DNA of 36,648 nucleotides from a virus. Taxonomy: Duplodnaviria; Heunggongvirae; Uroviricota; Caudoviricetes. The notes beneath the pieces were generated by a model. It had not been told where the DNA came from and did no database searches. It was given only the letters and a program-made list of their open reading frames with translations. This document shows positions 1 through 36,648 of this stretch, piece after piece. A program made the translations under genes and the position numbers. Within the stretch, counting starts at the first letter, position 1. The number at the start of each line of letters is the position of its first letter. Where the stretch lies: the IMG/VR virus record IMGVR_UViG_2675903330_000001; one strand, given 5' to 3'.

Positions 1-126
1 GGATTGACTCGCTTCGCTCGCCCTGCGGGCAGCCCGCTCACTGCGTTCACGGTCTGTCCAACTGGCTGTCGCCAGTTGTCGAACCCCGGTCGGGGCTTCT
101 CATCCCCCCGGTGTGTGCAATATACG

Positions 127-155
127 AAAAAAAAGCCCGTACTTTCGTACGAGCT
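127..155 (-). terminator. rho-independent terminator downstream of tRNA-Ser
   Basis: On the minus strand a GC-rich hairpin (GCTCGTACGAAAGTACGGGC) is followed by a run of 8 T, directly 3' of the tRNA. Confidence 0.6.
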
Positions 156-167
156 CTTCTTTAAATA

Positions 168-255
168 TGGCGGTGAGGGGGGGATTCGAACCCCCGATAC
201 GTTGCCGTATACACACTTTCCAGGCGTGCTCCTTCAGCCACTCGGACACCTCACC
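168..255 (-). tRNA. serX: tRNA-Ser (anticodon GGA)
   Basis: Reverse complement reads GGTGAGGTGTCCGAGTGGCTGAAGGAGCACGCCTGGAAAGTGTGTATACGGCAACGTATCGGGGGTTCGAATCCCCCCCTCACCGCCA: 88 nt, long variable arm, T-loop GGTTCGAATCC, 3' CCA; adjacency to ghrA matches the E. coli serX locus. Confidence 0.9.
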
Positions 256-449
256 AAATTGTCGTTCCTGTCTTGCTGGAACGGGCGCTAATTTAGGGAA
301 ATCATGACCTGAGGTCAACAAACTTTTTGAAAAAATCGCGCGTTTATTCAAACTTCAATCAATGTGTGGTTTTAATAAGCGAAATCTGCTTTTTTTGCCA
401 CCGACCACGGATTTGTTATGCTGGTGGCCTTTGTAGATCATAATGATAA

Positions 450-1427
<978 letters not shown>

Positions 1428-1466
1428 TAAAGCATCAGGATTCCTGCTATCCTTGGCGGGAATTGA

Positions 1467-1907
<441 letters not shown>

Positions 1908-1970
1908 CACCCGATTTTCCAATAAAAAAGCCCCATCACAAGGACAGGGCTATAGAATCAATCACTTACA

Positions 1971-2276
1971 TCACTTAATGTCTTTCATTCTACGGATACG
2001 CGCGCTTGCTTCCGGTAGTTCATCCAGTGTTACGTGATAAGCAAGCATACAGACAGGAGTCGGATCAAATCCCTCATGAGTATTGATCAGATGGCTATTC
2101 CCGCCTTTAAACTCATCCTGTCCATCCCATATAGCGTACACGTCATCTTCTGCTACATAGATAATCAATCCAATAGGGGAGTTAGTAAGCTGGAAGATGC
2201 AGCCAGTAGAATCAATGCGATGTTCCCGAACGTCATCAACAGTTTCAAATTCAATCTTAATATCTTTAGTCTTCAT
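1971..2276 (-). CDS. hypothetical protein (101 aa), first prophage gene inside the junction
   Basis: Intact ORF; a weak hairpin plus T-run follows on the minus strand at about 1921-1956. No recognisable motif. Confidence 0.5.
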   Translation of the reverse strand: MKTKDIKIEFETVDDVREHRIDSTGCIFQLTNSPIGLIIYVAEDDVYAIWDGQDEFKGGNSHLINTHEGFDPTPVCMLAYHVTLDELPEASARIRRMKDIK

Positions 2277-2575
2277 GATTTGCCCTCGCGTGAAAAATAT
2301 TTTCGATTATTTATAAAAAAGACTTGACCAAATCAAAAGGTACTGTTCCACGGATGAAATAAAGGGAGTTTTCGGCACCCCGGTTTTTGATGTGCGTGTG
2401 AGATTTCAAAACAGGTGCAGTGCAGCCCACCAGCGCGGTCGCTACGCGACTATTAACACCCGCCAATCCCTTTCCATGCCTCGATCTTTCCCTTCGTTAT
2501 AAAGCGTTTTAGGCGCTCTCCTGAATGCGCAGATCAGATAAATAATTTTACGCAAATTTAATGGAGGATAACCGG

Positions 2576-3127
2576 ATGAAAGAAGAATTAACCCTTACAG
2601 AAATTTCCCGTTTATACGGCTATACAATTAACGCCGCTAAGAAATGGCAAGAACGAGGAATGCCATTTAATACCAATACCCGCCGCGTGCCAGCCAAAGA
2701 AGGAACAGAATGGGTCTTGAAAAATATCATCAACCCGCTTAAAGAAACTACTGTCAAGGAACAAATCGACGTAGAGAAATTACGCCGTGAGAGAGCATTA
2801 GCAGATGCAGCCGAACGAGAGAACCAGGAAGCGATGAATCTCCTGATTCCCGTCGGGTATGTGGAGCAGGAGCTAGCGGAATATTGCGGGAAAGTGAAGC
2901 AGACTATTTTGCAGATCGCCACAATCGATGCCCTAGAAATTCTCGAATCTGCCAATGACCAGAAAACATTGAAGAATAAGCTAAGAGAGATTATCGAGCG
3001 TCGTTTAAATGAAGTAGGGGACTTGTTCGAAAATGCAGATTTGGGAGAAGACGAGGAAGAAGAATTACCATTAATGGATGAACCGGAACAAGAACCAGAA
3101 GAAGACGATGAATTTGATGTGTCTTAA
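2576..3127 (+). CDS. Nu1-like winged-HTH DNA-binding protein, probable terminase small subunit
   Basis: GGAGG 8 nt upstream of the ATG at 2576. N-terminus LTLTEISRLYGYTINAAKKWQERGMP resembles the lambda Nu1 HTH (TIQNWQEQGMP); acidic C-terminal tail. A gpA-type large terminase (9781) normally pairs with a Nu1-type small subunit. Confidence 0.5.
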   Translation: MKEELTLTEISRLYGYTINAAKKWQERGMPFNTNTRRVPAKEGTEWVLKNIINPLKETTVKEQIDVEKLRRERALADAAERENQEAMNLLIPVGYVEQELAEYCGKVKQTILQIATIDALEILESANDQKTLKNKLREIIERRLNEVGDLFENADLGEDEEEELPLMDEPEQEPEEDDEFDVS

Positions 3128-3227
3128 AAATTAGATACTAAATATATACGTGAAGGATGTTGAGCTGGTCAACGTCTACGGGGGAGAACATCCCCCGCTA
3201 ACCTTTTTCTTATTTGAGGATTTACCT

Positions 3228-3329
3228 ATGGTTGAATTTTTGATTTATCTGGCTGTAGGATTAACTATCGTATATTCACTGGCACATATTGGCATTTCTA
3301 CTTTGTGTAACGCTTTCAAGTATCATTAA
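3228..3329 (+). CDS. small hydrophobic peptide (33 aa, one predicted TM helix)
   Basis: ATG with GAGGA 8 nt upstream; MVEFLIYLAVGLTIVYSLAHIGISTLCNAFKYH. Too short for the ORF track. Confidence 0.4.
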   Translation: MVEFLIYLAVGLTIVYSLAHIGISTLCNAFKYH

Positions 3330-3382
3330 TTAAATCGATGAATTGAACTATAGATGATGGTCGTTTTCAAAGAGGATTATCT

Positions 3383-3556
3383 ATGGATCTTTTTGTCTAC
3401 TTTGCTACTCTGCTGTTTTTGACTATCGTCGCTGGCATTAAATTGATTTTTATATCGCTGGTGGTGTTTTTCAAATTTCTAATCGGTACGCCTTACGGCT
3501 GGGTATGCTTCTTTTTGTTTATTCTTTTTAGTTGCTGTAAAAAGGATACTAAATAA
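3383..3556 (+). CDS. small hydrophobic membrane protein (57 aa, two predicted TM helices)
   Basis: ATG with AGAGGA upstream; MDLFVYFATLLFLTIVAGIKLIFISLVVFFKFLIGTPYGWVCFFLFILFSCCKKDTK. Too short for the ORF track. Confidence 0.45.
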   Translation: MDLFVYFATLLFLTIVAGIKLIFISLVVFFKFLIGTPYGWVCFFLFILFSCCKKDTK

Positions 3557-3715
3557 TAGTGTAATCTGCCTTTTCTCCTTATGGTTATTAACAGGGGATC
3601 TTCTTTGAGGATTCCCGATTAAAAGCCATAAAAACACACTTCCAGTACAGTGTTTTCATAGTCAGGATCTATACAACATAAAAACATAACAAGTATAGAT
3701 TGAGTATTAATCCTC

Positions 3716-3740
3716 CCGCCCTTCGGGGCGGTTATTTTTC
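3716..3740 (+). terminator. rho-independent terminator
   Basis: CCGCCC-TTCG-GGGCGG hairpin followed by TTATTTTTC. Confidence 0.6.
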
Positions 3741-3816
3741 TGGCTTTAAAGAATAATGTAGCATTATGTTCATTATAACCTCATCTTTGTTGTGCAAACC
3801 TAACCTAAACTTACTA

Positions 3817-3841
3817 GGGACTCTTCGGAGTCCTTTTTTTT
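3817..3841 (+). terminator. rho-independent terminator
   Basis: GGACTC-TTCG-GAGTCC hairpin followed by T8; the T-run overlaps the stop codon of the convergent minus-strand gene 3840-4082. Confidence 0.65.
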
Positions 3842-4082
3842 ATGCAACAATTCGAAGTGTAAGTTTCTTATGTTGTGTAGGTTTAGTTTCATTTCGCCAC
3901 TCAGGGAATACATGATCCATCATAACCGCATTAGTCTCATCAATCAGCTTTAAGGACTTTCTCAACGCCTTATTATCAGCTTTAAGTGTTTTAATCTCTG
4001 ATTCCATCGCTACCATTCTTTCTTTCATTTTGGTAATTTCTAACATCAGATTACCCAGAAATTCTTTGTTTTGATTCATCAT
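3840..4082 (-). CDS. hypothetical coiled-coil protein (80 aa)
   Basis: GAGGGG RBS upstream; heptad-rich sequence (MESEIKTLKADNKALRKSLKLIDE); last gene of a minus-strand operon. Confidence 0.5.
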   Translation of the reverse strand: MMNQNKEFLGNLMLEITKMKERMVAMESEIKTLKADNKALRKSLKLIDETNAVMMDHVFPEWRNETKPTQHKKLTLRIVA

Positions 4083-4097
4083 AGATTCACCCCTCTA

Positions 4098-5117
4098 TTA
4101 AGCTGCGTATGCGTAGGCGCTGTAGTTGGTGTCATAGATAGCGTCATGCAGTGCCATATGTGCTTCGCGGATCTCGTCTTCGTTTACTTCAATCTCTTCT
4201 TGTTCTTCTTCGGTATCTTCCCAAGTGGTTTTGAATTTAGCCATAAAGTTATTGCGCAGTGTTTCAAAGTTGGTAACTGGTGCGGATTCTGCTTCAACCG
4301 GAACCGGAACTACTACCGGATCAGCTTCTTTCTGTTCTACTTCTTCACCGTTACCCCAACGATAGTTAAGGAGTTCTTCCAGTTCTTCATCAATGGATTT
4401 TTCTTCAACTGCTTCAACTTCAACCGCTGCTACTTCGAAAGTGGTTTCCTGTGCTGACAGTTCAGCTTTCAGAGATGCGTTTTCTGCTTTAACTGCTGCC
4501 ATTTCTGCTTCCAGTTCAGCAATGCGTGCGTTCAGTGCTTCAACTTCGGAAGATTCAACCACTGCAACTTCTTCTTTAACTTCTTCAACTACTACCGGAG
4601 CAACTTCTTTCTGTGCTTCTTTTTTGCAGAAGAAGGAGGAAGTAACCTGTAATGCGTGGTTGTAGAAGGAACCGCCTTTAGTGGTGTTAACAGTACCAGA
4701 AACATCTTTTACAGTGGATTCGGTAGCAACAGTACGGAAGCGTTTAGCAACTTCCTGGGTCTCTACGCCGTATTCGTTACGCTTGCTCTTGTGATGCATT
4801 ACAGCACGGAAGCCGGAAGCAGTTTTAACAACAGCGAGATAGTAAGTTTCATCGGCTTTAGCAGCACGAGCGAAGCAATAAACGGATTCACCTTCTACCA
4901 GTGTAGGTTTAACGTGACGTTTGTCGAAACGGTTAGTGATCTGCCATTCAGCACCGTCTTTGATGCCAGCATTCTGACGCATTTCGGTCAGAGTCTTACC
5001 GGATACTACTTCAAAGGATTTGTCTTGTTTGCTTGCTTTACCTTCCATGACGGTAATGTTCAGTTTGCCGTTGGATTTAATAAACAGGTTGAAGGTGATG
5101 CGCTTAGAATTTTTCAT
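4098..5117 (-). CDS. hypothetical protein (339 aa) with N-terminal globular domain and acidic Ala/Glu-rich coiled-coil
   Basis: Longest uninterrupted frame in the region, AGGAG RBS 10 nt upstream. The plus-strand ORFs over the same DNA are fragmented Ser/Thr-rich antisense artefacts. Confidence 0.6.
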   Translation of the reverse strand: MKNSKRITFNLFIKSNGKLNITVMEGKASKQDKSFEVVSGKTLTEMRQNAGIKDGAEWQITNRFDKRHVKPTLVEGESVYCFARAAKADETYYLAVVKTASGFRAVMHHKSKRNEYGVETQEVAKRFRTVATESTVKDVSGTVNTTKGGSFYNHALQVTSSFFCKKEAQKEVAPVVVEEVKEEVAVVESSEVEALNARIAELEAEMAAVKAENASLKAELSAQETTFEVAAVEVEAVEEKSIDEELEELLNYRWGNGEEVEQKEADPVVVPVPVEAESAPVTNFETLRNNFMAKFKTTWEDTEEEQEEIEVNEDEIREAHMALHDAIYDTNYSAYAYAA

Positions 5118-5162
5118 TTATAAATACTCCTGAATGCTGTGTTAGTTTTAATTGTTCATTTC

Positions 5163-5199
5163 AAGCCTCCTTTGCTGCAACAAGGGAGGCTTTTTATTT
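5163..5199 (+). terminator. hairpin plus T-run (plus-strand terminator-like element)
   Basis: AGCCTCC ... GGAGGCT stem followed by TTTTATTTTT, lying between two minus-strand genes. Confidence 0.35.
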
Positions 5200-5233
5200 T
5201 TAAAGCCATCATATAATTCTCAGTGAAAGTGGA

Positions 5234-5413
5234 TTAACAAACTTGAACGTTAATCTTTATCTGAATTTCGTATTTCTTCATTAGCTTATAGAATCCGCTT
5301 CTATCAATTCCTTCCTTCTTAAAGAAATTCTCGCCGCCTCGTTCAGTATCGCCATAAAAGCGTTTAGCAATATCAACAATCATTTCACGAGTAAACTTAA
5401 CAGGTCTAGCCAT
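5234..5413 (-). CDS. small HTH DNA-binding protein (59 aa), candidate transcriptional regulator
   Basis: ATG at 5413 with GAGGA RBS (the track start at 5428 is a TTG). C-terminal GIDRSGFYKLMKKYEI looks like a helix-turn-helix. First gene of a minus-strand operon diverging from the large intergenic region. Confidence 0.45.
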   Translation of the reverse strand: MARPVKFTREMIVDIAKRFYGDTERGGENFFKKEGIDRSGFYKLMKKYEIQIKINVQVC

Positions 5414-5981
5414 AAGTAGATTCCTCAAATGTGGATTAATAAGGACAATAAAAAGAGCTTTTCGCCCTCGATACTTCTATTTATAAAAGTCATTTCAGAA
5501 AACCCTGCAAAACCACTGTATATCTGATCAGTGGGAGCACGAATTGCTAAAGAGAAGATTAATAATTAATCAATTCGTACATTATTCAATCGAAAAAGCA
5601 CTGTGTGTTTAACCAGTGCTGTGTGTGTTAACAGTGAATCAGGGGATTTTCAGAAGTGAACAATCATTTCATGCATGTATTTATACACGAAAAAATCTTG
5701 TTTATCATCAATATGTGGATTGTTTCGAAAATTTCAACCCCTACCAATGAGAAAAAGTATAAAATAATCCTTGACAGTTGTCAATGCACTTGACCTAAGC
5801 GAGAAATGACTATCAAAATTTTTGTGTGAAAATGGCGGATAACGATTATCAACCTTTATAACCTATTATAGCACGGCGACCTTTTGATAATTCTTTTTAA
5901 ATCATGCATTTACAGCGATTTTTGGTGATTTTCCGGTTAAATAATATACAAGAATTTTCTATCAAAATTTTTGATGAAAAA

Positions 5982-6122
5982 CCTACACTACAAACCTACG
6001 CTTTAAAGGTATTGGCCTACACTACACTAGTCAGTAAACCTACACTATAACACCCTCAAACCTACACTATGAAACCCTCAAACCTACACTATGAAACCTA
6101 CACACCTACACTAACCCTACAC
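5982..6122. repeat. iteron-like array: at least 9 copies of CCTACAC within about 21-bp tandem units (AAACCTACACTATGAAACCCTC)
   Basis: Direct count of CCTACAC/CCTACGC at 5982, 5995, 6016, 6039, 6061, 6083, 6097, 6105 and 6116. Confidence 0.8.
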
Positions 6123-6700
6123 TTCAATCTCATAAGTGTATGATCTTGAAAGACATTTCACCCCACAGACCATAGAATATAAAATTCGAACTAACGTTCT
6201 CCTTTTTGCTCGTTTTCTCTCACTACGTTCAAGAAAGATCTCGCAAAAAGAATACGGCGTAGCCGTGCGCGAAGCGCCCATCAACACCTTCTAAGACCTG
6301 CAAGCAGGATTCGAAAGGGATTGGATAGTTCGCTTCGCTCACGTTCACGCCTACGGCGTTCACTCGCTTTTGAAAGGATTTTCTTAGAAAGGGATTTAAT
6401 ACTAGTTACTAACTGATTCTAGTAAACGAACGAAGTGAGTAACAATCACTTTCTAGAAAGGTATTGGTATCCCTTCGGGATTGCAACCTTCGGTTGCTAA
6501 ATTGCTTCCTGATTATAATTTCTCCAAAAGAAAGATTCTTATATTCTAAAGATACTTCTTCGTTTTGATGATGATTTAATCAAATATATGAAGGAGGGCT
6601 TTAGCCCGACTGAATCCAATCACTTCCAAATAGATAAAAAATTCTCGTTATAAATAATAGTGAACTTACTTGATTCACTTTCTTTTAGAGGATTTCCACT

Positions 6701-7150
6701 ATGATCAATACTAAAACTCCTTTCGTACTTCTGGGTCTGGACTCTGAAAACTATGGCAACTTCCATATGCTAGAAGTTTTCGCTAATCGTGGTTATAACA
6801 TCATTCGTCATTCCGAAGACTCCAACTACTCAACTGCTTTCTACGCTTTAAAACGAAATGGTCGTCCTACTGTGATCATCGACTGTTTTACTGATGAGGG
6901 TCGTCTTCAATACAACGATATTCCAGCAATTATTGTTCGTGATGATCTGCCGTTTCAAGTCCGTTCCGGTGACATTGACCTGGGTAGCTTCTTGACTCTT
7001 CGTGAACTGGATGAAGCAATGTTTAATTACGGTAAAGAAACCGCTCAGGAAGCCCCAGAACAAGATGAGGAAGACGAAGACTACGCACCAATCGCTTTCT
7101 CTTCTCACGGTGGCTTCTACGGTTACGATGAAGGCTTAGATATGCTGTAA
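6701..7150 (+). CDS. hypothetical protein (149 aa) with acidic C-terminal tail
   Basis: AGAGGA RBS; codon usage strongly biased to E. coli optimal codons; C-terminus EAPEQDEEDEDYAPIAF ... FYGYDEGLDML. Confidence 0.55.
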   Translation: MINTKTPFVLLGLDSENYGNFHMLEVFANRGYNIIRHSEDSNYSTAFYALKRNGRPTVIIDCFTDEGRLQYNDIPAIIVRDDLPFQVRSGDIDLGSFLTLRELDEAMFNYGKETAQEAPEQDEEDEDYAPIAFSSHGGFYGYDEGLDML

Positions 7151-7185
7151 GTTAGGTCAACCCTTTGGCGTCTTGTCAAGGGGTA

Positions 7186-7214
7186 TTGACAAAAATTTCT
7201 GACTTTTTTATGAT
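7186..7214 (+). promoter_or_regulatory. sigma70-type promoter (TTGACA, 17 bp, TATGAT)
   Basis: Near-consensus -35 and -10 with 17-bp spacer, 57 bp upstream of the 7271 ATG; followed by a second TTGACA and a TTGACCTAG motif that also occurs at 5787-5800. Confidence 0.5.
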
Positions 7215-7270
7215 TATCGCACTTGACAACTTTGAACCTATTTGACCTAGATTTGTAAAGAGGATGTAAC

Positions 7271-7603
7271 ATGAAAGAATTTACCATCACTAAATCCCTG
7301 TATGACTGGACTGTTAAAATCTCCGGCAAAACCGTTTCTGTAACCCCTAGCCATGTAGAAAATGATTGGGGTGTATCCCGTGAAACTATCTCCCGTAGTA
7401 TGCATGTTCCGTTTGATCTGATGACCTTAACTGGTATTCATGCAATGCTGGAAGTTCGCGAGCAATTCGAAGCTGGTAATCACAATGCGACTCCAGTTAA
7501 CAATCACCTTCTTACTAATGAAGAACGTGAAATCATCGAAAATTGGCGTTATGAATATGCGATTCCTTATTATGAAGAAGACCAAGTAGAAATCGATTGG
7601 TAA
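7271..7603 (+). CDS. hypothetical protein (110 aa)
   Basis: AGAGGA RBS, intact ORF, optimal codon usage. Confidence 0.5.
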   Translation: MKEFTITKSLYDWTVKISGKTVSVTPSHVENDWGVSRETISRSMHVPFDLMTLTGIHAMLEVREQFEAGNHNATPVNNHLLTNEEREIIENWRYEYAIPYYEEDQVEIDW

Positions 7604-7692
7604 TAAATTTCTATCATAAATAAAAATGTTCCGGTGGTGATGCCGGAACTAGGAGGATCAATATCACTAAACCGTTTAAGGGGAATTTTACT

Positions 7693-8526
7693 ATGAATAC
7701 TGTTACTACTATGAATACTGCTGTTAAAACTGCTTCCGTGTCTCTGGTTGTTGATAACGAAGTTGCAAAAATGACTCTTCGTGAAATTGCCGACCTTATT
7801 GGAGTTCGTTTTTCAAACCTTGAAACTTCTATGAACCGACTGGTTGAACGCCAAGTTATCCGAAAACCTGCAACGCAGAATTTCGAGAAAATCAATAACT
7901 TAGGGTTTGCTGTTACTGTTAAAGATTATGTGTTTGAGGGTGAGCAAGGTCGCTTAGATTCGATTGTCTTGATTGCTCAAAACGTACCGGAATTTACTCG
8001 CCAACTGGTTGACCGTTGGAATTATCTGGAAGAGAAACTGAAAACCGCCAATAATACTCCTGTTAACCCGTATGCGGACTTTGAAGAAACCGACTGGATC
8101 GAACTGGCATTAGATGAAAAACGCAAAAATAAAAAACTGATTGAGCTACACATTCGCAAATCCGTAGATAGCCATTCTATGACACGTCTGTTAGGCGCTA
8201 AAAAGGGCGCTACGAAGGTTAAACAAGCACTGACGGCCTTACGTACTGCTGGCTACATTGAGCGCGTCTATGATGAAAATAACAAGCCGTGTGGGTATGT
8301 TGCTAATGACTCTTCTCTGTCTTTCTGCCGCATGAATGCTCATTACCAGCTTGAGTTTACTGTTGATGTTCTTCCGGTGCTGGTTGAATTGGGCGTTTTG
8401 GAAGAAGAACAGAAAGCAACTCTTAAACTGCCGCAGCCAAATAACACTATTCTGATTCAAAACAAAGCTGCTAAACAGATTCGTGAATCAGGTAACGTAA
8501 TTTCCCTTGTTGATTTTGGGATCTGA
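7693..8526 (+). CDS. phage regulatory protein, Rha-like (putative antirepressor)
   Basis: AAGGGGA RBS; N-terminal MTLREIADLIGVRFSNLETSMNRLVERQ resembles the Rha-family N-terminal DNA-binding region. Confidence 0.45.
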   Translation: MNTVTTMNTAVKTASVSLVVDNEVAKMTLREIADLIGVRFSNLETSMNRLVERQVIRKPATQNFEKINNLGFAVTVKDYVFEGEQGRLDSIVLIAQNVPEFTRQLVDRWNYLEEKLKTANNTPVNPYADFEETDWIELALDEKRKNKKLIELHIRKSVDSHSMTRLLGAKKGATKVKQALTALRTAGYIERVYDENNKPCGYVANDSSLSFCRMNAHYQLEFTVDVLPVLVELGVLEEEQKATLKLPQPNNTILIQNKAAKQIRESGNVISLVDFGI

Positions 8527-8532
8527 TTAATC

Positions 8533-8562
8533 GCCCGGCGCATAATTGCGCTGGGCTTTTTT
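8533..8562 (+). terminator. rho-independent terminator
   Basis: GCCCGGCGC-ATAATT-GCGCTGGGC stem followed by T6, immediately after the 8526 stop. Confidence 0.7.
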
Positions 8563-8573
8563 GTATCTGATGC

Positions 8574-8790
8574 ATCCAGATTTGGATTTATCGGAAGAAT
8601 CAATAGGTTAGAGATGAGCGCAGTTTTGCGCCGATTGATTCAAGTTTGAATTTCTCGAAAGAATCAACCACTTAGATAGATACGCTGAACTTTAAGCACA
8701 TCTCCTCAGTTTTGAGGGCATCTATAGATCAGTCCAAATCTGGACTCATCGGAAGAATCAATGACTTAGAGATGTGCTCAGTTTTGAGCG
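8574..8790. repeat. three tandem 50-70 bp direct repeats (core TCGGAAGAATCAAT ... TTAGAGATG ... CAGTTTTG), outer copies prefixed by inverted CCAGATTTGG / CCAAATCTGG
   Basis: Copies at about 8574-8640, 8648-8720 (degenerate) and 8725-8790, lying between convergent terminators. Confidence 0.7.
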
Positions 8791-8794
8791 GATA

Positions 8795-8824
8795 TAAAAA
8801 AGGCCAACCCCGAAGGATTGGCCT
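8795..8824 (-). terminator. rho-independent terminator for the minus-strand operon
   Basis: AGGCCAA ... TTGGCCT hairpin preceded on the plus strand by A6, giving a T-run on the minus strand after the 8831 stop. Confidence 0.6.
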
Positions 8825-8830
8825 AGAGAA

Positions 8831-9061
8831 TCAAATTCCTGTTGCTTCTACCATTTCACCGTCAACCTGAACAAAGAATTTCAAATCAACTTTATGTAGG
8901 GATTTGTATAGCTGGGCTATAGATAAGCCATGCTCATTTAATACCCGTTCTTTGTTCTCTTTACCTTTCGGTGCTTGATAGTACGCTTTTACAATCGCTG
9001 CCAGTTGTTCACGATTAAAACGGGCAGGGCGACCGCGAGTAGCTTTAGTAGTCATAGTCAT
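8831..9061 (-). CDS. small DNA-binding protein (about 75 aa)
   Basis: GGAG RBS; ATG at 9061 or 9055; TKATRGRPARFNREQ followed by an HTH-like GLSIAQLYKSLHK. Confidence 0.45.
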   Translation of the reverse strand: MTMTTKATRGRPARFNREQLAAIVKAYYQAPKGKENKERVLNEHGLSIAQLYKSLHKVDLKFFVQVDGEMVEATGI

Positions 9062-9090
9062 TTTCTCCAAATTAAAGTGAATGTTCACCT

Positions 9091-9693
9091 TTATTTAGAG
9101 GACTTACATTTTATAGGAAAAAGTTCTCCATCGTCAACCGACATAAAGAACTCTGCCTTAATCCCGTACTTCTTCAACCGTGAATAGTATGTACCCCGAC
9201 TTATATCAACCTTGCGCAGCACTTCGAAGAAGGACTTAGGATCGTTGTAATAGTGGCTATATCGCACGTTAGCGAGTTCTACAAACAATTCCCTTGTATC
9301 ACCATAGCCTTTCTTAAAAGCCTCGTTACGATAGCGTGTAATAGCGTGATTCAATCTCTTCTGTTTCAACACTTCTCGGATCGGCTTCCACTGCAACCGA
9401 TAGATAGGACCGTCATCAATGCGATAATAACGCTTGATATCAAAATCAAACCAATCTCGGACTCTCCGAAACTCTGTATGTGATGTTCTATGCTTCTTAA
9501 AGAAGTTGTGAACGTCTGTATAACCATTATCGCGGTAAAATTCTATTAAAATCTCTTTCGCTTCCTCACGGCTAAACCCAGATGTTGTGTAGTCGGTCTT
9601 CTTGTGATGGTGCTTAACTGGCAAACGATATTCATGATCGGTACAAGACAAGGCTAATTCTAATTCATCTCTTTCTTGCTGATTAATTAGCAT
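9091..9693 (-). CDS. hypothetical HTH-containing protein (200 aa)
   Basis: Transcribed divergently from terL; C-terminal [23 protein letters not shown] is HTH-like; an internally repeated basic/aromatic segment. Confidence 0.45.
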
Positions 9694-9780
9694 ACACCCT
9701 CCTTAAATCTTAATACCCGTATTTATCAAAAAATCAACAATTTAATAAATACCTTCATATTTCGTAATGAGGGTAATTAC

Positions 9781-11685
9781 ATGAAACTAATTTCTAATAA
9801 GGCCAAATTAAAAAAGATTCTTAAAAATGCAGCCAAATATATTACGCCACCGCCTAAACTCCTTCCATCGGAATGGTGCGAATCTAATATGGTGCTGGTA
9901 GATGGTCCTCAAGCTGGGGATAAAGTTAAATTGCTGTCATTCCAGAAAGGTATGATTGATGCTCCTTTCCTTGAGAACAAGAAAAAGTATGTTCTGATGA
10001 CCAGTGCGCAGATCGGAAAGACTACCATCCTGAACGGTATCCTGTTTAACCAGATGGCTAACGATCCATGCAATATGATTATCGGACAATCAACCGCTAA
10101 AGAAATGTCTCAATATCTCGCTGGTAAGATCCGACCGTCTATCGAAGCATGTGATGCATTAAAAGACGTGGTTACAGACAAGAATGATCGCAATTCTGTT
10201 AATAACAACAATCAGCTCCAGCTCAAATCAAACCACTTCCTTTATATGGTATCGCTTACTAGTCCATCAACCCTGCGCGGTAAGACTGCAAAGGTCGGAC
10301 TACTAGACGAAATCGATGCTGCTACAGCCTCAGAAGAAGGTGATCCGGTGGCACTGGCTGCTAACCGTTTAACTACCTTTGGCGATGAAGGCCGATTAGT
10401 CGTATCCAGTACCCCGACCAGTAAGCTGGGAAGCATTAACCAGCAATGGTTATCAAGTGATATGCGTATGTTTTTTGTTCCGTGTCCTCATTGCGGGGAA
10501 CACCAGGTGATCGAGTGGGAAAACGTTCAATTTGAATGGCGTAACATCGATGGTAAGAACTTACCCGATCCTGATACCGCTCGTTATATTTGCCCCCACT
10601 GTAAGAACGCATGGACAGAAGGGGAACGAATCAGGGCAGTAGCACAAGGCGAGTGGAGAGCAACCCGTGAAAGTGAAGTAGCCGGATTCTGGATTAGCCG
10701 TCTGTATTCACCTTTCAGCACGATCCGCGCTTGTGTGGTTGATTTTAGTCATGCGTGGCAATCCTTTGATTTACAATCATTTTATAACACCGTGTTAGGC
10801 AAAGTATACGACGATCAGGACACGGCAGTAGAAGCAAATGAACTGGAACAACTCAAAACAGATGTTTCTATCGAGAATATCCCTGATGACGTGATTTTCT
10901 TGTGTGCGGGTACTGACCAGCAATTAGATCGCGCAGAAACTACAATCATGGGCGTGGCAAAGGATAAGATTTATATTCTGGATCATCGCAGCTTTTACGA
11001 TCATAACTGTGAACGATATGAATCCCCTGTATGGGATAGATTAATCAACTTCCATAAAACCAAATTTACTACTGTATCTGGTGATCGTGTTCCTATGCTC
11101 GCCAGCTTCCTTGATACATCGAACGGTCGATTCACTCAAGCTGGATACCGTATTTGCGGCAAGTGGAAGAACTTACACGCTATCAAAGGTAGTTCTGCTG
11201 GTAACGCTCCGATCATTCCGGTTAAACCTACCCGCACAGGTGGTCATGAATTGCTTATGTTGGGTGTTAATGTGGGTAAAACTGCATTTCGTGAAATGTT
11301 GGCTAGGAACCTGAAAGATAATCCTCATATTGGCTTAGAAATATCAGACACCGTTCCTGATGATTATCTCGATCAGCTTTTAAGTGAATCTGTCAAGCGT
11401 ACTACTACTGGCGTGAGATGGGTAAAGAACCCAGGCGTTAGGAACGAGGCGCTCGACTGCGCCGTGTATGCTACAGCGGCTTCTCGCTACGTCCTTTCAA
11501 AAATGTCATGGGATAAACTCATTGCAATGAAAGACAGCTTAAACAGCGTTAAAGAAGAACCCGTAAAAGCTCCTGAATCGCAATCTGACGAGCAAATCGA
11601 AGAAACTAAGCCAATCACACGACCGCAACGTCAAAACATCGCCAGACGCCCAAATAGAGGCCGTAGCTGGGTAACATCGTTCTAA
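9781..11685 (+). CDS. terminase large subunit, lambda gpA-like
   Basis: GAGGG RBS; Walker A-like [10 protein letters not shown]; paired Cys motifs CPHCGEHQ ... CPHCKNAW; 634 aa; lies upstream of the portal gene. Confidence 0.8.
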
Positions 11686-11757
11686 TAACTCGCCGTCCTT
11701 CGGGACGGCTTACTCCTAAATATTGTTAATCCAATAACAATTAAATAAGGGGTAATT

Positions 11758-12255
11758 ATGAGTTTAGAACTAATTCCCTTAGTAATTCGTAAAGGCGAAA
11801 AAATCACGCTGGCGAATGAAGAGGGTGTAACAATTCAGGTAGGAAATAATAATAAAGGTATCATTTATCAGGTTGATGATACTCCGGCTAATCACGAGAT
11901 TAAAACCTTAGATTTTGCCGATGGTAAATATACCATCGTAATAACTTTGGATGAAGAACTAGTGTCAATGCAGCAATTGACTGTATTGCCCGTCTTTGCA
12001 AAACAATCCAAAAAACAGTATCTGCGGGAAACTATCGCCTTAATCGAGCAAGTTATTTTCGCCCGTTTATCTGGGGACGAAGCCGCATTATCTCAAATGA
12101 CCGTGAAAGGAAATACTTTCGCCTATGAGTCATTGGCTGTTCTCCAGACTCTAAAAGTCGATTATGAACGTCAACTGTCTAAATTAATTCAAGCCGAACG
12201 ACGTAAACAGGGAATTAGCCCGATTAAAAATATCAAATTACGTCTTACGCGATAA
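11758..12255 (+). CDS. hypothetical protein (165 aa) between terminase and portal
   Basis: Intact ORF with RBS; position is analogous to lambda gpW but no motif recognised. Confidence 0.45.
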   Translation: MSLELIPLVIRKGEKITLANEEGVTIQVGNNNKGIIYQVDDTPANHEIKTLDFADGKYTIVITLDEELVSMQQLTVLPVFAKQSKKQYLRETIALIEQVIFARLSGDEAALSQMTVKGNTFAYESLAVLQTLKVDYERQLSKLIQAERRKQGISPIKNIKLRLTR

Positions 12256-12265
12256 GGGGTAAATC

Positions 12266-13777
12266 ATGTTTAATCTTTTTCGACGCAAAAAGGCGGTAGA
12301 AACTCCAGTTAAAACTAATCACCGCCAGCAACAACAAAAAATCTTTATCGACAAACAAGTAGAAAAATTCCAGAAAGATTTGTCTAAGCGTTCTTTGGGC
12401 TTAGTCGGTGATCGAATTGATGGACAGCTTCAACAAGATACTATCACCGGAACGTTCAATAAGGCTCTCAAATCGAACGGTAAGCGCCTTTATGATCAGG
12501 GTCGTACTCTGGCCTTAAACACTTCCGTAGGCAGTCGATACACGCAATACATCACCGATATGGTGGTAGGTACTGGCCTAGATCCGAAGCCGTCAATCGT
12601 TAAATCAAATGGCAAACTTGATAGCGCACTGAATAAGCAGATCGAGAATGCTTTCTGGAAGTGGGCGCAGAATGCTAAACGCTTCTCTCGTAACGGTCGC
12701 TTTAACTTCCGTGAATTGCTGGTAATGGCTGAACGTGAGCGCGTTATGGGTGGTGAGTGCTTCATAGTTTTAACCAAAGAAAACAATGAGTTAAATGTTT
12801 CTATCCTGTCTGCTGATAAGTGCGACTGGACGCTCAACCGTGAAGTAAGCAAAGAACGTGCGATCTATCAGGGGATCGAGTATGACGTAGAAACAATGAA
12901 GCCCGTAGCATACTGGTTTCGTAAAGTCAACCTACTGACTCAGACTTACACAGGTGATAACTATCGTGTAGAAGCATCGCAAGTATGCCATTACTATCAA
13001 CCACTTACCGCCGAATCCCTGCGTGGTGTGACTGACTTCCTGCCAGTGATTAAGGATATCGCACATCAAGACGCATTCCGCGAAACTGCAATTATCCAGA
13101 AACGCATTGCAGCTAGCTCTATGGGCTTTATCGAGCGTCCGAAAGATTCTGGTGACGATTTTGATACTGGTGAAGATGATGAACAATATCAAGCGCCGGA
13201 AGTAGTACAGGATTTTGCACCTGGTACTATTCAGGAATTACCGGAAGGGGCAACGATCAAGAGCATCCAGGCGACGCAAAGCGGTGATGACTTTAACAGC
13301 TTCAATGATGCGATGTTTACTAGCGTATCAATGGGCTTAGGCGTGTTTAAACAGGGCTTGACTGGTGACACTAGCCAGATCAACTACTCAGCCGCACGTT
13401 TCGGTGAATTAACCCAGCGCACACGAGTTAAAGCACTGCAAAACAAATTAATTGAAACAGTGGTATCGCCAATTTTCGAAGCATATCTACGCCATTATTC
13501 CGCTCGTGGTATTGTTCCGATTCGTATTACTGCAATTCCGCATATTATCGATAACACTACTATTATTCGTCCGCGTTTTGAATCCGTCGATCCAATTAAA
13601 GACGTAAACGCCGAGATTGCTTTAATTGATAAAGGACTTAAATCACGTACTGCCGTTATATTAGAACGTGGTGATGACCCTGAAAAAGTATTCTCAGAGA
13701 TTCAAGCCGAAAAGAGCGCACTAAATATTATCGTTAATGGCGAGGGTGAAGAAAAAAATTCCCCAGCCGATCCCTAA
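12266..13777 (+). CDS. portal protein, lambda gpB family
   Basis: 503 aa; position after terL; overall resemblance to the lambda-family portal; acidic mid-region. Confidence 0.7.
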   Translation: MFNLFRRKKAVETPVKTNHRQQQQKIFIDKQVEKFQKDLSKRSLGLVGDRIDGQLQQDTITGTFNKALKSNGKRLYDQGRTLALNTSVGSRYTQYITDMVVGTGLDPKPSIVKSNGKLDSALNKQIENAFWKWAQNAKRFSRNGRFNFRELLVMAERERVMGGECFIVLTKENNELNVSILSADKCDWTLNREVSKERAIYQGIEYDVETMKPVAYWFRKVNLLTQTYTGDNYRVEASQVCHYYQPLTAESLRGVTDFLPVIKDIAHQDAFRETAIIQKRIAASSMGFIERPKDSGDDFDTGEDDEQYQAPEVVQDFAPGTIQELPEGATIKSIQATQSGDDFNSFNDAMFTSVSMGLGVFKQGLTGDTSQINYSAARFGELTQRTRVKALQNKLIETVVSPIFEAYLRHYSARGIVPIRITAIPHIIDNTTIIRPRFESVDPIKDVNAEIALIDKGLKSRTAVILERGDDPEKVFSEIQAEKSALNIIVNGEGEEKNSPADP

Positions 13778-13822
13778 TAACCAACGGGGGCGCAATGCCC
13801 CCAATTAATTAAAGGTGATTAA

Positions 13823-15826
13823 ATGCTTAAATTTCGCCGCGATCTTAACGGTTACGGTGGAGTTATTAATGAAGGGCATAACGATCAATACGAATTTGAA
13901 ATTGCTTTCTCAAGTACACAGCCTTATCAGCGCCAATTTTGGGATGAGCAAAATCAAGAAATGGTGGTATTAGATGAAATTCTGGTACATACACCGGAAG
14001 CGGTTGATCTGTCTCGTCTGAATAATAACGCTCCGTTGCTGTTTAATCATAATTTCGATAATCACATTGGTGTCGTTTGTAACGCTCGAATCGATGCGGA
14101 TAACGTAGGTCGTGCTCTGGTTAAATTCTCTAAGCATGGCACTTTGGCTAATGATATTCGCAATAAAGTCATTGAAGGTACGATGGAAAAAATTTCTGTC
14201 GGTTATGACATTAAAGAATATCACATCGATTATGCCAAAGGACAATTGATTGTTACTAAGTGGGCACCCTATGAACTCTCATTTGTCACCGTTCCCGCAG
14301 ACGATACGGTCGGTTTAAATCGCTCTCTAAATACTATCACAGTTAATTTGGAGGCTAAACGCGATATGACTAAAGAACAAATCGAAGAAATCAAAGAAGA
14401 ACAAGAATCCGCTCAGGTTGAAGAAACTCCGGTAGAAGAAATTAAAGAACCGGAAGTTGAAGAAACTCAAGAGCGCCAAGTTGAAGAGAATAAAGAAGAT
14501 GAAAATCTCGAAGACGGAAAAGACGCTGAACATCCTGAAAGTGTTGATGATGATAGTTCAACTGTTCGGGAAACAGAAGAAGTAAAAGAAGAACGTGAAG
14601 CCGCTCCGGTTGAAGAAGAAAAAATCGAGGAAGTGGCTGAACGTTCCGAAGAAGACGAATTAGAAATTCGCGAAATTGCACGCGAACTAAATATTGACGA
14701 CGAAGAATTGAAACGCGCATTGGCAATTAAAGACATGACGCCGGAAGCATTCCGCACTAAGGCACTAAATAATCTCGTCAATGCTCAACGTAATAACGAA
14801 CAACAAATTAAGGACTCTAAAATGGAAAAAACTTTTGACCTGAACAACGTAATTCGCTCTCTGGTAGATGGTGAAGCTCTGGGTGCTCACGAAGCCGAGT
14901 TTTCTGCGATGGCTGCTACTGCAACTATGCAGCGTGGTCGTGCTGCTCGTGGTGGCTCTGTATTCGTTCCGGCTGCTGCTATGCGTGCTGCTGCTGCTGG
15001 TAACACCAAAGCTGACCTGACTGCTATCACCGACGAAAAACTGCTGACTGAATCCTATGTTGAAATGCTGCTGCCGGAATCCGTTCTGGGTCGTCTGGGT
15101 GTGACCGTTCTGTCTGGCCTGAATGCTCCGGTTGCTGTTCCGAAAATGACTGCTTCCAGCGTTGAATCTTTCGGCTTCGTTGATGAAAACGGTGCTGCAC
15201 CGGAAGGTAAAGCCGAATTTGCTAACGTGAAAATGGCTCCTAAAACTTTCGCAGGTGGCAACCCGATCAGCCGTCAGTCTCTGAAAACCGTTCCGGGCAT
15301 CGCTACCCTGATCACTGATCACATTAACAAAGCTGTTCGTATCAAACTGGAACAACTGATTCTGTCTGATAAAGAAAATGCTCGCGGTCCGGCTGGTCTG
15401 GTTAAACAACTGGTAGACGGTGGTCGCGTTACTAAGAAAGCCGCTTTCAGCTACAAAGACTTCCTGAAAGAAATTGCAGCACTGACCGACGCTGGCGTTC
15501 CTGCTCAGGCGATCAAGTTTGCAATGAGCGGTGCAACTGCTGCTGAACTGGAATCTACCCTGAAAGATAACGGCGTTTCCGGTTATATCATCGAAAACGG
15601 CAAACTGGCTGGTTACGATGTAGTTACTTCTGGCGTTATTCCGGCAGACCACATCGTTCTGGGTGACTTCTCCGGTATTACTATCGGTGAGTGGGGCGGT
15701 CTGGAACTGGATATGGACGACACTACCTACCGTGCACAGTCTGCAATCGTTCCGCGTATCTGGGTAGACCTGGATTATGTTGTTACTCAGCCGGAAGCTC
15801 TGAAAGTTCTTCACATCTCCGAATGA
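13823..15826 (+). CDS. prohead protease - scaffold-like linker - major capsid protein (HK97 fold) fusion
   Basis: N-terminus matches the HK97-type prohead protease pattern (PLLFNHNFDNHIGVV ... ISVGYD ... ELSFVTVPADD); residues about 190-300 are a Glu-rich coiled-coil; the C-terminal about 330 aa is capsid-like with highly optimised codons. Confidence 0.75.
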   Translation: MLKFRRDLNGYGGVINEGHNDQYEFEIAFSSTQPYQRQFWDEQNQEMVVLDEILVHTPEAVDLSRLNNNAPLLFNHNFDNHIGVVCNARIDADNVGRALVKFSKHGTLANDIRNKVIEGTMEKISVGYDIKEYHIDYAKGQLIVTKWAPYELSFVTVPADDTVGLNRSLNTITVNLEAKRDMTKEQIEEIKEEQESAQVEETPVEEIKEPEVEETQERQVEENKEDENLEDGKDAEHPESVDDDSSTVRETEEVKEEREAAPVEEEKIEEVAERSEEDELEIREIARELNIDDEELKRALAIKDMTPEAFRTKALNNLVNAQRNNEQQIKDSKMEKTFDLNNVIRSLVDGEALGAHEAEFSAMAATATMQRGRAARGGSVFVPAAAMRAAAAGNTKADLTAITDEKLLTESYVEMLLPESVLGRLGVTVLSGLNAPVAVPKMTASSVESFGFVDENGAAPEGKAEFANVKMAPKTFAGGNPISRQSLKTVPGIATLITDHINKAVRIKLEQLILSDKENARGPAGLVKQLVDGGRVTKKAAFSYKDFLKEIAALTDAGVPAQAIKFAMSGATAAELESTLKDNGVSGYIIENGKLAGYDVVTSGVIPADHIVLGDFSGITIGEWGGLELDMDDTTYRAQSAIVPRIWVDLDYVVTQPEALKVLHISE

Positions 15827-15960
15827 ACTAACGTAGAACCATCTGAACCTTCCCCCGAATCGGGGGAAGAAAATCTGATTCCTAAACAGGAAGAAGATTC
15901 CCAGACGGTTACGGCGAAAGCCACAGTTAAAAAACAACGTAAAACTAAAGAATAATAATT

Positions 15961-15989
15961 AGCCCTGCCTTAATGGTGGGGCTTTTTTG
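15961..15989 (+). terminator. putative terminator after the capsid gene
   Basis: Imperfect AGCCC ... GGGCT hairpin followed by T6. Confidence 0.4.
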
Positions 15990-16018
15990 TATGTAAATAC
16001 TCCATAAAGGGGGTAACT

Positions 16019-16309
16019 ATGTTCAAATTATCAGAATCACAATTAAATCGAATGTTTAAGAGTGCTCCTGTATTTTCGGTGGAAGGTGGTAAATCAATTC
16101 GTGCTTATCATGAAATTACTACTACCGACGAACAAGGGGTAATGACAGAAACCGAATTTCTATTTTGTCGTGAGGGAGACTTAAAGCAAGGTGATATTGT
16201 CACAGTAGAAAACCAGCGTTTTAAAGTTCAATACATTAAGCGCAATGGTGATAATACCACTGATTGCTTTATTGCTCGTGCAGGGGGTACACATGCTCGC
16301 TACCGTTAA
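16019..16309 (+). CDS. putative head completion / head-tail adaptor protein (96 aa)
   Basis: Small gene directly after the capsid gene; assignment from position and size only. Confidence 0.4.
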   Translation: MFKLSESQLNRMFKSAPVFSVEGGKSIRAYHEITTTDEQGVMTETEFLFCREGDLKQGDIVTVENQRFKVQYIKRNGDNTTDCFIARAGGTHARYR

Positions 16310-16715
16310 TAATATGCCGAGACTGAAAATCAAACGCGCCTTGCAAGATATTATCGAACAAGATTTAGGTCTGGCTTTAAACGTAGAACAAACTCAGCAA
16401 GGCTTTAGTGATGATGTGGTTTGTTGGATTACTGGCATGAATGAAACTTATACGCGTGTTCGTGGTGGTAATGCAATGCAAGCTGAATGCGTTATCGAAA
16501 TGCAGTTGTATTCTCAGAATCATGAAACCAAAATTCATGAGGGTATTTGCCAGATAATCCAGATTCAGCCGGATAATCCACGTTTTAAAGATTTGGGCTT
16601 CTCTATTTCAGATATCACTCCAGTAGCTTCTAATACCGATTATGACGATGATTCTAGTGATGGGGGTATCGTTGGGACACTTAGCCTTAAATTTTCTTAT
16701 CTAGCGCGTTTTTAA
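16293..16715 (+). CDS. putative head-tail joining / tail completion protein (140 aa)
   Basis: ATG at 16293 with AGGGGG RBS, overlapping the upstream gene by 17 nt; assignment from position only. Confidence 0.4.
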   Translation: MLATVNNMPRLKIKRALQDIIEQDLGLALNVEQTQQGFSDDVVCWITGMNETYTRVRGGNAMQAECVIEMQLYSQNHETKIHEGICQIIQIQPDNPRFKDLGFSISDITPVASNTDYDDDSSDGGIVGTLSLKFSYLARF

Positions 16716-16724
16716 GGGGTAATA

Positions 16725-17558
16725 ATGAATATTACACAAGATAACTTAGACATTTTCACGGGGTCGCATGTTGAAGTCTCCGTGTCTACTATGGTGGATA
16801 ACCAGCCGGACTTTTTCGATCCTGCATTTAGTCCTATCGAGAACATCGCAGCATTTCCGACGATAACCGAATCCACAGAGATCCAGACGTTAGAAGAATA
16901 TGACCATGATGTTACTGGTAAGTTGGCTGGCTATCGTAAACTTGAATCAACAACACTCACAGTAAACCGTGTTCTGGATGATGAACATCAAGCAATGTTG
17001 ATGAAAGCGGTAGAGGATAAAACCCCTTTACGCTTCCGTATGTTCTATGTTGTGAACTCTGGCTATAGTGCTGCTAACACAGGATACTACGTCATTTTTG
17101 ATGCATACGTCACATCACACAAAACCCGTGGTAGCGATAACAAAGTTACTACCATCGAATTTAAATTAGATCCTGATGGTGGGATTCTCGACCGTGGTAT
17201 TGCCACCGAAGGCCGGATCTTACGTCAAGGTGATTTTGGTTTGGGCGCTGGTGTACATCCATTCACAGGTCCGATTGATAGCGAAGCATTAGCCGGAAAC
17301 CGTTTCGTAACTTATCAGGGATCGAGCGTATCTAATCCATTTAGTGCTGATACTTCACTAATTCACGTTCAACCTAATGAAGATGGTGGATGGCAATTAA
17401 CTTGCACCGCTTCCGGCGCACCACGTTTACGAGTTCGCACAGTCCAGAAAGACGGTAATTCTGGATGGGTGAAAGTGTATTCCACAGAAGAAAAACCGAC
17501 ACCAGCCGAGATTGAAGCCGTTTCTATCCATGACCGGATCGACTTCGGGGAATACTGA
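16725..17558 (+). CDS. putative tail-associated protein (277 aa), C-terminal motif shared with the tail fiber
   Basis: Weak by-eye resemblance to lambda gpV-type tube proteins; the C-terminal EEKPTPAEIEAVS mirrors DKPTPAEIGAYS in the fiber gene 17632-21156. Confidence 0.35.
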   Translation: MNITQDNLDIFTGSHVEVSVSTMVDNQPDFFDPAFSPIENIAAFPTITESTEIQTLEEYDHDVTGKLAGYRKLESTTLTVNRVLDDEHQAMLMKAVEDKTPLRFRMFYVVNSGYSAANTGYYVIFDAYVTSHKTRGSDNKVTTIEFKLDPDGGILDRGIATEGRILRQGDFGLGAGVHPFTGPIDSEALAGNRFVTYQGSSVSNPFSADTSLIHVQPNEDGGWQLTCTASGAPRLRVRTVQKDGNSGWVKVYSTEEKPTPAEIEAVSIHDRIDFGEY

Positions 17559-17631
17559 TTGCTTCTCTAAATAAAACATGACGCGGGAGGTTAACGCCTC
17601 CCTTATTCCTGTTTTATAGTGAGGTGATTCG

Positions 17632-20600
17632 ATGCAGTCGATCCAATTTAAACGAACAAATGTTTCTGGCAAAAAACCAACGCCGGAACAATTACAGGTC
17701 GGTGAGGTAGCAATCAACCTTAAAGACCATGTTATTTTCACCAAAGACCGAGATCATGAAGTAGTTCAAATCTCTGTTTCTCCTGAAACTCACGCGGCAC
17801 TAGAATCTAAAGTTGATGCTAACAAACAAGAATTGGATAGCACAATTGCAGTAAATGACCGCAATATTCACGCTAAAGTAGATGAAATTAAACAAACTAC
17901 TGATGCAACCATCGCAGCAAATCACGCAGAAATTAACAATAAAGTTGATGTAATTAAACGCGAAACCGACGCGACAATCGAGGCCAATAAAAATAAAGCT
18001 GCTTCCGATCTTGCTGGTGTTAAAGCTGAATTGTCGGATACCATCAACGCTAATAAAAATGCGGCTGCTGTAGCAACTCAGGAACTGGACACCCGCATCA
18101 ATAAAAAAGTTGATGATATTAAATCCCGTACCGATGCAACCATCGTAAGCAATCACAAAGCAATCAATGACAAAGTTGATTTGATTAAGGCAGAAACTGA
18201 CCGCACTATCGCAGCAAATCACGCCTATGCGGAAAATCAGTTAACTGACACCTACAATAACCTTACTGGTGTGATTGCAGCCAATAAGCAAGAGGCAGCG
18301 GATAACGTCGCAGCATTAACCCGTGATGTTGAAGCCAAAAATACAGCAATTCATAGCAAAGTTGACAATAACAAGTCTTACACTGATTCTGAATTGGCAC
18401 GCTTAGAAAGCCGTATTGATGCAGCCGATGGATCAAGTGATGGTAAGTACATCAAAAAGCACGTAAACACTTGCACTGATGGCTATTTGCTGTCTAAGAC
18501 CGCAAACCCTTTTGATGATCCGAGTGCTCTTAATCTTGATTACTTTGGTGCATTTCGCATGAATGACCTGGCGGGTCATATTGCAATGATCTTGCATGTT
18601 CCGCACCCATCCGGCGTTAATCATGCTCGTGGTTTTGAGTTCACTTATGGGTCTAATCCGGTTCATACGGTAAGAACATACGGCTATGATGAATTGGGAC
18701 ATTTGGCATATTCTCACCGCATGTATCATGAAGGTGATAAACCTACTCCGGCTGAAATTGGCGCATATTCGAAAGCAGAAATTGACCGACTGTTCCAGAA
18801 GACGCTTAATTTTGGTATCGAGGGTGGTTGGTTTAAACTAGGCACTTTGACAATGCCACAACAACACGGTCGCACGGCTAAGATCCGTTTGGTTGGTGGT
18901 AACGGTTATAACGTAGGACATAATGGACAAGCCAATATTATCGAATTGGTGATTCGATGCGGCAACAATAGCCCGAAAGGTGTTGTATTCAATGCGTATT
19001 ATACTATTTGGCATTATGAACAACATTTTTGCGCTATTCCAACCGATGGCGACAATTACGATCTTTACGCTTACTACGGTGCACATACAGGATTTGTTTT
19101 AGCAGAATATCAAGTTTCTTCCGGTGGTGTTTCTTTAAACCTGTTGGATACTCCTGAATACCTGGGCGGTGAAAAACCTGTTGCAGATGAAATTTTTGAT
19201 GCTCTTAACATTTCATCGTTCAATAACTTTAGCAACCGTGGAACGTTAAATTTTGGTGGAAACCATCAAGGTCAATATGATATTGAGCATTTAAACGAAC
19301 AACCGACAAATGCTAAAAAGATGTTGCGTCGCTTCCGTAGTTGTGCTCCTGCCACTATCTGGCATGAGACAGTTGATGATAACAAGTATCGTCTTGCTAC
19401 TGGATACGAAGATACAAATCAGGAATTATTGCTGTCAGCAACATCCGGGTTACATATCAAGAAATTAACATTGGATGGCGGTGTTACTGGAAATTCTGGT
19501 ATTGATATTCGTCGAGGACCAAATGAAGCAAGCCATTTTAATTTCATGGATTATCGCACTGGACAAGATGTTCGTAATGGCTGGTTTGGCTTCGGTGATG
19601 GAACAACCAAAGATTTTATTTGGTGGAACGATAACGGTCAAAACTCGATAAACCTGATTGAAGACGGTGAATTACATATTACTGGCGGTAGAGGCCAGAA
19701 AATTGTAATGAATAGCGAAGTGGCATTATCTGAAAATGCTCGTTTGGCTGTCAAAGGTGGTAACTATGGTTTAATCCTTCGTAATGATGGTTCTAGCTTC
19801 CATATTCTTACTACCGATTTAAAAGATTCCTTTGGGACGTGGAATACTCGTAGACCATTTAGTTATGATTTCGCCGAAGGTGGATTAGATCTAGGTGGCA
19901 CAGCTACCGCACGCTGTTTACATCTGGGAATTGATGGTAGCACCCGCATCGAAGATAATATGGTGTTTAGATCAGGGTCTCGTCAGTCAATGGACTATAT
20001 TGAATTAATCCATTGGGGTAACAGTAATACAGGACGCAATAACGTTTTGAGTATGCGAGATTCCAAAGGTTTCTTGGCTGAATTTGAACGCGTGGGGGGT
20101 ACTAACGGCGTTAAAACCAGATTCTTTGGCGAAACATTCACTGATGGTACATTATACCTAAATCAGATGAATAATAGCTCTGAACGATTCTCTATTAATA
20201 ATTGGGGAAATTCAGAAGTTGGTCGCGCGGCAGTGATGGAAGTCGGTGATTCCAAAGGTTATCACTTCTATACTGAACGTAGGACAGATAACAGTTTGAT
20301 GTTTGATGTTGCTGGCGCTTTTACTGTGCATGGACCTTCCGGGATTACTATCAAAAACTCTGCTGGTGCTCGCCACGTCTGGTTTAGAGATGATAGCGAT
20401 ACGGAAAAGGCTGTTATCTGGGCTACAGATGAGGGTATTTTACATATTCGCAATAACCACGGTGGACAATTTACACATCACTTCCAGGGCGCGATGATTA
20501 AACTGGAAGGGCGTGTTCCTTATGCCGCAGATCAAGGACTTATCCGTGGTGAGGTTTCTGGTGGTGCATATGTTGCATGGAGAGACCGACCTGCTGGTTT

Positions 20601-21156
20601 GTTGGTTGACTGTCAACAAAGCGTTGATAGTGCTCATGCTATTTGGAAAGCGGTTGATTGGGGGCGTAACTACATCGCTGCTATGGACGTTCATTGTCCC
20701 GGTGATAGTAATAATACTGCGGCAGCGGTTCTTCATGTTCAGGGTGCTGATTATCAATTCCATGCAAGTGGAGAATTTCATGCCACTGGTAACGGAAACT
20801 TTAACGATGTTTATATTCGTTCCGATCGTCGTCTGAAAATTAATGTTGAAGATTACGAAGAAAATGCGGTGGATAAGGTAAATAAACTCAAAGTTAAAAC
20901 CTACGATAAAGTTAAATCTCTTAATGACCGAGAAGTTATAGGTCATGAGATTGGTATTATCGCACAGGATTTACAAGAGGTATTACCGGAAGCTGTTAAA
21001 ACCGCAAAAATTGGTGGTTTTGATAACCCAGAAGAAATTTTAACAATTTCAAACTCCGCAGTGAACGCGCTTTTAATTAAAGCGGTCCAAGAAATGAGCG
21101 AAGAAAATAAACTTCTTCGTGAACGTCTTGCTGCAATTGAAGCTAAATTAGGGTAA
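17632..21156 (+). CDS. side (L-shaped-type) tail fiber with C-terminal intramolecular chaperone domain
   Basis: 1174 aa; N-terminal about 21-aa repeats (KVD-IK--TDATI-AN); C-terminus SDRRLKINVEDYEENAVDKVNKLKVKTYD ... LLRERLAAIEAKLG is typical of the self-cleaving endosialidase-type chaperone (peptidase S74). Confidence 0.75.
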   Translation: MQSIQFKRTNVSGKKPTPEQLQVGEVAINLKDHVIFTKDRDHEVVQISVSPETHAALESKVDANKQELDSTIAVNDRNIHAKVDEIKQTTDATIAANHAEINNKVDVIKRETDATIEANKNKAASDLAGVKAELSDTINANKNAAAVATQELDTRINKKVDDIKSRTDATIVSNHKAINDKVDLIKAETDRTIAANHAYAENQLTDTYNNLTGVIAANKQEAADNVAALTRDVEAKNTAIHSKVDNNKSYTDSELARLESRIDAADGSSDGKYIKKHVNTCTDGYLLSKTANPFDDPSALNLDYFGAFRMNDLAGHIAMILHVPHPSGVNHARGFEFTYGSNPVHTVRTYGYDELGHLAYSHRMYHEGDKPTPAEIGAYSKAEIDRLFQKTLNFGIEGGWFKLGTLTMPQQHGRTAKIRLVGGNGYNVGHNGQANIIELVIRCGNNSPKGVVFNAYYTIWHYEQHFCAIPTDGDNYDLYAYYGAHTGFVLAEYQVSSGGVSLNLLDTPEYLGGEKPVADEIFDALNISSFNNFSNRGTLNFGGNHQGQYDIEHLNEQPTNAKKMLRRFRSCAPATIWHETVDDNKYRLATGYEDTNQELLLSATSGLHIKKLTLDGGVTGNSGIDIRRGPNEASHFNFMDYRTGQDVRNGWFGFGDGTTKDFIWWNDNGQNSINLIEDGELHITGGRGQKIVMNSEVALSENARLAVKGGNYGLILRNDGSSFHILTTDLKDSFGTWNTRRPFSYDFAEGGLDLGGTATARCLHLGIDGSTRIEDNMVFRSGSRQSMDYIELIHWGNSNTGRNNVLSMRDSKGFLAEFERVGGTNGVKTRFFGETFTDGTLYLNQMNNSSERFSINNWGNSEVGRAAVMEVGDSKGYHFYTERRTDNSLMFDVAGAFTVHGPSGITIKNSAGARHVWFRDDSDTEKAVIWATDEGILHIRNNHGGQFTHHFQGAMIKLEGRVPYAADQGLIRGEVSGGAYVAWRDRPAGLLVDCQQSVDSAHAIWKAVDWGRNYIAAMDVHCPGDSNNTAAAVLHVQGADYQFHASGEFHATGNGNFNDVYIRSDRRLKINVEDYEENAVDKVNKLKVKTYDKVKSLNDREVIGHEIGIIAQDLQEVLPEAVKTAKIGGFDNPEEILTISNSAVNALLIKAVQEMSEENKLLRERLAAIEAKLG

Positions 21157-21194
21157 TTGGAAAGCGGGGAGAAATCTCCGCTAAGGATTCTTAT

Positions 21195-21491
21195 ATGGGA
21201 TATTGGGTAAGTAGTGAAATTAATACTAAAATCGATGCTTTAAAATGGCATGTATTTGATATTCCTAACGGCTATGGTACTGCTCGTGCTGGTGTCGCTG
21301 TAATGCGTCATAATGCTGGTGGTGGGTGGTCTGATGCACATATTAACGTAGATGGTTTGACCGTTGCTCGTCGTCGTGGTGGGACCAATTGGGGATCTAC
21401 TATAAATTCGTTTGTTCCTGCTGGCTGCACCGTCTCCTTTGGTTTAGGGGGTGAAGGTGGTGTTGAATATTTTAAATTCATGGAGTTTTAA
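21195..21491 (+). CDS. small protein, paralog 1 of a tandem triplet (98 aa)
   Basis: AAGGA RBS; shares W-x-FDIPNG(Y/W), Gly-rich loops and a C-terminal YFKF-type motif with the next two genes. Confidence 0.6.
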   Translation: MGYWVSSEINTKIDALKWHVFDIPNGYGTARAGVAVMRHNAGGGWSDAHINVDGLTVARRRGGTNWGSTINSFVPAGCTVSFGLGGEGGVEYFKFMEF

Positions 21492-21493
21492 TT

Positions 21494-21799
21494 ATGGCTG
21501 GATGGATAAATCAAAGAATGTCAAACGCTATTAGTATTTGGGCTAATGGTGGATATTTTGATATCCCCAACGGCTGGGTTACTGATTCATGCGGAATTGT
21601 TTTTGCTCATATGGAAGCCATTAACGGTGCTGGTGATCTTGATTCTGAATTGGCTGTAAATGGATTGATTGAATCAGGTCATCATGCTGGTGATGCTGGG
21701 AGTTGGGGCGCTAGTTCTTTAGTTGGCGCTGGTGCTACCGTTAGCTTTACATTGGGTAAAGGTAGTTTGCATTATTTTAAATTCAGGAGAATGCACTAA
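21494..21799 (+). CDS. small protein, paralog 2 of a tandem triplet (101 aa)
   Basis: GGAG RBS; starts 3 nt after the upstream stop; same motifs. Confidence 0.6.
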   Translation: MAGWINQRMSNAISIWANGGYFDIPNGWVTDSCGIVFAHMEAINGAGDLDSELAVNGLIESGHHAGDAGSWGASSLVGAGATVSFTLGKGSLHYFKFRRMH

Positions 21800-22101
21800 T
21801 GGCATTTTGGGTAGATGGCGCTTTGGGGAATAGGGCGGGTAAAGCAAATCAAGGATGGTTTGATATTCCTAACGGTTGGACAGCCGACGCTTTCGGGACT
21901 ATTTCATTCTGTGCTCATTCTTCCGGTGGTGGCGGTGGTGACTCTGAATTGCTTATTCATGGTTTGTGTGTTTCTGGAAGCCATAAGGGTCATGATTGGG
22001 GACAGATTCATTCTTGTATTGCACCGCAAGGGGCGGTAATTACCGTTAGCACAAATAGGGGGATCGCTCATCTTCGTTATAGACGTTTGAGCAACCGCTA
22101 A
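21799..22101 (+). CDS. small protein, paralog 3 of a tandem triplet (100 aa)
   Basis: AGGAGA RBS; start overlaps the upstream stop (TAATG); same motifs, with a GGGGG loop. Confidence 0.6.
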   Translation: MAFWVDGALGNRAGKANQGWFDIPNGWTADAFGTISFCAHSSGGGGGDSELLIHGLCVSGSHKGHDWGQIHSCIAPQGAVITVSTNRGIAHLRYRRLSNR

Positions 22102-22155
22102 ATAAATAGAATTACGGGTATGTGCCCTATTGTTTAAAATAGAAGGAAAAGAATA

Positions 22156-22626
22156 ATGACTACTAAATTTGATATTTTTTCTGGTGGCCTCGTTGGTCTG
22201 TTTCTGCATGAAGAAGTAACTAACACCGATCTTGACAGTGAAAGCTATCTGGAAATTCCAGAATGTGCGGCTTTCCCGGAAACTGGTGTAGAACGTTCTA
22301 CTGTCGATGTTCCTAACTTCGGTGGTCCGTATAACCGTAAGCTGGTTGGTCGTATGTCTGTACCGGATATCGAACTTTCGATCAACTACATGCCGGGTAA
22401 CGAAGTACACGAAAAACTGATTAAAGCAACCGAAGACGGTAAGCGCGTACAGATTAAAATTGCTTACTACATCGACGCTACGAAAAAATCTGGTGTACAT
22501 ATCGCTTATAACGGCTTCCTGTCTAAAACTACCATGACTGGTGGTGAGGATGCTGTAGTAGGCCGTACCTTCACCTTTGTAGTAGATGGTGCTCCGGTTA
22601 AACAAGCTGTTTTCCAGAAACTCTAA
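22156..22626 (+). CDS. major tail tube protein
   Basis: 156 aa, immediately upstream of the G/GT chaperone pair and the tape measure gene; optimal codon usage; terminator-like hairpin after the stop. Confidence 0.6.
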   Translation: MTTKFDIFSGGLVGLFLHEEVTNTDLDSESYLEIPECAAFPETGVERSTVDVPNFGGPYNRKLVGRMSVPDIELSINYMPGNEVHEKLIKATEDGKRVQIKIAYYIDATKKSGVHIAYNGFLSKTTMTGGEDAVVGRTFTFVVDGAPVKQAVFQKL

Positions 22627-22707
22627 TATTATCTAGCCATCCTTCGGGGTGGCTTTTTGTTTCCAATTCTAAATAAACATATCTAATTAACTTAAGAGGA
22701 AACAATA

Positions 22708-23016
22708 ATGAATATTAATGAAATGTTAGCCGCACTTTCTCCGAAACGCGAATCTCTGACCATCGGTGGATTTACTTTCTATGCTCGCCCTATGTCAGTA
22801 AAAGAATTTAACGAACATGTTTTCAATACCGATAAAGAAGACCGTGATGAACGTTCTATTCTTCGTTGTATTGAAGATGAAGACGGTAAGCCAGTATTTG
22901 AATCTATTGAACAAGTTAAGGCACTGTATACTAACGTCCGCAGTGAATTAATCGGTTTGGTTGCTCAAGCGTCATTGATGCAAGATCCGGCGGTAATTGA
23001 AAACGAGGTAAAGTAA
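22708..23016 (+). CDS. tail assembly chaperone (gpG-like)
   Basis: 102-aa gene between the tube and tape measure genes. Confidence 0.6.
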   Translation: MNINEMLAALSPKRESLTIGGFTFYARPMSVKEFNEHVFNTDKEDRDERSILRCIEDEDGKPVFESIEQVKALYTNVRSELIGLVAQASLMQDPAVIENEVK

Positions 23017-23390
23017 TAAACCCGCTTCTGAATTTCTATTTCCGGCAAATGATGAGATCGGGGCTTAGTAAAGATGAAATGGATAATATGCCAATCACTC
23101 TATTTTGGAAATTATACATTTTCGACACCTACTTAGAACCACAAAGCCCCGCGTTTCATGATATGCAGAATGCGATGTTGCAATATTCCATGTATATGAC
23201 GTCGCAAGGAATGACACGCGAAACTGCAAAGAAACTCAAGCCTAGCCAATTCCAATTAATTAGAGAAGAAAAACTCTTTAAAACTAAAGAAGAACTGGAA
23301 GAAATTGCACGCAAGAAAGAAGAAGAACGTAAAGCGGCAATGCTGAACATGTTTGATCCATCTTTGCTTGAGAAACTCAGAAGCGGTTAA
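23001..23390 (+). CDS. tail assembly chaperone T-frame (putative -1 frameshift extension giving a G-T fusion)
   Basis: The -1 frame is open from 23001, overlapping the last 5 codons of the G frame; the first ATG (23049) has no RBS; GUA-AAG-UAA offers a Lys slip site next to the stop. Confidence 0.45.
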   Translation, partial: KRGKVINPLLNFYFRQMMRSGLSKDEMDNMPITLFWKLYIFDTYLEPQSPAFHDMQNAMLQYSMYMTSQGMTRETAKKLKPSQFQLIREEKLFKTKEELEEIARKKEEERKAAMLNMFDPSLLEKLRSG

Positions 23391-23401
23391 AGGGGTAATT
23401 T

Positions 23402-25831
23402 ATGACAAAACATATAGTAACAATAGAAGGGGATAATAAAGGGCTAAAGAGAAGTACCAATGAAGCCGCCGACCTTCTCGATAGTTTGTCTGAAAAGGCA
23501 AGTAATATTGATTTTGGTGGTGGCTTATCTGGTCTGACTGGATCTCTTCGTGGGATCGCTGGCTCTGCTGGTTTAGCTGCTGGTGGTATCGGCTTAGTTG
23601 CGACCGCAGTGGTTGCAGCCGCTAAAGCTGGCGCGGAATACGTTAAACAATATTCAGAAGTATCTAAGGCGACCGGACTCTCGATTGAATCCCTTCAAAG
23701 ACTGGAAAAGGAATTTTCTGGTACTGGCCTAACAGTTGAAAAATTCGGTGATATCAACAAAGACACCTTAGATAAGATGGGTGATGCATGGGCTAACGGT
23801 GGTGGTATTGCTGATGACTTAGAATCGGTTGGCCTTAAGTTAGAAAACTATGCTCACTTCATGACTGATCCGCAAGGTGGTATGAAAGCGGCGATCCAAG
23901 TGTTCTATGACATGAAGAAAGCCGGAAAATCAATGGCTGAAATCAAGTTCATGATGGAATCTTTAGCCAGTGATTCAAGCCATATGACCAGCCAGCTTGA
24001 GAAATATAATACTGCTCAAGAGGCGATGATCGCTATTCAGAATCAATCTGTTAACGTCACCGAAGAAAACGCTAAAAAATATGATAAATTTTCTCAAAAT
24101 ATCAATAAGCTGGAAAATAACCTGAAAGGTGTCGGTATGACCATTTCTGGTCCGCTGGTTGATAGTTTAAACTGGTTATTTGACTGGTTTAATATTGATT
24201 GGGAAAAGAGTTCTCTATTCAGGGCATTAGATCGACTGAATAAAGAAGGCAAGACCGCAACTGGCGGTATTCTTAACGCCAACCATAAAGACGCTCAAAA
24301 AATTATTGACAAGTACAATAAAGAAAAGCGTTGGAATAATCTGGCAGATTGGGAAAAGGCCGCGATCCGTGGTGCTGGTGTCGATCCTCGTACTGCTGGC
24401 TTTGATGTTGAAGGATTTAAGAAACGTTTTGGTGATTCTTATAAGAAAAATGGCTCTCTGATTGTTGTCGATAACGGGGAACATCTAACCCGCAAGGCAG
24501 ATCCTAACCGTGATTTGACTATACCAAATAAACCAGTAAGACCAGAATCATTGGGTAAGTCTGGTAATGAGAAGAAAGCCGAAGAAGAAGCACGCAAGAA
24601 AGCGGAAGAGGCAGCTAAAAAGGCTAAGGAAGCCGCAGAAAAAGCACAGAAAGCACGCGAGGATGCAATCAAGCGACTGAATGCACTTGATGTTAAATTG
24701 CAAGGGCAAGTTGCAGCGTCTATCACTTCTCAAAATAGCCAGTTGCAAAACAGCTTAAAAGATGTGAACGACGCGTTAGCTCTGGGCTTAATCTCTCAGG
24801 AAGACGCAGCCGCGAAACGCCAGGCGCTAATCGATCAGAATACTGAAAACGTTTATAAAATGATGTTGGGTGCTGATCCGATTGATGCTCTGAATGCTTT
24901 AACACAATTGCAACAAATCAGGGACAACGAGCTAGAAAGCCATAAACGGTTACTTGATGGTAAAGCTATCTCCTACGAAGAATATATGCGTCGTGTGAAC
25001 GATACCGAGCAAAACTATTCTCAGATTGAAAATTCTTTACAGGGAATGGATGGTTATAAAACCAATCAATTAACTAGTGGTTATGATTATCAAGACTCAA
25101 ATAATCCGTTTGCTAAATTTAATGCAATCGATAAAGAGAAATCGGATGCTGAACAAGATTATAAGACCGATAAACTCAAGATTGATGGGATCACCGATCC
25201 GGCTAAACGGATGGAAGCATTAGAAAAACTCAATGAAAACCATCAAAAACGAATGGCTGCAATTGAGAAGAAATATGCTGATGCTCGCCAGTCAATAGCC
25301 GATGATATGTACGGCGGTTTTGCTGCTGCAATGACTCTCTTCGGGCAGGAAAACACTAAAGCTATGCAGATGGCTTTCAATGCTCATAAAGCATTCTCTA
25401 TCGGACAAGCGACGGTGAACATGTGGACGGCTGCTACCGATGCATGGAACGATCCGACCAACGTCACCACAGGTCAAAAAATCGCGGCTGCTGCATTGGC
25501 TGTTTCTCAGAACATGGGGAACATCGCAAACATCAAGTCTACTAACGTTAGCGGTATGGCTCATGATGGTATTGATAACATCCCTCGTGAGGGTACATGG
25601 TTGCTTGATAAGGGTGAACGAGTAGTTGATCAGCGTACTAACGGTGATTTGAAAGACTTCCTTGCTGCTCAAAAATCAGGTGGTGGTAACTCTCAGCCGA
25701 TTGAAGTTAATGCGCCTTTGAACATTAACGGCAACGTTAATAGCTCAGACAAGATGGTCATGGATGCTATCAAACGTCACGCTAAGTTTGTTGCTCAGGC
25801 GATAGAAGACGTTCAGCGTCGTAAGATGTAA
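23402..25831 (+). CDS. tail tape measure protein
   Basis: 809 aa; Gly/Ala-rich N-terminal membrane-like segment; long coiled-coil Lys/Glu/Ala-rich centre; position after G/GT. Confidence 0.8.
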   Translation: MTKHIVTIEGDNKGLKRSTNEAADLLDSLSEKASNIDFGGGLSGLTGSLRGIAGSAGLAAGGIGLVATAVVAAAKAGAEYVKQYSEVSKATGLSIESLQRLEKEFSGTGLTVEKFGDINKDTLDKMGDAWANGGGIADDLESVGLKLENYAHFMTDPQGGMKAAIQVFYDMKKAGKSMAEIKFMMESLASDSSHMTSQLEKYNTAQEAMIAIQNQSVNVTEENAKKYDKFSQNINKLENNLKGVGMTISGPLVDSLNWLFDWFNIDWEKSSLFRALDRLNKEGKTATGGILNANHKDAQKIIDKYNKEKRWNNLADWEKAAIRGAGVDPRTAGFDVEGFKKRFGDSYKKNGSLIVVDNGEHLTRKADPNRDLTIPNKPVRPESLGKSGNEKKAEEEARKKAEEAAKKAKEAAEKAQKAREDAIKRLNALDVKLQGQVAASITSQNSQLQNSLKDVNDALALGLISQEDAAAKRQALIDQNTENVYKMMLGADPIDALNALTQLQQIRDNELESHKRLLDGKAISYEEYMRRVNDTEQNYSQIENSLQGMDGYKTNQLTSGYDYQDSNNPFAKFNAIDKEKSDAEQDYKTDKLKIDGITDPAKRMEALEKLNENHQKRMAAIEKKYADARQSIADDMYGGFAAAMTLFGQENTKAMQMAFNAHKAFSIGQATVNMWTAATDAWNDPTNVTTGQKIAAAALAVSQNMGNIANIKSTNVSGMAHDGIDNIPREGTWLLDKGERVVDQRTNGDLKDFLAAQKSGGGNSQPIEVNAPLNINGNVNSSDKMVMDAIKRHAKFVAQAIEDVQRRKM

Positions 25832-25835
25832 TTAA

Positions 25836-25877
25836 AAGCCCCCATAGTGATAAATAATCATAAAACTATGGGGGCTT
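25836..25877 (+). promoter_or_regulatory. long hairpin (11-bp stem) whose 3' arm contains the RBS of the next gene
   Basis: AGCCCCCATAG ... CTATGGGGGCT followed by TTTTCT and the ATG at 25882. Confidence 0.4.
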
Positions 25878-25881
25878 TTCT

Positions 25882-26442
25882 ATGTTCAAATCCAAGAATA
25901 TTAAAATCACAGATTTTACTCTTAAATCAAAACAGCCTTTCTTCAAGGCGCAATCTATTTCTGGTAAGTTCCAGCGTCGCTTTACTGGCATTCATTTTTA
26001 TGAAGCAGAATTTACAGCTAATTTCATGGCTCAGGATATTAACGAAGTAAAAGAATTTGTAGCACGTCACCTTTTTGGTCGTCCTTTTAGTGTGCCACTG
26101 TCTTACTTTTCAAAATATACAGGCGATGTACGCCAGATGGTTACGGCTGCTGCTGGTACTGCTCGCGGTGGGCGTAAGGTAAGACTATCCAACTTCACCG
26201 GAACACTGAAAGCAGGAACTATCATCCAGTTTGAGAACCACAAGAAAATCTACACGATCACCGAAGATGTGAAATCAGGTGGTGAAATGAAACTCTTCCC
26301 TAACTTGCGTCAGAACGTCCTGGCGGGTGAGGTGATCAAGTATCAGAACGTAGAATGTGAATTTCTTCTCAAAACTGAAAACATCGATTGGAAGATCGCC
26401 CAGATTGGCAAGATGAAATTCGAATTAGTGGAGAATGTATAA
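25882..26442 (+). CDS. minor tail protein (gpM/distal-tail-like position)
   Basis: 186 aa, first gene after the tape measure; assignment by position. Confidence 0.5.
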   Translation: MFKSKNIKITDFTLKSKQPFFKAQSISGKFQRRFTGIHFYEAEFTANFMAQDINEVKEFVARHLFGRPFSVPLSYFSKYTGDVRQMVTAAAGTARGGRKVRLSNFTGTLKAGTIIQFENHKKIYTITEDVKSGGEMKLFPNLRQNVLAGEVIKYQNVECEFLLKTENIDWKIAQIGKMKFELVENV

Positions 26443-27095
26443 TGGCAACTATTCAGGAATCATTCAGCAAACTTTGCACTAATCTGGACTTCATCGAGGT
26501 ATACAACGACCAGACAGGTCAGAACGTGTCTAGATTGACGCTACCGCAGCTTTTTTCCACTGGATCGATGTTTCACATTATCGAAGTGATTACCGCGTCA
26601 GGGGACGTTCTACGGCTTACAGATGGGTACTTCGATTTGGACTATAACGGATTTACATATCTCGCAACGGGTGATTTTCTTCAAATCTCATCAAATACCG
26701 AAGAGAAGGAGATCAACAACAACGGGATTAACGTAACCGTTTCTAACGTTCGCGAGGAATACATTACCCTGATTCGAAACAAGCAATTCGATAAATCAGA
26801 TGTGAAAATCGAAATGGTGTTCCTGAACCCTAACACGGGCAAGGTTGAAACCACTTACCCTGTTTTCCGTGGGGTAGTCGATTCCATCGGGATTAACATC
26901 GAACATGAAGATGATGAGTGTAAAAACGAATCAGAATTTCAGCTTAATAGTATCTGGGAAGTTCTAGATAAAAACGCTCGTAGTCATGCCTCCGATGGTA
27001 TCCACCGATCCTATGCCGGAAACGAGAATGATCTATTCTTCTCAAGGACCGGGCGCTGGCAATCGGAAAGCAAGTGGCATTCATCGAAGAAATAA
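26442..27095 (+). CDS. minor tail protein (gpL-like position)
   Basis: ATG at 26442 overlaps the upstream stop (TAATG); 217 aa. Confidence 0.5.
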   Translation: MATIQESFSKLCTNLDFIEVYNDQTGQNVSRLTLPQLFSTGSMFHIIEVITASGDVLRLTDGYFDLDYNGFTYLATGDFLQISSNTEEKEINNNGINVTVSNVREEYITLIRNKQFDKSDVKIEMVFLNPNTGKVETTYPVFRGVVDSIGINIEHEDDECKNESEFQLNSIWEVLDKNARSHASDGIHRSYAGNENDLFFSRTGRWQSESKWHSSKK

Positions 27096-27141
27096 TCCCT
27101 TCTCCCTAAGCCTAGTAAATAACAGCATGGAGGTATTCAAC

Positions 27142-27561
27142 ATGCTAAAAACTAGGCTTATCACCGATTACATCAATTCTTTAATAGGTCAGGAGTTCGT
27201 TCAGGGGGAGAATGATTGCAATCTAATTGCATGTAAGATCATCGATATTCTCGCTGGTACTGACCTATATAATTCTCTTTATAAAAAATATTCAACTAAA
27301 GAAGAAGGCTTGAAAATCTGCAAAGAATTAAGCGGATACACAAATATCCTTCAACCAATTAAGAAACATTTCAAATTAGTCACTGATGATTTACAGGACG
27401 GCGACTTACTGGTCACAGCCCACAAATTAGGAAACCGCAAATATTATTCCGTAGTTCCTCATTATTCCGGTTATGGCCTCGTTGAAGAAGATGGTATCTG
27501 GATGACCATTCCTGTTTCAGACATTGACTATGAACAAGTTTATAGATTCGGGGGTGAATAA
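27142..27561 (+). CDS. minor tail protein, gpK-like (possible NlpC/P60-type peptidase domain)
   Basis: GGAGG 8 nt upstream of the ATG at 27142; Cys (ENDCNL) and His (VVPHYSG) spaced as in C40 peptidases; position before the J-like gene. Confidence 0.45.
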   Translation: MLKTRLITDYINSLIGQEFVQGENDCNLIACKIIDILAGTDLYNSLYKKYSTKEEGLKICKELSGYTNILQPIKKHFKLVTDDLQDGDLLVTAHKLGNRKYYSVVPHYSGYGLVEEDGIWMTIPVSDIDYEQVYRFGGE

Positions 27562-30500
27562 TGGGATTTGAAATATTAGTAGGCGCGGTTATTGCTGGTG
27601 CGTCTGCTGGGATGGCTGCTGCTGCAACGTTTTCTGTTATGACCGCAGTCGCTATCGGTATGGCTGCTGGTGCAATGACCTTGATCGCTTCCACTGTAGG
27701 CGCACCAAAAACACCGAAAGTACAAAGCCCAGATAATGCGGTGACACTAGGAACATCAAACGATCCTAAGACAGTATTACCCGTTCTTTTTGGTACTACC
27801 CGCACGGGTGCAATCTGCGTTTACAAGGCAATTTCACAGCGTGAAAATAACAAGCTGGTACAAATTTTTGCTATTGCCGAAGGTGAGATCGATCACTTTA
27901 AAGCACTGCACATCGATAATAAAAACGTTCTCATTAGCCAGAATATGACAATTCGTGATGGCATTCTCGATAAAGGAAACATTAAAGACGAATACCGCAA
28001 AGTTTTAGAAGTCGAGTTTCGCACGGGTAAAAATCCTAACACTGCATTGGATTTAGCTAAACATCATTTGGGCGCTGATTGGGATGATCGGTATCAGGGT
28101 AACGGCATTGCGACCATGTGTATTGTTTTACGTCGTGATGACAAATCTTTGGCTGCTGGTGTTGATATTCTCCAGCCTAATAGCCAGGTAGCGGTCGATG
28201 TTATGGGCTTAAAGATTCGTAACCTTGAAACCAATGCTATTGAGGCTAGCACTAACGGCGTGGACCAGATTTTCCATTATCTGACAAATACAAAGTATGG
28301 TCTTAGTGTACCGATTGAAAATATTAACGTTGATTCATTCCTGAAAGTGCGTAAACAAGTACGCCAGATGGATTTACATTCCAACGGTGCATGTGATCCG
28401 AACGCCAGCTTTAAAGAGAACTTAACTAGCCTTATGCAGACTTTCGGCGGGGTGATGTTCGAATCCTTTGGACGTATTACGCTGAAACTGGATGCTCCTG
28501 ATATTGTTAAGCATACCTTCAATGAAGACAATATCATGATGGGTAAGGTATCACTGAAAACAGGTGGCACTAACGGTTATTTCAATACCATTAACGCGAT
28601 GTATCAAGAACCATCAATCGACTATTCAGAGCAAATGCTACGTTATCCGGCTGATGCTGAAAACGATGCTACTATTCGTCAAGATGGTCGAATTATCGCT
28701 AAAGACATTGAATATCGTTTTGTTAAGTCTAAAGCCCAGATTGATAAACTAGCGAGTGTAGAACGAAATAAATCTCGTATCACTCAGGTTATCAGCTTTA
28801 TGACTACTGACGCATTCACCGCCGAAGTATGGGACGTTATCAGCGTAACCTATGATGAATTAAAACTGAATAATTCACTTTGGCGTATTACTGCAATTGA
28901 TCGTTCTATTGATTCTGGTATTGCTGGGATGATGACTATCACCGCTACAGAATATAATTCTCAGGTTTATACTGACCTGAACTATGCGGCGACTCCAGAC
29001 AATAGACCTACTGGTTTACCGGATTCAATGACAGTACAGAAACCGACTAATTTCAGAATTAAGGCAACTGGTGAGACAATCCACGGTAAAAACGTTACTT
29101 TGACATGGGATGCACCGGAAGATTTTAACCGCTACGGTTTCCAGATTGATTACCGTGTAAGTGGATCGCCTAACTGGATTAAGCTGGGGCAGACTTCACA
29201 GCAAATTTTCAATATCAATGCACTGGCAAAAGATCGCTCCTACGATTACCGCGTTTGTGCTTTCGGTATTATTGCTCGTTCCGAATGGGTGGAACTGGTT
29301 AACCAGAATCCTACTGTTACCTATGAATTGCCGACTCCGGTTATTCGAATCAAAAATCAGGGTAGCACGCCTGGTACTTTCGAAGGCAATGATCTGATTA
29401 TCGAATGGGAAAATCAGCAACAATTAGATGTGATGATCAACGGTGAAGCTAACAAGTTTAGTGACCTGTTTGAAGCATACATTATCAAGGTAACTAACAA
29501 GGCTGGTAAGTCTATTCAGTACCGTACCCGCGATCCTGAATCATGGACTTATACGCTTGATATGAACCAGTTTAACGGCCTTTCCCGTGAATTGACGGTA
29601 GAAGTATCAGTCAAGGGCTATAACAACTCAGAGAGCGCCCCAGCGCGTTTAGTGGCTATCAACCCACAACATAAGCCGATGAAAGGTTTTAGTGCGCGTG
29701 GTGGCTTTAATACTGCGTTTGTTAGCTGGGCGGATGACGTAGAACATGACTATGCAGGGTCAATCATTCAGTATGCAACCGATAATACTTTCTCCGATGC
29801 AAGGGCAGTGACTACCAATAGCGTTAGTCATACTTCCTTTGATTTGGCTGACGGTGATTATTATATCCGTGGTGCTCACTATGATATTTTCGGTATGGAT
29901 GATGCTGTTTGGTCTGAACCGTATTTCATGCAAATGAAATCTACCATTAGCTGGGACGATCAGGACAAAGAAGCACTGGAAGACCTGATTGGTTTACAAG
30001 ATCGCTTAGATGAAACCATCGCGGATGCTATTGCTCAAGCTGGCGCTAATGCCGATGCTAAGATTGATGCAATGCATAAACAGATTACTACCGAGACAGG
30101 GCAGACGGTCCAAGCCTCAGCCGATACTCTCAAGAGTCTGATTGCTACCAGTGAGCAAGCCAGCGCAACTAAGATTGATCAGGTTAAAGCTGAACTGAAA
30201 GGCGATATCACCAAAGAAGTTAGCGCATCCGCTACTACCCTGAAACAAGCAATTGCTACCAGCGAGGCAGCAAGCGCAAGTAAGATTGATCAAGTTCGGG
30301 TAGAAATGGATGGCAAGATTGCTGGTGTGAATCAGGAAGCAGATGTAAAAATCGATGCTTTGAAGGGAACCATTAACAGCAAATATAATCTGGCAGTTAA
30401 TGCAGATGGTCGCGTGGCTGGTATTCATATGAGCGCAACCAATGATCCGGCAGAACCGACAAGAATCATCTTTACGGCTGATAAAATCGCGGTAGCTCCA

Positions 30501-31337
30501 CAAGACGGATCAGAAGTTTGTCCGTTTGGTATCGAAGGTAACAAGGTTTATCTCGATAATGCCATGATTCGTAATGGGGCGATCGGAACAGCCCAGATCA
30601 ACGATGCTAGCATCACCACGGCTAAAATCGGCACAGCCCAGATTAACGGTGCTCACATCCAGCACGCCCAGATCGGAACAGGTCATATTATTGATGGCTC
30701 TATCGATAATGCTAAAATTGGTAACTATATCCAGTCTTATAACTGGAATGGTAACGATGGATGGTATATCGGCAAAGATGGCACTTGTCATTTTAGACAC
30801 GCTAATATTCGTGGTCATTTGGTGGCTGATTCCGGCGAAATGAACAACGTAACGATTAATTCAAGTTGCCGCATTTTGGGTATGCTTGATGCTAATCAGG
30901 TGCGTGGTGACTTCGTGAAAGCTATTGGTCGTCGATTCCCACATTGGGACGAAAACCCATCATTGGGCTATCCCGGTTATCCGCAAGGTACAATCACTGT
31001 TCGAATTGAAGATGATCACCCGTTTGATCGTCAGATTATCGTTCCGGCTATTAGCTTTGGTGGTCTTAATGCGCGTGAAGGCTCGAATAACAATACTTAC
31101 TATGATAACTGTCGCTTGATTGTTCGCAAGAACGGTGCTGAATTATATAACCGTGCATATGGCAGACAGACTGGATTGTATAGTGCTGTTATTGATATGC
31201 CAGCCGGACACGGACCAGTTACGCTAACTTTTGAAGTAAGTTCAAGCGCAATCAACAACTGGACTCCCAGCACATGGATCAGCGATCTTTCTGTAATTGT
31301 TACTAAGAAAGCCGCTACGGGTATTTCTGTTTCTTAA
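27561..31337 (+). CDS. central tail fiber / host specificity protein, gpI-gpJ fusion type
   Basis: 1258 aa. N-terminal Gly/Ala-rich hydrophobic segment plus VLPVLFGTTRTG resembles the lambda gpI C-terminus. C-terminus (DDHPFDRQIIVP ... VIDMPAGHGPVTLTF ... KKAATGISVS) closely resembles the lambda J receptor-binding end. Confidence 0.8.
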   Translation: MGFEILVGAVIAGASAGMAAAATFSVMTAVAIGMAAGAMTLIASTVGAPKTPKVQSPDNAVTLGTSNDPKTVLPVLFGTTRTGAICVYKAISQRENNKLVQIFAIAEGEIDHFKALHIDNKNVLISQNMTIRDGILDKGNIKDEYRKVLEVEFRTGKNPNTALDLAKHHLGADWDDRYQGNGIATMCIVLRRDDKSLAAGVDILQPNSQVAVDVMGLKIRNLETNAIEASTNGVDQIFHYLTNTKYGLSVPIENINVDSFLKVRKQVRQMDLHSNGACDPNASFKENLTSLMQTFGGVMFESFGRITLKLDAPDIVKHTFNEDNIMMGKVSLKTGGTNGYFNTINAMYQEPSIDYSEQMLRYPADAENDATIRQDGRIIAKDIEYRFVKSKAQIDKLASVERNKSRITQVISFMTTDAFTAEVWDVISVTYDELKLNNSLWRITAIDRSIDSGIAGMMTITATEYNSQVYTDLNYAATPDNRPTGLPDSMTVQKPTNFRIKATGETIHGKNVTLTWDAPEDFNRYGFQIDYRVSGSPNWIKLGQTSQQIFNINALAKDRSYDYRVCAFGIIARSEWVELVNQNPTVTYELPTPVIRIKNQGSTPGTFEGNDLIIEWENQQQLDVMINGEANKFSDLFEAYIIKVTNKAGKSIQYRTRDPESWTYTLDMNQFNGLSRELTVEVSVKGYNNSESAPARLVAINPQHKPMKGFSARGGFNTAFVSWADDVEHDYAGSIIQYATDNTFSDARAVTTNSVSHTSFDLADGDYYIRGAHYDIFGMDDAVWSEPYFMQMKSTISWDDQDKEALEDLIGLQDRLDETIADAIAQAGANADAKIDAMHKQITTETGQTVQASADTLKSLIATSEQASATKIDQVKAELKGDITKEVSASATTLKQAIATSEAASASKIDQVRVEMDGKIAGVNQEADVKIDALKGTINSKYNLAVNADGRVAGIHMSATNDPAEPTRIIFTADKIAVAPQDGSEVCPFGIEGNKVYLDNAMIRNGAIGTAQINDASITTAKIGTAQINGAHIQHAQIGTGHIIDGSIDNAKIGNYIQSYNWNGNDGWYIGKDGTCHFRHANIRGHLVADSGEMNNVTINSSCRILGMLDANQVRGDFVKAIGRRFPHWDENPSLGYPGYPQGTITVRIEDDHPFDRQIIVPAISFGGLNAREGSNNNTYYDNCRLIVRKNGAELYNRAYGRQTGLYSAVIDMPAGHGPVTLTFEVSSSAINNWTPSTWISDLSVIVTKKAATGISVS

Positions 31338-31354
31338 AATTTAATTCTAATAAT

Positions 31355-31397
31355 TAATCCCGCTTAATTCTTTTGAGTTAAGCGGGATTATTTTTAT
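31355..31397 (+). terminator. rho-independent terminator after the tail genes
   Basis: 12-bp stem AATCCCGCTTAA ... TTAAGCGGGATT followed by ATTTTTAT. Confidence 0.8.
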
Positions 31398-31442
31398 CTA
31401 AATAATTTTGCCATTAAACTATATAAAAATATCGGGGGCGTA

Positions 31443-31721
31443 ATGACTGAAATTATATATGGCGGTATCGGTGTTATCGCCTTAATTTGCGGTGGATTAT
31501 GGAGACTTCACCGAAATCAATTAGCAACTGAAAATAGATTGTCGAAATTGGAATCCAGCGACGCATTGTTAAACCAGAAGTTTGAGACGATGCAGAATAA
31601 CCATACTCAGATTGCTGAACGTGTTTACCAAATGGAACAAACACTACACGGTATAGAGAAGAAAGTGGTTGCGATGGACGCTAAGTTTGACCAAGTTCTC
31701 GACATACTCAAACAAAAATAA
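31443..31721 (+). CDS. membrane-anchored coiled-coil protein (XhlA-like or i-spanin-like lysis protein)
   Basis: N-terminal TM helix (IIYGGIGVIALICGGLW) followed by coiled-coil; begins the lysis region. Confidence 0.4.
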   Translation: MTEIIYGGIGVIALICGGLWRLHRNQLATENRLSKLESSDALLNQKFETMQNNHTQIAERVYQMEQTLHGIEKKVVAMDAKFDQVLDILKQK

Positions 31722-31740
31722 TAATAAAAGGGGTGAATAT

Positions 31741-31911
31741 ATGAAGAATAAACTTAAGAAATATTTTGGTTATCTCTTGATTGTCGCCCTCACTTATAAC
31801 GTAGCAATTAGACCTCTGCTTACGTCCTTTGGGCTTGAACTCCCGGCTATGACCGTGGATGAACAATTGCTAAGGACACTGGCGGGGGTCTTTTCGTTAT
31901 TAGGGGGCTAA
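31741..31911 (+). CDS. putative holin (56 aa small membrane protein)
   Basis: AAAGGGG RBS; a hydrophobic helix plus a second amphipathic segment; lies in the lysis cassette. Confidence 0.45.
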   Translation: MKNKLKKYFGYLLIVALTYNVAIRPLLTSFGLELPAMTVDEQLLRTLAGVFSLLGG

Positions 31912-31912
31912 C

Positions 31913-32596
31913 ATGGCAACCAGTACCAATAAACGAAACGCTCTAAGGACTAAGAAAGCGTTACGGCAATGGTCTGAAAAGGCAACCGATACATTCGAAA
32001 GGGCACTAGGGGAAGGGGCGATCTTTGCTTCCAGAGCACTCCAGAAGAAGATTAACAAGAATGTTGATAGACCTACTCGCTGGACTCAGCAAGCTGTAGG
32101 TAATACCAACTACAAGAACCGATCAGGGACGAGACACCAAATCTTCATCAAGGGCGCAAGGGATAAGGATAAGAAGATCGGCAGTCAGGACGACTATCTG
32201 AAACACTATTTCGATGGGGGCAAAATCAATAAGCTAGTTCCAATCGCCAACGGTAAGGTCTTAGACGCCCACGGGAACATTAAGGCCATCAAAGGCGGTA
32301 AGATGATGCGTAACCTCGAAAACGGCAACTTCATCAAGGTAGAGAACAAGGAAGGGACTTTTATCATGAAGAAGTACAAGCCTAAGAAATCCCGAACCAA
32401 ACGCGCTAGGAATGGATCGGCGGTGGCAAAACGTCGCTTAGAGAAACGCATACAGAAACAGAGCAAGCGAATTGTTGCCGTTAAATCGGATAAAATTTCT
32501 ACTCGTTATTCGACGCTAGGATCGTGGGAAAGCAACGAAGCAATGATGCTTGAAAACATCAATAAGCACATTAAATCGCGCATGAAATACGTTTAA
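31913..32596 (+). CDS. hypothetical highly basic protein (227 aa)
   Basis: Translationally coupled to the upstream gene; Lys/Arg-rich; no motif recognised. Confidence 0.5.
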   Translation: MATSTNKRNALRTKKALRQWSEKATDTFERALGEGAIFASRALQKKINKNVDRPTRWTQQAVGNTNYKNRSGTRHQIFIKGARDKDKKIGSQDDYLKHYFDGGKINKLVPIANGKVLDAHGNIKAIKGGKMMRNLENGNFIKVENKEGTFIMKKYKPKKSRTKRARNGSAVAKRRLEKRIQKQSKRIVAVKSDKISTRYSTLGSWESNEAMMLENINKHIKSRMKYV

Positions 32597-32634
32597 TCCA
32601 TAAATACCCTCATAGAAACTTATGGGGGTATAAC

Positions 32635-32982
32635 ATGGCTAAAAATATTTTCACTGAATTTCCTACTTATCCGGTCGATCAGCTTTCCGGTATTTTTATT
32701 AATGGCATTAGCCCAGAATCAATGACCTATGATTTTGAGGCGAAGAGAGTCCAACATAAACAATTCAAGCAGATGATCCGCGATGATGGTAACGGGCTAG
32801 TGTTTTGTGTTGCGACACTCGCTAAACGTCCTAAGTATCGCTTTCGTGTAGGGCAGGAGATTGATGTAGTTAATCCTTACAACTTCAATTGTATTGGCGA
32901 TACACGCGCGGTGTGTGTAGGGACAACTAACTATTATATCAAGGGACTTAGATTTACCGGCTATCTTATGCAATATATCTAA
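32635..32982 (+). CDS. hypothetical protein (115 aa)
   Basis: Intact ORF with RBS. Confidence 0.5.
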   Translation: MAKNIFTEFPTYPVDQLSGIFINGISPESMTYDFEAKRVQHKQFKQMIRDDGNGLVFCVATLAKRPKYRFRVGQEIDVVNPYNFNCIGDTRAVCVGTTNYYIKGLRFTGYLMQYI

Positions 32983-32991
32983 GGGGGTAAT

Positions 32992-33345
32992 ATGTTAAGT
33001 AAGCATTTTTCTCGCAAGGAATTTAAATGTAAATGCGGAAAATGTGATTATGATACAATCGACGCTGAATTACTGGTGATTCTTGAGGATGTACGAGAGC
33101 ACTTCGGTAAACCAGTGATTATTAACAGTGGCAACCGTTGCCCGACTCATAACAAGAATGTAGGCGGGGCAGCCAATAGCTATCACGTTCGAGGCCGCGC
33201 GGCTGACATTGTTATCAAGGGTGTCTCGCCTGATATTGTTCATGCTTATCTTGATGGGAAATATCCTACTCAATACGGCTTAGGAAAATATAAAACCTTT
33301 ACGCATATTGATTCCAGATCAAAAAAATCACGGTGGAATGGATAA
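32992..33345 (+). CDS. peptidase M15-family cell-wall hydrolase (putative endolysin)
   Basis: Zn-binding motifs of the M15 fold: NSYHVRGRAADI and the downstream HID; 117 aa; terminator directly after. Confidence 0.65.
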   Translation: MLSKHFSRKEFKCKCGKCDYDTIDAELLVILEDVREHFGKPVIINSGNRCPTHNKNVGGAANSYHVRGRAADIVIKGVSPDIVHAYLDGKYPTQYGLGKYKTFTHIDSRSKKSRWNG

Positions 33346-33351
33346 AACAAA

Positions 33352-33376
33352 AGCGCCTCTGGTGGGCGCTTTTTTG
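33352..33376 (+). terminator. rho-independent terminator
   Basis: AGCGCC-TCTGGTG-GGCGCT followed by T5. Confidence 0.7.
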
Positions 33377-33709
33377 TTAGAATATGCTGGCGACGTTAGC
33401 TATATTTCTGACCATTTTTTCATTATAGACAAATATACCGCAGATGATAAAGTGGTATTCGACGAAGTTGATCCGTCTCTGGTTGAAGCAATGAAAGAAC
33501 CTGAGATCGTCATTGAAGAAACAAAAGAAGAATCTCCAGCAGTTGAACCAGTGGTCGAAGAAGTTAAGTCAGATGTTGAAGAAGCACCGGAAGTTAAAGT
33601 GGAATCTCCGGTAGCCAACATTTTCTCTGACGAAGCAGAGCATCGTTCTCCGGCACATGACACTGATTCATTTTGCGATCTTACTGGTTTCCAAAACTAC
33701 AATAATTAA
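33374..33709 (+). CDS. hypothetical acidic protein (start uncertain)
   Basis: The frame is open from inside the endolysin gene across the terminator; the real start is probably downstream of it (TTG at 33374 or an internal ATG). Very acidic Glu/Val/Pro-rich sequence. Confidence 0.3.
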   Translation: MLEYAGDVSYISDHFFIIDKYTADDKVVFDEVDPSLVEAMKEPEIVIEETKEESPAVEPVVEEVKSDVEEAPEVKVESPVANIFSDEAEHRSPAHDTDSFCDLTGFQNYNN

Positions 33710-33755
33710 TTCTTATAAATAGTAGTGAATATTATTTTATTGAGGATTCACTACT

Positions 33756-34754
33756 ATGAATACTACTTTAGCAAAGGATATCGAATTTACCGCAAAAAGC
33801 AAACGTGCGACCCCTCCGGTCGAATATGAAACCAGAATCATTAAAGTTTGTCAAGCGCATGGATGGTTATACAGTGGTTTTGTGCTTCCTGTAAAGAAAC
33901 CATTCCAGAACACCAAAGTTTGCATAGAAGTTAACGGAAAGGTTAAAACGCCATGTATTAGTCATGTTCTAACTGGTCAGTTTACTGGCAAAGATAGAGT
34001 ATCACCGCCTAAGAAGAAGTTTAGATTTACCGAAGAAGAACACTTAGAAAACGCTCGCAAGTTCTACAAGCCGATAGGGTGGGATGTGTTAGGTCTGGCT
34101 GAACCTTATCAGGGTGTTGACACTAAACTAATTCTTCGTTGTAAGTGCCACGGAAAGATTCACAAGAAAGGTGATTTACACAATAACCGCAGACAAGGCG
34201 GGTTAACATGCCCTTTGGTTAGGGGTGTACTTAAATCAATTCAGAATGGTAGAAAACAGGTTATCAGAAACAAGTTTGCACAGCGCCCTATGCACTTTTA
34301 TCTAATTCGTGTTGGCGAGAAGTTTTTCAAATATGGAATTACCACTCGCAAAGATCCGATGCAACGGGTAAGAGAACACCAGAAGCACACCAGCGAGAAA
34401 ATCACCTTTGAATGCTCACATTTGTTTAACATTGGATGGAAAGCTGGTGATTTAGAAATGGGGATTAAAAAGAATATTCAGGGCAAGAAAATCCCACGTA
34501 AGGTAATGAATAGCGGATTCACAGAAACGCTACCGATTAGCAAGCTGAAAGATGTTAAATCATTCATCAATGAATACATCCACACCAACCCATCTAAGCC
34601 AATGTATTTTGATGATACCAACGCAATCAATCTGAACAACTACATTAGTGATGAAGACATAGAACGAGATTTATCGCAGTGGATGAATGCACCGTTAGCT
34701 GATTTAACACCGGAAGACCTAGAACTCGATTTAAGCCCTTTAGAGGCTCTTTAA
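33756..34754 (+). CDS. hypothetical protein with Cys/His-rich N-terminal region and GIY-YIG-like (T5orf172-type) C-terminal domain
   Basis: GAGGA RBS; FYLIRVGEKFFKYGITTRKDPMQRVREH resembles the GIY-YIG / T5orf172 core; several Cys and His upstream (CQAHGW, CIEVNG, RCKCHGKIHKKGD, LTCP). Confidence 0.45.
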   Translation: MNTTLAKDIEFTAKSKRATPPVEYETRIIKVCQAHGWLYSGFVLPVKKPFQNTKVCIEVNGKVKTPCISHVLTGQFTGKDRVSPPKKKFRFTEEEHLENARKFYKPIGWDVLGLAEPYQGVDTKLILRCKCHGKIHKKGDLHNNRRQGGLTCPLVRGVLKSIQNGRKQVIRNKFAQRPMHFYLIRVGEKFFKYGITTRKDPMQRVREHQKHTSEKITFECSHLFNIGWKAGDLEMGIKKNIQGKKIPRKVMNSGFTETLPISKLKDVKSFINEYIHTNPSKPMYFDDTNAINLNNYISDEDIERDLSQWMNAPLADLTPEDLELDLSPLEAL

Positions 34755-34770
34755 TACAATTAAATTAAAA

Positions 34771-34790
34771 AGGGGTACAGATGTACCCCT
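34771..34790. terminator. bidirectional terminator hairpin between convergent genes
   Basis: GGGGTAC-AGAT-GTACCCC with an A-run upstream and T-rich sequence downstream; serves the integrase on the minus strand and gene 33756-34754 on the plus strand. Confidence 0.6.
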
Positions 34791-34827
34791 TAAAGTGTTT
34801 AGCTCGTTATACGTCGATTTAGGCCGC

Positions 34828-36495
34828 TTAAATTCCAAATTCCTGTAATGGACCTGGTATTTCCTCTTCTGGTTTCCAGTCTTTATCTGTCAGCATGTCT
34901 AAACATGGATGCAGAACAAGCCCGTTACTCTCCAGAATCTGCCTATCATTGATAGTTTTCAAATCGACAAAGATTTGTCCTTTCCTCGTTCCTCTTGAAT
35001 TTTCTATTACAACTCTCTGGGTCTTTCCATCGATGTATTCCAGCACAAACAAGTTTTTATTTCTGTCAATCCTGCTACACCCGATCCGCTTTAGAGCTTG
35101 CTTAATCTTAAACCGGACCTTTAGTCGTTCCTCGTTATAAACATCTTCTAAATCAAATTCTGCGAGCTTCTCCCAGCCTTGAGAGTCCACAGAATACATT
35201 TCCTCTTCTGCCATCTTGATCTGATTGTAGAGTGTTTCACGCTCGCTATTGAGGGTAGTAATCTGATCGGCTAGCTCCTTCGTTGCTCCTGTCATAGCAG
35301 AAAGGGCAATCAGGTTATCAATCTTGCGTGATATCTCATCAACCTGTACTTTCAACGCCGGAACCGGATTAGCCTTGTCCTCAGCAATCCATATTTTATC
35401 AGCCAGCAATTGCAATACAGCTTTCTCTAATTGATCACCTCGAAAACTCCAGTTTGGATGCTCGCAATCAAGTCTACGTGAACGGGTCGCATCACATGTA
35501 TAACGATACTGGTCAGAACGTTTGTTCGTTCCCTTCACTTTAACCATAGCGCAACCGCAATGATCACATTTCAATAGGCCAATACCACTAAGCAGGGGGA
35601 TCGGTTTAACTTCTTCCTTGTCTCCAAAGTTCCATGCTCTAGCACCAATATTTTTCTTAAGGTGATAGAACGTAGCATCATCAATAACACGAGGGTAATA
35701 ATCCTTTAACTCATAGTTAACACCATCTACAGAGACTTCCTTGATACCAATCAAAGCGCGGGTATGGAACAACCTTTCAACCATTGCCCGTGACCATTTT
35801 GAATGCTTCTTATTACTAACCGCTGGTGGCGGTGTATATGTCTCGTTAAGGTGATCCAGTATTTCGGCGGTTGAACGTCCATTCTTCCGTAATTCCACAA
35901 TCTCCTGAACAACAGGGAAGTATGTAGGATGAGGCAACACATAACCGGAAGTGGTATCCGTCCACCACATATTCTTTCCAACTTCCTCGATTGCCACTGC
36001 CGGATTCTGGGGATTTTCTTGATGGGCTTTAATCTTAATCAGTGCGCTTGAGTTAGTACGATTGCGCTTAGTCTGGCTTTCCTCATTACCACGGATGAAT
36101 AAAAGGATGGAGAACATCAGGTCCATCGGGTTAGCGGTAACAGTATCCAGCGAGTAGATCTTGTTATCCATGCCAGTAACAATGGTTATCCCCCTACGGA
36201 TGATTGAAAGGAATAACTCCTGCGCACTGACAATATCGGCACGGGATAAGCGGTCCAAGTTTTCAATGAATAGCCAGCTACCAACAGGAACGGATCTACC
36301 AATTGCATCAAGGAAACGAGATAGCGCCCCTGTTTTGGAGTTAGCACCCTTAAACGCAGATACACCCAGATCCTGATAATCATTTACCAGTTCAAGGTCA
36401 TACTTTGCCGCAACCTCTCTCGCCATCCTGATTTGTCGTTCATAACTCGAACCATCATTCTGACGCATAGACGAGAAGCGAATATACGAATACAG
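34828..36495 (-). CDS. large serine recombinase (prophage integrase), 5' end interrupted by IS1
   Basis: Resolvase-type catalytic region, recombinase domain, zinc ribbon (CDHCGC ... CDATRSRRLDCEH) and coiled-coil. The catalytic Y-x-R-x-S motif (LYSYIRFSS) lies upstream of the first ATG (36468) and runs directly into the IS1 terminus at 36496 with no start codon in between. Confidence 0.8.
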   Translation of the reverse strand: MYSYIRFSSMRQNDGSSYERQIRMAREVAAKYDLELVNDYQDLGVSAFKGANSKTGALSRFLDAIGRSVPVGSWLFIENLDRLSRADIVSAQELFLSIIRRGITIVTGMDNKIYSLDTVTANPMDLMFSILLFIRGNEESQTKRNRTNSSALIKIKAHQENPQNPAVAIEEVGKNMWWTDTTSGYVLPHPTYFPVVQEIVELRKNGRSTAEILDHLNETYTPPPAVSNKKHSKWSRAMVERLFHTRALIGIKEVSVDGVNYELKDYYPRVIDDATFYHLKKNIGARAWNFGDKEEVKPIPLLSGIGLLKCDHCGCAMVKVKGTNKRSDQYRYTCDATRSRRLDCEHPNWSFRGDQLEKAVLQLLADKIWIAEDKANPVPALKVQVDEISRKIDNLIALSAMTGATKELADQITTLNSERETLYNQIKMAEEEMYSVDSQGWEKLAEFDLEDVYNEERLKVRFKIKQALKRIGCSRIDRNKNLFVLEYIDGKTQRVVIENSRGTRKGQIFVDLKTINDRQILESNGLVLHPCLDMLTDKDWKPEEEIPGPLQEFGI

Positions 36496-36648
36496 GGTAA
36501 TGACTCCAACTTATTGATAGTGTTTTATGTTCAGATAATGCCCGATGACCTTGTCATACAGCTCCACCGATTTTGAGAACGACAGCGACTTCCGTCCCAG
36601 CCGTGCCAGGTGCTGCCTCAGATTCAGGTTATGCCGCTCAATTCGCTG
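36496..36648 (-). mobile_element. insB: IS1 (partial; insB-proximal inverted repeat and 3' end of insB), continues beyond the window
   Basis: GGTAATGACTCCAACTTATTGATAGTGTTTTATGTTCAGATAATGCCCGATGAC ... is the reverse complement of the IS1 right end; the minus strand encodes the InsB C-terminus (...[20 protein letters not shown]...). Confidence 0.9.

Follow-up and report, generated by a model that had tools for sequence, protein, structure and literature searches.

Two probable small membrane-protein genes in a two-allele slot of an E. coli prophage family

Two short open reading frames downstream of a terminase small subunit-like (terS-like) gene in an E. coli prophage, ORF1 (33 aa) and ORF2 (57 aa), are very probably real, selected membrane-protein genes, as judged from how their sequences vary among relatives. 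What is conserved at their position is a slot for a small membrane protein and not this particular pair: between the terS-like gene and a double terminator lies one of two alleles, either the ORF1-ORF2 pair or a single gene for a 94-aa protein. As the job of the pair we tentatively favor that of an accessory inner-membrane effector pair in phage-phage conflict or exclusion, to which we assign a probability of roughly 0.35.

The window, that is, the whole stretch of 36,648 nucleotides that was analyzed, starts in the E. coli chromosome, and the prophage extends from about 1.9 kb to its end. Its landmarks outside the slot are as follows.

168-255: tRNA-Ser gene, chromosomal part
450-1427: ghrA, chromosomal part
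1482-1907: truncated ycdX, chromosomal part
9781-11685: large terminase gene terL, lambda-GpA-type
31443-31721 and 31741-31911: two small membrane ORFs near the endolysin gene
32992-33345: M15-peptidase endolysin gene (PHROG 894, Pfam Peptidase_M15_3)
34828-36468, minus strand: large serine integrase gene

The same three chromosomal genes, tRNA-Ser, ghrA and ycdX, are annotated in RefSeq relatives. Further prophage genes encode a portal protein, a fused protease and major head protein, tail proteins, a tape-measure protein and a 1258-aa tail-tip protein, and the slot lies near the attL end in a prophage family that combines a serine integrase with siphovirus-like structural genes. The terS-like gene is preceded by a 101-aa cargo gene on the minus strand, and the cargo slot adjoining that of the pair varies, holding an LprI-family protein, a GIY-YIG nuclease or unknowns. 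A literature search on the prophage by way of its ycdX integration site returned nothing relevant.

The gene upstream of the pair had been called Nu1-like. It matches PHROG 57, terminase small subunit, over the full length (7e-16), but the Pfam Phage_Nu1 profile stayed below threshold, at 15.2 bits against a cut-off of 30. The mechanical ORF begins at 2561; PGAP homologues use the ATG at 2576, which is preceded by GGAGGA. From this gene to terL the distance is 6.6 kb. The sole match of its product among phages is in phage DCP80 (32% identity), and neither megablast of cultured phages nor a scan of genome contigs with the terS-like protein gave a relative. The slot and its surroundings are composed as follows.

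2576..3127, plus strand: terS-like gene, upstream of ORF1 and ORF2 and probably in the same transcription unit
3180..3196, plus strand: conserved hairpin GGGGGA-GAACA-TCCCCC followed by CTAACCTTTTTCTTATTT, present in both allele types
3216..3220, plus strand: Shine-Dalgarno sequence GAGGA of ORF1, 7 nt before its ATG
3228..3329, plus strand: ORF1, gene for a hydrophobic peptide of 33 aa with a single predicted helix (ATG at 3228, TAA at 3327-3329)
3330..3382, plus strand: intergenic spacer between ORF1 and ORF2, carrying the Shine-Dalgarno sequence of ORF2
3383..3556, plus strand: ORF2, gene for a predicted helical-hairpin membrane peptide of 57 aa (ATG at 3383, TAA at 3554-3556)
3581..3629, plus strand: long conserved hairpin in the 3' untranslated region, core stem 3594-3616
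3716..3741, plus strand: intrinsic terminator 1, CCGCCC-TTCG-GGGCGG plus a T-run (stem 3716-3731)
3816..3843, plus strand: intrinsic terminator 2, AGGGACTC-TTCG-GAGTCCTT plus T8 (stem 3816-3835)
3840-4082, minus strand: convergent 80-aa gene whose stop codon abuts terminator 2
4098-5117, minus strand: second convergent gene

The original prediction, two ORFs with good ribosome-binding sites that encode almost wholly hydrophobic peptides, held up in both respects. GAGGA stands 7 nt upstream of the ORF1 start and, at 3372-3376, 6 nt upstream of that of ORF2. The ORF1 peptide has the sequence MVEFLIYLAVGLTIVYSLAHIGISTLCNAFKYH, and the ORF2 peptide (MDLF...SCCKKDTK) ends in CCKKDTK, as had been pointed out. 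On the Kyte-Doolittle scale, ORF1 has a mean hydropathy of 1.21 and ORF2 one of 1.56, and the best 19-residue windows reach 1.95 and 2.69, respectively. The AlphaFold2 model of ORF2 consists of two helices (residues 2-35 and 37-55) that are broken at a Thr-Pro, with a mean pLDDT of 80. By the positive-inside rule, both peptides would insert in the cytoplasmic membrane, ORF1 as N-out/C-in and ORF2 as N-in/C-in. Since the plus strand is T-rich here (AT skew of about -0.25 to -0.29 across the region), hydrophobic ORFs could arise by chance, and it is the comparison of relatives that bears on whether these two are genes. A longer, 59-aa form of ORF1 starting from GTG at 3150 was rejected, because indels and a flipped hairpin in 3128-3227 break its frame among relatives.

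Standard annotation was expected to miss both genes. This proved right for RefSeq, in which PGAP left out both ORFs in the 10 relatives of the pair allele that we inspected, but GenBank/ENA already has entries with the exact sequences, labelled 'Uncharacterised protein' or 'putative membrane protein', in 422 contigs for ORF1 and at least 1000 for ORF2. Searches of Pfam, PHROGs, PADLOC and NCBIfam came up empty for ORF1, for ORF2 and for the 94-aa allele. A word-index search, for which ORF1 is too short, found homologues of ORF2 in E. coli only, at 95% identity or more, and phmmer against 1.84 billion representative proteins returned the query's own cluster and one spurious match of 1088 aa. 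Foldseek of the two AlphaFold2 models (ORF2 and the 94-aa allele) against BFVD gave nothing better than E=0.8. ORF1 and ORF2 thus appear to be orphan proteins, with no relative outside the prophage lineage in the searches run.

For the comparison, we collected 14 loci from complete E. coli genomes, 23 from IMG/VR and 10 further contexts; the window and the 37 loci make up a classified set of 38 sequences. The pair is present in 26 of the 38 (the window counted), in 19 distinct versions, and the frames are kept almost without exception, 25 of 26 loci having an intact ORF1 and all 26 an intact ORF2. The exception, L010, has a 1-nt deletion in ORF1 and comes from a prophage in decay, in which an IS3-family element has inserted downstream of the slot; this sole copy with a broken ORF1 also carries three private non-synonymous changes in ORF2, a double damage that may speak for a coupling of the two genes. 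Variable sites at codon positions 1, 2 and 3 number 4, 2 and 9 in ORF1 and 7, 5 and 15 in ORF2. Among the 19 distinct copies, ORF1 has 10 synonymous and 5 non-synonymous changes (p=4e-4, with 23% expected) and ORF2 has 15 and 13, respectively (p=2e-4). The proposed frames are the only open ones, and a significant synonymous excess is confined to them; the other two plus-strand frames have none, and all three minus-strand frames contain stops, for which reason antisense genes were rejected. The partial excess in one antisense frame of ORF2 (13:15) is the expected echo of shared third positions. Rough omega-like ratios are 0.15 for ORF1 and 0.24 for ORF2, and the terS-like gene of the same genomes has 0.15. 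The amino-acid changes in the two peptides are conservative (A/T, L/V, FF/LI, K/S). Taken together, the frame-specific synonymous excess, an omega like that of the terS-like gene, the intact frames and the conservative changes argue strongly for coding under purifying selection. Constraint outside the codons is high as well: the 20-nt leader (3208-3227) and the ribosome-binding sites are invariant in the 19 distinct copies, the spacer varies in 3 of its 53 columns, whereas variation per site is 0.15 within the ORFs and 0.21-0.23 in flanking DNA, and the spacer together with the first 70 nt of ORF2 forms an almost invariant stretch (3312-3453).

The classified set also defines the slot. The pair occupies it in 26 sequences and the 94-aa gene in 12, an empty slot being found in none, and in the 10 further contexts the pair is always downstream of the terS-like gene; in these 38 sequences and 10 contexts the cassette was never seen away from the terS-like gene or from the prophage context. 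The locus was found in 63 of 5426 complete E. coli genomes, about 28 of them with the pair and about 30 with the other allele. Absence of the ORFs from otherwise conserved relatives had been named as a finding that would count against them. About half of the relatives do lack the pair, but a gene for the 94-aa membrane protein fills the identical place. This allele (e.g. WP_000190125), which PGAP annotates, replaces the equivalent of 3208-3547 of the window: homology between the cassettes breaks on the left at about 3207 and resumes at the last codons (K-x-T-K-stop), from where it runs on through the 3' untranslated region. The 94-aa gene is likewise under constraint (synonymous to non-synonymous 23:16, p=2e-6, omega about 0.21). 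The model of its product has three helices (residues 2-21, 26-64 and 66-92; pLDDT 70), the same number as one from ORF1 plus two from ORF2, and the positive-inside rule places it as N-out, C-in. Judging from the charged residues, the pair and the 94-aa protein would share their orientation. The C-termini read KYH in ORF1, KKDTK in ORF2 and KQTK in the 94-aa allele.

Whether the two alleles are homologous was approached at several levels. ORF2 is collinear with residues 36-94 of the 94-aa protein, with the patches FV.FA.L..IV.GI and WV.CLI.F..F..K.TK, and in shuffle tests p lay between 0.001 and 0.18, according to which ORF2 variant and which gap penalty were used. Comparison of the alleles by hhalign gave E=0.1 and 0.38, BLASTP between them found no match, and the global alignment of their DNA scored z=1. 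These values are weak, and at most suggestive of a split or fused relationship. A further conjecture, possible in our view though doubtful, is that both alleles go back to one ancestral three-helix phage membrane protein, the pair being its split and the 94-aa protein its fused form, with ORF1 and ORF2 making an obligate heterodimer. The break would then fall exactly in the first cytoplasmic loop, and the role of the invariant spacer would be to keep the two subunits in balance. If true, a natural fission/fusion polymorphism of a membrane micro-protein would be segregating in one prophage lineage.

How the pair is expressed was assessed from signals in the DNA. The two strong terminators that had been predicted downstream were corroborated, with stems at 3716-3731 and 3816-3835 whose pairing is kept by compensatory changes: in terminator 1 a CG to UA change, its loop flipping between TTCG and CGAA among relatives, and in terminator 2 a swap of CG for GC in the stem in two loci (L014 and L020). 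Positions 2300-4200 hold five terminator-like sites, as compared with 1.4 +/- 1.2 in shuffled sequences. In the core of the long hairpin (3594-3616), RNAalifold of 15 sequences found two pairs kept by two-sided changes (UA to CG in 6 and 3), and the RNA from 3128 to 3850 folds with z=-5.4 relative to shuffles. The hairpin at 3180..3196, which has an interrupted T-run after its stem, forms the left border of the cassette that is exchanged; in L004 and L006 it stands in reverse complement (GGGGGATGTTCTCCCCC), and in L033 and L044 an IS has inserted at this place. It is possibly a leaky terminator or attenuator, or a stabiliser, between the terS-like gene and ORF1. A consensus scan of the plus strand from 2300 to 4200, which weak or activator-dependent sites could escape, found no sigma-70-type promoter, and inspection by eye of 3100-3227 found none upstream of ORF1. 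The simplest reading of the promoter scan is co-transcription with the terS-like gene, so that ORF1 and ORF2 are probably the distal genes of its transcript. The minus strand has one weak promoter-like site (3474-3446) that points across the start of ORF2 and has a poor -10 element (AAAAAT), and no terminator-like site in 3128-3600; an antisense RNA over the pair is not supported by these signals.

The roles proposed at the outset were a membrane-depolarising toxin, a holin-like protein and an exclusion or abortive-infection factor. No specific evidence was found for any of them: the pair has no family match and no place beside the endolysin gene, and neither antisense signals nor a promoter of its own were detected. 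The features that lead us to the preferred reading, an accessory effector pair, are the low GC of the slot, its private terminators, the allelic replacement and the variable cargo slot next door. The GC content is 33.5% in the slot, about 43% in the terS-like gene and 41.8% in the prophage, and the low value of the slot is partly automatic because of the hydrophobic residues encoded. There is precedent for such a role: small inner-membrane proteins by which prophages exclude other phages form an established class (PMC3594210). Under this reading, transcription would read through the weak hairpin at 3180-3196 and stop at the two terminators, ORF1 and ORF2 would act together as a three-helix unit equivalent to the 94-aa protein, and the pair, seated in the inner membrane, would hinder the entry of DNA or disturb the integrity of the membrane when a competing phage infects, in the manner of small membrane proteins such as HK97 gp15 or T4 Imm. 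The equivalence is itself conditional, being suggested by helix counts, predicted topology and weak similarity. Several points weigh against exclusion. For one, it needs expression from the repressed prophage, which appears unsupported because no sigma-70-type promoter was found upstream of ORF1 or the terS-like gene; co-transcription with a terminase gene would suggest late expression. For another, the peptides resemble none of the known families of exclusion, defence, holin or toxin proteins.

We also compared the cassette with morons in the sense of Juhala and Hendrix, as summarised in PMC3594210. It has its own termination, by two intrinsic terminators, and a base composition unlike its flanks (GC 0.335 against 0.431 in the terS-like gene and 0.418 in the prophage). 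However, extra DNA between genes that are adjacent in relatives was not found, no empty slot occurring among the 38 sequences and 10 contexts. The cassette is therefore not a textbook moron, since it was never seen as a simple insertion or absence, nor outside the prophage context.

The main rival places the pair and the 94-aa allele in lysis, as a holin, an antiholin or a lysis-timing component; we regard it as rather unlikely. The products would be expressed late with the terS-like gene, and the soluble M15-peptidase endolysin would meet an inner membrane that they had permeabilised or primed. That enzyme has no signal sequence and needs a holin, and no recognisable holin family was found anywhere in the prophage. 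A class I holin has three helices in an N-out/C-in layout, as in lambda S105, and the 94-aa allele has the same predicted layout; both alleles are small and have at least one predicted transmembrane helix, as is asked of a holin. Co-transcription with a late gene, the simplest account of the promoter scan, fits as well, as do the circular map, which puts the slot only about 5 kb beyond the lysis region, the order in phage DCP80, where the terS-like homologue comes directly after the endolysin, and the great diversity of holins and their frequent exchange between phages. On the circular map, however, the slot is set apart from the endolysin gene by the serine integrase, attP and the cargo gene, and the small membrane ORFs at 31443-31721 and 31741-31911 are much nearer to that gene and more natural candidates for a holin or spanin. 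Moreover, the charged cytoplasmic C-terminal tail of holins is cut down to KKDTK or KQTK, and we found no dual-start motif, no PHROG or Pfam holin match and no BFVD fold match.

Somewhat further down in probability, and unlikely in our estimate, ORF1 and ORF2 may be regulatory membrane proteins that modulate a transporter, respiratory complex or sensor kinase of host or phage and have nothing to do with other phages or lysis. Most characterised bacterial membrane proteins of fewer than 60 aa, such as AcrZ, MgtS, MgrB and CydX, work in this way. A survey of the Enterobacteriaceae listed about 67,000 conserved, mostly hydrophobic clusters of intergenic small ORFs with predicted partner interactions (PMC11188072). 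The gene neighbourhood, however, offers no partner, the prophage neighbours other than the terS-like gene being coiled-coil proteins without membrane segments, and the family is limited to one prophage lineage.

We consider quite improbable a type I toxin-antitoxin or addiction module, in which one or both peptides would depolarise the membrane and an antisense RNA would cover the spacer and the start of ORF2. Toxins such as Ibs, Ldr, Hok and TisB are small, extremely hydrophobic peptides, usually of fewer than 60 aa, and with 33 and 57 aa the two peptides resemble them; the unusually structured mRNA region, the near-invariance of 3312-3453 and the weak minus-strand site across the ORF2 start could be read in the same direction. 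However, no antisense or divergent small RNA gene with promoter and terminator was found, the one candidate promoter having the poor -10 described above and no terminator-like site to go with it. Both ribosome-binding sites are strong and optimally spaced, unlike those of most tightly repressed type I toxins, the alternative allele with its 94 aa and three helices exceeds the size of such toxins, and the locus tolerates IS and transposon insertions. Searches for toxin families in Pfam and NCBIfam (Hok/Gef, Ldr, Ibs, ShoB, TisB, Zor, DinQ) gave nothing at E up to 0.1-1, and Rfam on 2300-7000 returned only noise at E up to 5.

Finally, it is very improbable that the ORFs are non-functional chance frames in a T-rich spacer that is conserved as an RNA or DNA element, for although a T-rich strand automatically gives hydrophobic codons and conserved hairpins are plentiful in the region, the pile-up of variable sites at third codon positions, the frame specificity of the synonymous excess, a constraint equal to that of the neighbouring terS-like gene, the retention of both frames and the presence in the same slot of an annotated protein gene under the same constraint have largely refuted this already.

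With this analysis, a widespread, uncharacterised family of E. coli prophages gains a two-allele locus and two small genes for membrane proteins that are well supported. Small prophage membrane proteins are a familiar class, and what makes this case mildly interesting is the allelism between two peptides and one protein. If the products are exclusion or lysis-timing factors, the locus would be a compact natural experiment on a split versus a fused three-helix membrane protein, of use in work on the membrane assembly of micro-proteins; if they are not, it is a further example from the large pool, already recognised, of small hydrophobic ORFs that are conserved in the mobile DNA of enterobacteria. 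Small ORFs of this kind, which have no known domains and are passed over by annotation, are abundant in the Enterobacteriaceae (PMC11188072).

Among known systems, the preferred reading of the pair as exclusion effectors invites comparison with HK97 gp15 (a YebO-like moron exclusion protein), T4 Imm and P22 SieA, which are also small predicted inner-membrane proteins. With the gp15 class (PMC3594210) the pair shares the character of an accessory gene with its own terminator, a GC content below that of its neighbours and a slot that varies between related phages. It differs from all three in having no sequence similarity to them (Pfam, PHROGs, PADLOC) and no fold match (BFVD), in consisting of two peptides and not one, in that a promoter of its own was not detected, and in never appearing as a plain insertion. 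Class I and class II holins (lambda S105, phage 21 S68) and two-component holins are alike in their one to three helices, small size and orphan-like diversity, and late co-expression, which is probable for the pair, would be a further likeness; in contrast to holins, the pair does not adjoin the endolysin gene and its charged C-terminal tail has only 4-5 residues. The type I toxins of E. coli (Hok, Ldr, Ibs, ShoB, TisB, ZorO, DinQ) have in common with it a length below 60 aa, hydrophobicity and a structured mRNA, whereas the tandem arrangement, the exposed strong ribosome-binding sites, the 94-aa allelic partner and the lack of antisense RNA signals set it apart. The 'Entero67K' small ORFs (PMC11188072) are similar in that they have 15-70 codons, are hydrophobic, evolve under purifying selection, contain no Pfam domains and are skipped by annotation; unlike them, ORF1 and ORF2 occupy a defined prophage slot with an alternative allele of fused length.

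Several stretches in and around the small membrane-peptide ORFs, ORF1 (3228-3329) and ORF2 (3383-3556), are notable for their conservation or structure. First, positions 3330-3453 are nearly invariant, a stretch that covers the spacer between ORF1 and ORF2 plus the initial ~70 nt of ORF2; only 3 of the 53 spacer columns vary, compared with 0.21-0.23 per site in the non-coding DNA on either side. Here the start of ORF2 is enclosed by a predicted long-range stem that would pair about 3355-3365 with 3421-3431. Second, the segment between the two terminators downstream (3750-3812) is near-invariant both in relatives carrying the ORF1/ORF2 pair and in those carrying the alternative 94-aa protein, and its conservation exceeds that of the coding regions. 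Two motifs lie in it, the palindrome ATAATGTAGCATTAT and the iteron-like CAAACCTAACCTAAAC. The segment may be bound by a protein or may give rise to a short RNA whose 3' end lies at terminator 2. Third, all three hairpins of this locus (3180-3196, 3716-3731 and 3816-3835) have flipped forms among relatives, as found by comparing the window with the related E. coli prophage loci L004, L006, L009, L012, L014 and L020. Examples of the flips are GGGGGAGAACATCCCCC versus GGGGGATGTTCTCCCCC, the loop TTCG versus CGAA, and the stem GGGACTC versus GGGAGTC; they look like quasi-palindromes inverted by template switching. The flipped forms show that the conserved part of the hairpins is the stems rather than the loop sequences.

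The iteron-like motif AAACCTACACTA, allowing up to 2 mismatches, has 17 matches across the window versus 3.1 ± 1.7 in shuffled sequences. At least eight copies fall within 5430-6700, a 1.3-kb AT-rich region with short ORFs only, where they are concentrated at 5979-6127 and several are spaced by 22 nt. This is likely to be an origin or an operator array serving one DNA-binding protein. Three extra copies bracket terminator 2, immediately 3' of the small ORFs, in an inverted arrangement:

3796-3807, plus strand, AAACCTACACTA-type copy
3855-3866, minus strand, AAACCTACACTA-type copy
3873-3884, minus strand, AAACCTACACTA-type copy

Another repeat region, at 8566-8800 on the 3' side of the Rha-like gene, holds three units of ~44 nt, each with internal palindromes (TCCAGATTTGGA; GCGCAGTTTTGCGC), which may serve in packaging or regulation.

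The locus has also received mobile elements. In L049 (E. coli PE15, NZ_CP041628.1), a unit of ISApl1, PAP2 and the colistin-resistance gene mcr-1.1 interrupts the 3' end of ORF2 at the equivalent of window position ~3527. In several genomes (L033, L044 and the hits H11, H12 and H21), the IS4-like element IS421 lies at or beside the hairpin that precedes ORF1, at the equivalent of ~3180-3200, and thereby comes between the terS-like gene and the small ORFs. Further upstream, relatives differ in what they carry in a cargo slot bounded by attL and the terS-like gene:

Window, 1971-2276, minus strand, 101-aa unknown protein
Many relatives, equivalent position, LprI-family lysozyme-inhibitor-like protein
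L012, equivalent position, GIY-YIG nuclease
L005, equivalent position, two unknown proteins

The integration sites seen in this prophage family are ycdX, hicB and a cytosine permease gene.

Two further small membrane ORFs (31443-31721 and 31741-31911) are located upstream of the endolysin region, one encoding 92 aa with an N-terminal helix and a coiled coil, and the other a 56-aa product that has two hydrophobic segments. In this prophage, no recognised member of the holin or spanin families was found. The sole terS-like gene (2576-3127) and the large terminase gene terL (9781-11685) are 6.6 kb apart, and the intervening DNA contains the iteron region as well as regulatory genes in convergent and divergent orientation. 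A single cultured relative was found, phage DCP80, whose terL is 44% identical; its terS-like homologue is likewise unlinked from terL and comes after the endolysin gene.

Follow-up and report, generated by a model that had tools for sequence, protein, structure and literature searches.

A variable early-region protein of an E. coli prophage family and its type-matched array of direct repeats

Genes and features of the locus

The DNA analyzed here, called the window, is the whole 36,648-nucleotide stretch of IMG/VR record IMGVR_UViG_2675903330_000001. The element that it represents is an approximately 35-kb siphovirus-type E. coli prophage, which encodes a serine integrase and is inserted in ycdX. 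Prophages of this family occur in 63 of 5,426 complete E. coli genomes (~1%) and are also found in Shigella, Salmonella and Proteus. Literature searches with the protein accessions, the ycdX/hicB prophage and the serine recombinase found nothing on this element. The comparisons below used 13 related prophage loci from E. coli, Salmonella and Proteus, which are sorted into five types (A, A', B, C and D). Three minus-strand genes sit in the early region of the prophage, and the following features were recorded in and around them.

3840..4082, minus strand: gene of an 80-aa basic (pI 9.6) coiled-coil protein, the third gene (open reading frame)
4098..5117, minus strand: gene of the 339-aa protein, the second gene and core of the cassette, with type-specific N-terminal domain, zipper, acidic region and C-terminal tail (open reading frame)
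4101..4133, minus strand: C-terminal tail of the 339-aa protein, the last 11 codons (DTNYSAYAYAA), with a terminal Ala-Ala
4440..4562, minus strand: leucine-zipper-like coiled coil, codons ~186-226 (EALNARIAELEAEMAAVKAENASLKAELSAQ), with helix 190-226
4623..5117, minus strand: N-terminal domain, codons 1-165, type A, basic and beta-rich by prediction; putative iteron-recognition domain
5118..5233, minus strand: spacer that separates the first and second genes, conserved and regulatory (conservation, terminator scan)
5234..5413, minus strand: gene of the 59-aa HTH-like protein, the first gene, probably a separate regulator (open reading frame, dN/dS)
5414..5978, minus strand: leader, an independently exchangeable module (promoter and terminator scans)
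5469-5453, minus strand: hairpin with a U-run in the leader (terminator scan)
5514-5533, 5599-5618 and 5617-5636, leader: three LexA-box-like sites (position weight matrix)
5784-5756, minus strand: sigma70-like leftward promoter, TTGACA-17-TATACT, with palindrome TTGACAACTGTCAA (promoter scan)
5800-5978, leader: AT-rich stretch flanking the array, GC ~0.31-0.34 (composition)
5979..6127, plus strand: iteron array, ~9 direct copies of AAACCTACAC(TA) in one orientation (repeat count and spacing); putative binding site of the 339-aa protein
6128..6456, no strand assigned: hairpin-rich, type-specific non-coding stretch that travels with the iterons, containing GC hairpins and GAAAGGGATT-like repeats (comparison of types)

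The three open reading frames lie where the original prediction had placed them, and each is preceded by a Shine-Dalgarno-like sequence (GAGGGGTG, AGGAG and GAGGAA). Their order is the same in divergent relatives. Their dN/dS ratios are low: 0.08 in the 59-aa gene, 0.14-0.16 in that part of the 339-aa gene which encodes the N-terminal domain, and 0.24 in the 80-aa gene. Together, these results indicate that the three are real genes under purifying selection.

The first gene encodes 59 aa when counted from ATG; an upstream TTG start gives 64 aa. The HTH-like C-terminus previously assigned to this protein agrees with a three-helix pattern like that of IS3-OrfA and TetR N-termini, but profiles did not back it: the best match in the family was to HTH_Tnp_1 in one member (E 0.08, not significant), and no Pfam domain is recorded for any of the 39 members. 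The 85-aa and 200-aa proteins of this phage carry motifs paralogous to those of the 59-aa protein, and the HTH label draws on just these paralogous repeats and the helix pattern. The protein occurs in three recognition-helix types, which are independent of the iteron type; it is probably a regulator that stands apart from the cassette. The position of the third gene is variable. Relatives encode proteins of 67-333 aa there, or nothing, and the different versions share only a coiled coil and the C-terminus ...LR[ILV]V[AGS]-COOH.

A gene with the architecture of the 339-aa gene was present in every prophage of the family that was examined, with analogues in types B, C and D. The predicted layout of this protein stood in part. 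It has a conserved N-terminal domain of ~165 aa, which is basic (pI 9.8, net charge +12) and predicted to be beta-rich, and an acidic C-terminal half (pI 4.1, net charge -34). The long coiled coil, however, was overstated, as no more than ~40 residues can be called helical with confidence. The single-sequence model has its best pLDDT in helix 190-226, and the rest of the Ala/Glu/Val-rich part is of low complexity and low pLDDT. The zipper gave weak matches to TSC22, bZIP and DivIC coiled coils, and heptad duplications occur among the E. coli variants.

The terminal AA of the 339-aa protein is invariant in types A and A' and is also found in type B and in type D of loci L030/L031. In 8 of the 13 loci the second gene ends in ...AYAA, ...FAYAA, ...VR(R)AA, ...DFAA or ...LKAA, while the C-terminus is ...NVA in Proteus and ...SYCQ in type C (4 loci). 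We take the tail of the 339-aa protein to resemble the ssrA tag AANDENYALAA. The ssrA-like ClpX recognition signal (C-motif 1) is ...(L/V/A)AA-COOH, and the 339-aa protein ends in this way. Handling by ClpX is predicted.

No confident homology of the 339-aa protein to a known family was found in profile searches, which agrees with the original prediction that it belongs to no recognisable phage family. Searches of Pfam, PHROGs, NCBIfam, PADLOC and PDB sequence profiles with all three proteins, with the type B and type C proteins and with the third-gene variants returned coiled-coil noise only. Fold searches with the model of the 339-aa protein, which is of low confidence, gave no match. The protein belongs to an orphan family: a search of 1.84e9 proteins gave no more than 2-3 relatives at the 50% cluster level, and an exhaustive phmmer search with the N-terminal domain identified only P0121 and P0123 as real relatives. 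No homologues were found in the GTDB species representatives, and IMG/VR contained near-identical E. coli prophages only. Furthermore, tblastn searches of 50,697 isolated phage genomes with the 339-aa, 200-aa and 286-aa proteins gave no match.

The codon adaptation index (CAI) of the 339-aa gene is 0.70, the highest in the prophage, where the capsid gene reaches 0.52 and the tail-tube gene 0.62; the second gene scores 0.56-0.70 in all five types tested. The weights follow the Sharp & Li table; absolute values are provisional, and the ranking obtained for lambda looks sensible (E 0.45, O 0.27, cI 0.27, rexA/rexB 0.15-0.23). To judge from its codon usage, the 339-aa protein is very probably heavily expressed.

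The spacer between the first and second genes contains, in order, the motif CTGAGAATTATATGATGG (5206-5223), which is unique in the window, an A-run, a hairpin GCCTCCCTTG..CAAAGGAGGC (5163-5192), AGGAG, TATTTATAA and the ATG. Types A, A', B, C and D (Proteus) all retain this element. The terminator scan bore out the plus-strand terminator-like hairpin noticed earlier, with a 12-bp stem and a T-run at 5163-5192, and nearly all relatives keep it whatever their cassette type. A plus-strand promoter-like site (TAAACA-18-TAGAAT, 5081-5110) lies within the first codons of the 339-aa gene; in the alignment this site is not conserved in L003 or L002. An antisense RNA over the start of the 339-aa gene is considered improbable because the promoter-like site is not conserved, although the terminator is.

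Every match to ACTG-N10-CAG in the whole window falls in 5515-5635 of the leader. The three LexA-like sites there are the best in the window by position weight matrix, and their best score was reached in 0 of 200 shuffles. Such boxes are significant in 8 of the 13 loci; L021, L023 and Proteus lack them. They belong to one leader type only, and LexA control as a universal trait was discarded. The leader type of the window is shared, at 88-91% identity, with loci of other cassette types.

On the far side of the array is the hairpin-rich stretch at 6128-6456, in which a comparison of types A and A' shows blocks of conservation and some compensatory changes in the hairpins; types B and C do not share this stretch, although they do share its flanks. 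RNAalifold gave no net covariation support for this stretch, the covariation term being positive (unfavourable), and Rfam had no match in 1800-10000. With an unfavourable covariation term, an RNA gene in this stretch is not supported.

Concordance of protein type and iteron type

The iterons noted next to the three genes are real, with 15 matches in the window against 2.1 expected. Spacings within the array are mostly 11 and 22 bp. Across the five types the arrays have 5-16 copies, nearly all in one orientation, and spacings of 11 and 20-23 bp dominate in every type, which is the helical phasing expected of centromere-type repeats; the Proteus array has up to six consecutive 11-bp spacings. 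Relative to the 339-aa gene the array is ~0.9 kb upstream; it is also upstream of the leftward promoter, by ~195 bp. A strong rightward promoter-like element (6568-6597) is located ~440 bp from the array, in a stretch that is common to all types.

The N-terminal domains of the second gene and the iteron cores each fall into five types, which pair as follows: A with CCTACAC, A' with CCTGCAC, B with TCCCCG, C with TGCCCCT and D with ATCCCTA. The type of the domain agreed with that of the iterons in all 13 loci. No core reaches array numbers in the spacer of another type, the largest cross-count being three copies of CCTACAC in two type C loci. Between types A and A' the N-terminal domains are 43-47% identical and the iteron cores differ by one base.

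Two kinds of mosaic separate the second gene from its neighbors. ETEC4090 and ETEC1703 are nearly identical in Rha (99.6%), the 75-aa HTH protein (100%) and the 110-aa (98%), 150-aa (95%) and 200-aa (93%) proteins, and their 60-aa HTH proteins are 80% identical with the same putative recognition helix; their second genes, however, are unrelated (24.6% in global alignment), and so are their iterons. This comparison eliminates Rha and the 149/150-aa, 110-aa, 200-aa and 75/85-aa proteins as iteron binders. The other mosaics are rl0044 and PD23. Here the HTH gene and the ~560 bp leader that lie between the second gene and the iterons are of the window type or the Salmonella type, while the second gene and the iterons on either side are both of type C. 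The 59-aa HTH protein was ruled out as the iteron binder because HTH types assort independently of iteron types, and terS because types A, B and C have nearly the same terS (91-96% identity).

Because the types agree in 13 of 13 loci while the HTH gene, the leader and the other early genes are shuffled independently, the 339-aa protein is likely to be a sequence-specific iteron binder that contacts the DNA directly. The 339-aa protein and the direct-repeat array very probably form a matched protein-site pair, which is exchanged as a unit between related phages. Covariation could in principle reflect mere linkage, but the mosaics argue against this explanation.

These comparisons also narrow the earlier view of the locus. 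A three-gene module is too strong a description, since the 59-aa gene recombines independently and the third gene is variable or absent; the pairing with the iterons concerns the 339-aa gene. Likewise, the suggested replication- or partition-like module that includes the iterons is supported for the 339-aa gene, whose N-terminal domain tracks them; the other early genes exchange independently.

Candidate functions of the matched pair

We tentatively read the 339-aa protein as one that recognises or organises an origin, and the iterons as the origin cognate to it. The basic N-terminal domain would read the 10-12-bp iteron, and the zipper would oligomerise the protein, so that, with sites 11 or 22 bp apart, many copies could line up along the same side of the helix. 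The acidic region and the C-terminal tail may contact a partner or be handled by ClpX. Made in very large amounts in lytic growth, the protein would mark and organise the phage replication origin. The conserved palindrome of the leftward promoter would probably be the target of the 59-aa HTH-like protein, and the 80-aa protein may be an accessory coiled-coil partner. This origin reading fits a prophage in which nothing could be recognised as a replication initiator, helicase, primase or polymerase. Several observations weigh against it. Conserved DnaA boxes were not found across the loci, neither a helicase loader nor another partner was recognised, the iterons are short asymmetric direct repeats unlike those of lambda, the LexA-like boxes go with a single leader type, and a CAI of 0.70 is not as expected for a classical initiator, given the value for lambda O.

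It is unlikely that the 339-aa protein is instead a repressor or silencer that nucleates on the array, oligomerises or spreads and blocks rightward early transcription, the five types being immunity groups. Matched protein-site cassettes swapped between near-identical phages are the classical signature of an immunity region, the array separates the leftward promoter from the rightward early genes, the rest of the prophage contains no recognisable CI-like repressor, and high abundance could suit a spreading silencer. On the other hand, the CAI is unlike that of known repressors such as lambda cI, no type-specific site overlaps the rightward promoter-like element, and the array overlaps no recognisable early promoter. 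The LexA-like boxes between the leftward promoter and the operon would lower expression in an uninduced lysogen, and the minus-strand 200-aa and 85-aa HTH-motif genes are alternative repressor candidates. The BS74R-D genome carries two family prophages of the same cassette type, at ycdX and hicB. An origin accommodates this co-residence more easily than an immunity determinant does, although same-type double lysogeny is a weak argument, as is the very high CAI.

Still less probable is a centromere-like or genome-organising pair, in which the protein would coat the phased array and position, compact or protect the phage DNA through a host partner on its C-terminal tail, without initiating replication. 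The runs of direct repeats spaced by 11 bp, with up to six such spacings in a row in Proteus, resemble R1 parC; the protein would have its DNA-binding domain, oligomerisation helix and C-terminal peptide in the same order as centromere-binding adaptors; and the CAI points to a highly abundant protein. Against this, neither the window nor the related loci contain a ParA, ParM or TubZ-type NTPase, RHH and ParB domains were not detected, and an element that is integrated by a serine integrase does not need partition. About equally improbable is an accessory "moron" for superinfection exclusion, defence or anti-defence, such as an acidic mimic of DNA or a host-protease decoy, with the iterons as unrelated neighbors. 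In its favor, related prophages are hypervariable at this locus, much as at defence hot spots, the 339-aa protein has an acidic C-terminal half and a terminal ...AA like that of a ClpX tag, and the genes are opposed in orientation to the structural genes. However, a gene found in every family prophage examined behaves as core rather than accessory, and the concordance with iteron type would be left unexplained. The exclusion or defence function once suggested for these genes did not gain support: PADLOC-DB held no meaningful match, the sub-threshold LmuB matches (E ~4e-4) falling on the coiled coil, and the CAI is far above that of lambda rexA/rexB or cI.

The gene order, with a small gene, a spacer with a conserved opposite-facing terminator and a large gene, matches that of P22 immI. 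The 59-aa protein would then be an Arc-like autoregulator and the 339-aa protein an Ant-like antirepressor, whose translation would be kept in check by a short, sar-like antisense RNA starting from the plus-strand promoter-like site and ending at the terminator; induction would go through the upstream LexA-like boxes. We consider this very improbable because that promoter-like site is not conserved in L003 or L002, several loci lack LexA boxes, the 339-aa protein has no match to Ant, KilAC, Bro or P22_AR domains, and an antirepressor has no need for a matched iteron array. A virion or assembly protein (decoration protein, head fibre or scaffold) encoded outside the structural operon is hardly credible. 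A CAI no lower than those of the capsid and tail-tube genes and a conserved N-terminal domain followed by a variable, exposed-looking C-terminal half, as in decoration and fibre proteins, speak for it. But the gene belongs to the early region, runs opposite to the structural genes, and follows an HTH gene and a sigma70-type promoter that has LexA-like boxes. The capsid protein is fused to a protease, and fusions of this kind can usually do without a scaffold of their own. The type of the N-terminal domain goes with the iterons rather than with the head genes (terL identity is 98% for types A and B, and 58% for types B and C).

A broader possibility, which we regard as somewhat doubtful, is that the 339-aa protein represents a class of phage DNA-binding proteins that has so far escaped recognition and whose fold is new. 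Such a protein would be made in amounts above those of the capsid and would polymerise from phased iterons, to form either an origin complex or a spreading silencer that sets immunity, and would be dismantled through a ClpX-type tag. If this is true, a whole lineage of enterobacterial temperate phages uses, for its replication or control, machinery unrelated to the described initiators, repressors and partition proteins.

These comparisons turn a "hypothetical protein" into a concrete pair, with five protein types matched to five DNA repeat types, in a prophage family that has no recognisable replication or immunity genes. The five types offer a natural specificity code, with ready-made swap controls, for a putative DNA-binding domain that has no assigned fold. 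As an origin and its initiator, the pair would be a new way for temperate phages to start replication; as an immunity determinant, it would be a new type of repressor. In either case the compatibility or immunity groups of these prophages could be predicted. The pairs are also a possible source of orthogonal protein-DNA pairs for engineering.

Comparison with known systems

The lambda O protein with its ori iterons and the plasmid Rep proteins resemble the proposed pair in that a type-specific DNA-binding N-terminal part is matched to a repeat cluster beside an AT-rich stretch. Lambda O and its sites are also swapped together among related phages, as here, and O is an unstable ClpXP substrate. 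The differences are considerable. The 339-aa protein has no sequence or detectable fold similarity to lambda O, or to Phage_rep_O, Rep_3 and winged-helix Rep families, its repeats are located upstream of the gene and not inside it, a P-like helicase loader is missing here, and the CAI of its gene is 0.70 compared with 0.27 for O. The lambda O-some forms on four iterons, which are 19-bp imperfect inverted repeats (PMC7466680). The iterons described here are short, asymmetric and direct, with 5-16 copies at 11/22 bp.

The 339-aa protein is like p6 of phi29 in its presumed abundance, architectural role and acidic C-terminal part. The phage phi29 protein is a very abundant early protein with an acidic C-terminal tail and forms a periodic nucleoprotein array at the replication origin. 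However, p6 has 103 aa, recognises bendability and not a defined sequence, serves protein-primed replication at linear ends, and has no sequence relationship to the 339-aa protein.

ParR of plasmid R1 binds cooperatively to the direct repeats of parC, which have a period of ~11 bp, and consists of a DNA-binding domain, an oligomerisation region and a C-terminal partner-binding peptide. The likeness lies in the ~11-bp repeat arrays and in the order of domains; unlike the ParR system, the present one has no RHH domain and no partner NTPase gene, and the element integrates into the chromosome.

In the cI/cro regions of lambdoid phages, too, a matched protein-site cassette sets the specificity type among near-identical temperate phages, and the "stoperators" of gp71 from mycobacteriophage L5 are many asymmetric sites in a single orientation, as are the iterons. 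In contrast to both, HTH_3, Cro/C1, RHH and peptidase S24 domains were detected in none of the three proteins, the sites lie off the recognisable early promoters, the CAI is extreme and prophages of the same type occur as double lysogens. Finally, the P22 immI region (arc - sar - ant) shares with this locus a small DNA-binding gene, a gene of ~300 aa and a spacer terminator that faces the opposite way; it differs in that the 339-aa protein lacks homology to Ant and the antisense promoter is not conserved, and the immI arrangement does not explain the association with the iterons.

Genes and prophage setting

The left part of the window is E. coli chromosome, with ghrA and with ycdX, which is truncated at 1907. 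A siphovirus-type prophage of ~35 kb extends from this break to the right window end. The main features are the following.

168-255: tRNA-Ser, E. coli chromosome, left end of the window
2561-3127: terS (phrog_57)
3840-4082 (-): third gene of the module, 80 aa
4098-5117 (-): second gene, 339 aa
5234-5413 (-): first gene, 59 aa
5514-5533, 5599-5618, 5617-5636: three LexA-box-like palindromes (CACTG-N10-CAGTG) in the leader (5414-5978)
5784-5756: strong, sigma70-like leftward promoter carrying the palindrome TTGACAACTGTCAA
5979-6127: iterons (array of direct repeats)
9781-11685: lambda-type terL
34828-36468: large serine recombinase (integrase)

The prophage also encodes a portal, a protease-capsid fusion, tail genes and an M15 endolysin. 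A 1174-aa protein (17632-21156 (+)) strongly matches the T4-type long-tail-fibre distal subunit (phrog_1699, E 2e-135); its gene sits between two tail-tube-like gene sets (16725-17558, 22156-22626), an unusual place in a siphovirus-type structural operon. We take the last ~150 bases (~36497-36648) to be an IS1 end, with the terminal inverted repeat GGTAATGACTCCAACTTATTGATAGTG... This repeat begins ~30 bp past the integrase start codon, so the right attachment site lies outside the window; integrase expression may be affected.

Insertions of this prophage family are seen at two places in the chromosome, within ycdX and within hicB, the antitoxin gene of hicAB (window 1482-1907; relatives L001, L022, L024, L032), and truncate the gene at either site. 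Strain BS74R-D carries one family prophage at each site, with an identical cassette type. IMG/VR holds near-identical prophage contigs, mostly of ~35 kb; the module was not found in any of the isolated phage genomes searched.

The three minus-strand open reading frames, each with a ribosome-binding site, were confirmed as originally predicted. That these are real genes is shown by divergent relatives, in which a small gene, a ~330-aa gene and a third gene follow one another in this order, and by a dN/dS of 0.08-0.24.

The 339-aa protein and its repeat array

The 339-aa protein starts with a conserved, basic, beta-rich N-domain of ~165 aa (pI 9.8), followed by a zipper of ~40 residues, an acidic indel-prone region and a short C-terminal tail; the C-terminal half has a pI of 4.1 and a net charge of -34. 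It belongs to an orphan protein family of no recognised fold.

Many related prophages match the flanks of the module alone in megablast. We compared 13 loci from E. coli, Salmonella, Proteus and unassigned assemblies. The architecture of the second gene is constant in all 13, its N-domain falls into five types, and the upstream array falls into five types that match those of the N-domain (concordance 13/13).

Table. N-domain types of the second gene and their iteron cores.
N-domain type: iteron core
A: CCTACAC
A': CCTGCAC
B: TCCCCG
C: TGCCCCT
D: ATCCCTA

Between types A and A', N-domain identity is 43-47% and a single base of the iteron core is changed. In rl0044 and PD23 the first gene and ~560 bp of leader, which separate the second gene from the iterons, are of a foreign type, and both flanks are still matched. 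Linkage alone is therefore hard to credit, which implies selection for the match. The comparison as a whole shows that N-domain and iterons form a type-specific pair. The arrays contain 5-16 copies, almost all in the same orientation, with spacings mostly of 11 and 20-23 bp; this layout suggests a protein bound along one side of the double helix rather than an RNA motif. From the concordance we infer that the N-domain probably binds the iterons directly.

Other proteins were considered as iteron binders. ETEC4090 (type B) and ETEC1703 (type C) have unrelated second genes and unrelated iterons, whereas they share Rha (99.6% identical), a 75-aa HTH protein (100%), 110-, 150- and 200-aa proteins (93-98%) and the 60-aa HTH protein (80%, putative recognition helix identical); all of these were rejected. 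The small HTH protein is further excluded because its three types assort freely with iteron types, and terS because types A, B and C differ little in it (91-96% identity).

On the minus strand, within the 80-aa and 339-aa genes, the core AAACCTACAC occurs three more times (3857-3866, 3875-3884, 4901-4910), twice exactly and once with one mismatch; these copies run opposite to the main array. They were not found in a 76% identical relative (L003), and may thus be chance occurrences or lineage-specific autoregulatory sites.

Codon adaptation indices (CAI) were computed with approximate Sharp-Li weights. The 339-aa gene scored 0.70, the top of the window (tail-tube gene 0.62, capsid gene 0.52, 59-aa gene 0.26, 80-aa gene 0.23), and second genes scored 0.56-0.70 in five of five types tested. 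Lambda genes on the same scale gave 0.45 (E), 0.43 (D), 0.39 (bet), 0.27 (O and cI), 0.23 (rexA) and 0.15 (rexB). These values indicate that the 339-aa protein is selected for very high output.

RefSeq names some second genes 'bZIP transcription factor' or module genes 'coiled-coil domain-containing protein' (UTAK-14 and CFSAN061761, type B second gene; HCP5S3_I4 and PRO_A-1412-6M-A_ESBL, type A module). Both names stem from the zipper segment alone.

Small genes, leader and links to T-even phages

The HTH label originally given to the 59-aa protein found no profile support. Its motif (...FF..EGI..S.FYKL.KKY...) recurs once in an 85-aa protein (8831-9088 (-)) and twice in a 200-aa protein (9091-9693 (-)), which makes four copies of an unclassified putative DNA-binding motif in one phage. 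The missing lysogeny repressor may be encoded by this 85-aa/200-aa pair. In its behaviour the 59-aa gene is a regulatory module of its own, and its conserved product could plausibly act at the promoter palindrome TTGACAACTGTCAA, which is likewise conserved across lineages. Third genes vary in length (67-333 aa) and are lacking in type C loci. Their products always end in a coiled coil and ...LR[ILV]V[AGS]-COOH; a pairing of their basic zipper with the acidic one of the 339-aa protein is possible.

The plus-strand terminator-like hairpin (5163-5192) is real and strongly conserved, together with an upstream motif, CTGAGAAnnATATGATGG. The LexA-like sites of the leader are the three best in the whole window, where ACTG-N10-CAG matches nowhere else. 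Two form a tandem, an arrangement known from colicin operators. In 8 of the 13 loci such boxes are significant and keep their position; they are tied to particular leader types and absent from the others compared. One Salmonella relative has the canonical box TACTGTATGAATATACAGTA.

The hairpin-rich, non-coding stretch 6128-6456 travels with the iteron type. It contains GC hairpins (ACGGCGTAGCCGT, GCGCGAAGCGC, ACGCCTACGGCGT, ATCCCTTCGGGAT, GCAACCTTCGGTTGC), some with compensatory changes between lineages, ~5 copies of (T)AGAAAGG(G/T)ATT, and CTTTC..GAAAG palindromes; searches gave no Rfam match and alifold no net covariation. The 149-aa early protein (6701-7150 (+)) has a raised CAI (0.49; relatives 0.46-0.55) and an acidic C-terminus (...YDEGLDML), and matched no known family in profile searches. 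Upstream of its gene, 6509-6600 (+) shares 76-80% identity with intergenic sequences that lack annotation, 1-3 per genome, in RB49/JSE-type T-even phages (Krischvirus, e.g. ELT4, KFS-EC). The common core is a sigma70-like promoter (here TTGATG-16-TATGAA) followed by the hairpin GGGCTTTAGCCC, resembling the PeSL ('promoter-early stem-loop') mobile cassettes of RB49 and phi1 (PMC2839356). One would not expect to meet such an element in a temperate prophage of siphovirus type. A second link to this virulent group lies at the left end of the prophage, in a 101-aa ORF (1971-2276 (-)) with 73.5% DNA identity over ~100 nt (2079-2180) to an RB49/JSE-type hypothetical gene.

Possible roles of the pair

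The best fit, which we favour tentatively, is that the 339-aa protein recognises or organises a replication origin. Profile annotation found no recognisable replication gene in the prophage, the array adjoins an AT-rich stretch, and same-type prophages co-reside in BS74R-D. The domain order is also consistent with this reading: a type-specific DNA-binding part would be followed by an oligomerisation helix and an acidic effector part that may carry a ClpX tag. A serious rival, albeit a rather improbable one, is a spreading silencer that sets the immunity type. The remaining readings are less likely than these two. The original prediction had offered a replication/partition-like or an exclusion/defence function; the covariation lends the former real support, the latter is unsupported, and a defence or anti-defence moron is unlikely, as is a centromere-like organiser. 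An immI-like antirepressor is more doubtful still, and a virion protein very improbable. Selection for very high output distinguishes the protein from classical initiators, repressors and exclusion proteins alike. The matched protein-array pair is directly testable.

In predicted abundance, the origin protein proposed here resembles phi29 p6, an abundant protein. A classical initiator would predict neither this abundance nor short asymmetric repeats, nor a system without DnaA boxes or a helicase loader; no DnaA boxes conserved among the 13 loci and no loader among the prophage genes were found. The logic of a DNA-binding protein matched to a repeat array is known, and in this the pair would be like lambda O and its iterons (PMC7466680).

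Follow-up and report, generated by a model that had tools for sequence, protein, structure and literature searches.

A type-specific repeat array and its matched orphan protein as a candidate lytic replication origin in a ycdX prophage of Escherichia coli

The short direct repeats that lie between two divergent early operons of an E. coli prophage are very probably the double-stranded DNA binding site of the N-terminal domain (N-domain) of an orphan protein of 339 aa, because array and protein types change together in all the relatives examined. Together with a conserved AT-rich element beside it, the array could form the lytic replication origin of the phage, with the 339-aa protein as the initiator. 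We infer this reading from the arrangement of the region, and give it a probability of about 45%. The initial annotation had proposed an origin, a partition centromere or a high-density operator; the first is here favoured, the operator array is retained as a live rival and the centromere is disfavoured.

The early region and its non-coding gap

The window, i.e., the whole stretch of 36,648 nucleotides that was analysed, is a piece of E. coli chromosome in which a prophage of about 34.5 kb sits in ycdX (Table 1). Besides the genes listed in the table, this prophage carries a portal gene, a protease-capsid fusion, tail genes and an M15 endolysin. No replication protein or repressor was recognised in it with Pfam, PHROGs, NCBIfam and PADLOC, and neither the 339-aa protein nor any other part of the prophage showed a repressor domain of the helix-turn-helix or peptidase S24 kind. 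The small early region consists of a leftward operon with the 59-, 339- and 80-aa genes (5413 down to 3840), a rightward operon with genes for proteins of 149, 110 and 277 aa, the last being Rha-like (6701-8526), and two further small leftward genes (9693-8831). The array was found in the gap that separates the two divergent operons. This gap had been described as free of credible ORFs, which is confirmed here: its 1287 bp (5413 to 6701) contain only ORFs of 44-56 aa, and it is left unannotated by RefSeq in eight related E. coli genomes. A survey of the literature on ycdX prophages and on the RefSeq protein accessions gave nothing about this element. With Rfam, only the tRNA-Ser (171-255) reaches the gathering score in the window, and under permissive thresholds the best match within 5300-6800 has an E value of 2.4.

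Table 1. Position of the main features in the window
Feature	Position	Strand	Remark
tRNA-Ser	171-255		Host flank
ghrA	450-1427		Host flank
ycdX, truncated	1482-1907		Host flank, followed by the prophage
Nu1-like small-terminase-like protein	2561-3127
80-aa coiled-coil partner	3840-4082	-	Ends ...LTLRIVA; accompanies the type-A protein only
Extra near-perfect unit AAACCTACACAA	3873-3884	-	Within the 80-aa gene; significance uncertain
339-aa orphan protein	4098-5117	-	Second gene of the leftward operon; proposed array binder
Extra near-perfect unit AAACCTACACTG	4899-4910	-	Within the 339-aa gene; significance uncertain
59-aa protein	5234-5413	-	First gene of the leftward operon; two alleles, about 54% identical, independent of array type
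LexA-box-like palindrome ACTGTATATCTGATCAGT	5515-5532		Leader of the leftward operon
LexA-box-like palindrome ACTGTGTGTTTAACCAGT	5600-5617		Leader of the leftward operon
LexA-box-like palindrome CTGTGTGTGTTAACAG	5619-5634		Leader of the leftward operon
Near-consensus sigma-70 promoter TTGACA-17-TATACT	5784 to 5756	-	11 of 12 matches; aims at the 59/339/80-aa operon
Conserved AT-rich element	5826-5975		Beside the array; holds the second CTATCAAAATTTTTG, ATCAAAATTTTTGAT and TTTTGATA; first CTATCAAAATTTTTG at its left edge
Nine direct units, consensus AAACCTACACTAYA	5979-6126	+	Type-A version of the swappable cassette
GC-rich hairpin followed by a T-run, terminator-like	6244-6290	-	Leftward transcription would stop about 120 bp short of the array
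Large terminase, lambda gpA type	9781-11685
Serine integrase	34828-36468		Far end of the prophage

The array had first been described as at least nine copies of CCTACAC. Eight exact copies are present (starting at 5982, 6016, 6039, 6061, 6083, 6097, 6105 and 6116), and the ninth, at 5996 in the unit 5993-6006, reads CCTACGC, so that nine is reached only when one mismatch is allowed. The density claimed for the array holds, all copies being on the + strand within about 140 bp (5982-6122). Over the whole window CCTACAC occurs 12 times versus 2.2 times expected from shuffled sequences, and 12 copies were reached in none of 100 shuffles. From start to start the units are spaced by 14, 20, 23, 22, 22, 14, 8 and 11 bp; where a tandem period of about 21 bp had been reported, Tandem Repeats Finder gives a period of 22, with 3.5 copies and 91% matches, at 6036-6113. 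A helical phase is apparent, since three consecutive spacings are of 22-23 bp while the rest sum to about 22 bp (14+8) or equal 11 bp, and spacings of 21, 22, 42 and 43 bp are found in the type-B array described below. Classical iterons measure 17-22 bp and are regularly spaced, whereas the type-A core motif is short (9-14 bp) and its spacing irregular (8-23 bp). The two extra units within coding sequence (Table 1) were considered as a second iteron set but are not relied on here: motif copies in the type-specific genes occur in type A only, with no parallel in types B, C and D, and they coincide with K-P-T codons.

The other repeats noticed initially in the gap are also present. Two exact copies of CTATCAAAATTTTTG (5810-5824 and 5959-5973) lie 149 bp apart, the second within a perfect 15-bp palindrome, ATCAAAA-T-TTTTGAT (5961-5975), and the inverted TTTTGATA is found at 5882-5889. 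The TATCAAAATTTTTG repeat, which had been compared with an IHF site, is better described as a half or whole palindrome; the resemblance to IHF sites is weak, no strict WATCAANNNNTTR site being found in 5300-6800. DnaA boxes are not more convincing, with no exact one and three with one mismatch versus about one expected. The clustered TTGACA/TTGACC elements were recovered as TTGACA (5771-5776), TGTCAA (5779-5784) and TTGACC (5790-5795); the first two form the palindrome TTGACAGTTGTCAA (5771-5784), which contains the -35 element of the predicted leftward promoter. This promoter is conserved in an alignment of nine loci (A1), and its equivalent in the Salmonella locus L062 is TTGACA-17-TATAAT.

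The AT-rich element, about 150 bp long, is kept in types A-E and in L062, even where the neighbouring sequence has been replaced, and it contains an invariant TTATCAACC at 5846-5854. Among Salmonella it is kept in one of two lineages (L062), and the diverged lineages L060 and L068 differ there. In most versions, the present one included, array and element are directly adjacent. The element is not the least stable part of the window; the stretch 5936-5985 is among the eight or so least stable ones of 50 bp. We propose that this element is an unwinding or host-factor region. GC skew, put forward earlier as a check for an origin, was uninformative because it tracks the direction of transcription and marks no origin. 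In the leader of the leftward operon, three palindromes resemble LexA boxes (CTGT-N8-ACAG with at most one mismatch). Their distance downstream from the predicted start point is 110-235 bp, and most of the relatives, in E. coli and Salmonella alike, carry them, one lineage being without them. The terminator-like hairpin with its T-run has analogues in types C, D and E, and a putative leftward RNA of about 165 nt would extend from 6409 to about 6247.

Linkage between array type and protein type

Related early regions were found in 59 of 5,426 complete E. coli genomes, as well as in IMG/VR prophage contigs and in Salmonella. No match was obtained in 72,556 plasmid records, and sequenced phage isolates contain no related region, the gap sharing only a patch of 75-84 bp with Krischvirus. 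Every copy found is chromosomally integrated, at ycdX or at a second site. In alignment A1, conservation covers 570 bp at the left and 250 bp at the right of the gap, and the middle part, which comprises the array and about 300 bp, exists in unrelated versions. Six array versions occur across all the loci fetched: type A (CCTACAC, 6-11 copies), type A' (CCTGCAC, 5-6 copies), type B (TTGCCCCTGAAA, 6-10 copies), type C (TCCCCG, 13-16 copies), type D (TCCCCCGGATTAGG in about 8 copies, then GATGTACAAGG in about 10) and type E (GTAGGAGGTGT in about 12 copies, plus ATTGCTT in about 8). Inverted motif copies are present in L062 and in locus L065, and the type-E array is wholly inverted.

In all 44 distinct non-coding versions (21 of type A, 17 of type B, 3 of type C and one each of types D, A' and E), the array type matches the type of the N-domain of the protein encoded at the position of the 339-aa gene. 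Array and gene are 0.9 kb apart, with a conserved stretch of 0.7 kb (promoter region and 59-aa gene) between them. No other gene co-varies with the array type, whether the 59-aa gene, the terminase genes or the other neighbours: identity is 99% for the 149-aa gene in a type-B locus; for the small-terminase-like protein it is 96% in a type-C locus against 78% in a type-A locus, and for the large terminase it is only 58% within type A. The earlier suggestion that the array holds binding sites for an adjacent DNA-binding protein is thus strongly supported for the 339-aa protein, by perfect co-variation, and not for the 59-aa product, which had been taken for a helix-turn-helix protein and matches nothing in any library.

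Two observations lead us to read this linkage as co-evolution. In locus L064, the corresponding protein (P0123) has an N-domain 45% identical to that of the window protein, and the array reads CCTGCACTA instead of CCTACACTA, a single A-to-G change, in every one of its 5-6 copies. In Salmonella loci where the N-domain is about 80% identical, CCTACACTA has been kept 7-10 times while spacers and flanks have diverged, identity to E. coli being 82-85% at the motif positions and 57-62% at the other array positions.

The proteins encoded at the 339-aa position share a common plan, in which a type-specific, beta-rich N-domain (about 175 residues) is combined with a coiled coil and an acidic stretch, the C-terminus being usually -AA. 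In the 339-aa protein these are a beta-rich, type-specific N-domain (about residues 1-175), a coiled coil (about 189-233), an acidic disordered region and a C-terminus in ...YAYAA. Homology of the N-domain is detectable between types A, C1 and D1, and in types C, D and E the 80-aa gene is replaced by one for a protein of 333-363 aa that ends in ...TLRLVA. The 339-aa protein has no match in Pfam, PHROGs, NCBIfam, PADLOC, the PDB sequences or at the level of fold; like it, its counterparts in types B, C and A' gave coiled-coil noise only in the same sequence libraries. An exhaustive phmmer search with the N-domain returned three real relatives only. When one genome per species was scanned, the 200-aa protein and P0123 had no match, nor did P0123 have one in viral contigs; among the cultured phages of the collection searched, neither the 339-aa nor the 200-aa protein is encoded.

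A candidate lytic origin and the competing readings

The origin is favoured because the phased array adjoins a conserved AT-rich element and an operon with LexA-box-like sites, and also because the phage needs an initiator, for which no other candidate gene was recognised. The following steps could be envisaged: (i) the strong leftward promoter would make the 339-aa protein upon prophage induction, probably by the SOS response since three LexA-box-like sites lie in the operon leader; (ii) the protein would oligomerise through its coiled coil, probably with the 80-aa partner; (iii) the oligomer would coat one face of the helix at sites phased by 21-22 bp; and (iv) the complex would open or remodel the adjacent AT-rich element, where host replication proteins would load. 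On this reading, the six interchangeable protein/array types would differ in replication specificity. Copy number within a type varies from 6 to 11. In L062, the operon's own promoter is followed at about +15 to +45 by two motif copies, in an autoregulatory-looking position of the kind expected for an initiator, autoregulation being common among initiators.

Several features do not fit an origin easily. The 339-aa protein matches no initiator family (Rep, O, helicase-primase) and no fold; the core is short and irregular, the DnaA and IHF sites are unconvincing and low stability is not peculiar to the AT-rich element. Moreover, the position of the array between divergent units and the overlap of single copies with promoters in L062 and L064 would suit a regulator equally well. 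Concerning the timing of expression, the distance of the LexA-box-like sites from the start point and their absence from one lineage speak against SOS control.

These features bring in the main alternative, in which the repeats would form a regulatory operator or enhancer array and the 339-aa protein would be a type-specific transcription regulator, either of the divergent early promoters or of the rightward 149/110/Rha-like operon, the six types being then regulatory or immunity types. We consider this rather unlikely, although it accounts for much of the data. The linkage and co-evolution evidence fits it equally, the array is found between divergent operons and beside a strong promoter, the L062 pair at +15 to +45 of the leftward promoter is placed as an operator could be, and one copy in L064 overlaps the start of a rightward TTGACT-17-TAGAAA promoter. 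The phage has no recognisable repressor, so that an orphan protein must serve as one. In contrast, no unit overlaps a predicted promoter in the window, and the length (150-500 bp), the orientation and the position of the array relative to its flanks differ between types, which is unusual for promoter-proximal control. The 8-15 direct repeats are also far above the number in known phage operators such as those of lambda, P22 and 186, which counts against an operator. Finally, if the LexA-box-like sites work, they suggest that the protein is made on induction and is absent from the resting lysogen, and therefore that it is not the maintenance repressor.

The readings other than an origin or a regulator are improbable even when taken together. 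In the first of them, very doubtful in our view, the repeats would act in RNA, as a 5' leader, as a protein-bound non-coding RNA (sponge or attenuator) or in Rho loading, as a C-rich site. C is indeed abundant and G scarce on the + strand of types A-C, and conserved hairpins are abundant downstream of the array. Nevertheless, a duplex DNA target is preferred to RNA because of the phasing by 21-22 bp, which is a property of double-stranded DNA, the inverted copies in one locus and the opposite orientation of the type-E array. In addition, the second type-D array (GATGTACAAGG) is not C-rich, no good predicted promoter reads through the array and the region has no Rfam match.

A partition centromere, with the 339-aa protein as centromere-binding protein in a plasmid-like prophage state, appears highly improbable. 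Centromeres of types Ib, II and III are typically arrays of short direct repeats beside the operon of their binding protein, as in ParR/parC or the omega-protein heptads of pSM19035, P1 ParB/parS being another model, and the coiled coil of the 339-aa protein would suit such a role. This is hardly compatible with the chromosomal location of all copies and the lack of any match among the 72,556 plasmid records, with the absence of a ParA-, ParM- or TubZ-like gene from the prophage or with the presence of a serine integrase. A cosB- or pac-like packaging site, to which the small terminase subunit or an accessory factor would bind, would agree with the gpA type of the large terminase and with lambda cosB, which combines repeated small-subunit sites with an IHF site and differs in specificity between lambda and phage 21; it is rejected as scarcely credible, since the array type is independent of both terminase genes. 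The distance from the array is 3.6 kb to the large terminase gene and 2.8 kb to the small-subunit-like gene.

A wider version of the origin reading, which we advance only tentatively, is that the 339-aa protein and its relatives are a previously undescribed family of sequence-specific DNA-binding proteins with a new beta-rich recognition domain, a coiled coil, an acidic tail and a C-terminal -AA, that protein and array would be the sole phage-encoded initiator and its origin, and that host LexA may directly hold the early operon off. As part of the same tentative proposal, the recognition sequence would have been re-written at least six times together with the site array.

Significance and likeness to known systems

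The whole early region is made up of orphan genes, and the array/protein pair provides for it a putative cis site, a trans factor, a switch of specificity made in nature by one A-to-G exchange, and five other specificities. Should the pair be an origin and its initiator, it would represent a new family of initiators and account for the copying of a phage in which no known replication gene is recognised; should it be a regulator and its operator, it would be the switch of a phage that has no known repressor. In both cases, a new protein-DNA recognition code could be learned from the six natural protein/site pairs, which could also supply orthogonal DNA-binding parts. If the new-family proposal is correct, these elements belong to a widespread and unstudied family of Escherichia and Salmonella prophages that has no known replication or repressor gene.

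By sequence and predicted fold, the array/protein pair is outside the lambda O, plasmid Rep and SaPI Rep families. By analogy, we favour the view that it works as these proteins do with their repeats, through a modular N-terminal domain and an array placed by AT-rich DNA. The closeness to the lambdoid ori/O systems (lambda, 82, phi80, 21) concerns the repeat array beside an AT-rich stretch, the N-terminal specificity of a phage protein of about 300 aa that is swapped as a cassette between similar phages, and the small partner gene downstream with transcription nearby. Lambda, however, has four dyad-symmetric 19-mers inside the O gene itself, whereas 6-15 short asymmetric units are found here at a distance from the gene; the 339-aa protein, beta-rich and with a coiled coil, has no Pfam or PHROG similarity to O, and no P-like or helicase gene is recognisable. 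Iteron plasmids (P1 oriR/RepA, F ori2/RepE, R6K, RK2, pSC101) share with the present locus direct repeats phased by about 22 bp, a cognate initiator, an AT-rich neighbour, a variable iteron number and autoregulatory sites at the initiator promoter, for which the L062 pair would be the counterpart. They differ from it by a winged-helix Rep and clear DnaA boxes, neither of which was found here, and by the element itself, an integrating phage and not a plasmid.

Partition systems such as omega of pSM19035 and ParR/parC resemble the present pair in their 7-10 short direct or inverted repeats bound cooperatively by an oligomeric, promoter-regulating protein, but these proteins are small, of the ribbon-helix-helix class and associated with a partition ATPase on plasmids, whereas the protein described here is larger and of unknown fold, with neither an ATPase nor a plasmid state. 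Prophages governed by LexA (Bacillus phage GIL01, and CTXphi with its rstA promoter) are comparable in having SOS-box-like sites before an early operon that would contain the replication function and no recognisable CI-type repressor; in our case LexA binding is putative, the sites being far downstream of the predicted promoter and absent in one lineage.

The last comparison is with the origins of SaPI/PICI elements. Their initiators are helicases with a primase partner, none of which is encoded here, and the present element has the head, tail and lysis genes of a complete phage. The two have in common cores of 6-9 bp, an irregular spacing and a strict initiator/origin specificity between related elements. 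SaPI origins carry iteron sets on both sides of an AT-rich region, and the layout of L065 and L062, where clusters of the motif flank the AT-rich element on both sides, resembles them.

Hybrid arrays and a second set of swappable sites

In the type-B loci generally, in the related loci L068 and L069 and in the Salmonella locus L060, some arrays are hybrids of the versions that go with the different N-domain types of the protein at the 339-aa position. Next to their B array, the type-B loci usually retain two or three CCTACAC units; L060, itself of type A, carries two B-type units. These hybrids suggest that the breakpoints of cassette exchange lie inside the arrays. In addition, a cluster of GTGCAA/TTGCAC units including the perfect palindrome GTGCAATTGCAC replaces the TATCAAAATTTTTG element in two loci of Salmonella-type lineages (L060 and L064), in the stretch equivalent to window positions ~5800-5975, and this cluster is a second swappable site set adjoining the array.

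Two extra units were found inside type-A-specific genes (see the table), each coding for Lys-Pro-Thr. Since no equivalent in-gene units were found in types B, C and D, their presence in type A may be a coincidence.

Coordinates of the features in the window
Feature	Position	Strand	Details
Nu1-like small-terminase-like gene	2561-3127
80-aa protein gene (downstream partner)	3840-4082	minus
339-aa protein gene	4098-5117	minus
59-aa protein gene	5234-5413	minus
85-aa protein gene	8831-9088	minus
200-aa protein gene	9091-9693	minus
Large terminase gene	9781-11685
Extra near-perfect array unit	3873-3884	minus	AAACCTACACAA
Extra near-perfect array unit	4899-4910	minus	AAACCTACACTG
LexA-box-like palindromes (three)	5515-5532, 5600-5617, 5619-5634		CTG-N10-CAG; leader of the leftward 59/339/80-aa operon
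Putative non-coding RNA promoter	6445->6416	minus	TTGTTA-18-TAGAAT; -10 TAGAAT within invariant TGATTCTAG
Long GC-rich hairpin and U-run	6290->6244	minus	downstream of the putative promoter
Two adjacent short GC-rich hairpins, UUC loops	6469-6497	plus	AUCCC-UUC-GGGAU and GCAACC-UUC-GGUUGC

LexA-box-like sites and a putative leftward RNA

Most relatives from E. coli and Salmonella keep the three LexA-box-like palindromes, and a second version of the leader lacks them. The prophage has no recognisable repressor gene, and host LexA may act as the silencer of its early operon.

To the right of the array, a putative leftward non-coding RNA of ~165 nt may be encoded on the minus strand (6244-6445). 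Folding of the region 6190-6520 gave a z of -5.45 on the minus strand versus -2.7 on the plus strand, and covariation, assessed on five sequences, was weak. In types C, D and E, a different hairpin with a T-run occupies the place of the long GC-rich hairpin. The neighbouring UUC-loop pair shows no change across nine E. coli loci; loci of types D and E instead carry an unrelated hairpin (GACGCTC-AGG-GAGCGTC) at the equivalent position.

Proteins of the early region

The proteins at the 339-aa position (in the window and in the related loci L008, L021, L059, L064 and L065) mostly terminate in -AA (YAYAA, LDFAA, NIAA, VRKAA, VRRAA and DLAA), the other ends being NFSYCQ and ALLAM. Their downstream partners vary from 80 to 363 aa and all end in (T/G)LR(L/I)VA, an ending with a loose, putative likeness to the QLxLxL sliding-clamp-binding motif. 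Possible roles for both sets of C-termini are those of protease degradation tags or docking peptides.

Two small proteins, of 59 aa and 85 aa, have an N-terminal (G)RPxxF stretch in common; together with the C-terminal portion of the 200-aa protein they form a set of distant paralogues (33-38% identity, tblastn). None of the three matches a known family, and they are candidate binders of the conserved palindromes of the region. The entire early region, 6.6 kb, separates the Nu1-like gene from that of the large terminase, and the Nu1-like product might alternatively be a DNA-binding protein with an excision or regulatory role.

Insertions, integration sites and likeness to T-even phages

In E. 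coli PE15 (L005, NZ_CP041628.1, 1-2375), an ISApl1-mcr-1.1 unit (colistin resistance) is inserted just past the type-B protein gene, and in another relative (L001) an IS1 at 27364-28061 has deleted most head genes. Some relatives (L065, L066 and L067) occupy, instead of ycdX, a second chromosomal integration site that adjoins genes for a peptidase U32 and a HicB-like antitoxin.

The match of the 1174-aa tail fibre to T4-type distal long-tail-fibre families suggests exchange between the prophage and T-even phages. A stretch of 75-84 bp at 6509-6592 shares 76-85% identity with intergenic spots that carry no annotation in T4-like Krischvirus phages (RB49/JSE group). One phage has the spot between genes 35 and 36 of the tail fibre and another has it near hoc and gp24.3; some Krischvirus records contain two such places.

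Follow-up and report, generated by a model that had tools for sequence, protein, structure and literature searches.

Stable C(UUCG)G hairpins were reportedly found by Tuerk et al. in 1988 in T4 intercistronic regions, and a role in protecting the ends of RNAs or in slowing polymerases has been proposed for them. As for replication origins, oriλ comprises iterons, an AT-rich region and a palindrome beside the iterons, while the oriV of RSF1010 carries the ssiA and ssiB hairpins on opposite strands. C-G-closed GNA/TNC triloops are best known as exceptionally stable DNA hairpins, and d(GCGAAGC)-type DNA mini-hairpins with GNA triloops are said to have been described by Hirao, Yoshizawa et al. RB49-like phages are known for promoter/stem-loop cassettes, the stem-loops of which terminate transcription (PMC2839356, PMC4122927). 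The defining features of these elements (PeSLs) in RB49 and phi1 are a promoter close to the consensus, TTGACA-N17-TATAAT, and stems of the form G(n)-loop-C(n) (PMC2839356, PMC4122927).

The window, that is, the whole stretch of 36,648 nucleotides that we analyzed, is a contig of E. coli in which ycdX carries an uncharacterised prophage of ~35 kb. The prophage belongs to a so far undescribed family, which is carried by ~1% of complete E. coli genomes and whose terminase shares no more than 44% identity with those of sequenced phages. Neither repressor nor replication genes are recognisable in the prophage, and its biology must therefore be coded largely by a 1.27-kb non-coding spacer (5429-6700) and the orphan neighbours of this spacer. 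Divergent operons flank the spacer, the rightward one being composed of genes 6701, 7271 and a Rha-like gene; the prophage also codes for small HTH-like paralogs (64, 85 and 200 aa). Nothing relevant was found in the literature on the ycdX prophage. No distant relatives of the locus were detected in GTDB species representatives, the IMG/VR search returned near relatives only, and the locus was present in genome assemblies but in no RNA-derived contigs. The hairpin-rich stretch within the spacer is the central module of the non-coding control region of the prophage rather than a separate RNA gene. It has three parts, namely, a GC-rich stem-loop island (6254-6359), a repeat field (6311-6467) and a twin stem-loop (6469-6497). 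The features of the region are listed in Table 1.

Table 1. Features of the prophage control region and its neighbourhood (window coordinates)
Feature	Position	Strand	Basis or remark
Orphan 339-aa protein	4098-5117	-	Type-specific N-terminal domain of ~170 aa, coiled coil, acidic C-terminus
Strong leftward sigma-70-type promoter, TTGACA-17-TATACT	5756-5784	-	11/12 consensus matches
Candidate rightward promoter, TTGACC-18-CAAAAT	5790-5826	+	Score 10.2
About eight direct iterons, (A)AACCTACACTA	5979-6127	+	Repeat scans; C-rich, G-poor plus strand
Candidate promoter, TTCACC-17-TAAAAT	6157-6185	+	Score 11.1; type A only
Twin hairpins hp1 + hp2, ACGGC-GTA-GCCGT + GCGC-GAA-GCGC	6254-6277		Hairpin scan
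Hairpin CCTG-CAAG-CAGG	6297-6308		Type A only; absent from type B
Repeat field, GAAAGGKATT copies and CTAG-punctuated modules	6311-6467	+	Repeat and motif scans
hp3 TCGCTTCGCTC + hp4 ACGCC-TAC-GGCGT	6330-6359		Inverted-repeat and hairpin scans
Twin hairpins hpA + hpB, ATCCC-TTC-GGGAT + GCAACC-TTC-GGTTGC	6469-6497		Hairpin scan
AT-rich block, core TCTAAAGATNNTTCTTCGTTTTG	6509-6592		76-85% identity to repeated Krischvirus intergenic DNA
Hairpin GGGC-TTTA-GCCC	6596-6607		Variants GGGC-TTT-GCCC and TGGC-TTTA-GCCA
Promoter-like element, TAGATA-16-AATAAT	6631-6658	+	Promoter scan; conservation in alignment

Hairpins were identified as perfect stems of at least 4 bp, with at least three G/C and a loop of 3-5 nucleotides. 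The 36.6-kb window contains 88 such hairpins (2.4 per kb), seven of which fall within 6254-6607, where ~0.85 would be expected (Poisson estimate, p ~3e-5). The loops are unusual as well: each of the five triloops in the region reads GNA or, in complement, TNC, compared with 3 of 22 elsewhere in the window (hypergeometric estimate, p ~7e-4), and all five are closed by C-G. The left pair has its GNA loops on the plus strand, whereas in the right-hand hairpins GNA belongs to the minus strand. Furthermore, hp3 is an imperfect inverted copy of hp2, and hp3/hp4 together with 6256-6276 make up a large imperfect palindrome (21 nt, 81% complementary, 54-nt spacer). The GAAAGGKATT motif has four exact matches in the window against 0.27 expected, and none of 100 shuffles gave four or more; one of the four exact matches is outside the region (2465-2474, minus strand). 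Thus, both hairpins and repeats are strongly enriched, which argues against chance.

The first-pass annotation had named four hairpins, and all of them were found in place: GCGCGAAGCGC (6267-6277), CGCCTACGGCG (6348-6358), TCCCTTCGGGA (6470-6480) and GCAACCTTCGGTTGC (6483-6497). It had also described UUCG-type tetraloops and had taken them as a sign of RNA rather than protein-binding DNA. The hairpins are real, but the loops are not tetraloops: pairing of the arms runs right up to a 3-nt TTC loop in TCCC-TTC-GGGA as well as in GCAACC-TTC-GGTTGC, and the C(UUCG)G register of a UNCG tetraloop leaves only 2 bp of stem. The argument for RNA therefore fails. Watson-Crick stems, GNA/TNC loops and the adjoining iterons fit DNA-level hairpins equally well.

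Evolutionary conservation of the hairpins was assessed using 40 distinct homologous sequences, with 14 RefSeq loci compared in detail. Since gap placement separates partner bases into different columns, pair counting in the MAFFT alignment was replaced for hp1/hp2 by a custom pair-count script. Wherever a hairpin can be aligned, its stem is paired in every one of the 40 sequences, while the loop drifts. The stems are maintained by compensatory changes or by replacement of the whole hairpin, so the base changes in homologous prophages that had been proposed as a check do exist. At the hp1 pair 6255/6265, 16 sequences have C-G and 21 have G-C; at the hp4 pair 6350/6356, C-G is found in 16 and T-A in 20 (loop TAC or TGC); pairs of hpA are likewise altered on both sides. 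In two variants (L003 and L007) hpA has become TGC-TTC-GCA, and hpB has been exchanged for GACGCTC-TGGA/TAGG-GAGCGTC; otherwise the hpB loop is TTC or TGC. Type D has the hairpin GCGCCC-TGCG-GGGCGC. The loop is GTA, TTT or TTTA in hp1 and GAA, GTA or TTTA in hp2, and this change to TTT/TTTA in related variants indicates that GNA is not strictly selected. All stems are Watson-Crick, with neither G-U pairs nor any other strand-specific signal seen in them. The maintenance of stems alongside variable loops points to selection for single-strand hairpins. The hairpin cluster is thus real and evolutionarily maintained, its stems being under selection for intrastrand pairing.

Could the region nevertheless be a recombination scar, a functionless patchwork of horizontally acquired intergenic DNA with chance palindromes? 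The spacer is indeed highly mosaic across variants and includes DNA common to T4-type phages, which also gave a tail-fibre segment. Moreover, in one variant (L036) the part matching ~6432-6477 is a perfect, template-switch-like 46-nt palindrome. However, in addition to enrichment beyond chance and alignable stems that are never broken, the spacer keeps a length of ~1.26-1.46 kb in 13/13 intact loci compared, and positions 6130-6500 are 99.7% identical in genomes whose flanks share only ~90%. We therefore regard the lack of any function as very improbable. The reading that we prefer, with a probability of roughly 0.4, is that the hairpins are cis-acting attenuator, insulator or RNA-protecting stem-loops within an untranslated rightward transcript.

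Nothing in the data points to a structured RNA gene standing on its own. With Rfam 15 at the gathering threshold, the only match in the window is a host tRNA-Ser. A relaxed scan of 5300-6800 gave only noise (E>2), and five other variants and one Krischvirus locus had no match at E<=0.1; the suggested covariance-model search thus returned no known family for the hairpin region. ARAGORN detected no tRNA in the hairpin region. In six of six types the folding of either strand is more stable than that of dinucleotide shuffles (z from -2.3 to -5.9). The two strands fold about equally well, the minus strand slightly better; no conserved global fold accompanies this stability. No long-range helix is conserved across types either; the one between 6256-6276 and 6331-6351 was rejected, its arms not being positionally conserved in type B. 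No intrinsic terminator was found on the plus strand in 6130-6700, where a U-tract follows none of the hairpins. Nor is the region likely to code for protein. The earlier statement that it contains no ORF needs amending in that mechanical ORFs of 31-56 aa exist, yet none is conserved and none is annotated over the stretch: PGAP leaves it free of annotation in 14/14 homologous RefSeq loci. A hypothetical CDS of 69 aa in L010, in the iteron part upstream of the hairpins, is all that PGAP calls in the spacer. Coding is implausible because no frame survives the indels and replaced segments that distinguish the variants. A CRISPR-repeat mimic was dismissed on comparison by eye with the repeat sequences of E. 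coli.

These data bear directly on the possibility of a discrete trans-acting or antisense regulatory RNA, one version of which would be a ~165-nt minus-strand RNA running from a promoter-like element (6445-6416, TTGTTA-18-TAGAAT) to a hairpin plus T-run (6266-6244). In a second version, GAAAGGKAUU and AAUCACUUUC segments of an RNA would pair alternately, as in the P4 CI and P1 c4 immunity RNAs. The minus strand of the window's type does fold very well (-106.8 kcal/mol, z -5.96) and has terminator-like ACGGCTACGCCGT+ATTCTTTTTG, complementary copies of the repeats exist, an Ant/Rha-like gene is located downstream and a classical repressor gene is not recognised. However, the minus-strand terminator-like site (hairpin 6266-6254 + ATTCTTTTTG) has its T-run displaced by 9 nt in type B, and insertions destroy the promoter in L005-type variants. 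As these features are found in some types only, and no promoter-plus-terminator unit is conserved, the idea of an independently transcribed and terminated minus-strand sRNA was rejected. Rfam has no match, C4 and other phage RNA families included, the position of the long-range helix differs between types, and the varying copy number of the repeats argues against a fixed RNA fold. The sRNA put forward in the first-pass annotation is thus not borne out, and we consider any discrete RNA quite improbable. Its alternative suggestion, a leader or riboregulator, fared better: stem selection agrees with it, and a cis-acting leader ranks first among our explanations, although the signs of structured RNA are not strand-specific.

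The fourfold repeat reported previously is present at 6313-6322, 6372-6380 (GAAAGGATT), 6387-6396 and 6456-6465. Its copies are irregularly spaced (59, 15 and 69 nt), and a tandem-repeat finder revealed no tandem repeat at all in 6130-6500, which excludes an RNA of the ToxI type (type III toxin-antitoxin), where identical units of about 34-36 nt precede the toxin gene in tandem. An inverted copy, AATCACTTTC (6444-6453), forms with the fourth copy a CTAG-centred 22-bp palindrome, and the number of CTAG-punctuated modules differs between variants. In both variable copy number and palindromic partner the GAAAGG repeats behave like arrays of protein sites. It might therefore be argued that the whole region consists of duplex protein-binding sites, the hairpins being dyad sites and the repeats half-sites, with no single-strand structure involved. 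The AAAGGNATTGG motif flanks the iterons too, and the HTH-like paralogs and the Rha-like protein could supply binding proteins. However, unrelated sequence replaces whole hairpins and still keeps the dyad (GCAACC to GACGCTC, and the type D hairpin), the arms are separated by 3 nt in some cases and 4 nt in others, and the pairs of both arms change together. Hairpin replacement and joint changes of the arms are expected for structure; a single conserved protein recognising its sites would not produce them. Duplex sites account better for the repeats than for the GC hairpins, and for the region as a whole we give this explanation little credence. Separately, we considered whether GAAAGGGATT could mark cosB-like sites for the terminase small subunit. 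One copy is found 90 nt upstream of terS, but its local alignment is not significant and it is replaced in many variants retaining the hairpin-region copies; the assignment was rejected.

To the left of the hairpins lies the iteron array. Its motif CCTACACTA has eight copies with at most one mismatch (5982-6124), all on the plus strand and spaced mostly by 22, 23 or 34 nt, with a single 11-nt step; a tandem-repeat finder reports a 22-nt period (3.5 copies, score 121). GC skew in the array goes down to -0.84. AT-rich DNA (23-25% GC) flanks the iterons and is followed by an island of 50-55% GC. In other variants unrelated repeat types take the place of the iterons, and the type of iteron matches the type (A-D) of the 339-aa N-terminal domain in 14/14 loci, while the 64-aa gene located between them assorts independently. 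On the strength of this co-occurrence the 339-aa protein is presumed to be the iteron-binding protein, an initiator or a regulator. It matches no Pfam, PHROG or NCBIfam family and belongs to none of the known initiator families. A search of 5.8 billion proteins combined with an exhaustive HMMER search of representatives retrieved only hypothetical proteins of E. coli or Shigella, and the AlphaFold2 model (pLDDT 54) is unusable.

The region might accordingly be viewed as a replication origin, in which the 339-aa initiator would bind the eight iterons, and the hairpin island and twin hairpins would act at the DNA level. Melting would take place at AT-rich 5910-5999 or in the spacer 6128-6253, and extruded or single-stranded hairpins could be priming or helicase-loading signals. 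Two marks of iteron origins are present, a helically phased array of direct repeats and a protein specificity domain matching the repeat type. One-strand direct iterons are mostly about two helical turns apart, and their type covaries with the N-terminal domain across an intervening segment that does not covary. The AT-rich flanks followed by a GC island, the large palindrome formed by 6256-6276 and hp3-hp4, the purely Watson-Crick stems and the left-right difference in the strand of the GNA loops all agree with an origin, and no other replication gene or origin was recognised in the ~35-kb prophage. On the other hand, the 339-aa protein could not be related to any family of initiators, GNA is not kept in hp1/hp2 (the loops of types B and C are TTT or TTTA), and nothing similar to the region was found among 72,556 plasmids. 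In addition, the cassette described below is also multi-copy and multi-orientation in T4-type phages, which are lytic and replicate without iteron origins. Taken together, we consider an origin possible but rather unlikely, though it is the main rival of the reading that we prefer. A considerably bolder proposal, and a doubtful one, is that the iterons, the orphan protein and the hairpin island would make up an undescribed kind of phage replication origin, with short, highly stable triloop hairpins, exposed on opposite strands to its left and right, as priming or helicase-loading signals and a cassette shared with RB49-like phages. The RB49-like T4-type phages would possibly exploit this cassette during infection.

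The connection to these phages comes from the AT-rich block, which matches 58 phage records (E down to 5e-8). Each Krischvirus genome has at least three copies of the block, every one preceded by a twin triloop hairpin; the copies are intergenic, beside terminators and promoters, and occur in several orientations. In the prophage the twin hairpin hpA/hpB is 12 nt upstream of the block. Twin hairpin and block form a cassette that RB49-like T4-type phages share, with the homology to Krischvirus DNA demonstrable for the 84-nt block only and not for the hairpins themselves. Homology of hp3/hp4 to the Krischvirus twin hairpins was rejected; since the 9-16-nt match is no better than in shuffles, we claim architectural similarity only. 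The block has a stem-loop in AT-rich intergenic DNA and is part of a cassette repeated in Krischvirus genomes, as would be expected of a PeSL. However, a plus-strand scan of 6500-6600 gave no promoter above threshold, and the best match by eye (TTGATG-16-TATGAA) is altered in most prophage variants. In the absence of the defining TTGACA-N17-TATAAT promoter, PeSL membership of the block was rejected.

Returning to the cis-acting stem-loops, an untranslated rightward transcript would start at the operator-overlapped promoter (~5790-5819), at ~6157-6185, or at both. The hairpins would fold in this transcript ahead of the 6701 / 7271 / Rha-like operon and act in cis, attenuating or insulating read-through and forming nuclease-resistant RNA ends, with a mode of action like that of the stem-loops in T4-type promoter/stem-loop cassettes. 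The interspersed repeats are proposed to be protein-binding sites. The first of the two candidate promoters overlaps ATCAAAATTTTTG, a palindrome resembling an operator and present once more at ~5954-5975; the other is directly downstream of the iterons and is not conserved in types B-D. The leftward promoter, which has top-scoring equivalents in other types, is predicted to serve the operon of the 64-aa and 339-aa genes. Enrichment, stem selection, fold stability, the shared cassette, candidate promoters and the lack of coding capacity or a known RNA support the cis-acting reading. Nevertheless, several observations run against it. The best promoter-like element for 6701 (6631-6658), 43 nt upstream of the ATG and containing the invariant TATAAATA (6649-6656), is downstream of the hairpins. 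No strong plus-strand promoter common to all types was found, there are no U-tracts and no strand-specific signal, and the minus strand folds slightly better. Finally, the triloops are of the C-G-closed GNA/TNC kind, an iteron array adjoins them, and only the 84-nt block is homologous to Krischvirus DNA.

Whichever explanation holds, the analysis delivers testable parts: a matched protein-and-iteron specificity system of at least four types, structurally conserved hairpins and a cassette shared with lytic T4-type phages. Hairpins that turned out to be origin signals or an RNA regulator would represent a control mechanism of a new kind. Should they be attenuator stem-loops instead, the T4-type idea of a "mobile regulatory cassette" would extend to temperate siphophages.

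Comparison with the known systems reveals partial likeness to each. As between T4 cistrons, short GC-closed hairpins containing CTTCGG occur between phage genes; the prophage loop would be a 3-nt UUC and not UUCG. With iteron origins (oriλ, iteron plasmids, RSF1010) the locus shares direct repeats about two turns apart, a covarying initiator-like protein, AT-rich DNA and a palindromic GC segment, and the left-right difference in hairpin polarity is reminiscent of RSF1010. However, the 339-aa protein is unrelated to O, Rep_3, RepA_N or RepC, the iterons are ~860 nt from its gene instead of inside or directly upstream of it, and cassettes resembling the prophage hairpins occur in T4-type phages. 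The hp2 hairpin, GCGC-GAA-GCGC, includes the exact GCGAAGC of the d(GCGAAGC) mini-hairpins; in related variants of the prophage the loops turn into TTT/TTTA. The P4 CI and P1/P7 c4 RNAs are likewise non-coding leaders in which short segments recur and complement each other, ahead of an operon with an Ant/Rha-like gene; the prophage differs in having no Rfam C4 match, tRNA-like processing stem or covarying complementary segments. With respect to PeSLs, the prophage stems are of mixed GC with 3-nt loops and lack a conserved consensus promoter, and the Krischvirus copies of the block are themselves putative PeSLs at most. Both the prophage and the PeSLs have short intergenic cassettes of GC stem-loops and AT-rich promoter-proximal DNA, repeated and shuffled between genomes.

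A systematic scan of the window revealed 88 perfect GC-rich mini-hairpins, seven of which fall within 6254-6607, against an expectation of about 0.85 for that span. The four hairpins and four repeats that the first-pass annotation had reported at about 6130-6500 are present there, and the repeat motif GAAAGGKATT occurs four times (0.27 expected); its last copy and the inverted copy AATCACTTTC together form a CTAG-centred palindrome. There are no tandem repeats within this stretch. The observation is largely borne out, with two corrections. The supposed TTCG tetraloops are really 3-nt TTC loops abutted by complementary arms, and the claimed absence of ORFs holds only in that none of the small mechanical ORFs present is conserved. 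Every one of the region's five triloops is GNA or the complementary TNC, compared with 3 of 22 elsewhere; the GNA strand is plus in the left hairpin pair and minus in the hairpins on the right.

Features of the control region and of the surrounding prophage
Feature	Position	Strand	Remarks
tRNA-Ser(GGA)	168-255		host DNA
Small terminase gene	2561-3127		Nu1-like
Leftward operon			64-aa, 339-aa and 80-aa genes
339-aa protein gene	4098-5117	minus	
Leftward promoter	5784-5756	minus	strong; conserved
Rightward promoter candidate	5790-5819	plus	weaker than leftward; overlaps palindromic operator-like site
Iteron array	5979-6127		
Rightward promoter candidate	6157-6185	plus	weaker than leftward; type A only
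hp1 (twin of hp2)	6254-6277		outer pair C-G in 16, G-C in 21 sequences; loop GTA, TTT or TTTA
hp2 (twin of hp1)	6254-6277		loop GAA, GTA or TTTA
hp4 (with hp3)	6330-6359		third pair C-G in 16, T-A in 20 sequences; loop TAC or TGC
hpA (twin of hpB)	6469-6497		CCC/GGG changed to TGC/GCA
hpB (twin of hpA)	6469-6497		swapped for unrelated GACGCTC-TGGA/TAGG-GAGCGTC
Rightmost hairpin	6596		GGGC/GCCC changed to TGGC/GCCA
Best promoter-like element for gene 6701	6631-6658		downstream of hairpins
Rightward operon			149-aa, 110-aa and Rha/Ant-like genes
Tail-fibre gene	17632-21156		
Large serine recombinase gene	34828-36468	minus	far end of prophage

Across 40 distinct sequences the stems are unbroken wherever a hairpin can be aligned, and the loops vary. 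The compensatory changes for which a check in homologs had been proposed are found: stems are preserved by paired changes or by swaps of whole hairpins, and type D (one of four sequence types, A to D, the window being type A) carries another hairpin, GCGCCC-TGCG-GGGCGC, at the corresponding position. In these alignments the pattern of kept stems and varying loops is a signature of selection for intrastrand pairing, drawn from few independent events. Beside this pattern, palindromes bound by protein in duplex DNA are an unlikely explanation, and a scar without function a very improbable one. In one IMG/VR variant (IMGVR_UViG_2778260996_000020), the equivalent of 6432-6477 has turned into a perfect palindrome of 46 nt with CTAG at its centre, suggesting a template switch at a quasi-palindrome.

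The suggested structured RNA stands in part. Its stems are kept by selection, but it matches no Rfam family and contains no conserved long-range helix; the 21-nt pairing of 6256-6276 with 6331-6351 does not keep its position in type B. At Rfam gathering thresholds the host tRNA was the sole match, and relaxed thresholds, applied to the window and five other variants, gave nothing credible. Predicted folding beats shuffled sequences in every type (z from -2.3 to -5.9), but does so on both strands, marginally more on the minus; palindromes are expected to behave in this way, and folding does not identify the functional strand. In 14 homologous RefSeq loci the hairpin stretch has no PGAP annotation, and the one feature that PGAP places in the spacer, a hypothetical CDS of 69 aa, falls in the iteron section of one locus (L010). 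A discrete sRNA or antisense RNA is improbable.

The window is the entire contig CXZM01000037.1 of an E. coli assembly. Host DNA makes up the first 1.9 kb (the tRNA gene, ghrA and ycdX, truncated after 141 codons), and the remainder is a prophage of ~35 kb inserted in ycdX. Its other genes include a gpA-type large terminase, a lambda-type portal, a protease-capsid fusion, gpJ-type tail genes and an endolysin. Since its large terminase shares no more than 44% identity with that of the nearest sequenced phage, the family is uncharacterised. The sequence GCGCGGTCGCTACGCGAC at 2433-2450, which includes the hairpin GTCGC-TAC-GCGAC and lies upstream of the small-terminase gene by about 110 nt, is identical in all variants examined and may be the site of cos cleavage. 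Past the Rha-like gene, the convergent intergenic region 8527-8830 contains a second cluster of hairpins or operators: five palindromes, each with arms of 5-6 bp around a 4-nt centre, three of them of the form NCNCA-GTTT-TGNGN. By eye, a common C-terminal motif, G-I/L-x-x-S-x-F/Y-Y-K-L-x-K-K-Y-x-I, is seen in the 64-, 85- and 200-aa proteins (5234-5428, 8831-9088 and 9091-9693, all minus), which have no family match and are possibly small DNA-binding paralogs.

Of 5,426 complete E. coli genomes, 57-58 carry homologs, chromosomal in every case, as do some 30 IMG/VR contigs about 35 kb long; none were found in representative genomes of other species or in plasmids. The whole of 6130-6500 is present in 17 genomes, 6364-6500 only in many and 6456-6500 only in some. 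In several genomes the 6130-6500 part is 99.7% identical, compared with about 90% for the surrounding 1.8 kb. The hairpin region is thus mosaic.

Part of the cluster is common to T4-type phages. For the adjoining block 6509-6592, intergenic DNA of 76-85% identity, unannotated, is present in 58 phage records, almost all of them Krischvirus (RB49-like); statistical homology is confined to this block, the hairpins being excluded. The block core TCTAAAGATCTTTCTTCGTTTTG and a twin triloop hairpin constitute an intergenic element with at least three copies per Krischvirus genome (L077, L078 and L080-L085) and varying orientation relative to genes. Read in the orientation of the window, every copy has the twin hairpin ahead of it (TCGC-TTC/TTT-GCGA with ACTCC-TAC-GGAGT or GTGCC-GTA-GGCAC), just as hpA and hpB precede the block in the prophage. 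One copy has its hairpin directly against a TTGACA-17-TAGATT promoter on the opposite strand; one copy lies immediately upstream of tail-fibre genes. RB49-type phages are known to carry PeSLs, promoter/stem-loop cassettes that mediate modular shuffling and in which the stem-loops act as transcription terminators (PMC2839356, PMC4122927). We rejected 6509-6592 as a PeSL, as it is without the defining consensus promoter. The prophage tail-fibre gene has 85-87% DNA identity to Krischvirus long-tail-fibre genes, and the tail fibre itself 87% identity to Krischvirus fibres, which shows recent exchange between a temperate siphophage-like element and lytic T4-type phages.

Directly upstream of the hairpins lie ~8 direct iterons, (A)AACCTACACTA, at intervals of mostly 22, 23 or 34 nt, apart from a single step of 11 nt. 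Other variants have three unrelated repeat types instead, which makes four iteron types (CCTACACTA, TTTTGCCCCT, TCCCCAAGATTCCA and TCCCCG-type). Iteron type matches the type of the N-terminal domain (~170 aa; four unrelated) of the 339-aa protein in 14 of 14 loci, and the 64-aa gene between them assorts independently of both. This correspondence, the firmest new result, points to functional coupling. Since the match holds in all loci, the 339-aa orphan, for which homology searches and a structure model gave no functional clue, is the presumed iteron-binding protein. Plus-strand GC skew falls to -0.84 in the type A array (5970-6200), and the other three types, by eye, likewise have repeat units that are C-rich on that strand; were the array transcribed rightward, it would look like a Rho-utilisation site.

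Iterons and hairpins share the gene-free 1.27 kb (5429-6700) between divergent operons, where GC content is 23-25% left of the iterons, rises to 50-55% at 6240-6360 and is low again past 6500. Two copies of the near-palindrome ATCAAAATTTTTG(A/T), at 5812-5826 and about 5954-5975 (~149 bp apart), look like repressor operators, the first overlapping the -10 of a rightward promoter candidate. The T4 late-promoter consensus TATAAATA has six exact copies in the window (2.6 expected; not significant), four of them correctly oriented and 32-50 nt ahead of a start codon (2308-2315 and 5478-5485, minus; 6649-6656 and 33714-33721, plus); they may be merely sigma-70 -10-like boxes.

In our best reading (probability roughly 0.4), the hairpins would form in an untranslated transcript running rightward and act in cis ahead of the 6701 operon as attenuators, insulators or RNA-end protectors, and the interspersed repeats would serve as protein sites. 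The main rival, possible if doubtful, is that iterons, AT-rich DNA and palindromic hairpins make up a replication origin, the hairpins acting in single-stranded or extruded DNA. In its favour, the stems are purely Watson-Crick, the GNA loops are C-G-closed and of opposite polarity left and right, and no other origin was found in the prophage, in which gene and family scans recognised neither a repressor nor a replication protein; against it, loops drift to TTT/TTTA, and the cassette is also present in T4-type phages.

The hairpin cluster is a non-random, structurally conserved component of a mosaic non-coding control region and adjoins a protein-matched iteron array. It belongs to no known family and is best described as a new form of phage control-region stem-loop and iteron architecture, in which the pairing of iterons with the 339-aa protein is comparable, as a specificity system, to lambda O with its ori and to PLE RepA with its iterons.

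Follow-up and report, generated by a model that had tools for sequence, protein, structure and literature searches.

The T7 proteins Ocr and gp5.9, as well as ArdA, are small, acidic proteins encoded among non-structural genes, and Ocr-type DNA mimics carry their charge on a rigid, DNA-shaped surface. Single-strand-binding proteins, such as E. coli SSB (ending in ...DFDDDIPF), T7 gp2.5, and T4 gp32, have acidic docking tails, in which a flexible acidic linker joins a folded domain of the OB type to a conserved hydrophobic C-terminal end. Short motifs also bind the beta clamp, and there is a precedent in the phage regulators MuC and Mor, which use motifs of the form QL[SD]LF or Qx[DE][LM]F (PMC12867686), several clamp-binding motifs being C-terminal. 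Last, the regulators of the Rha family (PF09669, including Rha of P22 and phi80) and of PHROG 63 have a two-domain layout. Here, we compare these systems with a cluster of three rightward genes (ORF1, ORF2, and ORF3) of an E. coli prophage.

The window, by which we mean the whole stretch of 36,648 nt that was analyzed, is a piece of E. coli chromosome in which ycdX is interrupted by a prophage of ~33 kb, whose large serine recombinase integrated it there (Table 1). The prophage region was found in 58 of 5426 complete E. coli genomes (~1%), and its insertion site varies, being ycdX in some genomes and hicB in the O55:H7 strain DEC5A. A megablast search of the region against phage records gave no match. 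The 50,697 sequenced phages include no close relative, their nearest capsid reaching at most 45% identity, and a literature search by protein accession and insertion site retrieved no description of the prophage. It is an uncharacterized lineage of temperate tailed phages, and no replication genes were recognizable anywhere in it. The gene order, which runs from an analog of the 339-aa gene and the 59-aa gene (both on the minus strand) through a long noncoding stretch, ORF1, a second slot, ORF3, and the minus-strand 74-aa and 200-aa genes to TerL, is identical in six E. coli relatives and in distant relatives.

TABLE 1 Features of the window around ORF1 to ORF3 and of the prophage that contains them
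Feature	Position	Strand	Remarks
tRNA-Ser	168-255		E. coli chromosomal flank; ghrA next, then truncated ycdX
Nu1-like small terminase, 188 aa	2561-3127		PHROG 57; acidic tail
80-aa, 339-aa, and 59-aa genes		leftward	After the Nu1-like terminase
ORF-free stretch, 1.3 kb			Between the leftward 80/339/59-aa set and ORF1 to ORF3
Three LexA-box-like sites	5516-5634		Half-sites conserved in 6/6 E. coli relatives; spacers vary
Iteron array, CCTACACTA	5979-6127		6 exact copies plus variants; upstream of ORF1
ORF-free stretch, 570 nt	6130-6700	+	Ahead of ORF1
TTATAAATAATAGTG	6648-6662	+	~40 nt upstream of ORF1 start; putative -10 region
ORF1 ribosome-binding site, AGAGGA	6686-6691	+
ORF1, 149 aa	6701-7150	+	ORF confirmed
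ORF1 alpha/beta domain	6701-7036	+	Residues 1-112; structure model
ORF1 acidic tail, predicted disordered	7037-7147	+	Residues 113-149; motifs DEDYAPIAF and C-terminal GFYGYDEGLDML
Sigma-70 promoter, near-consensus TTGACA-17-TATGAT	7186-7214	+	11/12 matches; precedes ORF2 and ORF3
ORF2, 110 aa	7271-7603	+	Acidic, pI 4.8; conserved C terminus YEEDxxxxxW
GC-rich hairpin	7628-7649		ORF2-ORF3 gap; terminator-like on minus-strand reading only
ORF3, 277 aa	7693-8526	+	Predicted two-domain DNA-binding regulator
Intrinsic terminator	~8533-8566	+	Strong; ends ORF2-ORF3 unit; 10-bp stem, 8 GC pairs, T-run
85-aa and 200-aa genes		leftward	Right of ORF3
TerL, portal, protease-capsid fusion, tail genes, lysis genes, endonuclease-like 332-aa gene			Follow the 200-aa gene
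Endonuclease-like protein, 332 aa	33756-34754
Large serine recombinase (integrase), 546 aa	34828-36468	-	Prophage right end

The three ORFs called in the first-pass annotation were all recovered in the window with the same coordinates, lengths, and sequences, together with the acidic, aromatic tail of ORF1, which reads EAPEQDEEDEDYAPIAFSSHGGFYGYDEGLDML, and the acidic tails reported for the Nu1-like and 339-aa proteins. The genes had also been described as strongly optimized toward the codons of highly expressed E. coli genes, unlike most of the prophage. This bias is real in all of them, but "strongly" is too generous for ORF3 and the trio is not unique in showing it. With Sharp-Li E. coli weights, the CAI is 0.49 for ORF1, 0.50 for ORF2, and 0.39 for ORF3 (prophage median, ~0.29), and the corresponding z values, from 1000 synonymous resamplings with the pooled prophage codon usage as the null, are +4.9, +3.4, and +2.8. 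Codon counts, which are independent of these weights, agree with this result: CGT/CGC account for 7/8, 5/5, and 13/15 of the Arg codons in ORF1, ORF2, and ORF3, GGT/GGC for 12/12, 4/4, and 7/11 of the Gly codons, and ATA is absent from the three genes, while the integrase has 17/37, 17/30, and six ATA codons. Only three other genes equal or exceed the trio in this respect: the major tail gene (22156-22626) has a CAI of 0.62 (z +7.3), the capsid gene one of 0.52 (z +10.5), and the 339-aa gene on the minus strand one of 0.70 (z +11.9). As the bias is retained in alleles of only 60 to 70% identity and is likewise present in an unrelated 48-aa gene that substitutes for ORF2 in some relatives, we consider it a property of position and expression level. 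ORF1 to ORF3 are codon-adapted for high expression, and the codon data support the high expression that had been predicted for them.

In the structure model, ORF1 has a small alpha/beta domain of possibly kinase-like topology, followed by a disordered tail with pLDDT <50. The best fold matches of the domain are P-loop kinases (gluconate kinase, 1knq, and T4 dNMP kinase, 1dek), and its modeled topology may correspond to the three-layer alpha/beta fold of nucleoside/nucleotide kinases, but the Walker A motif GxxxxGK[ST] is absent, with GLDSENYGN, of variable length among homologs, at that position. A role as kinase or NTPase was rejected on this basis. The protein has a pI of 4.2, and 12 of the 37 residues of the tail are Asp or Glu and none is basic. 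The folded domain, with 16 Asp/Glu against 11 Lys/Arg in 112 residues (net charge -5), is unlikely to bind DNA, as it is acidic. Two tail motifs are kept even in the remotest homologs, DDY[AE]P[IV]xF and the C-terminal [GA][LF][DQE]ML, the latter in the forms GLDML, AFDML, and GLQML.

Like Ocr, ArdA, and gp5.9, ORF1 is small, acidic, probably abundant, and located among non-structural genes, but it has no sequence or fold similarity to any of them. Its charge lies mainly in a predicted disordered tail with hydrophobic motifs and, in the model, there is no dense negative charge on a rigid folded surface such as DNA mimics have. The resemblance to SSB-type proteins extends to the folded domain, the flexible acidic linker, the conserved hydrophobic C-terminal end, and the predicted abundance, and the SSB tip DDDIPF resembles DDY[AE]P[IV]xF. 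However, the SSB motif is C-terminal, whereas the similar one in ORF1 is internal, and the OB fold is absent from ORF1, whose domain is modeled as an alpha/beta sandwich. The end of the protein, [GA][LF][DQE]ML, fits positions 2 to 4 of the beta-clamp motif and would share with several clamp-binding motifs its C-terminal location, but Gln1 and Phe5 are absent and the last residue is Leu. The likeness of the tail to the SSB tip, to the clamp-binding motif, or to the FtsZ C-terminal peptide appears partial, and we take it as a lead only.

Neither ORF1 nor ORF2 had a significant match in Pfam, PHROGs, NCBIfam, PADLOC, or the PDB sequences, and a Foldseek search of the ORF1 model against viral structures gave nothing at an E value of 0.001 or better. 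A tblastn search with the whole ORF1 protein covered 50,697 phage records and 72,556 plasmids without a match, and one with the tail peptide, run on the same phage records, was equally negative. A word-indexed search retrieved 76 clusters, which come without exception from E. coli or Shigella, and an exhaustive profile search found 11 representatives among 1.84 billion proteins, three of them distant full-length homologs that occupy an identical position in prophages of the same architecture. Since the distant homologs are also found at the same syntenic position, we regard ORF1 as a core gene of the lineage and not as an accessory one. As judged from these comparisons, it belongs to no known family and is restricted to one prophage lineage.

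The two parts of ORF1 have diverged to very different extents. The tail motifs are retained despite the divergence of the N-terminal domain (dN of ~0.6 between the window and the distant relative L009 and remoter homologs), and dS in the tail (0.16 to 0.21) is far under that of the domain (0.6 to 0.97). At ~0.3, the dN/dS of the domain is about twofold relaxed against that of TerL or of the 200-aa gene, but it carries no signal of positive selection or of an arms race. ORF1 alleles are mosaic and assort independently of the iteron/339-aa, ORF3, and integrase alleles, with identical ORF1 alleles paired with integrases 97.5% and 86.8% identical to that of the window. This independent assortment suggests that the partner of the tail is something conserved. 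Strain DEC5A has a premature stop in ORF1 ahead of the tail, which indicates that a lysogen can do without the gene but is no guide to its role in lytic growth.

Homologs of ORF2 form only 8 clusters, plus one 44% identical in L009. Three of the six E. coli relatives (L001, L003, and L006) hold the unrelated 48-aa ORF at this location, and comparison of the relatives thus places ORF2 in a replaceable slot. A GVSRETISR-like stretch was considered as a helix-turn-helix and rejected, as it is not conserved in the homologs.

ORF3 had been called Rha-like from an N-terminal motif, and the relationship is borne out by full-length homology to Rha-family proteins, although the DNA-binding segment falls below the Rha model. 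The protein is 64 to 69% identical over 100% of its length to many PF09669-carrying proteins named Rha family, and in pairwise alignment, it is almost identical to them at residues 1-22 and 123-277. PF09669 (Phage_pRha) did not match the ORF3 of the window even at E values up to 1, whereas the allele P0144 matches it at 47.1 bits over residues 28-111. In the window, the segment that contains PF09669 in the relatives (residues 28-111) is exchanged, residues ~23-120 being a different winged-helix module with only subthreshold matches of the Crp, TrmB, and GntR types, and a second winged helix is located in the conserved C-terminal half (123-277). ORF3 also matches PHROG 63, whose name, "anti-repressor Ant," is an annotation (E value of 2.3e-15, residues 16-148). 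It has the same position and two-domain layout as the Rha and PHROG 63 regulators and is, by homology, a Rha-type regulator allele with an exchanged DNA-recognition module. We rejected ORF3 as the iteron-binding protein, because the iteron allele tracks the 339-aa gene and not the DNA-binding allele of ORF3.

Upstream of ORF1, the sequence TTATAAATAATAGTG is near invariant in eight aligned relatives, with one or two substitutions. In the distant relative L007, a copy with one substitution has an intrinsic terminator immediately upstream, which makes it a probable -10 region for a promoter belonging to ORF1 itself; a promoter scan lists 6631-6658 ahead of the gene. In the near-consensus promoter preceding ORF2, the -35 hexamer lies within the palindrome TTGTCAA-N6-TTGACAA. 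Within the noncoding stretch ahead of ORF1, compensatory changes in the relatives preserve two short hairpins rich in GC (6469-6481 and 6484-6498), the consensus fold of the leader shows little covariation beyond them, and Rfam gave nothing at either threshold. Downstream of ORF3, the repeats at 8560-8800 were considered as a cos or regulatory site and rejected, since relatives have a shortened array or none (intergenic length of 82 to 340 nt).

The explanation that best covers these data as a whole, tentative and somewhat short of evenly balanced, is that the trio are rightward early genes, with ORF3 as a regulator, ORF1 as a tail-docking adaptor, and ORF2 as an accessory. We assign to them rightward, non-structural, early lytic functions of a temperate phage because the prophage has so few non-structural genes, and we infer the early timing from position and orientation only. 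Of the three, ORF3 would be the regulator, a DNA-binding protein of the Rha/Ant type, with its recognition module exchanged by recombination and its conserved C-terminal half carrying the common function. ORF1 would be an abundant protein that acts stoichiometrically and not as an enzyme, its domain, devoid of a nucleotide-binding loop, bearing the flexible acidic tail. The two conserved tail motifs, one of them at the very C terminus, may dock on a conserved partner. Both the tail-mediated binding and the identity of the partner are what we infer, the likeliest candidate being a hub protein of the host that acts in DNA replication or controls the cell cycle, in which case ORF1 would be a factor for host takeover or for the support of replication. 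As the prophage has no recognizable replication gene, host machinery must be recruited somehow. ORF2 would be an accessory, a small and acidic protein whose slot is exchangeable.

The trio follows immediately on a divergent promoter region that contains iterons and LexA-like boxes, and this location could also be read as that of a lysis-lysogeny switch, in which ORF3 would be an antirepressor or activator, as its PHROG 63 match suggests, and ORF1 would neutralize a lysogeny protein (for example, the 339-aa protein) or act as the directionality factor of the integrase. The known directionality factors of serine integrases are unrelated small proteins, and a phage with such an integrase needs one, none being recognizable in this prophage. 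We nevertheless consider this reading unlikely. ORF1 alleles covary neither with that of the 339-aa gene and iterons nor with that of the integrase, and coevolution of ORF1 with the integrase as a directionality factor was rejected for this lack of linkage. Besides, a directionality factor is not expected at high abundance, and the conserved part of ORF1 is the tail and not the variable domain. The lack of recognizable replication genes, together with the iterons and the long structured noncoding stretch just upstream, would fit a replication module instead, with ORF3 as the initiator and ORF1 as a helicase-loader-like protein or replisome recruiter at an upstream noncoding origin. Besides its two winged-helix domains, ORF3 shows some similarity, although very weak, to a DnaD-like loader (E value of 0.37), and the ORF1 tail can be likened to the acidic tails that recruit the replisome. 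We find this very unlikely, given that the allele of the iterons goes with that of the 339-aa gene and not with the DNA-binding allele of ORF3, that ORF3 belongs by homology in a regulator family, and that ORF1 has no ATPase motif; the endonuclease-like 332-aa protein is an alternative candidate initiator.

The first-pass annotation had suggested that the acidic tail could belong to a DNA mimic or anti-defense factor. ORF1, perhaps together with ORF2, would then be an early, abundant anti-defense protein, either mimicking DNA or another nucleic acid through the tail or inhibiting a defense directly, be it restriction, RecBCD, or another. High codon adaptation suits a stoichiometric inhibitor, and the overall acidity of ORF1, its status as a lineage-restricted orphan, like many anti-defense proteins, and the old, recombining alleles of its N-terminal domain point in the same direction, as does the lack of a recognizable Gam- or Abc-like RecBCD inhibitor elsewhere in the prophage. 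However, profile searches and structure prediction provided no positive evidence, as ORF1 had no match to a known anti-defense protein or DNA mimic in Pfam, PHROGs, NCBIfam (including several anti-CRISPR families), PADLOC, the PDB, or viral structures; these searches found no clear homology to a housekeeping or structural family either. The gene has one fixed position in all relatives, including the distant ones, and not that of a variable accessory gene, its acidity is mainly in a predicted disordered tail with conserved hydrophobic and aromatic motifs, with a folded sandwich of only -5, and its dN/dS carries no mark of an arms race. The base rate is also low, as DNA mimics make up 11 of 268 catalogued anti-defense proteins (bioRxiv 10.1101/2025.06.06.658234). 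An anti-defense role of ORF1 to ORF3 is neither confirmed nor refuted by these data, and for ORF1 and ORF2, we consider it quite unlikely.

As it stands, the trio is routine, one recognizable regulator and two orphan acidic proteins in an unstudied E. coli prophage lineage. If the ORF1 tail docks on a host hub or defense protein, it would be a compact and testable case of short-motif mimicry by a phage. The least probable of all the readings is that ORF1 founds a new family of abundant early proteins whose disordered tail imitates the C-terminal docking peptides of host hubs, of the SSB-tip, clamp-binding, or FtsZ type. If true, this would give a 33-kb phage that is devoid of replication proteins a means to capture the replisome of its host or to stall the host cell cycle. 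The lineage is noteworthy for its lack of recognizable replication genes and for a control region that joins iterons, LexA-like boxes, and the highly codon-biased 339-aa gene, and we find the switch region around the trio more interesting than the trio itself. The iteron allele is not linked to ORF1 or ORF3. It tracks the allele of the N-terminal part of the 339-aa gene without exception, as both occur in one identical set of 18 among the 58 genomes although a conserved 860-bp segment separates the two, and related 339-aa proteins accompany related iterons.

The protein of 339 aa is probably the one that binds the iteron array upstream of ORF1, and as such it is a candidate for either the immunity repressor or the replication initiator. 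This coiled-coil protein shows the highest codon adaptation of the window (CAI of 0.70, z of +11.9). The allele of its N terminus and that of the iterons are in perfect linkage, as both occur in the same 18 of the 58 genomes that carry the region, and the two linked alleles are separated by a conserved 860-bp spacer. Five types of protein/iteron combination were observed, with similar proteins pairing with similar iterons.

Features of the control region and its surroundings (window coordinates)
Feature	Position	Strand	Remarks
Prophage	about 1.9-36.5 kb		
Two small ORFs (59 and 57 aa)	3150-3556	+	very hydrophobic; downstream of small terminase gene
339-aa coiled-coil protein gene	4098-5117	-	top codon adaptation
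59-aa protein gene	5234-5428	-	
Intrinsic-terminator-like hairpin	5453-5469	-	directly upstream of 59-aa gene ribosome-binding site
Three LexA-box-like sites	5516-5531, 5601-5616, 5619-5634		
Divergent promoter-like region	5756-5819		around palindrome TTGACAGTTGTCAA
Iteron array	5979-6127		
ORF-free stretch, 570 nt	6130-6700		no match in Rfam search
Array of small palindromic units	8560-8800		including TCCAGATTTGGA, GCGCAGTTTTGCGC, GCTGAACTTTAAGC and others
85-aa protein gene	8831-9088	-	
200-aa protein gene	9091-9693	-	
Inverted repeat GTATTTAT-N18-ATAAATAC	within 9694-9780		200-aa gene/TerL intergenic region

In the ORF-free stretch ahead of ORF1, short hairpins rich in GC and capped by TTCG-type loops occur at 6469-6481 and at 6484-6498. 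The latter is preserved through fully compensatory changes in the relatives L005 and L009, and the counterpart of the stretch in L009 has four hairpins of this kind. As no replication genes were recognisable across the whole prophage, one possibility is that this stretch is a putative RNA-primed origin.

The three LexA-box-like sites, flanked by the 59-aa gene on one side and the divergent promoters on the other, are grouped inside 120 bp and include the sole perfect CTGT-N8-ACAG of the window. Their half-sites are kept in six E. coli relatives, with variable spacers, and no convincing sigma-70 promoter was found overlapping them. Of the divergent promoters, the leftward one (TTGACA-17-TATACT) matches at 11 of 12 positions and the rightward one is weaker. 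The terminator-like hairpin ahead of the 59-aa gene, which L007 and L009, two distant relatives, show more distinctly, suggests attenuation or else a leftward non-coding transcript of ca. 300 nt.

The 59- and 85-aa proteins and two repeats within the 200-aa protein appear to have one small module in common (RPxKFxRE...FFKK.GI.RS.FY...KKY.I), for which there was no family match. The two hydrophobic ORFs may code for membrane proteins. The ORF1 homologue of strain DEC5A (L001, 9189-9650) has a premature stop immediately ahead of the acidic tail, and several homologues in the databases are truncated in the same way.

The small terminase gene (2561-3127) and TerL are 6.6 kb apart, with the entire control region between them. 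The copy number of the palindromic units differs between relatives, in which the intergenic region holding them ranges from 82 to 340 nt. The inverted repeat upstream of TerL is perfectly conserved in all relatives and may be the target of a late-gene regulator. Phages of this lineage insert into ycdX or hicB via a large serine recombinase, for which there are at least four allele classes.

Follow-up and report, generated by a model that had tools for sequence, protein, structure and literature searches.

What is a cluster of direct repeats doing in the spacer behind a regulator gene of an E. coli prophage? The locus lies in a stretch of 36,648 nucleotides (the window), an E. coli contig with a prophage of roughly 34.6 kb. 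The original prediction had placed three tandem direct repeats here, in the gap between two convergent terminators, with terL about 1 kb further downstream. All of these points were borne out: the repeats are 44–61 nt long and 73–82% identical, and occupy 8569–8794; the terminators were located at 8533–8556 on the plus strand and at 8824–8801 on the minus strand; and terL (Pfam GpA_ATPase and GpA_nuclease) starts at 9781, 986 nt beyond the array end. The array is situated outside both flanking transcription units, past an intrinsic terminator on either side.

Each repeat unit consists of a dyad, a perfect IHF core (WATCAANNNNTTR), and a 24-bp dyad of the form GATG-N6-NTTT-N6-CATC. We refer to the latter as the Rha box, a dyad of ~24 bp with constant outer arms and inner arms that are variable yet complementary. 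The whole array (~230 bp) comprises three units of dyad, IHF core, and Rha box plus one extra box, amounting to seven dyads, all with different inner arms, and three IHF cores. The elements are given below with those of the neighboring genes; R1 denotes a covariance model that was trained only on unrelated intragenic boxes.

7693–8526, plus strand: Rha/Roi-family winged-helix regulator gene, 277 aa, assigned by the HK022 Roi match, Pfam, and NCBI names
7862–7902, plus strand: intragenic cis module, a dyad and a perfect IHF core, with the same architecture in Roi-type genes
8533–8562, plus strand: intrinsic terminator of the Rha/Roi-like gene, a hairpin followed by a T run
8569–8592, plus strand: Rha box b1, GATGCATCCAGATTTGGATTTATC, first dyad of unit 1, inner arm ATCCA (R1 21.0 bits, E 0.015)
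8598–8610, plus strand: IHF core 1, AATCAATAGGTTA, from the IHF core scan
8613–8636, plus strand: Rha box b2, GATGAGCGCAGTTTTGCGCCGATT, inner arm GCGCA (R1 14.7 bits, E 0.38)
8638–8651, no strand assigned: dyad b3, ATTCAAGTTTGAAT, first dyad of unit 2, missed by the R1 model
8662–8674, plus strand: IHF core 2, AATCAACCACTTA, from the IHF core scan
8679–8702, minus strand (the better-scoring one): Rha box b4, GATACGCTGAACTTTAAGCACATC, inner arm GCTGA (R1 match 8673–8707, 18.1 bits, E 0.068)
8699–8722, plus strand: Rha box b5, CATCTCCTCAGTTTTGAGGGCATC, inner arm CCTCA (R1 match 8694–8732, 21.6 bits, E 0.011)
8727–8750, minus strand: Rha box b6, GATCAGTCCAAATCTGGACTCATC, first dyad of unit 3, inner arm GTCCA (R1 match 8724–8752, 21.2 bits, E 0.014)
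8756–8768, plus strand: IHF core 3, AATCAATGACTTA, from the IHF core scan
8771–8794, plus strand: Rha box b7, GATGTGCTCAGTTTTGAGCGGATA, inner arm GCTCA (R1 match 8772–8793, 21.4 bits, E 0.012)
8801–8824, minus strand: intrinsic terminator of the leftward 74/85-aa ORF, from terminator prediction

The 44-nt copies start at 8569, 8633, and 8727 and show 73–77% identity to the first; they are spaced by 64 and 94 nt, the wider spacing being caused by the extra dyad b5. The outer copies (8575–8635 and 8733–8793) are 82% identical across 61 nt. All three occurrences of the 24-nt core pattern TCGRAAGAATCAAYNNNTTAGAKA in the window fall within the array, as compared with none in 100 dinucleotide-preserving shuffles, and this block is conserved across units 1–3, whereas the flanking boxes differ. 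The distances are 24.5 nt from box to IHF core, ~20 nt from IHF core to box, and ~20 nt from box to box, with each IHF core ~6–11 nt downstream of a dyad. Neighboring boxes have 4-nt CATC arms in common, as in b4 and b5. Two boxes are flipped in orientation according to the R1 matches, and the center of b6 is inverted relative to that of b1. IHF cores number 12 in the window, as compared with 3.2 expected, and five of them fall within 7890–8768.

Two further features of the array had been described differently before. The inverted elements CCAGATTTGG (8576–8585) and CCAAATCTGG (8734–8743), 148 nt apart, are exact reverse complements as claimed, but rather than flanking the array they form the centers of the first dyads in units 1 and 3, and they differ at only two central bases because each is an imperfect palindrome. 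Calling the middle copy degenerate was only half right, since this copy still contains a perfect IHF core and two dyads. It also contains in-frame stop codons, indicating that nothing in the array is coding.

The origin of the repeats became apparent from the gene upstream. The N-terminal domain of its product is a winged helix of the HK022 Roi type (50% identity over 106 aa, E 4e-29), alleles in relatives match Pfam PF09669 (Phage_pRha) above the cut-off, and homologues are named 'Rha family transcriptional regulator' by NCBI. The AF2 model of the regulator places a helix at residues 40–52, followed by a β-hairpin at residues 60–82; sequence searches of the PDB found no relative, and Foldseek yielded only weak winged-helix matches (E > 0.1). 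The gene is mosaic, with a hypervariable helix-3/wing segment of ~130 nt between near-identical flanks. This gene contains a dyad at 7862–7884 (GAAAACCTGC-AAC-GCAGAATTTC) and a perfect IHF core at 7890–7902 (AATCAATAACTTA), and together they code for residues 58–69, which form the first strand of the wing and the turn. In 19 of 20 Roi-type genes, HK022 roi, and P22 rha, these codons likewise hold an IHF core, after an allele-variable dyad. In P22 rha, the dyad and the IHF core AATCAATAACTTA occupy the corresponding codons E-K-I-N-N-L; no R1-type 24-bp box was found in that gene, and P22 has no extragenic copies. According to work attributed to Clerget and Boccard in 1996, Roi reportedly binds a site inside its own gene beside an IHF site, and IHF is said to stabilize the complex.

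The array proved to be homologous to this intragenic segment. Among the 21 related phages, all 85 blastn-short matches between array and Rha alleles fell in coding nt ~150–275, the wing-coding segment, and a base-by-base alignment links the array units to the internal segments of three genes, namely the window gene, HK022 roi, and the L017 allele. The IHF modules of the window array resemble the resident gene's own module. The individual boxes resemble those of other genes: b1 shares 22 of 24 positions with the box inside an unrelated IMG/VR Rha gene, b2 21 of 24 with that of the L021-type allele, b5 20 of 24 with an unrelated intragenic box, and b6 21 of 24 with the intragenic box of the L018 allele, while b7 matches the coding stretch D-V-L-S-F-E-R of the L016 allele at 21 of 21 nt. 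The box of the resident allele is not repeated elsewhere. Only the copy at 7862–7902 is intragenic; the array is extragenic and interrupted by stop codons. A blastn search of the array region against a phage database gave no match.

We know of no description of a conserved coding dyad in rha, and no account of a Rha palindrome emerged from literature searches. The dyad was analyzed in 70 non-identical Rha genes from unrelated viral contigs in IMG/VR. In 68 of them, at least 8 of 13 symmetric pairs were formed at a position centered 41 nt past the H..V.RD motif, and a stricter threshold left 46 hairpins at that site, as compared with 5.4 expected. Across 58 distinct boxes, 87% of the cells were paired, versus 73% in shuffles (0 of 500 as high) and 28–47% in controls with the partner slid along. 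Compensatory double changes were observed in 107 cells, as compared with 36 expected, and the mismatches displayed no G·U bias (40 G·T, 30 A·C, 41 other). The inner-arm type varies in step with the first residues of helix 3, a link that could reflect mere shared ancestry.

Trained only on other genes, R1 placed its top eight matches in the 36.6-kb window within 8569–8794, covering six distinct boxes (E 0.011–0.38); the next match outside the array had an E value of 6.5. Over 264 kb of related loci, every match was either the intragenic site or an array. At 14–22 bits, the array boxes scored far below the intragenic ones (35–51 bits), and part of their outer-arm sequence has degenerated. Such boxes may be weak or inactive as sites. 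Six of the seven window boxes have an inner arm of one of the 16 types found in natural genes, and all seven are mutually different. A general dyad scan of the window (45 dyads versus 36 in shuffles) was uninformative alone.

Comparison of the related phages revealed extensive variation. The number of dyads ranges from 0 to 7 among 21 near-identical phages, indicating that the array is dispensable. At least 7 of the 21 have an empty spacer (L017, L018, L020, L023, L028, L029, and L034; TerL 93–98% identical), and any function of the array must therefore be optional. The array is absent or reduced in many phages with TerL 93–99% identical and visibly truncated in some, such as L022. In L028 the empty spacer is inverted, and in L020 an ORF with Rha-N and DUF559 endonuclease-like parts occupies precisely the place of the array. 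Three unrelated complete genomes share the full array at 100% identity, and it is also identical across phages with different alleles and integration sites. One array occurs with two different alleles (the window and L032), and one allele with different arrays; thus, no tight functional coupling is visible. The array boxes are mostly non-cognate for the resident allele, and the idea that arrays hold only non-self boxes does not hold strictly, as L021 and L027 each have a near-self box. A search of the 1.5 kb around 78 other Rha/Roi-region loci turned up no extragenic box; the array is therefore not typical of Rha systems as a whole.

In summary, the array is homologous to the intragenic element, its dyads covary, it is restricted to a single locus, and it is dispensable. 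On the strength of these sequence comparisons, we lean toward the view that it is an accessory cluster of predicted Rha/Roi and IHF binding sites with several specificities, acting as a sink, decoy, or sensor. The repeats would be extragenic copies of a cis element that Rha/Roi regulators carry within their own genes, in the wing codons, as either the ~24-bp Rha box or a shorter dyad with a perfect IHF core ~10 nt later. Dimers of Rha/Roi-type winged-helix proteins would occupy the dyads, and host IHF the cores; the IHF bends could fold the array into a compact nucleoprotein complex, in a spacer presumably shielded from transcription on either side. The boxes mostly fit the specificities of other alleles, which suggests an accessory sink, decoy, or sensor for several Rha/Roi proteins. 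An involvement of IHF would be in keeping with genetics, since phage growth in hosts deficient in IHF is blocked by the Rha proteins of phi80 and P22, and rha itself is under IHF control (PMC4936722). We do not think that the array is an essential phage site; present in a single copy per prophage, it could sequester no more than a few protein dimers. Among the three options offered by the original prediction, binding sites for the adjacent HTH proteins came closest. The candidate protein, however, is the upstream 277-aa regulator or its allelic relatives, not the products of the ORFs at 8831 and 9091, for which a family search gave no significant match.

A possible, though on balance unlikely, alternative is that the array is a non-functional by-product, in which copies of the box segment would have piled into the spacer, decayed, and then been lost by deletion. 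Template switching driven by the palindromes, illegitimate recombination, or gene conversion linked to double-strand breaks could have produced such copies; the breaks might be made, for example, by a Rha-domain endonuclease like that of L020 at the array position. The 0–7 copies among near-identical phages, the truncated arrays such as that of L022, and the boxes that are non-cognate for the resident allele would fit this course of events, as would the degeneracy of the array boxes relative to the intragenic boxes and the in-frame stops of the middle unit, with nothing coding. The L020 ORF at the exact array position points in the same direction, the inverted empty spacer of L028 shows that rearrangement happens at the locus, and the shared 4-nt CATC arms are the expectation for microhomology joins. 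However, the cis-element segment of the gene alone is represented, never its other parts. All three IHF cores are still perfect, the TCGRAAGAATCAAYNNNTTAGAKA block has been conserved while the flanking boxes differ, and the differing boxes keep their dyad symmetry through compensatory changes. The regular geometry of boxes and IHF cores and the 100% identity of the complete array in three unrelated genomes, across alleles and integration sites, also argue against decaying debris.

Bolder than the accessory binding-site cluster, and in our judgment doubtful, is the proposal that the regulators of the Rha family, which is a very large one among phage proteins, have their operators inside the wing codons and that the array is a decoy or sensor panel of rival operators for inter-phage interference. 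Sharing the same nucleotides, the protein sequence and its binding site would have to change together. The prophage family would have copied operators of many rival specificities, together with IHF sites, into a silent spacer, where the array would capture, or respond to, the Rha/Roi proteins of competing phages by DNA-site mimicry. In a related reading, a Rha-domain homing endonuclease, as in L020, may target the boxes and drive their diversification.

The array might also be a store of silent cassettes, that is, gene-conversion donors for the wing/box segment that switch Rha specificity, which we consider improbable. In the adjacent gene, it is indeed homologous to nothing but the hypervariable segment, and the sequences match alleles expressed elsewhere (21 of 21 nt for L016; the L032 array against the window allele, 38 nt at 89% identity). 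Units 1 and 3 are paralogous with boxes that match two different alleles, and the spacer is transcriptionally silent. These putative cassettes, however, span just 25–60 nt of the ~130 nt that are hypervariable, and the helix-3 codons, which vary along with the box, are absent from all of them. The flanking homology does not exceed 9 nt, and the 20-nt period places the cassettes out of frame. Allele diversity is just as high in phages with an empty spacer, and no recombinase or reverse transcriptase linked to the array was found.

Still more improbable is a role as RNA, in which hairpins in a read-through or independent transcript would serve as small RNAs, a 3' stabilizer, or a sponge. The strong single-strand folding of the array region (z = −5.1) and the dyad covariation, the usual mark of structured RNA, would suit such a role. 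The terminators on either side, the two flipped boxes, and the IHF cores, which are DNA signals, speak against it. A promoter-like site was not found inside the array, and Rfam matched only a tRNA at the gathering threshold and only terminator noise in a relaxed scan, with no family in the array. The lack of G·U bias among the mismatches, the position outside the transcription units, and the lack of an Rfam or promoter match in the array favor action as DNA rather than RNA.

The remaining readings have very little left in their favor. A packaging site (cos or pac), with small-terminase and IHF sites as in lambda cosB, had been among the options offered initially. Lambda cosB combines repeats with an IHF site, and the array, which precedes a gpA-type terL by ~1 kb, does hold IHF cores as well as repeated motifs. 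Nevertheless, cos, pac, and a replication origin were rejected because the array is dispensable and variable in near-identical phages: it is missing in at least 7 of 21 relatives with TerL 93–98% identical, highly variable in the rest, and absent or reduced in many phages with TerL 93–99% identical. Moreover, two leftward ORFs intervene before terL, a Nu1-like terS candidate is found 5.5 kb from the array at 2576–3127 with a GC-rich candidate cos directly upstream (cos being expected near 2390–2470), and the repeats derive from the Rha gene; we therefore regard a packaging site as highly implausible. An iteron-type origin is disfavored by seven dyads that are all different, a resident box that is unrepeated, and an array that is dispensable; in 10–14-kb loci, the allele-specific dyads occur without further repeats.

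Equally implausible is a recombinase or invertase target pair, as also suggested initially, or a host REP/BIME-like dispersed element. The reverse-complementary 10-mers 148 nt apart prompt the former, but they are dyad centers, each made of dyad halves; no invertase gene is nearby, the sole recombinase in the window being a large serine integrase 26 kb away, and all relatives examined have the array in one orientation, with no inverted relative. The E. coli RIP/BIME-1 element consists of a palindrome, an IHF site, and a palindrome between convergent genes, a layout that the array resembles. Genome scans refuted a dispersed host element: the sequence was present in 20 of 5426 complete E. coli genomes, at 1–2 places each, and every place examined lay in this prophage, whereas a scan of 185,579 GTDB species genomes gave only chance matches (Xenorhabdus coding sequence and similar). 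The array is thus not dispersed in E. coli in the manner of REP/BIME. A CRISPR array had been denied from the start, correctly so, as the dyads vary while the linkers are constant and the window has no cas genes.

Few 'regulatory' or 'antirepressor' annotations in phage genomes are commoner than Rha and Roi, and their genetics so far consists of a 30-year-old link to IHF. The locus provides a concrete target, a dyad or a dyad with an IHF core in the wing codons, with compensatory variation across unrelated phages, and the array is a natural set of seven different dyad versions. If the predicted binding is true, the IHF dependence of the Rha/Roi phenotypes would be explained, a recognition code for a large winged-helix family would come within reach, and the genes would represent a rare case of protein sequence constrained by its own binding site. 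One could then also ask whether arrays of foreign operators serve phages in competing with one another. Should the array be debris instead, it would still point to a junction prone to recombination, and comparative evidence would be needed before clusters of repeats close to terminase genes are labeled cos or pac.

The array has partial counterparts among known systems. In lambda ori, a winged-helix protein likewise has its sites in its own gene (the sites here are predicted), and dyad-symmetric units with an A/T-rich center, ~20-bp tandem phasing, and type variation among related phages are common to both. The lambda iterons, however, are near-identical, cognate to O, placed beside an AT-rich unwinding region, and essential, whereas every box of the array is different, most are non-cognate, and the array is dispensable. 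In cosB (R3-I1-R2-R1), repeated motifs and an IHF site likewise lie near terminase genes; cosB is essential, conserved, and directly upstream of Nu1, whereas the array is optional, derived from the Rha gene, and apart from both terS and terL. RIP/BIME-1 resembles it in having palindromes around an IHF site, extragenic and between convergent transcription units, but the REP sequence is unrelated to the dyads, and REP elements occur in tens to hundreds of copies per chromosome, as opposed to one prophage family. The pilS (Neisseria) and vls (Borrelia) loci also hold untranscribed segments whose homology is confined to the hypervariable portion of an expressed gene close by; in contrast, the cassettes here are 20–60 nt long, out of frame, devoid of flanking homology, and partial in coverage.

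Among the Rha/Roi genes themselves, P22 and phi80 rha (Henthorn and Friedman 1995), members of Pfam Phage_pRha, share with the window-gene alleles, bona fide members of PF09669, a family whose Rha phenotype is IHF-dependent; P22 differs in having neither extragenic copies nor an R1-type 24-bp box. The HK022 Roi system shares an N-terminal domain of 50% identity and, in the corresponding wing codons, a dyad with a perfect IHF core behind it, and the array units repeat this dyad-plus-IHF architecture. HK022 carries it as a single intragenic copy, whereas in the prophage family described here 3–7 further copies lie outside the gene, optional and mostly of foreign specificity.

The repeat array occupies the gap between the plus-strand terminator at 8533-8556 and the minus-strand terminator at 8824-8801. 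A 44-nt unit is present in three copies, at 8569, 8633, and 8727, with 73-77% identity relative to copy one. Between the two outer copies, the similarity extends over 61 nt (82% identity). The window contains three instances of the 24-nt core TCGRAAGAATCAAYNNNTTAGAKA, with no occurrence expected. The array ends 986 nt before the gpA-type large terminase gene, terL (9781-11685). The original observation of three tandem repeats between convergent terminators, about 1 kb before terL, is confirmed. The inverted elements said to flank the repeats are real sequences, but they represent the centres of the first dyads in units 1 and 3. Since each is itself an imperfect palindrome, the two versions differ only at the two central bases. 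Seven dyads (boxes b1-b7) were assigned, together with a perfect IHF core in every unit:

8569-8592, box b1
8598-8610, IHF core 1
8613-8636, box b2
8638-8651, box b3
8662-8674, IHF core 2
8679-8702, box b4
8699-8722, box b5
8727-8750, box b6
8756-8768, IHF core 3
8771-8794, box b7

The centre-to-centre spacing is regular, at 24.5 nt from a box to the following IHF core and 19.5-21 nt from a core to the next box. The centres of adjacent boxes are 20-20.5 nt apart, and once 28 nt, and neighbouring boxes have a 4-nt CATC arm in common. No two inner arms are alike (ATCCA, GCGCA, ATTCA, GCTGA, CCTCA, GTCCA, and GCTCA for b1 to b7), and six of the seven are among the 16 types found in natural genes.

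The upstream gene (7693-8526, plus strand) encodes a 277-aa protein that reaches the cut-off of no Pfam family but shares 50% identity with HK022 Roi over its N-terminal 106 residues (E 4e-29). In related phages, alleles of this gene match Pfam Phage_pRha above the cut-off, and the AF2 model of the window protein is a winged helix (helix 40-52, then a β-hairpin at 60-82; pLDDT ~80-90). When the arrays were compared with these alleles by short BLAST, all 85 matches fell in one interval, nt ~150-275 of the ~830-nt coding sequences. This interval lies within a sharply bounded, ~130-nt hypervariable segment that codes for helix 3 plus the wing and is bordered on both sides by sequence almost identical between phages. 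Each of five allele classes carries its own near-perfect 24-26-nt palindrome there, in the form GATG-n-stem-loop-stem'-n-CATC. Box b7 is identical at 21/21 positions to the codons D-V-L-S-F-E-R of the comparison locus L016, b2 and b6 match the L021-type and L018-type alleles, respectively, and the L032 array begins with a unit that copies 38 nt of the window allele at 89% identity. Furthermore, the 61-nt units can be aligned to an internal segment of the L017-type allele, the window gene, and HK022 roi. These matches show that the repeats are extragenic copies of a Rha/Roi intragenic cis element.

This element extends across the Rha family. We examined 70 non-identical Rha genes taken from unrelated IMG/VR contigs. 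In 45 of them, the centre of a palindrome with arms of 8 bp or more lies exactly 41 nt past the H..V.RD motif, and in 68 the symmetric pairs at that position number at least 8 of 13. The background density predicts 5.4 hairpins there, against 46 observed. In the 58 distinct boxes, 87% of the cells are paired versus 73% in shuffles, none of which (0/500) reaches 87%, and two-sided changes occur in 107 cells versus 36 expected. In slid-partner controls on the same boxes, pairing is 28-47%. At one inner pair, three pair types occur and no cell is unpaired; the mismatches have no G.U bias. These data show selection for dyad symmetry in the intragenic element. Given the pairing and compensatory changes, DNA symmetry constrains the codons D-x-x-x-F-x-x-I, and it dictates amino-acid pairs, for example A/C, V/H, S/G, and L/E, through the complementary codons. 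In unrelated phages (loci L049-L122) the palindrome is near-perfect over 24-34 nt, and it is also found in Salmonella phage f18SE (L040:1585-1608) and Vibrio phage pA2SJ1 (L041:1597-1618). To our knowledge, this dyad, embedded in the coding sequence of Rha genes in general, has apparently not been described. Across genes, the inner-arm type follows the residues with which helix 3 begins: HFH occurs with ATCCA, HPD with GAGCA, HDN with (A/C)CTCA, HKN with GCTCA, HKH/HQH with GTCCA, and HKD with GCGCA. This tracking would be compatible with allele-specific recognition; it could instead stem from shared ancestry.

We built a covariance model, R1, solely from unrelated intragenic Rha boxes. Its best eight hits in the window all lie within 8569-8794 and represent six distinct boxes, for two of which the minus strand scores higher; the best hit outside the array has an E value of 6.5. 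When R1 was run on 264 kb of related loci, it gave 53 hits, each of them an intragenic or an array box. In the 253 kb surrounding 78 other Rha/Roi-region loci, R1 hit only the intragenic position and gave no extragenic hits, so the extragenic arrays seem peculiar to this prophage family.

Against an expectation of 3.2, the window contains 12 IHF cores, and the interval 7890-8768 accounts for five. One of the five is inside the Roi-like gene (7890-7902, codons K-I-N-N-L), preceded by a dyad at 7862-7884, and the sole IHF core of HK022 roi lies at the same codons. In 19 of 20 distinct Roi-type genes from IMG/VR, AATCAATAACTTA occurs at the same place, after a 13-bp allele-variable dyad (e.g., CCTGCAtTGCAGG, CCGCCAaTGGCTG, CCTCAAaTTGAGG). 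In P22 rha (L203:39575-40180), the dyad GCGCAtttTGCG is followed by AATCAATAACTTA, at codons E-K-I-N-N-L, as the only core in that region. The phi80 and P22 Rha proteins prevent lytic growth in hosts deficient in IHF, and rha is regulated by IHF (PMC4936722); the P22 dyad and core may be the physical basis of this IHF dependence. Additional perfect cores lie near both prophage ends (1956-1968 and 36507-36519, minus strand) and at 9732-9744, in the 88-bp gap directly upstream of terL.

Conservation and copy number were compared in 21 loci, including the window, with 80-99% identical TerL, plus four loci found by the repeat pattern. The array proved optional and hypervariable, ranging from an empty spacer to the full array. 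The inter-terminator spacer is empty (~20 bp) in L017, L018, L020, L023, L028, L029, and L034. Only a truncated remnant is left in L022, and L030 has one box, which is degenerate. L033 contains one unit, and between one and five dyads are present in L016, L019, L021, L024-L027, and L036. Among the loci compared, only the window, L035, L032/L004, and L001 have the full three-unit array. In L028 (4990-5010), the 15-bp 'empty' spacer is inverted relative to L023 and L018 (CATACCTACAGATAC against GTATCTGTAGGTAT), which shows that small inversions between its T-run and A-run occur. Of 5426 complete E. coli genomes, 55 have terL, 20 any array match, and four the whole array; matches occur in one or two places per genome, with no PGAP annotation. 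A scan of 185,579 species genomes gave chance hits only. The array is accessory.

Dimers of Rha/Roi-type winged-helix proteins would bind the dyads, and IHF the cores, to form a bent nucleoprotein complex in a transcription-shielded spacer. Binding by an adjacent HTH protein had been one of the possibilities proposed and is probably correct, but for a different protein from those named (8831 and 9091). Most array boxes match alleles different from the resident one, which makes a sink, decoy, or sensor for several Rha/Roi specificities the most plausible role. The main rival, that the array is debris of palindrome-driven recombination at this junction, appears unlikely, although two observations favour it. 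The array boxes are degenerate, with R1 scores of 14-22 bits versus 35-51 bits for intragenic boxes, and L020 carries exactly at the array position (4490-4960) a 156-aa ORF with a Rha N-terminal domain fused to a DUF559/Vsr-like endonuclease domain. This ORF looks like a free-standing homing endonuclease and could target Rha boxes. The proposed cos/pac site was not borne out among phages with related TerL; the optional array, with its one or two places per genome and chance hits elsewhere, is neither an essential cos, pac, or origin nor a dispersed host repeat. Of the remaining readings (silent cassettes, RNA, invertase, REP), each is either weaker or refuted.

The window is the complete E. 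coli contig CXZM01000037.1, with host genes on the left (a serX-like tRNA-Ser, ghrA, and a truncated PHP-domain gene). Insertion of the ~34.6-kb prophage, whose terminal gene at the right end encodes a large serine recombinase (34828-36468), splits the PHP-domain gene (1482-1907) beside ghrA. In strain L3Cip3 (L038), a closely related prophage with an identical array is located in hicB. All Rha-like alleles terminate in …FG(L/I) (window 8500-8526), as does an unrelated 214-aa protein replacing the gene in L030 (4312-4956), which points to a conserved docking tail. The two leftward ORFs that separate the array from terL (8831-9088 and 9091-9693, minus strand) have no significant family match and share a C-terminal motif, …F.VD.GE…; the 74-aa ORF and its terminator occur as two sequence types among relatives. 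The candidate for the small terminase, a Nu1-like ORF at 2576-3127 (phrog_57, E 7e-16; Pfam Phage_Nu1 below threshold), is located 6.6 kb away from terL, and a GC-rich patch just upstream of this ORF (~2390-2470) is a candidate cos. Additionally, the 22-bp tandem repeat AAACCTACACTATGAAACCCTC (6036-6113; 3.5 copies, 91% matches), in a 1.3-kb ORF-poor stretch (5414-6700), is iteron- or operator-like and could be part of a replication or immunity control region.

Clerget and Boccard reportedly found in 1996 that Roi binds a site in its own gene beside an IHF site, in a complex stabilised by IHF. The intragenic site of HK022 Roi with its IHF partner is the known kind, and the window array is a variant of that kind.

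Follow-up and report, generated by a model that had tools for sequence, protein, structure and literature searches.

Phage genes that join a prohead protease, a scaffold-like centre and a major capsid protein in one reading frame are known and catalogued, and the architecture itself is not novel. They are covered by PHROG 617 (major head protein, fused type), PHROG 4523 ("major head and protease protein"), the NCBIfam model NF045541 ("prohead protease/major capsid protein fusion protein") and the SEA-PHAGES label "major capsid and protease fusion protein", used in five genome papers; none of the four records internal starts. The architecture is also found in thaumarchaeal proviruses. A publication on the "tripartite capsid gene" of Gifsy-2 (2010, Virology 402:355) is cited in PMC8538268. 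The paper on the capsid of Dinoroseobacter phage vB_DshS-R4C (PMC10276861) is silent on a protease, processing or cleavage, a precursor and internal starts, so that the mature N-terminus is not derivable from it. Nested starts have been demonstrated by ribosome profiling for gp17/gp17.5 of the archaeal virus HFTV1 (bioRxiv 10.64898/2026.09.13.751334). A literature search for internal initiation in protease-capsid fusions returned only protease/scaffold cases, with incomplete coverage, so that the absence is not proof.

Tripartite protease-scaffold-capsid genes are widespread, occurring in Gifsy-like phages, in archaeal proviruses and in at least 466 clusters (50% identity) of one sub-family that match the protein described here at E ≤ 1e-30. 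A reading of this locus made from its letters alone (the sequence-only reading) had held such a fusion to be much less common than separate genes; the size of the catalogued family shows that it is no rarity. These genes are annotated as encoding one protein, which poses a stoichiometry puzzle: about 415 polyproteins would be needed per shell, yet 415 packaged proteases and scaffolds would have to be avoided. Here we describe one such gene, in which a step in codon usage coincides with an internal start; this coincidence is the new lead.

Gene context and domain architecture

The window, a stretch of 36,648 nucleotides from a Caudoviricetes virus (IMG/VR record IMGVR_UViG_2675903330_000001), contains a 667-codon open reading frame on the plus strand (13823..15826), from an ATG at 13823 to a TGA ending at 15826, with no internal stop. 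The frame is genuine, and the sequence-only reading had its coordinates exactly right. Its full-length product (73.4 kDa) matches a protein already annotated in E. coli (P0001, NCBI) with 100% identity. The gene follows those for the large terminase, head-tail joining protein and portal in a lambda-like order, and is assigned to head assembly in a temperate, siphophage-like prophage of E. coli. A GC-rich hairpin without a T-run, read from the sequence (13784..13804, plus strand), separates the start of the frame from the portal stop (13777); it was picked up as its minus-strand image in a terminator scan, and may dampen translation at the first start. Downstream of the capsid gene, an intrinsic terminator (15961..15993, plus strand) is formed by a 9-bp stem (6 GC pairs) and the TTTTTTG after it.

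No interruption occurs in the 31 close IMG/VR alleles retrieved with a 9-sequence alignment, and the frame is also intact, at ≥80% coverage, in 44 of the 49 complete E. coli genomes with a match; roughly 1% of the complete genomes of E. coli carry this allele group. Diverged homologues of equal length number in the hundreds, and the best 150 are nearly all 560–700 aa long. A megablast search of 50,697 phage records with the gene gave no match, and isolated phages hold relatives only at the protein level, the best being DCP80 (45%). Naturally split relatives were sought as a sign that Met334 serves as a real gene start. Both candidates were rejected and are uninformative: P0325 (365 aa) reflects a gene-caller's choice of an internal start within an intact 643-codon frame, and P0142 (297 aa) comes from a gene cut by an IS3-family insertion.

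The order of domains proposed in the sequence-only reading (protease, middle region, HK97-fold capsid protein) is borne out by Pfam hits at both ends and by PHROG 617, which matches end to end (residues 23–663 on profile positions 26–621 of 626, E 7.7e-91). NF045541 matches only the N-terminal half (residues 22–346 on model positions 5–282 of 634) and scores below its cut-off (132.7 bits vs 525), which places the protein in a different subfamily of the same architecture.

The S78 (HK97 gp4-type) prohead serine protease domain spans residues ~21–165 (13883..14317, plus strand). Pfam Peptidase_S78 (PF04586) covers residues 40–162 with 41.4 bits against a cut-off of 21 (E 2e-10), while NCBIfam TIGR01543 (proheadase_HK97) gives 35.6 bits, below its cut-off of 59. 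Judged by these profile scores, the domain is a Pfam S78 family member, yet no equivalog of HK97 gp4. The predicted catalytic residues His76 (codon 14048–14050, plus strand) and Ser125 (codon 14195–14197, plus strand) align with HK97 gp4 His65 and Ser114, the catalytic residues of that enzyme. Both are invariant across 121 homologues and 100% conserved in an alignment of 146 representatives together with the window protein. The domain was modelled by AlphaFold2 with a pLDDT of 72–87.

Between protease and capsid lies a region that had been described as a very acidic coiled-coil. The acidity stands: Asp and Glu make up 43% of residues 182–290, with a net charge of −34. The coiled-coil does not, because residues 157–272 (14291..14638, plus strand), an acidic linker predicted from composition and AlphaFold2 to be intrinsically disordered, have a pLDDT below 30 and no secondary structure; the mean pLDDT of the whole model is only 65, and we read this stretch solely as having no predicted structure. 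The linker varies in length and sequence among homologues. Helices are predicted only at residues 276–330 (14648..14812, plus strand), a conserved three-helix module (276–288, 293–300 and 307–330, pLDDT 60–70) recognised from AlphaFold2 and the homologue alignment, in which R278, E281, A295, I296, G299 and F305 are nearly invariant among the 121 homologues. We regard this module as the most promising candidate for the actual scaffolding (delta-like) element, which only the longer of the proposed products would contain.

The capsid part begins with a short and conserved precursor N-terminal segment, residues 334–398 (14822..15016, plus strand), marked by FDLxxVIRSL and the conserved residues G378, P383 and R388. 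It has a CAI of 0.80 and is missing from the solved mature chain of R4C, and would thus be either a propeptide or disordered; we infer that it is cleaved. The HK97-fold body follows at residues ~399–667 (15017..15823, plus strand), identified by Pfam Phage_capsid (PF05065; residues 410–664, 90.4 bits vs a cut-off of 24.2, E 2e-25), by a sequence match to PDB 8GTA (E 1.5e-25) and by Foldseek with the predicted structure (8gta_A, E 5e-17; HK97 Head II 2ft1_G, TM 0.71; 1ohg_A, TM 0.64). Residue 12 of the 8GTA chain aligns with residue 410, and the start of the chain corresponds to residue ~399; a cut there would leave a body of ~28.5 kDa. The pLDDT of the body is mostly 70–92, and the model is confident across most of residues 410–667. 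An hhalign alignment places Ala459 at the position of the HK97 chainmail cross-link lysine K169 with a probability of only 20%, and N356/E363 remain unaligned. Among alleles, variation within the protein is greatest in the capsid domain.

Candidate internal start sites and the step in codon usage

The maximum-likelihood change point in codon usage falls at residue 331, where Fop calculated without Glu and Lys rises from 0.48 to 0.88 (log-likelihood ratio 52). CAI follows three tiers, from 0.30 (residues 1–181) through 0.43 (182–333) to 0.77 (334–667), the CAI weights and the list of optimal codons having been entered by hand. The sequence-only reading had rightly seen markedly optimised codons in the C-terminal part. 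Elsewhere in the prophage CAI is 0.25–0.37, with the exceptions of the tail tube gene (0.62) and the minus-strand frame at 4098–5117 (0.70). Leucine is encoded by CTG in 29 of 30 codons past the step, versus 5 of 22 ahead of it. If all subunits were made full-length, every codon would be read equally often and such a step would be unexpected, although it could partly stem from exchange of the capsid module.

Three potential starts were compared. Met1 has a weak Shine-Dalgarno (SD) sequence, AAAGGTGAT, ahead of its ATG (13811..13825, plus strand; anti-SD duplex −4.3 kcal/mol), and pairs more poorly than Met182 or Met334. At Met182 (site A; 14350..14368, plus strand, ATG at 14366), GGAGG (14350–14354) with an 11-nt spacer forms the strongest SD of the frame, its duplex energy of −9.3 kcal/mol lying in the top 0.6% of positions. 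Initiation here would yield a 486-aa, 52.8 kDa scaffold-capsid form with the N-terminus MTKEQIEEIK. The mRNA at site A is at the 94th percentile of openness, SD and ATG are kept in 31 of 31 close alleles, and equivalent SD-ATGs lie directly past the protease domain in DCP80, R4C, phiHAP-1 and Bas97. Methionine is enriched 10–30 residues past the protease motif (60% of 126 representatives, vs ~27% calculated from a 2% Met frequency), and Met182 is missing from the large 'MEFSLN' clade.

At Met334 (site B; 14810..14824, plus strand, ATG at 14822), AAGGA (14810–14814) with a 7-nt spacer is a moderate SD, with a duplex energy of −5.8 kcal/mol (top 3%). The 61-nt stretch around this start, the one with the least structure in the frame, folds at −0.9 kcal/mol against a mean of −10.4 for the frame, at the 99th percentile of openness. 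The product would be a capsid-protein precursor of 334 aa and 35.1 kDa, beginning (f)MEKTFDLNNVIR, or EKTFDLNNVIR without the methionine. The Met334 column is invariant in 121 sequences, including clades only 30–39% identical to the window protein, a level of conservation equal to that of the catalytic His and Ser, though the structural model places this residue in a linker of low confidence. In the close alleles AAG and ATG are fixed (31 of 31) and the residues between them vary; AAG is a rare lysine codon in this frame (6 of 41 Lys codons). Across clades the SD-like sequence is kept through different amino acids, with IKD encoded as AAGGA and KGK as AAAGGAAAA. The invariant Met and the nearby Lys-Asp could alternatively be part of a protease cleavage motif. 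A promoter scan of the frame gave 3 sites against 4.1 expected, not above chance, and an internal transcript is therefore unsupported.

An SD-preceded ATG is present at site B in 74 of 87 loci, compared with such an SD at only 7.2% of other in-frame ATGs; these loci share descent, so raw counts overstate independence. The step lies at site B in the clade of the window and in the 'MEFSLN' clade (ATG 304/step 306; ATG 301/step 303), and just past site A in the DCP80, L038, L046, L056 and Bas97 lineages. In the distinct close alleles analysed it falls at residues 307–344 in 29 of 29, and at 329–344 in 28. Among 20 representatives sharing less than 70% identity, a set that adjusts only roughly for shared descent, 16 have a significant step, and 10 of these steps lie within −5 to +30 codons of an SD-ATG. 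This number compares with 2.07 expected and was reached in none of 200,000 simulations; in the other 6 lineages the step is not beside any SD-ATG. The most distant fusions (R4C, Mica and Alexa) have no SD-ATG at site B.

The frame also continues past the stop. After the TGA, 42 in-frame sense codons (15827..15958, plus strand) are closed by TAA TAA, a possible UGA read-through extension made of an acidic part and a basic tail (KKQRKTKE), with a hairpin at 15850–15868 inside. The putative read-through junction reads VLHISE-W-TNVEPSEPSPESGEENLIPK, with Trp or another residue at the UGA. Across 35 loci, which comprise 21 distinct nucleotide variants of 28–45 codons, this frame has stayed open and in phase, so every indel is a multiple of three; the stop in these loci is always TGA. 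The other two frames are closed. Most other lineages stop at TAA, and the extension is found in none of them. Variable sites show no third-position excess (12, 19 and 18 by codon position). Translation past the stop is possible, and it is the preservation of the frame that points to it.

Proposed nested products and competing explanations

The codon step together with the conserved SD-ATG at Met334 suggests that initiation occurs internally and that the majority of capsid subunits are made without the protease or the scaffold-like region. On these sequence features, we consider it likely that the gene is a set of in-frame nested genes with a common C-terminus rather than the source of one polyprotein. 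Initiation at Met1, from a weak SD behind the hairpin, would give a rare 73 kDa protein consisting of protease, linker, three-helix module and capsid domain. Initiation at Met182 from GGAGG would possibly give a 53 kDa scaffold-capsid protein, and most ribosomes would start at Met334, from AAGGA in unstructured mRNA, on the highly adapted codons of an abundant 35 kDa capsid precursor. Since all forms share the HK97-fold domain, they could co-assemble around the portal into a procapsid of T=7 size. With their N-terminal extensions directed inward, the long forms would bring protease and scaffold into the particle sub-stoichiometrically, and neither would need a targeting signal of its own. Self-cleavage by the crowded protease (His76/Ser125) would follow, along with cuts in the linker and the short propeptide (334 to ~398); the fragments would exit, leaving a mature shell protein of ~28–29 kDa with its N-terminus expected at residues 389–399.

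The alternative that survives best is a true polyprotein, in which all ~415 subunits start at Met1 as a 73 kDa fusion trimmed by its own protease and the internal ATGs encode ordinary methionines. It would account for the uninterrupted frame in all relatives and for the database annotation as one protein, and it is physically possible: by our own estimate, 415 internal domains of ~44 kDa would fill about half of a T=7 prohead. In the tripartite gene of Gifsy-2, moreover, the mature capsid protein is reportedly the C-terminal part only, which we count in its favour. A polyprotein leaves unexplained, however, the three tiers of codon adaptation with their sharp step at Met334, the movement of the step with the internal SD-ATG between lineages, the conservation at the nucleotide level of the rare AAG and of SD-like sequences that clades keep through different residues, and the very open mRNA and invariant Met in a low-confidence linker. 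We therefore regard it as unlikely. Self-processing assembly from one polypeptide, as envisaged in the sequence-only reading, is probably not what this gene encodes, as the step falls at an invariant, SD-preceded internal ATG.

More improbable still is an HK97-style gene with two products, in which Met182 is the sole internal start, the 53 kDa protein is the abundant one and the step at 331 arises from a scarcity of informative codons in a Glu/Lys-rich region. The SD of Met182 is the strongest and is conserved in close alleles, and several related lineages do step just past site A. Yet residues 182–333 provide 98 informative codons with an Fop of 0.55, against 0.88 past Met334, and the difference in CAI between these two regions persists with Glu and Lys included. 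The confinement of the step to residues 307–344 in all close alleles, and the invariance of Met334 where Met182 is absent from the 'MEFSLN' clade, also speak against it. Finally, that a sequencing error or recent mutation fused separate protease, scaffold and capsid genes is refuted, with nothing found in its favour, by the same frame in the 31 independent close alleles and the 44 complete genomes, together with the matches to at least 466 diverged clusters, which also excludes the hidden stop that the sequence-only reading had considered. Truncation among the relatives examined came down to the IS3-family insertion and the gene-caller's start choice.

The reading of in-frame nested genes can be taken further, though we hold the following extension to be doubtful: the three starts would set the protease:scaffold:capsid ratio, a few subunits would gain a charged tail of 42 residues by leaky UGA read-through, and the dominant internal start would have moved between the post-protease and pre-capsid sites across the family. 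If so, a shift of start would toggle assembly between an HK97-like regime (scaffold on every subunit) and a lambda-like one (sub-stoichiometric scaffold) with gene order unchanged.

If the internal starts are used, the stoichiometry puzzle vanishes. Annotation pipelines would then miss the real major capsid product, and virion proteomics and studies of capsid-sensing defence would need the correct precursor. Alternative initiation would provide a logic like that of Gag/Gag-Pol, and covalent, signal-free delivery of cargo into the procapsid would be useful for capsid engineering.

Comparison with known systems

Gifsy-2, also a temperate enterobacterial phage, has a comparable frame directly past the portal gene, encoding a protease, a scaffold-like centre and an HK97-type capsid protein, with a strong SD-ATG (Met221, GAGGAG) directly past the protease domain. 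Its protease is annotated as Clp-type whereas that of the window is S78, so the two genes are architectural analogues and not homologues; no Gifsy-2 record is among the tblastn matches listed for the window gene. The codon step in Gifsy-2 is weak (0.46 to 0.59). Its decoration protein is described in PMC8538268 as a lambda gpD-like trimer, and no decoration gene was recognised beside the window gene.

Gene 006 of R4C is homologous: it encodes an S78-linker-capsid fusion of 629 aa with 31% identity to the window protein, and has an SD-ATG (GGAGG, Met189) right past the protease domain. The deposited capsid chain (PDB 8GTA; PMC10276861) comprises only the C-terminal 268 residues, has an HK97 fold and gave the closest structural match to the capsid domain of the window. 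Unlike the window gene, gene 006 lacks an SD-ATG where Met334 would lie and shows only a weak step in codon usage.

HK97 itself shares the protease family, the capsid fold and a capsid N-terminal extension that is removed after assembly, but it encodes the protease (gp4) and the delta domain with capsid (gp5) in two separate genes. The closest parallels for nested starts are lambda C/Nu3, HSV-1 UL26/UL26.5 and HFTV1 gp17/gp17.5, where an in-frame internal start gives an abundant C-terminal product and the rare full-length protease product is incorporated through the common C-terminal part. In these systems the scaffold is the common part and the capsid gene is separate, whereas in the window the capsid protein would be common to up to three predicted N-termini. 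If these starts are used, such genes would belong with lambda C/Nu3 and herpes UL26/UL26.5 among the nested genes, the new twist being that the capsid protein is the common module.

Architecture and distribution of the fusion gene

The window is a segment of E. coli chromosome with a prophage. A 667-codon ORF runs on the plus strand from the ATG at 13823 to a TGA ending at 15826 with zero internal stops, at exactly the coordinates where the sequence-only reading had placed a single protein combining protease, middle region, and capsid. Directly before it lies a lambda-family portal gene (12266–13777), preceded by genes for a head-tail joining protein (11758–12255) and a lambda gpA-type large terminase (9781–11685), all identified with Pfam and PHROG; a terminase-small-subunit-like gene (2561–3127) is found 6.6 kb away from the large terminase. 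The prophage limits and integration module are probably indicated by a large serine recombinase at the right end (34828–36468, minus strand) and by host-type genes at the left end (450–1907), namely one for a 2-hydroxyacid dehydrogenase and a short ORF with a PHP domain. Two paralogues of PHROG 158 (major tail protein) are also encoded: a 277-aa protein (16725–17558; CAI 0.31) and a 156-aa protein, likely the tail tube (22156–22626; CAI 0.62). The former is followed by a 1174-aa protein (17632–21156) resembling the distal subunit of long tail fibres; both are encoded in the stretch that separates the head-completion genes from the tail genes.

HMM searches recovered both terminal domains, with Peptidase_S78 at residues 40–162 (41.4 bits, cut-off 21) and Phage_capsid at residues 410–664 (90.4 bits, cut-off 24.2; Pfam). 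PHROG 617 spans residues 23–663 end to end (E 8e-91), and PHROG 4523, named ‘major head and protease protein’, is among the PHROG matches. As expected for the HK97-type prohead protease proposed at the N-terminus, His76 and Ser125 align with the catalytic residues 65 and 114 of HK97 gp4 and are invariant across 121 homologues. The capsid-like C-terminal domain shows sequence similarity to the solved capsid protein of roseophage R4C (8GTA; E 1.5e-25), and in structure the AlphaFold2 model resembles 8GTA (E 5e-17) and HK97 (TM up to 0.71). The middle had been described as an acidic coiled-coil. It is indeed acidic (residues 182–290 contain 43% Asp+Glu, net charge −34), but the coiled-coil label is unsupported, because residues 157–272 are predicted without structure (pLDDT < 30) and helices occur within the central region only at residues 276–330, where nearly invariant residues are located. 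Among close alleles (L008–L040), the capsid domain (15017–15823) varies most when compared with 13823–14821, at amino-acid sites too, with synonymous variation of 0.18 vs. 0.06–0.10, a pattern suggestive of mosaic alleles or of diversifying pressure acting on the shell protein.

The fusion had been thought uncommon; the architecture is in fact of a known and common kind, and the window gene is an ordinary member. With a threshold of E ≤ 1e-30, all-against-all HMMER searches yielded at least 466 clusters formed at 50% identity, and nearly all of the best 150 are 560–700 residues long and therefore fused. Homologous fusions in isolated phages include those of R4C, the RcCronus group, Mica, the FoX phages (annotated ‘major capsid protein and protease’), Arya, Bas97, phiHAP-1, and DCP80, and the SEA-PHAGES label ‘major capsid and protease fusion protein’ is used in genome papers. 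The window protein scores far under the cut-off of the NCBIfam model ‘prohead protease/major capsid protein fusion protein’ and thus belongs to another subfamily. The gene is present at 90–96% nucleotide identity in 49 of 5426 complete E. coli genomes (~1%), and an identical E. coli protein appears in NCBI under the names ‘phage prohead protease, HK97 family’ and ‘phage major capsid family protein’. Relatives are annotated inconsistently: on one metagenome contig (L088, 1667–3598) the gene caller picked an internal start within an intact 643-codon ORF, so that the protease part was lost, and in GCA_020887765.2 (L090, 2501–4564) an IS3-family insertion cuts the gene after codon 297.

Codon usage and candidate internal starts

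The earlier remark that capsid codons are markedly optimised proved the most informative point of the sequence-only reading. Use of E. coli-preferred codons, with Glu and Lys left out, rises from 0.48 to 0.88 at its best change point, residue 331 (log-likelihood ratio 52), which is located at the in-frame ATG of Met334 (nt 14822). CAI increases from 0.30 in the protease to 0.43 in residues 182–333 and 0.77 in residues 334–667; the remaining prophage genes range between 0.25 and 0.37, except for the tail tube (0.62) and a minus-strand ORF (4098–5117; 0.70). After the step, CTG accounts for 29 of 30 Leu codons and GGT or GGC for 31 of 31 Gly codons. A step this large inside one ORF is unexpected under full-length-only synthesis, because all codons would then be read equally often. 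The minus-strand ORF, the second most codon-adapted gene of the window (Fop 0.84), encodes 339 aa with an acidic C-terminal half and matched neither a Pfam nor a PHROG family; its codon usage suggests a highly expressed prophage protein.

Two in-frame ATGs are preceded by Shine-Dalgarno (SD) sequences: site A at Met182 (nt 14366; GGAGG, duplex energy −9.3, top 0.6% of ORF positions) and site B at Met334 (AAGGA, 7-nt spacing, −5.8, top 3%). The annotated start, Met1 (13823), has only AAAGGTGAT as SD (−4.3), behind a GC-rich hairpin without a T-run, ACGGGGGCGCAATGCCCCCAA (13784–13804), which separates the portal stop from this weak SD and might hold down synthesis of the full-length, protease-bearing form. 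Met334 lies in practically the least folded part of the ORF: its 61-nt surroundings have a folding energy of −0.9 kcal/mol (ORF mean −10.4) and rank at the 99th percentile for openness, while Met182 reaches the 94th.

The SDs and ATGs of both sites are all conserved among 31 close alleles, in which the two residues between the site B SD and ATG vary, and the site B Lys codon AAG is kept in 31/31 even though the ORF uses AAA and AAG at 35:6. In an alignment of 121 proteins, which takes in clades only 30–39% identical to the window protein, 30 columns are invariant, and these include Met334 as well as the catalytic residues His76 and Ser125; Met334 falls in a low-confidence linker of the AlphaFold2 model. 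At the DNA level, site B carries an SD-preceded ATG in 74 of 87 loci (other in-frame ATGs, 7.2%), and its SD is encoded by different residues per clade (IKD as AAGGA, KGK as AAAGGAAAA). A start at the site A position, just after the protease domain, recurs in DCP80, R4C (GGAGG), phiHAP-1, and Bas97, and Met is enriched 10–30 residues past the PADxxVG motif across 126 representatives.

The codon step tracks each lineage’s own internal start. It lies at most 2–5 codons from the site B ATG in the ‘MEFSLN’ clade, whose members have only that site, and just after site A in the DCP80, L038, L046, L056, and Bas97 lineages, where the scaffold region is codon-adapted too, which argues against codon selection on the retained capsid domain alone. 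The step is significant in 16 of 20 representatives (<70% identity), and 10 of these 16 steps lie −5 to +30 codons from an SD-ATG (expected 2.07; 0 of 200,000 simulations).

A conserved frame beyond the stop codon

After the TGA, 42 in-frame sense codons (15827–15958, plus strand) containing a hairpin (15850–15868) are closed by TAA TAA, just 3′ of which lies an intrinsic terminator (15961–15983). Across 35 loci, which represent 21 distinct nucleotide variants of 28–45 codons, the extension stays in frame and in register, so all indels are multiples of three, and the preceding stop is TGA in all 35. The other two frames are closed. Most other lineages terminate with TAA, and none has the extension. 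The encoded tail is acidic, then basic (KKQRKTKE / KKVGRPPKAK). Because the extension shows no third-position bias, UGA read-through, which would add this tail to a minority of capsid subunits, is only a possibility.

Probable nested translation and related systems

The three-domain fusion is confirmed and its interpretation partly supported; the codon step and SD-ATGs favour nested starts over assembly from a one-gene polyprotein. The most likely reading of the sequence is that the ORF comprises nested, in-frame genes that all end at the same C-terminus. From the domains, motifs, and signatures observed, we infer start use, stoichiometry, and cleavage sites: a rare full-length form of 73.4 kDa (protease-linker-helical module-capsid), possibly a 52.8 kDa form from Met182, and an abundant 35.1 kDa capsid precursor from Met334 would co-assemble via the shared HK97-fold domain, bringing sub-stoichiometric protease and helical module inside the procapsid. 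Proteolysis would then strip the protease, the helical module, and residues 334 to ~398, giving a mature capsid protein of ~28.5 kDa; the solved chain of the R4C homologue starts at the position equivalent to window residue ~399, and G378, P383, and R388 are conserved just upstream.

A pure polyprotein, with all capsid protein made as full-length fusion, is physically possible and agrees with current annotation, but we consider it unlikely, since it accounts neither for the codon step and its shift with the internal ATG among lineages, nor for the open mRNA and the conservation of the SD at the nucleotide level. The invariant Met beside Lys-Asp could be a cleavage motif, which is compatible with a start site at the same place. 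Met182 as the sole internal start is highly improbable, being contradicted by the low codon adaptation of residues 182–333 in the window lineage. An artefact, such as a sequencing error hiding a stop, is ruled out with near certainty by the uninterrupted ORF in 31 close IMG/VR alleles, 44 complete E. coli genomes, and hundreds of diverged homologues.

What the nested-start model adds is the prediction, well supported and testable, that ‘tripartite’ genes of this kind are translated as nested units; a literature search with incomplete coverage found no paper on nested starts in protease-capsid fusions. The same nested logic is found in lambda C/Nu3, HSV-1 UL26/UL26.5, and HFTV1 gp17/17.5, from which the window ORF differs in that the common part is the capsid protein and the starts are predicted. 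Gifsy-2 (NC_010393) encodes an unrelated tripartite Clp-scaffold-capsid gene (22471–24561), described in 2010 as a ‘tripartite capsid gene’. This gene has a strong SD-preceded in-frame Met221 (GAGGAG) just after the Clp domain and further strong SD-preceded in-frame starts at Val392/Met395. Its codon step, at residue 223, is weak (from 0.46 to 0.59). Nested starts may therefore be a feature of this gene as well.
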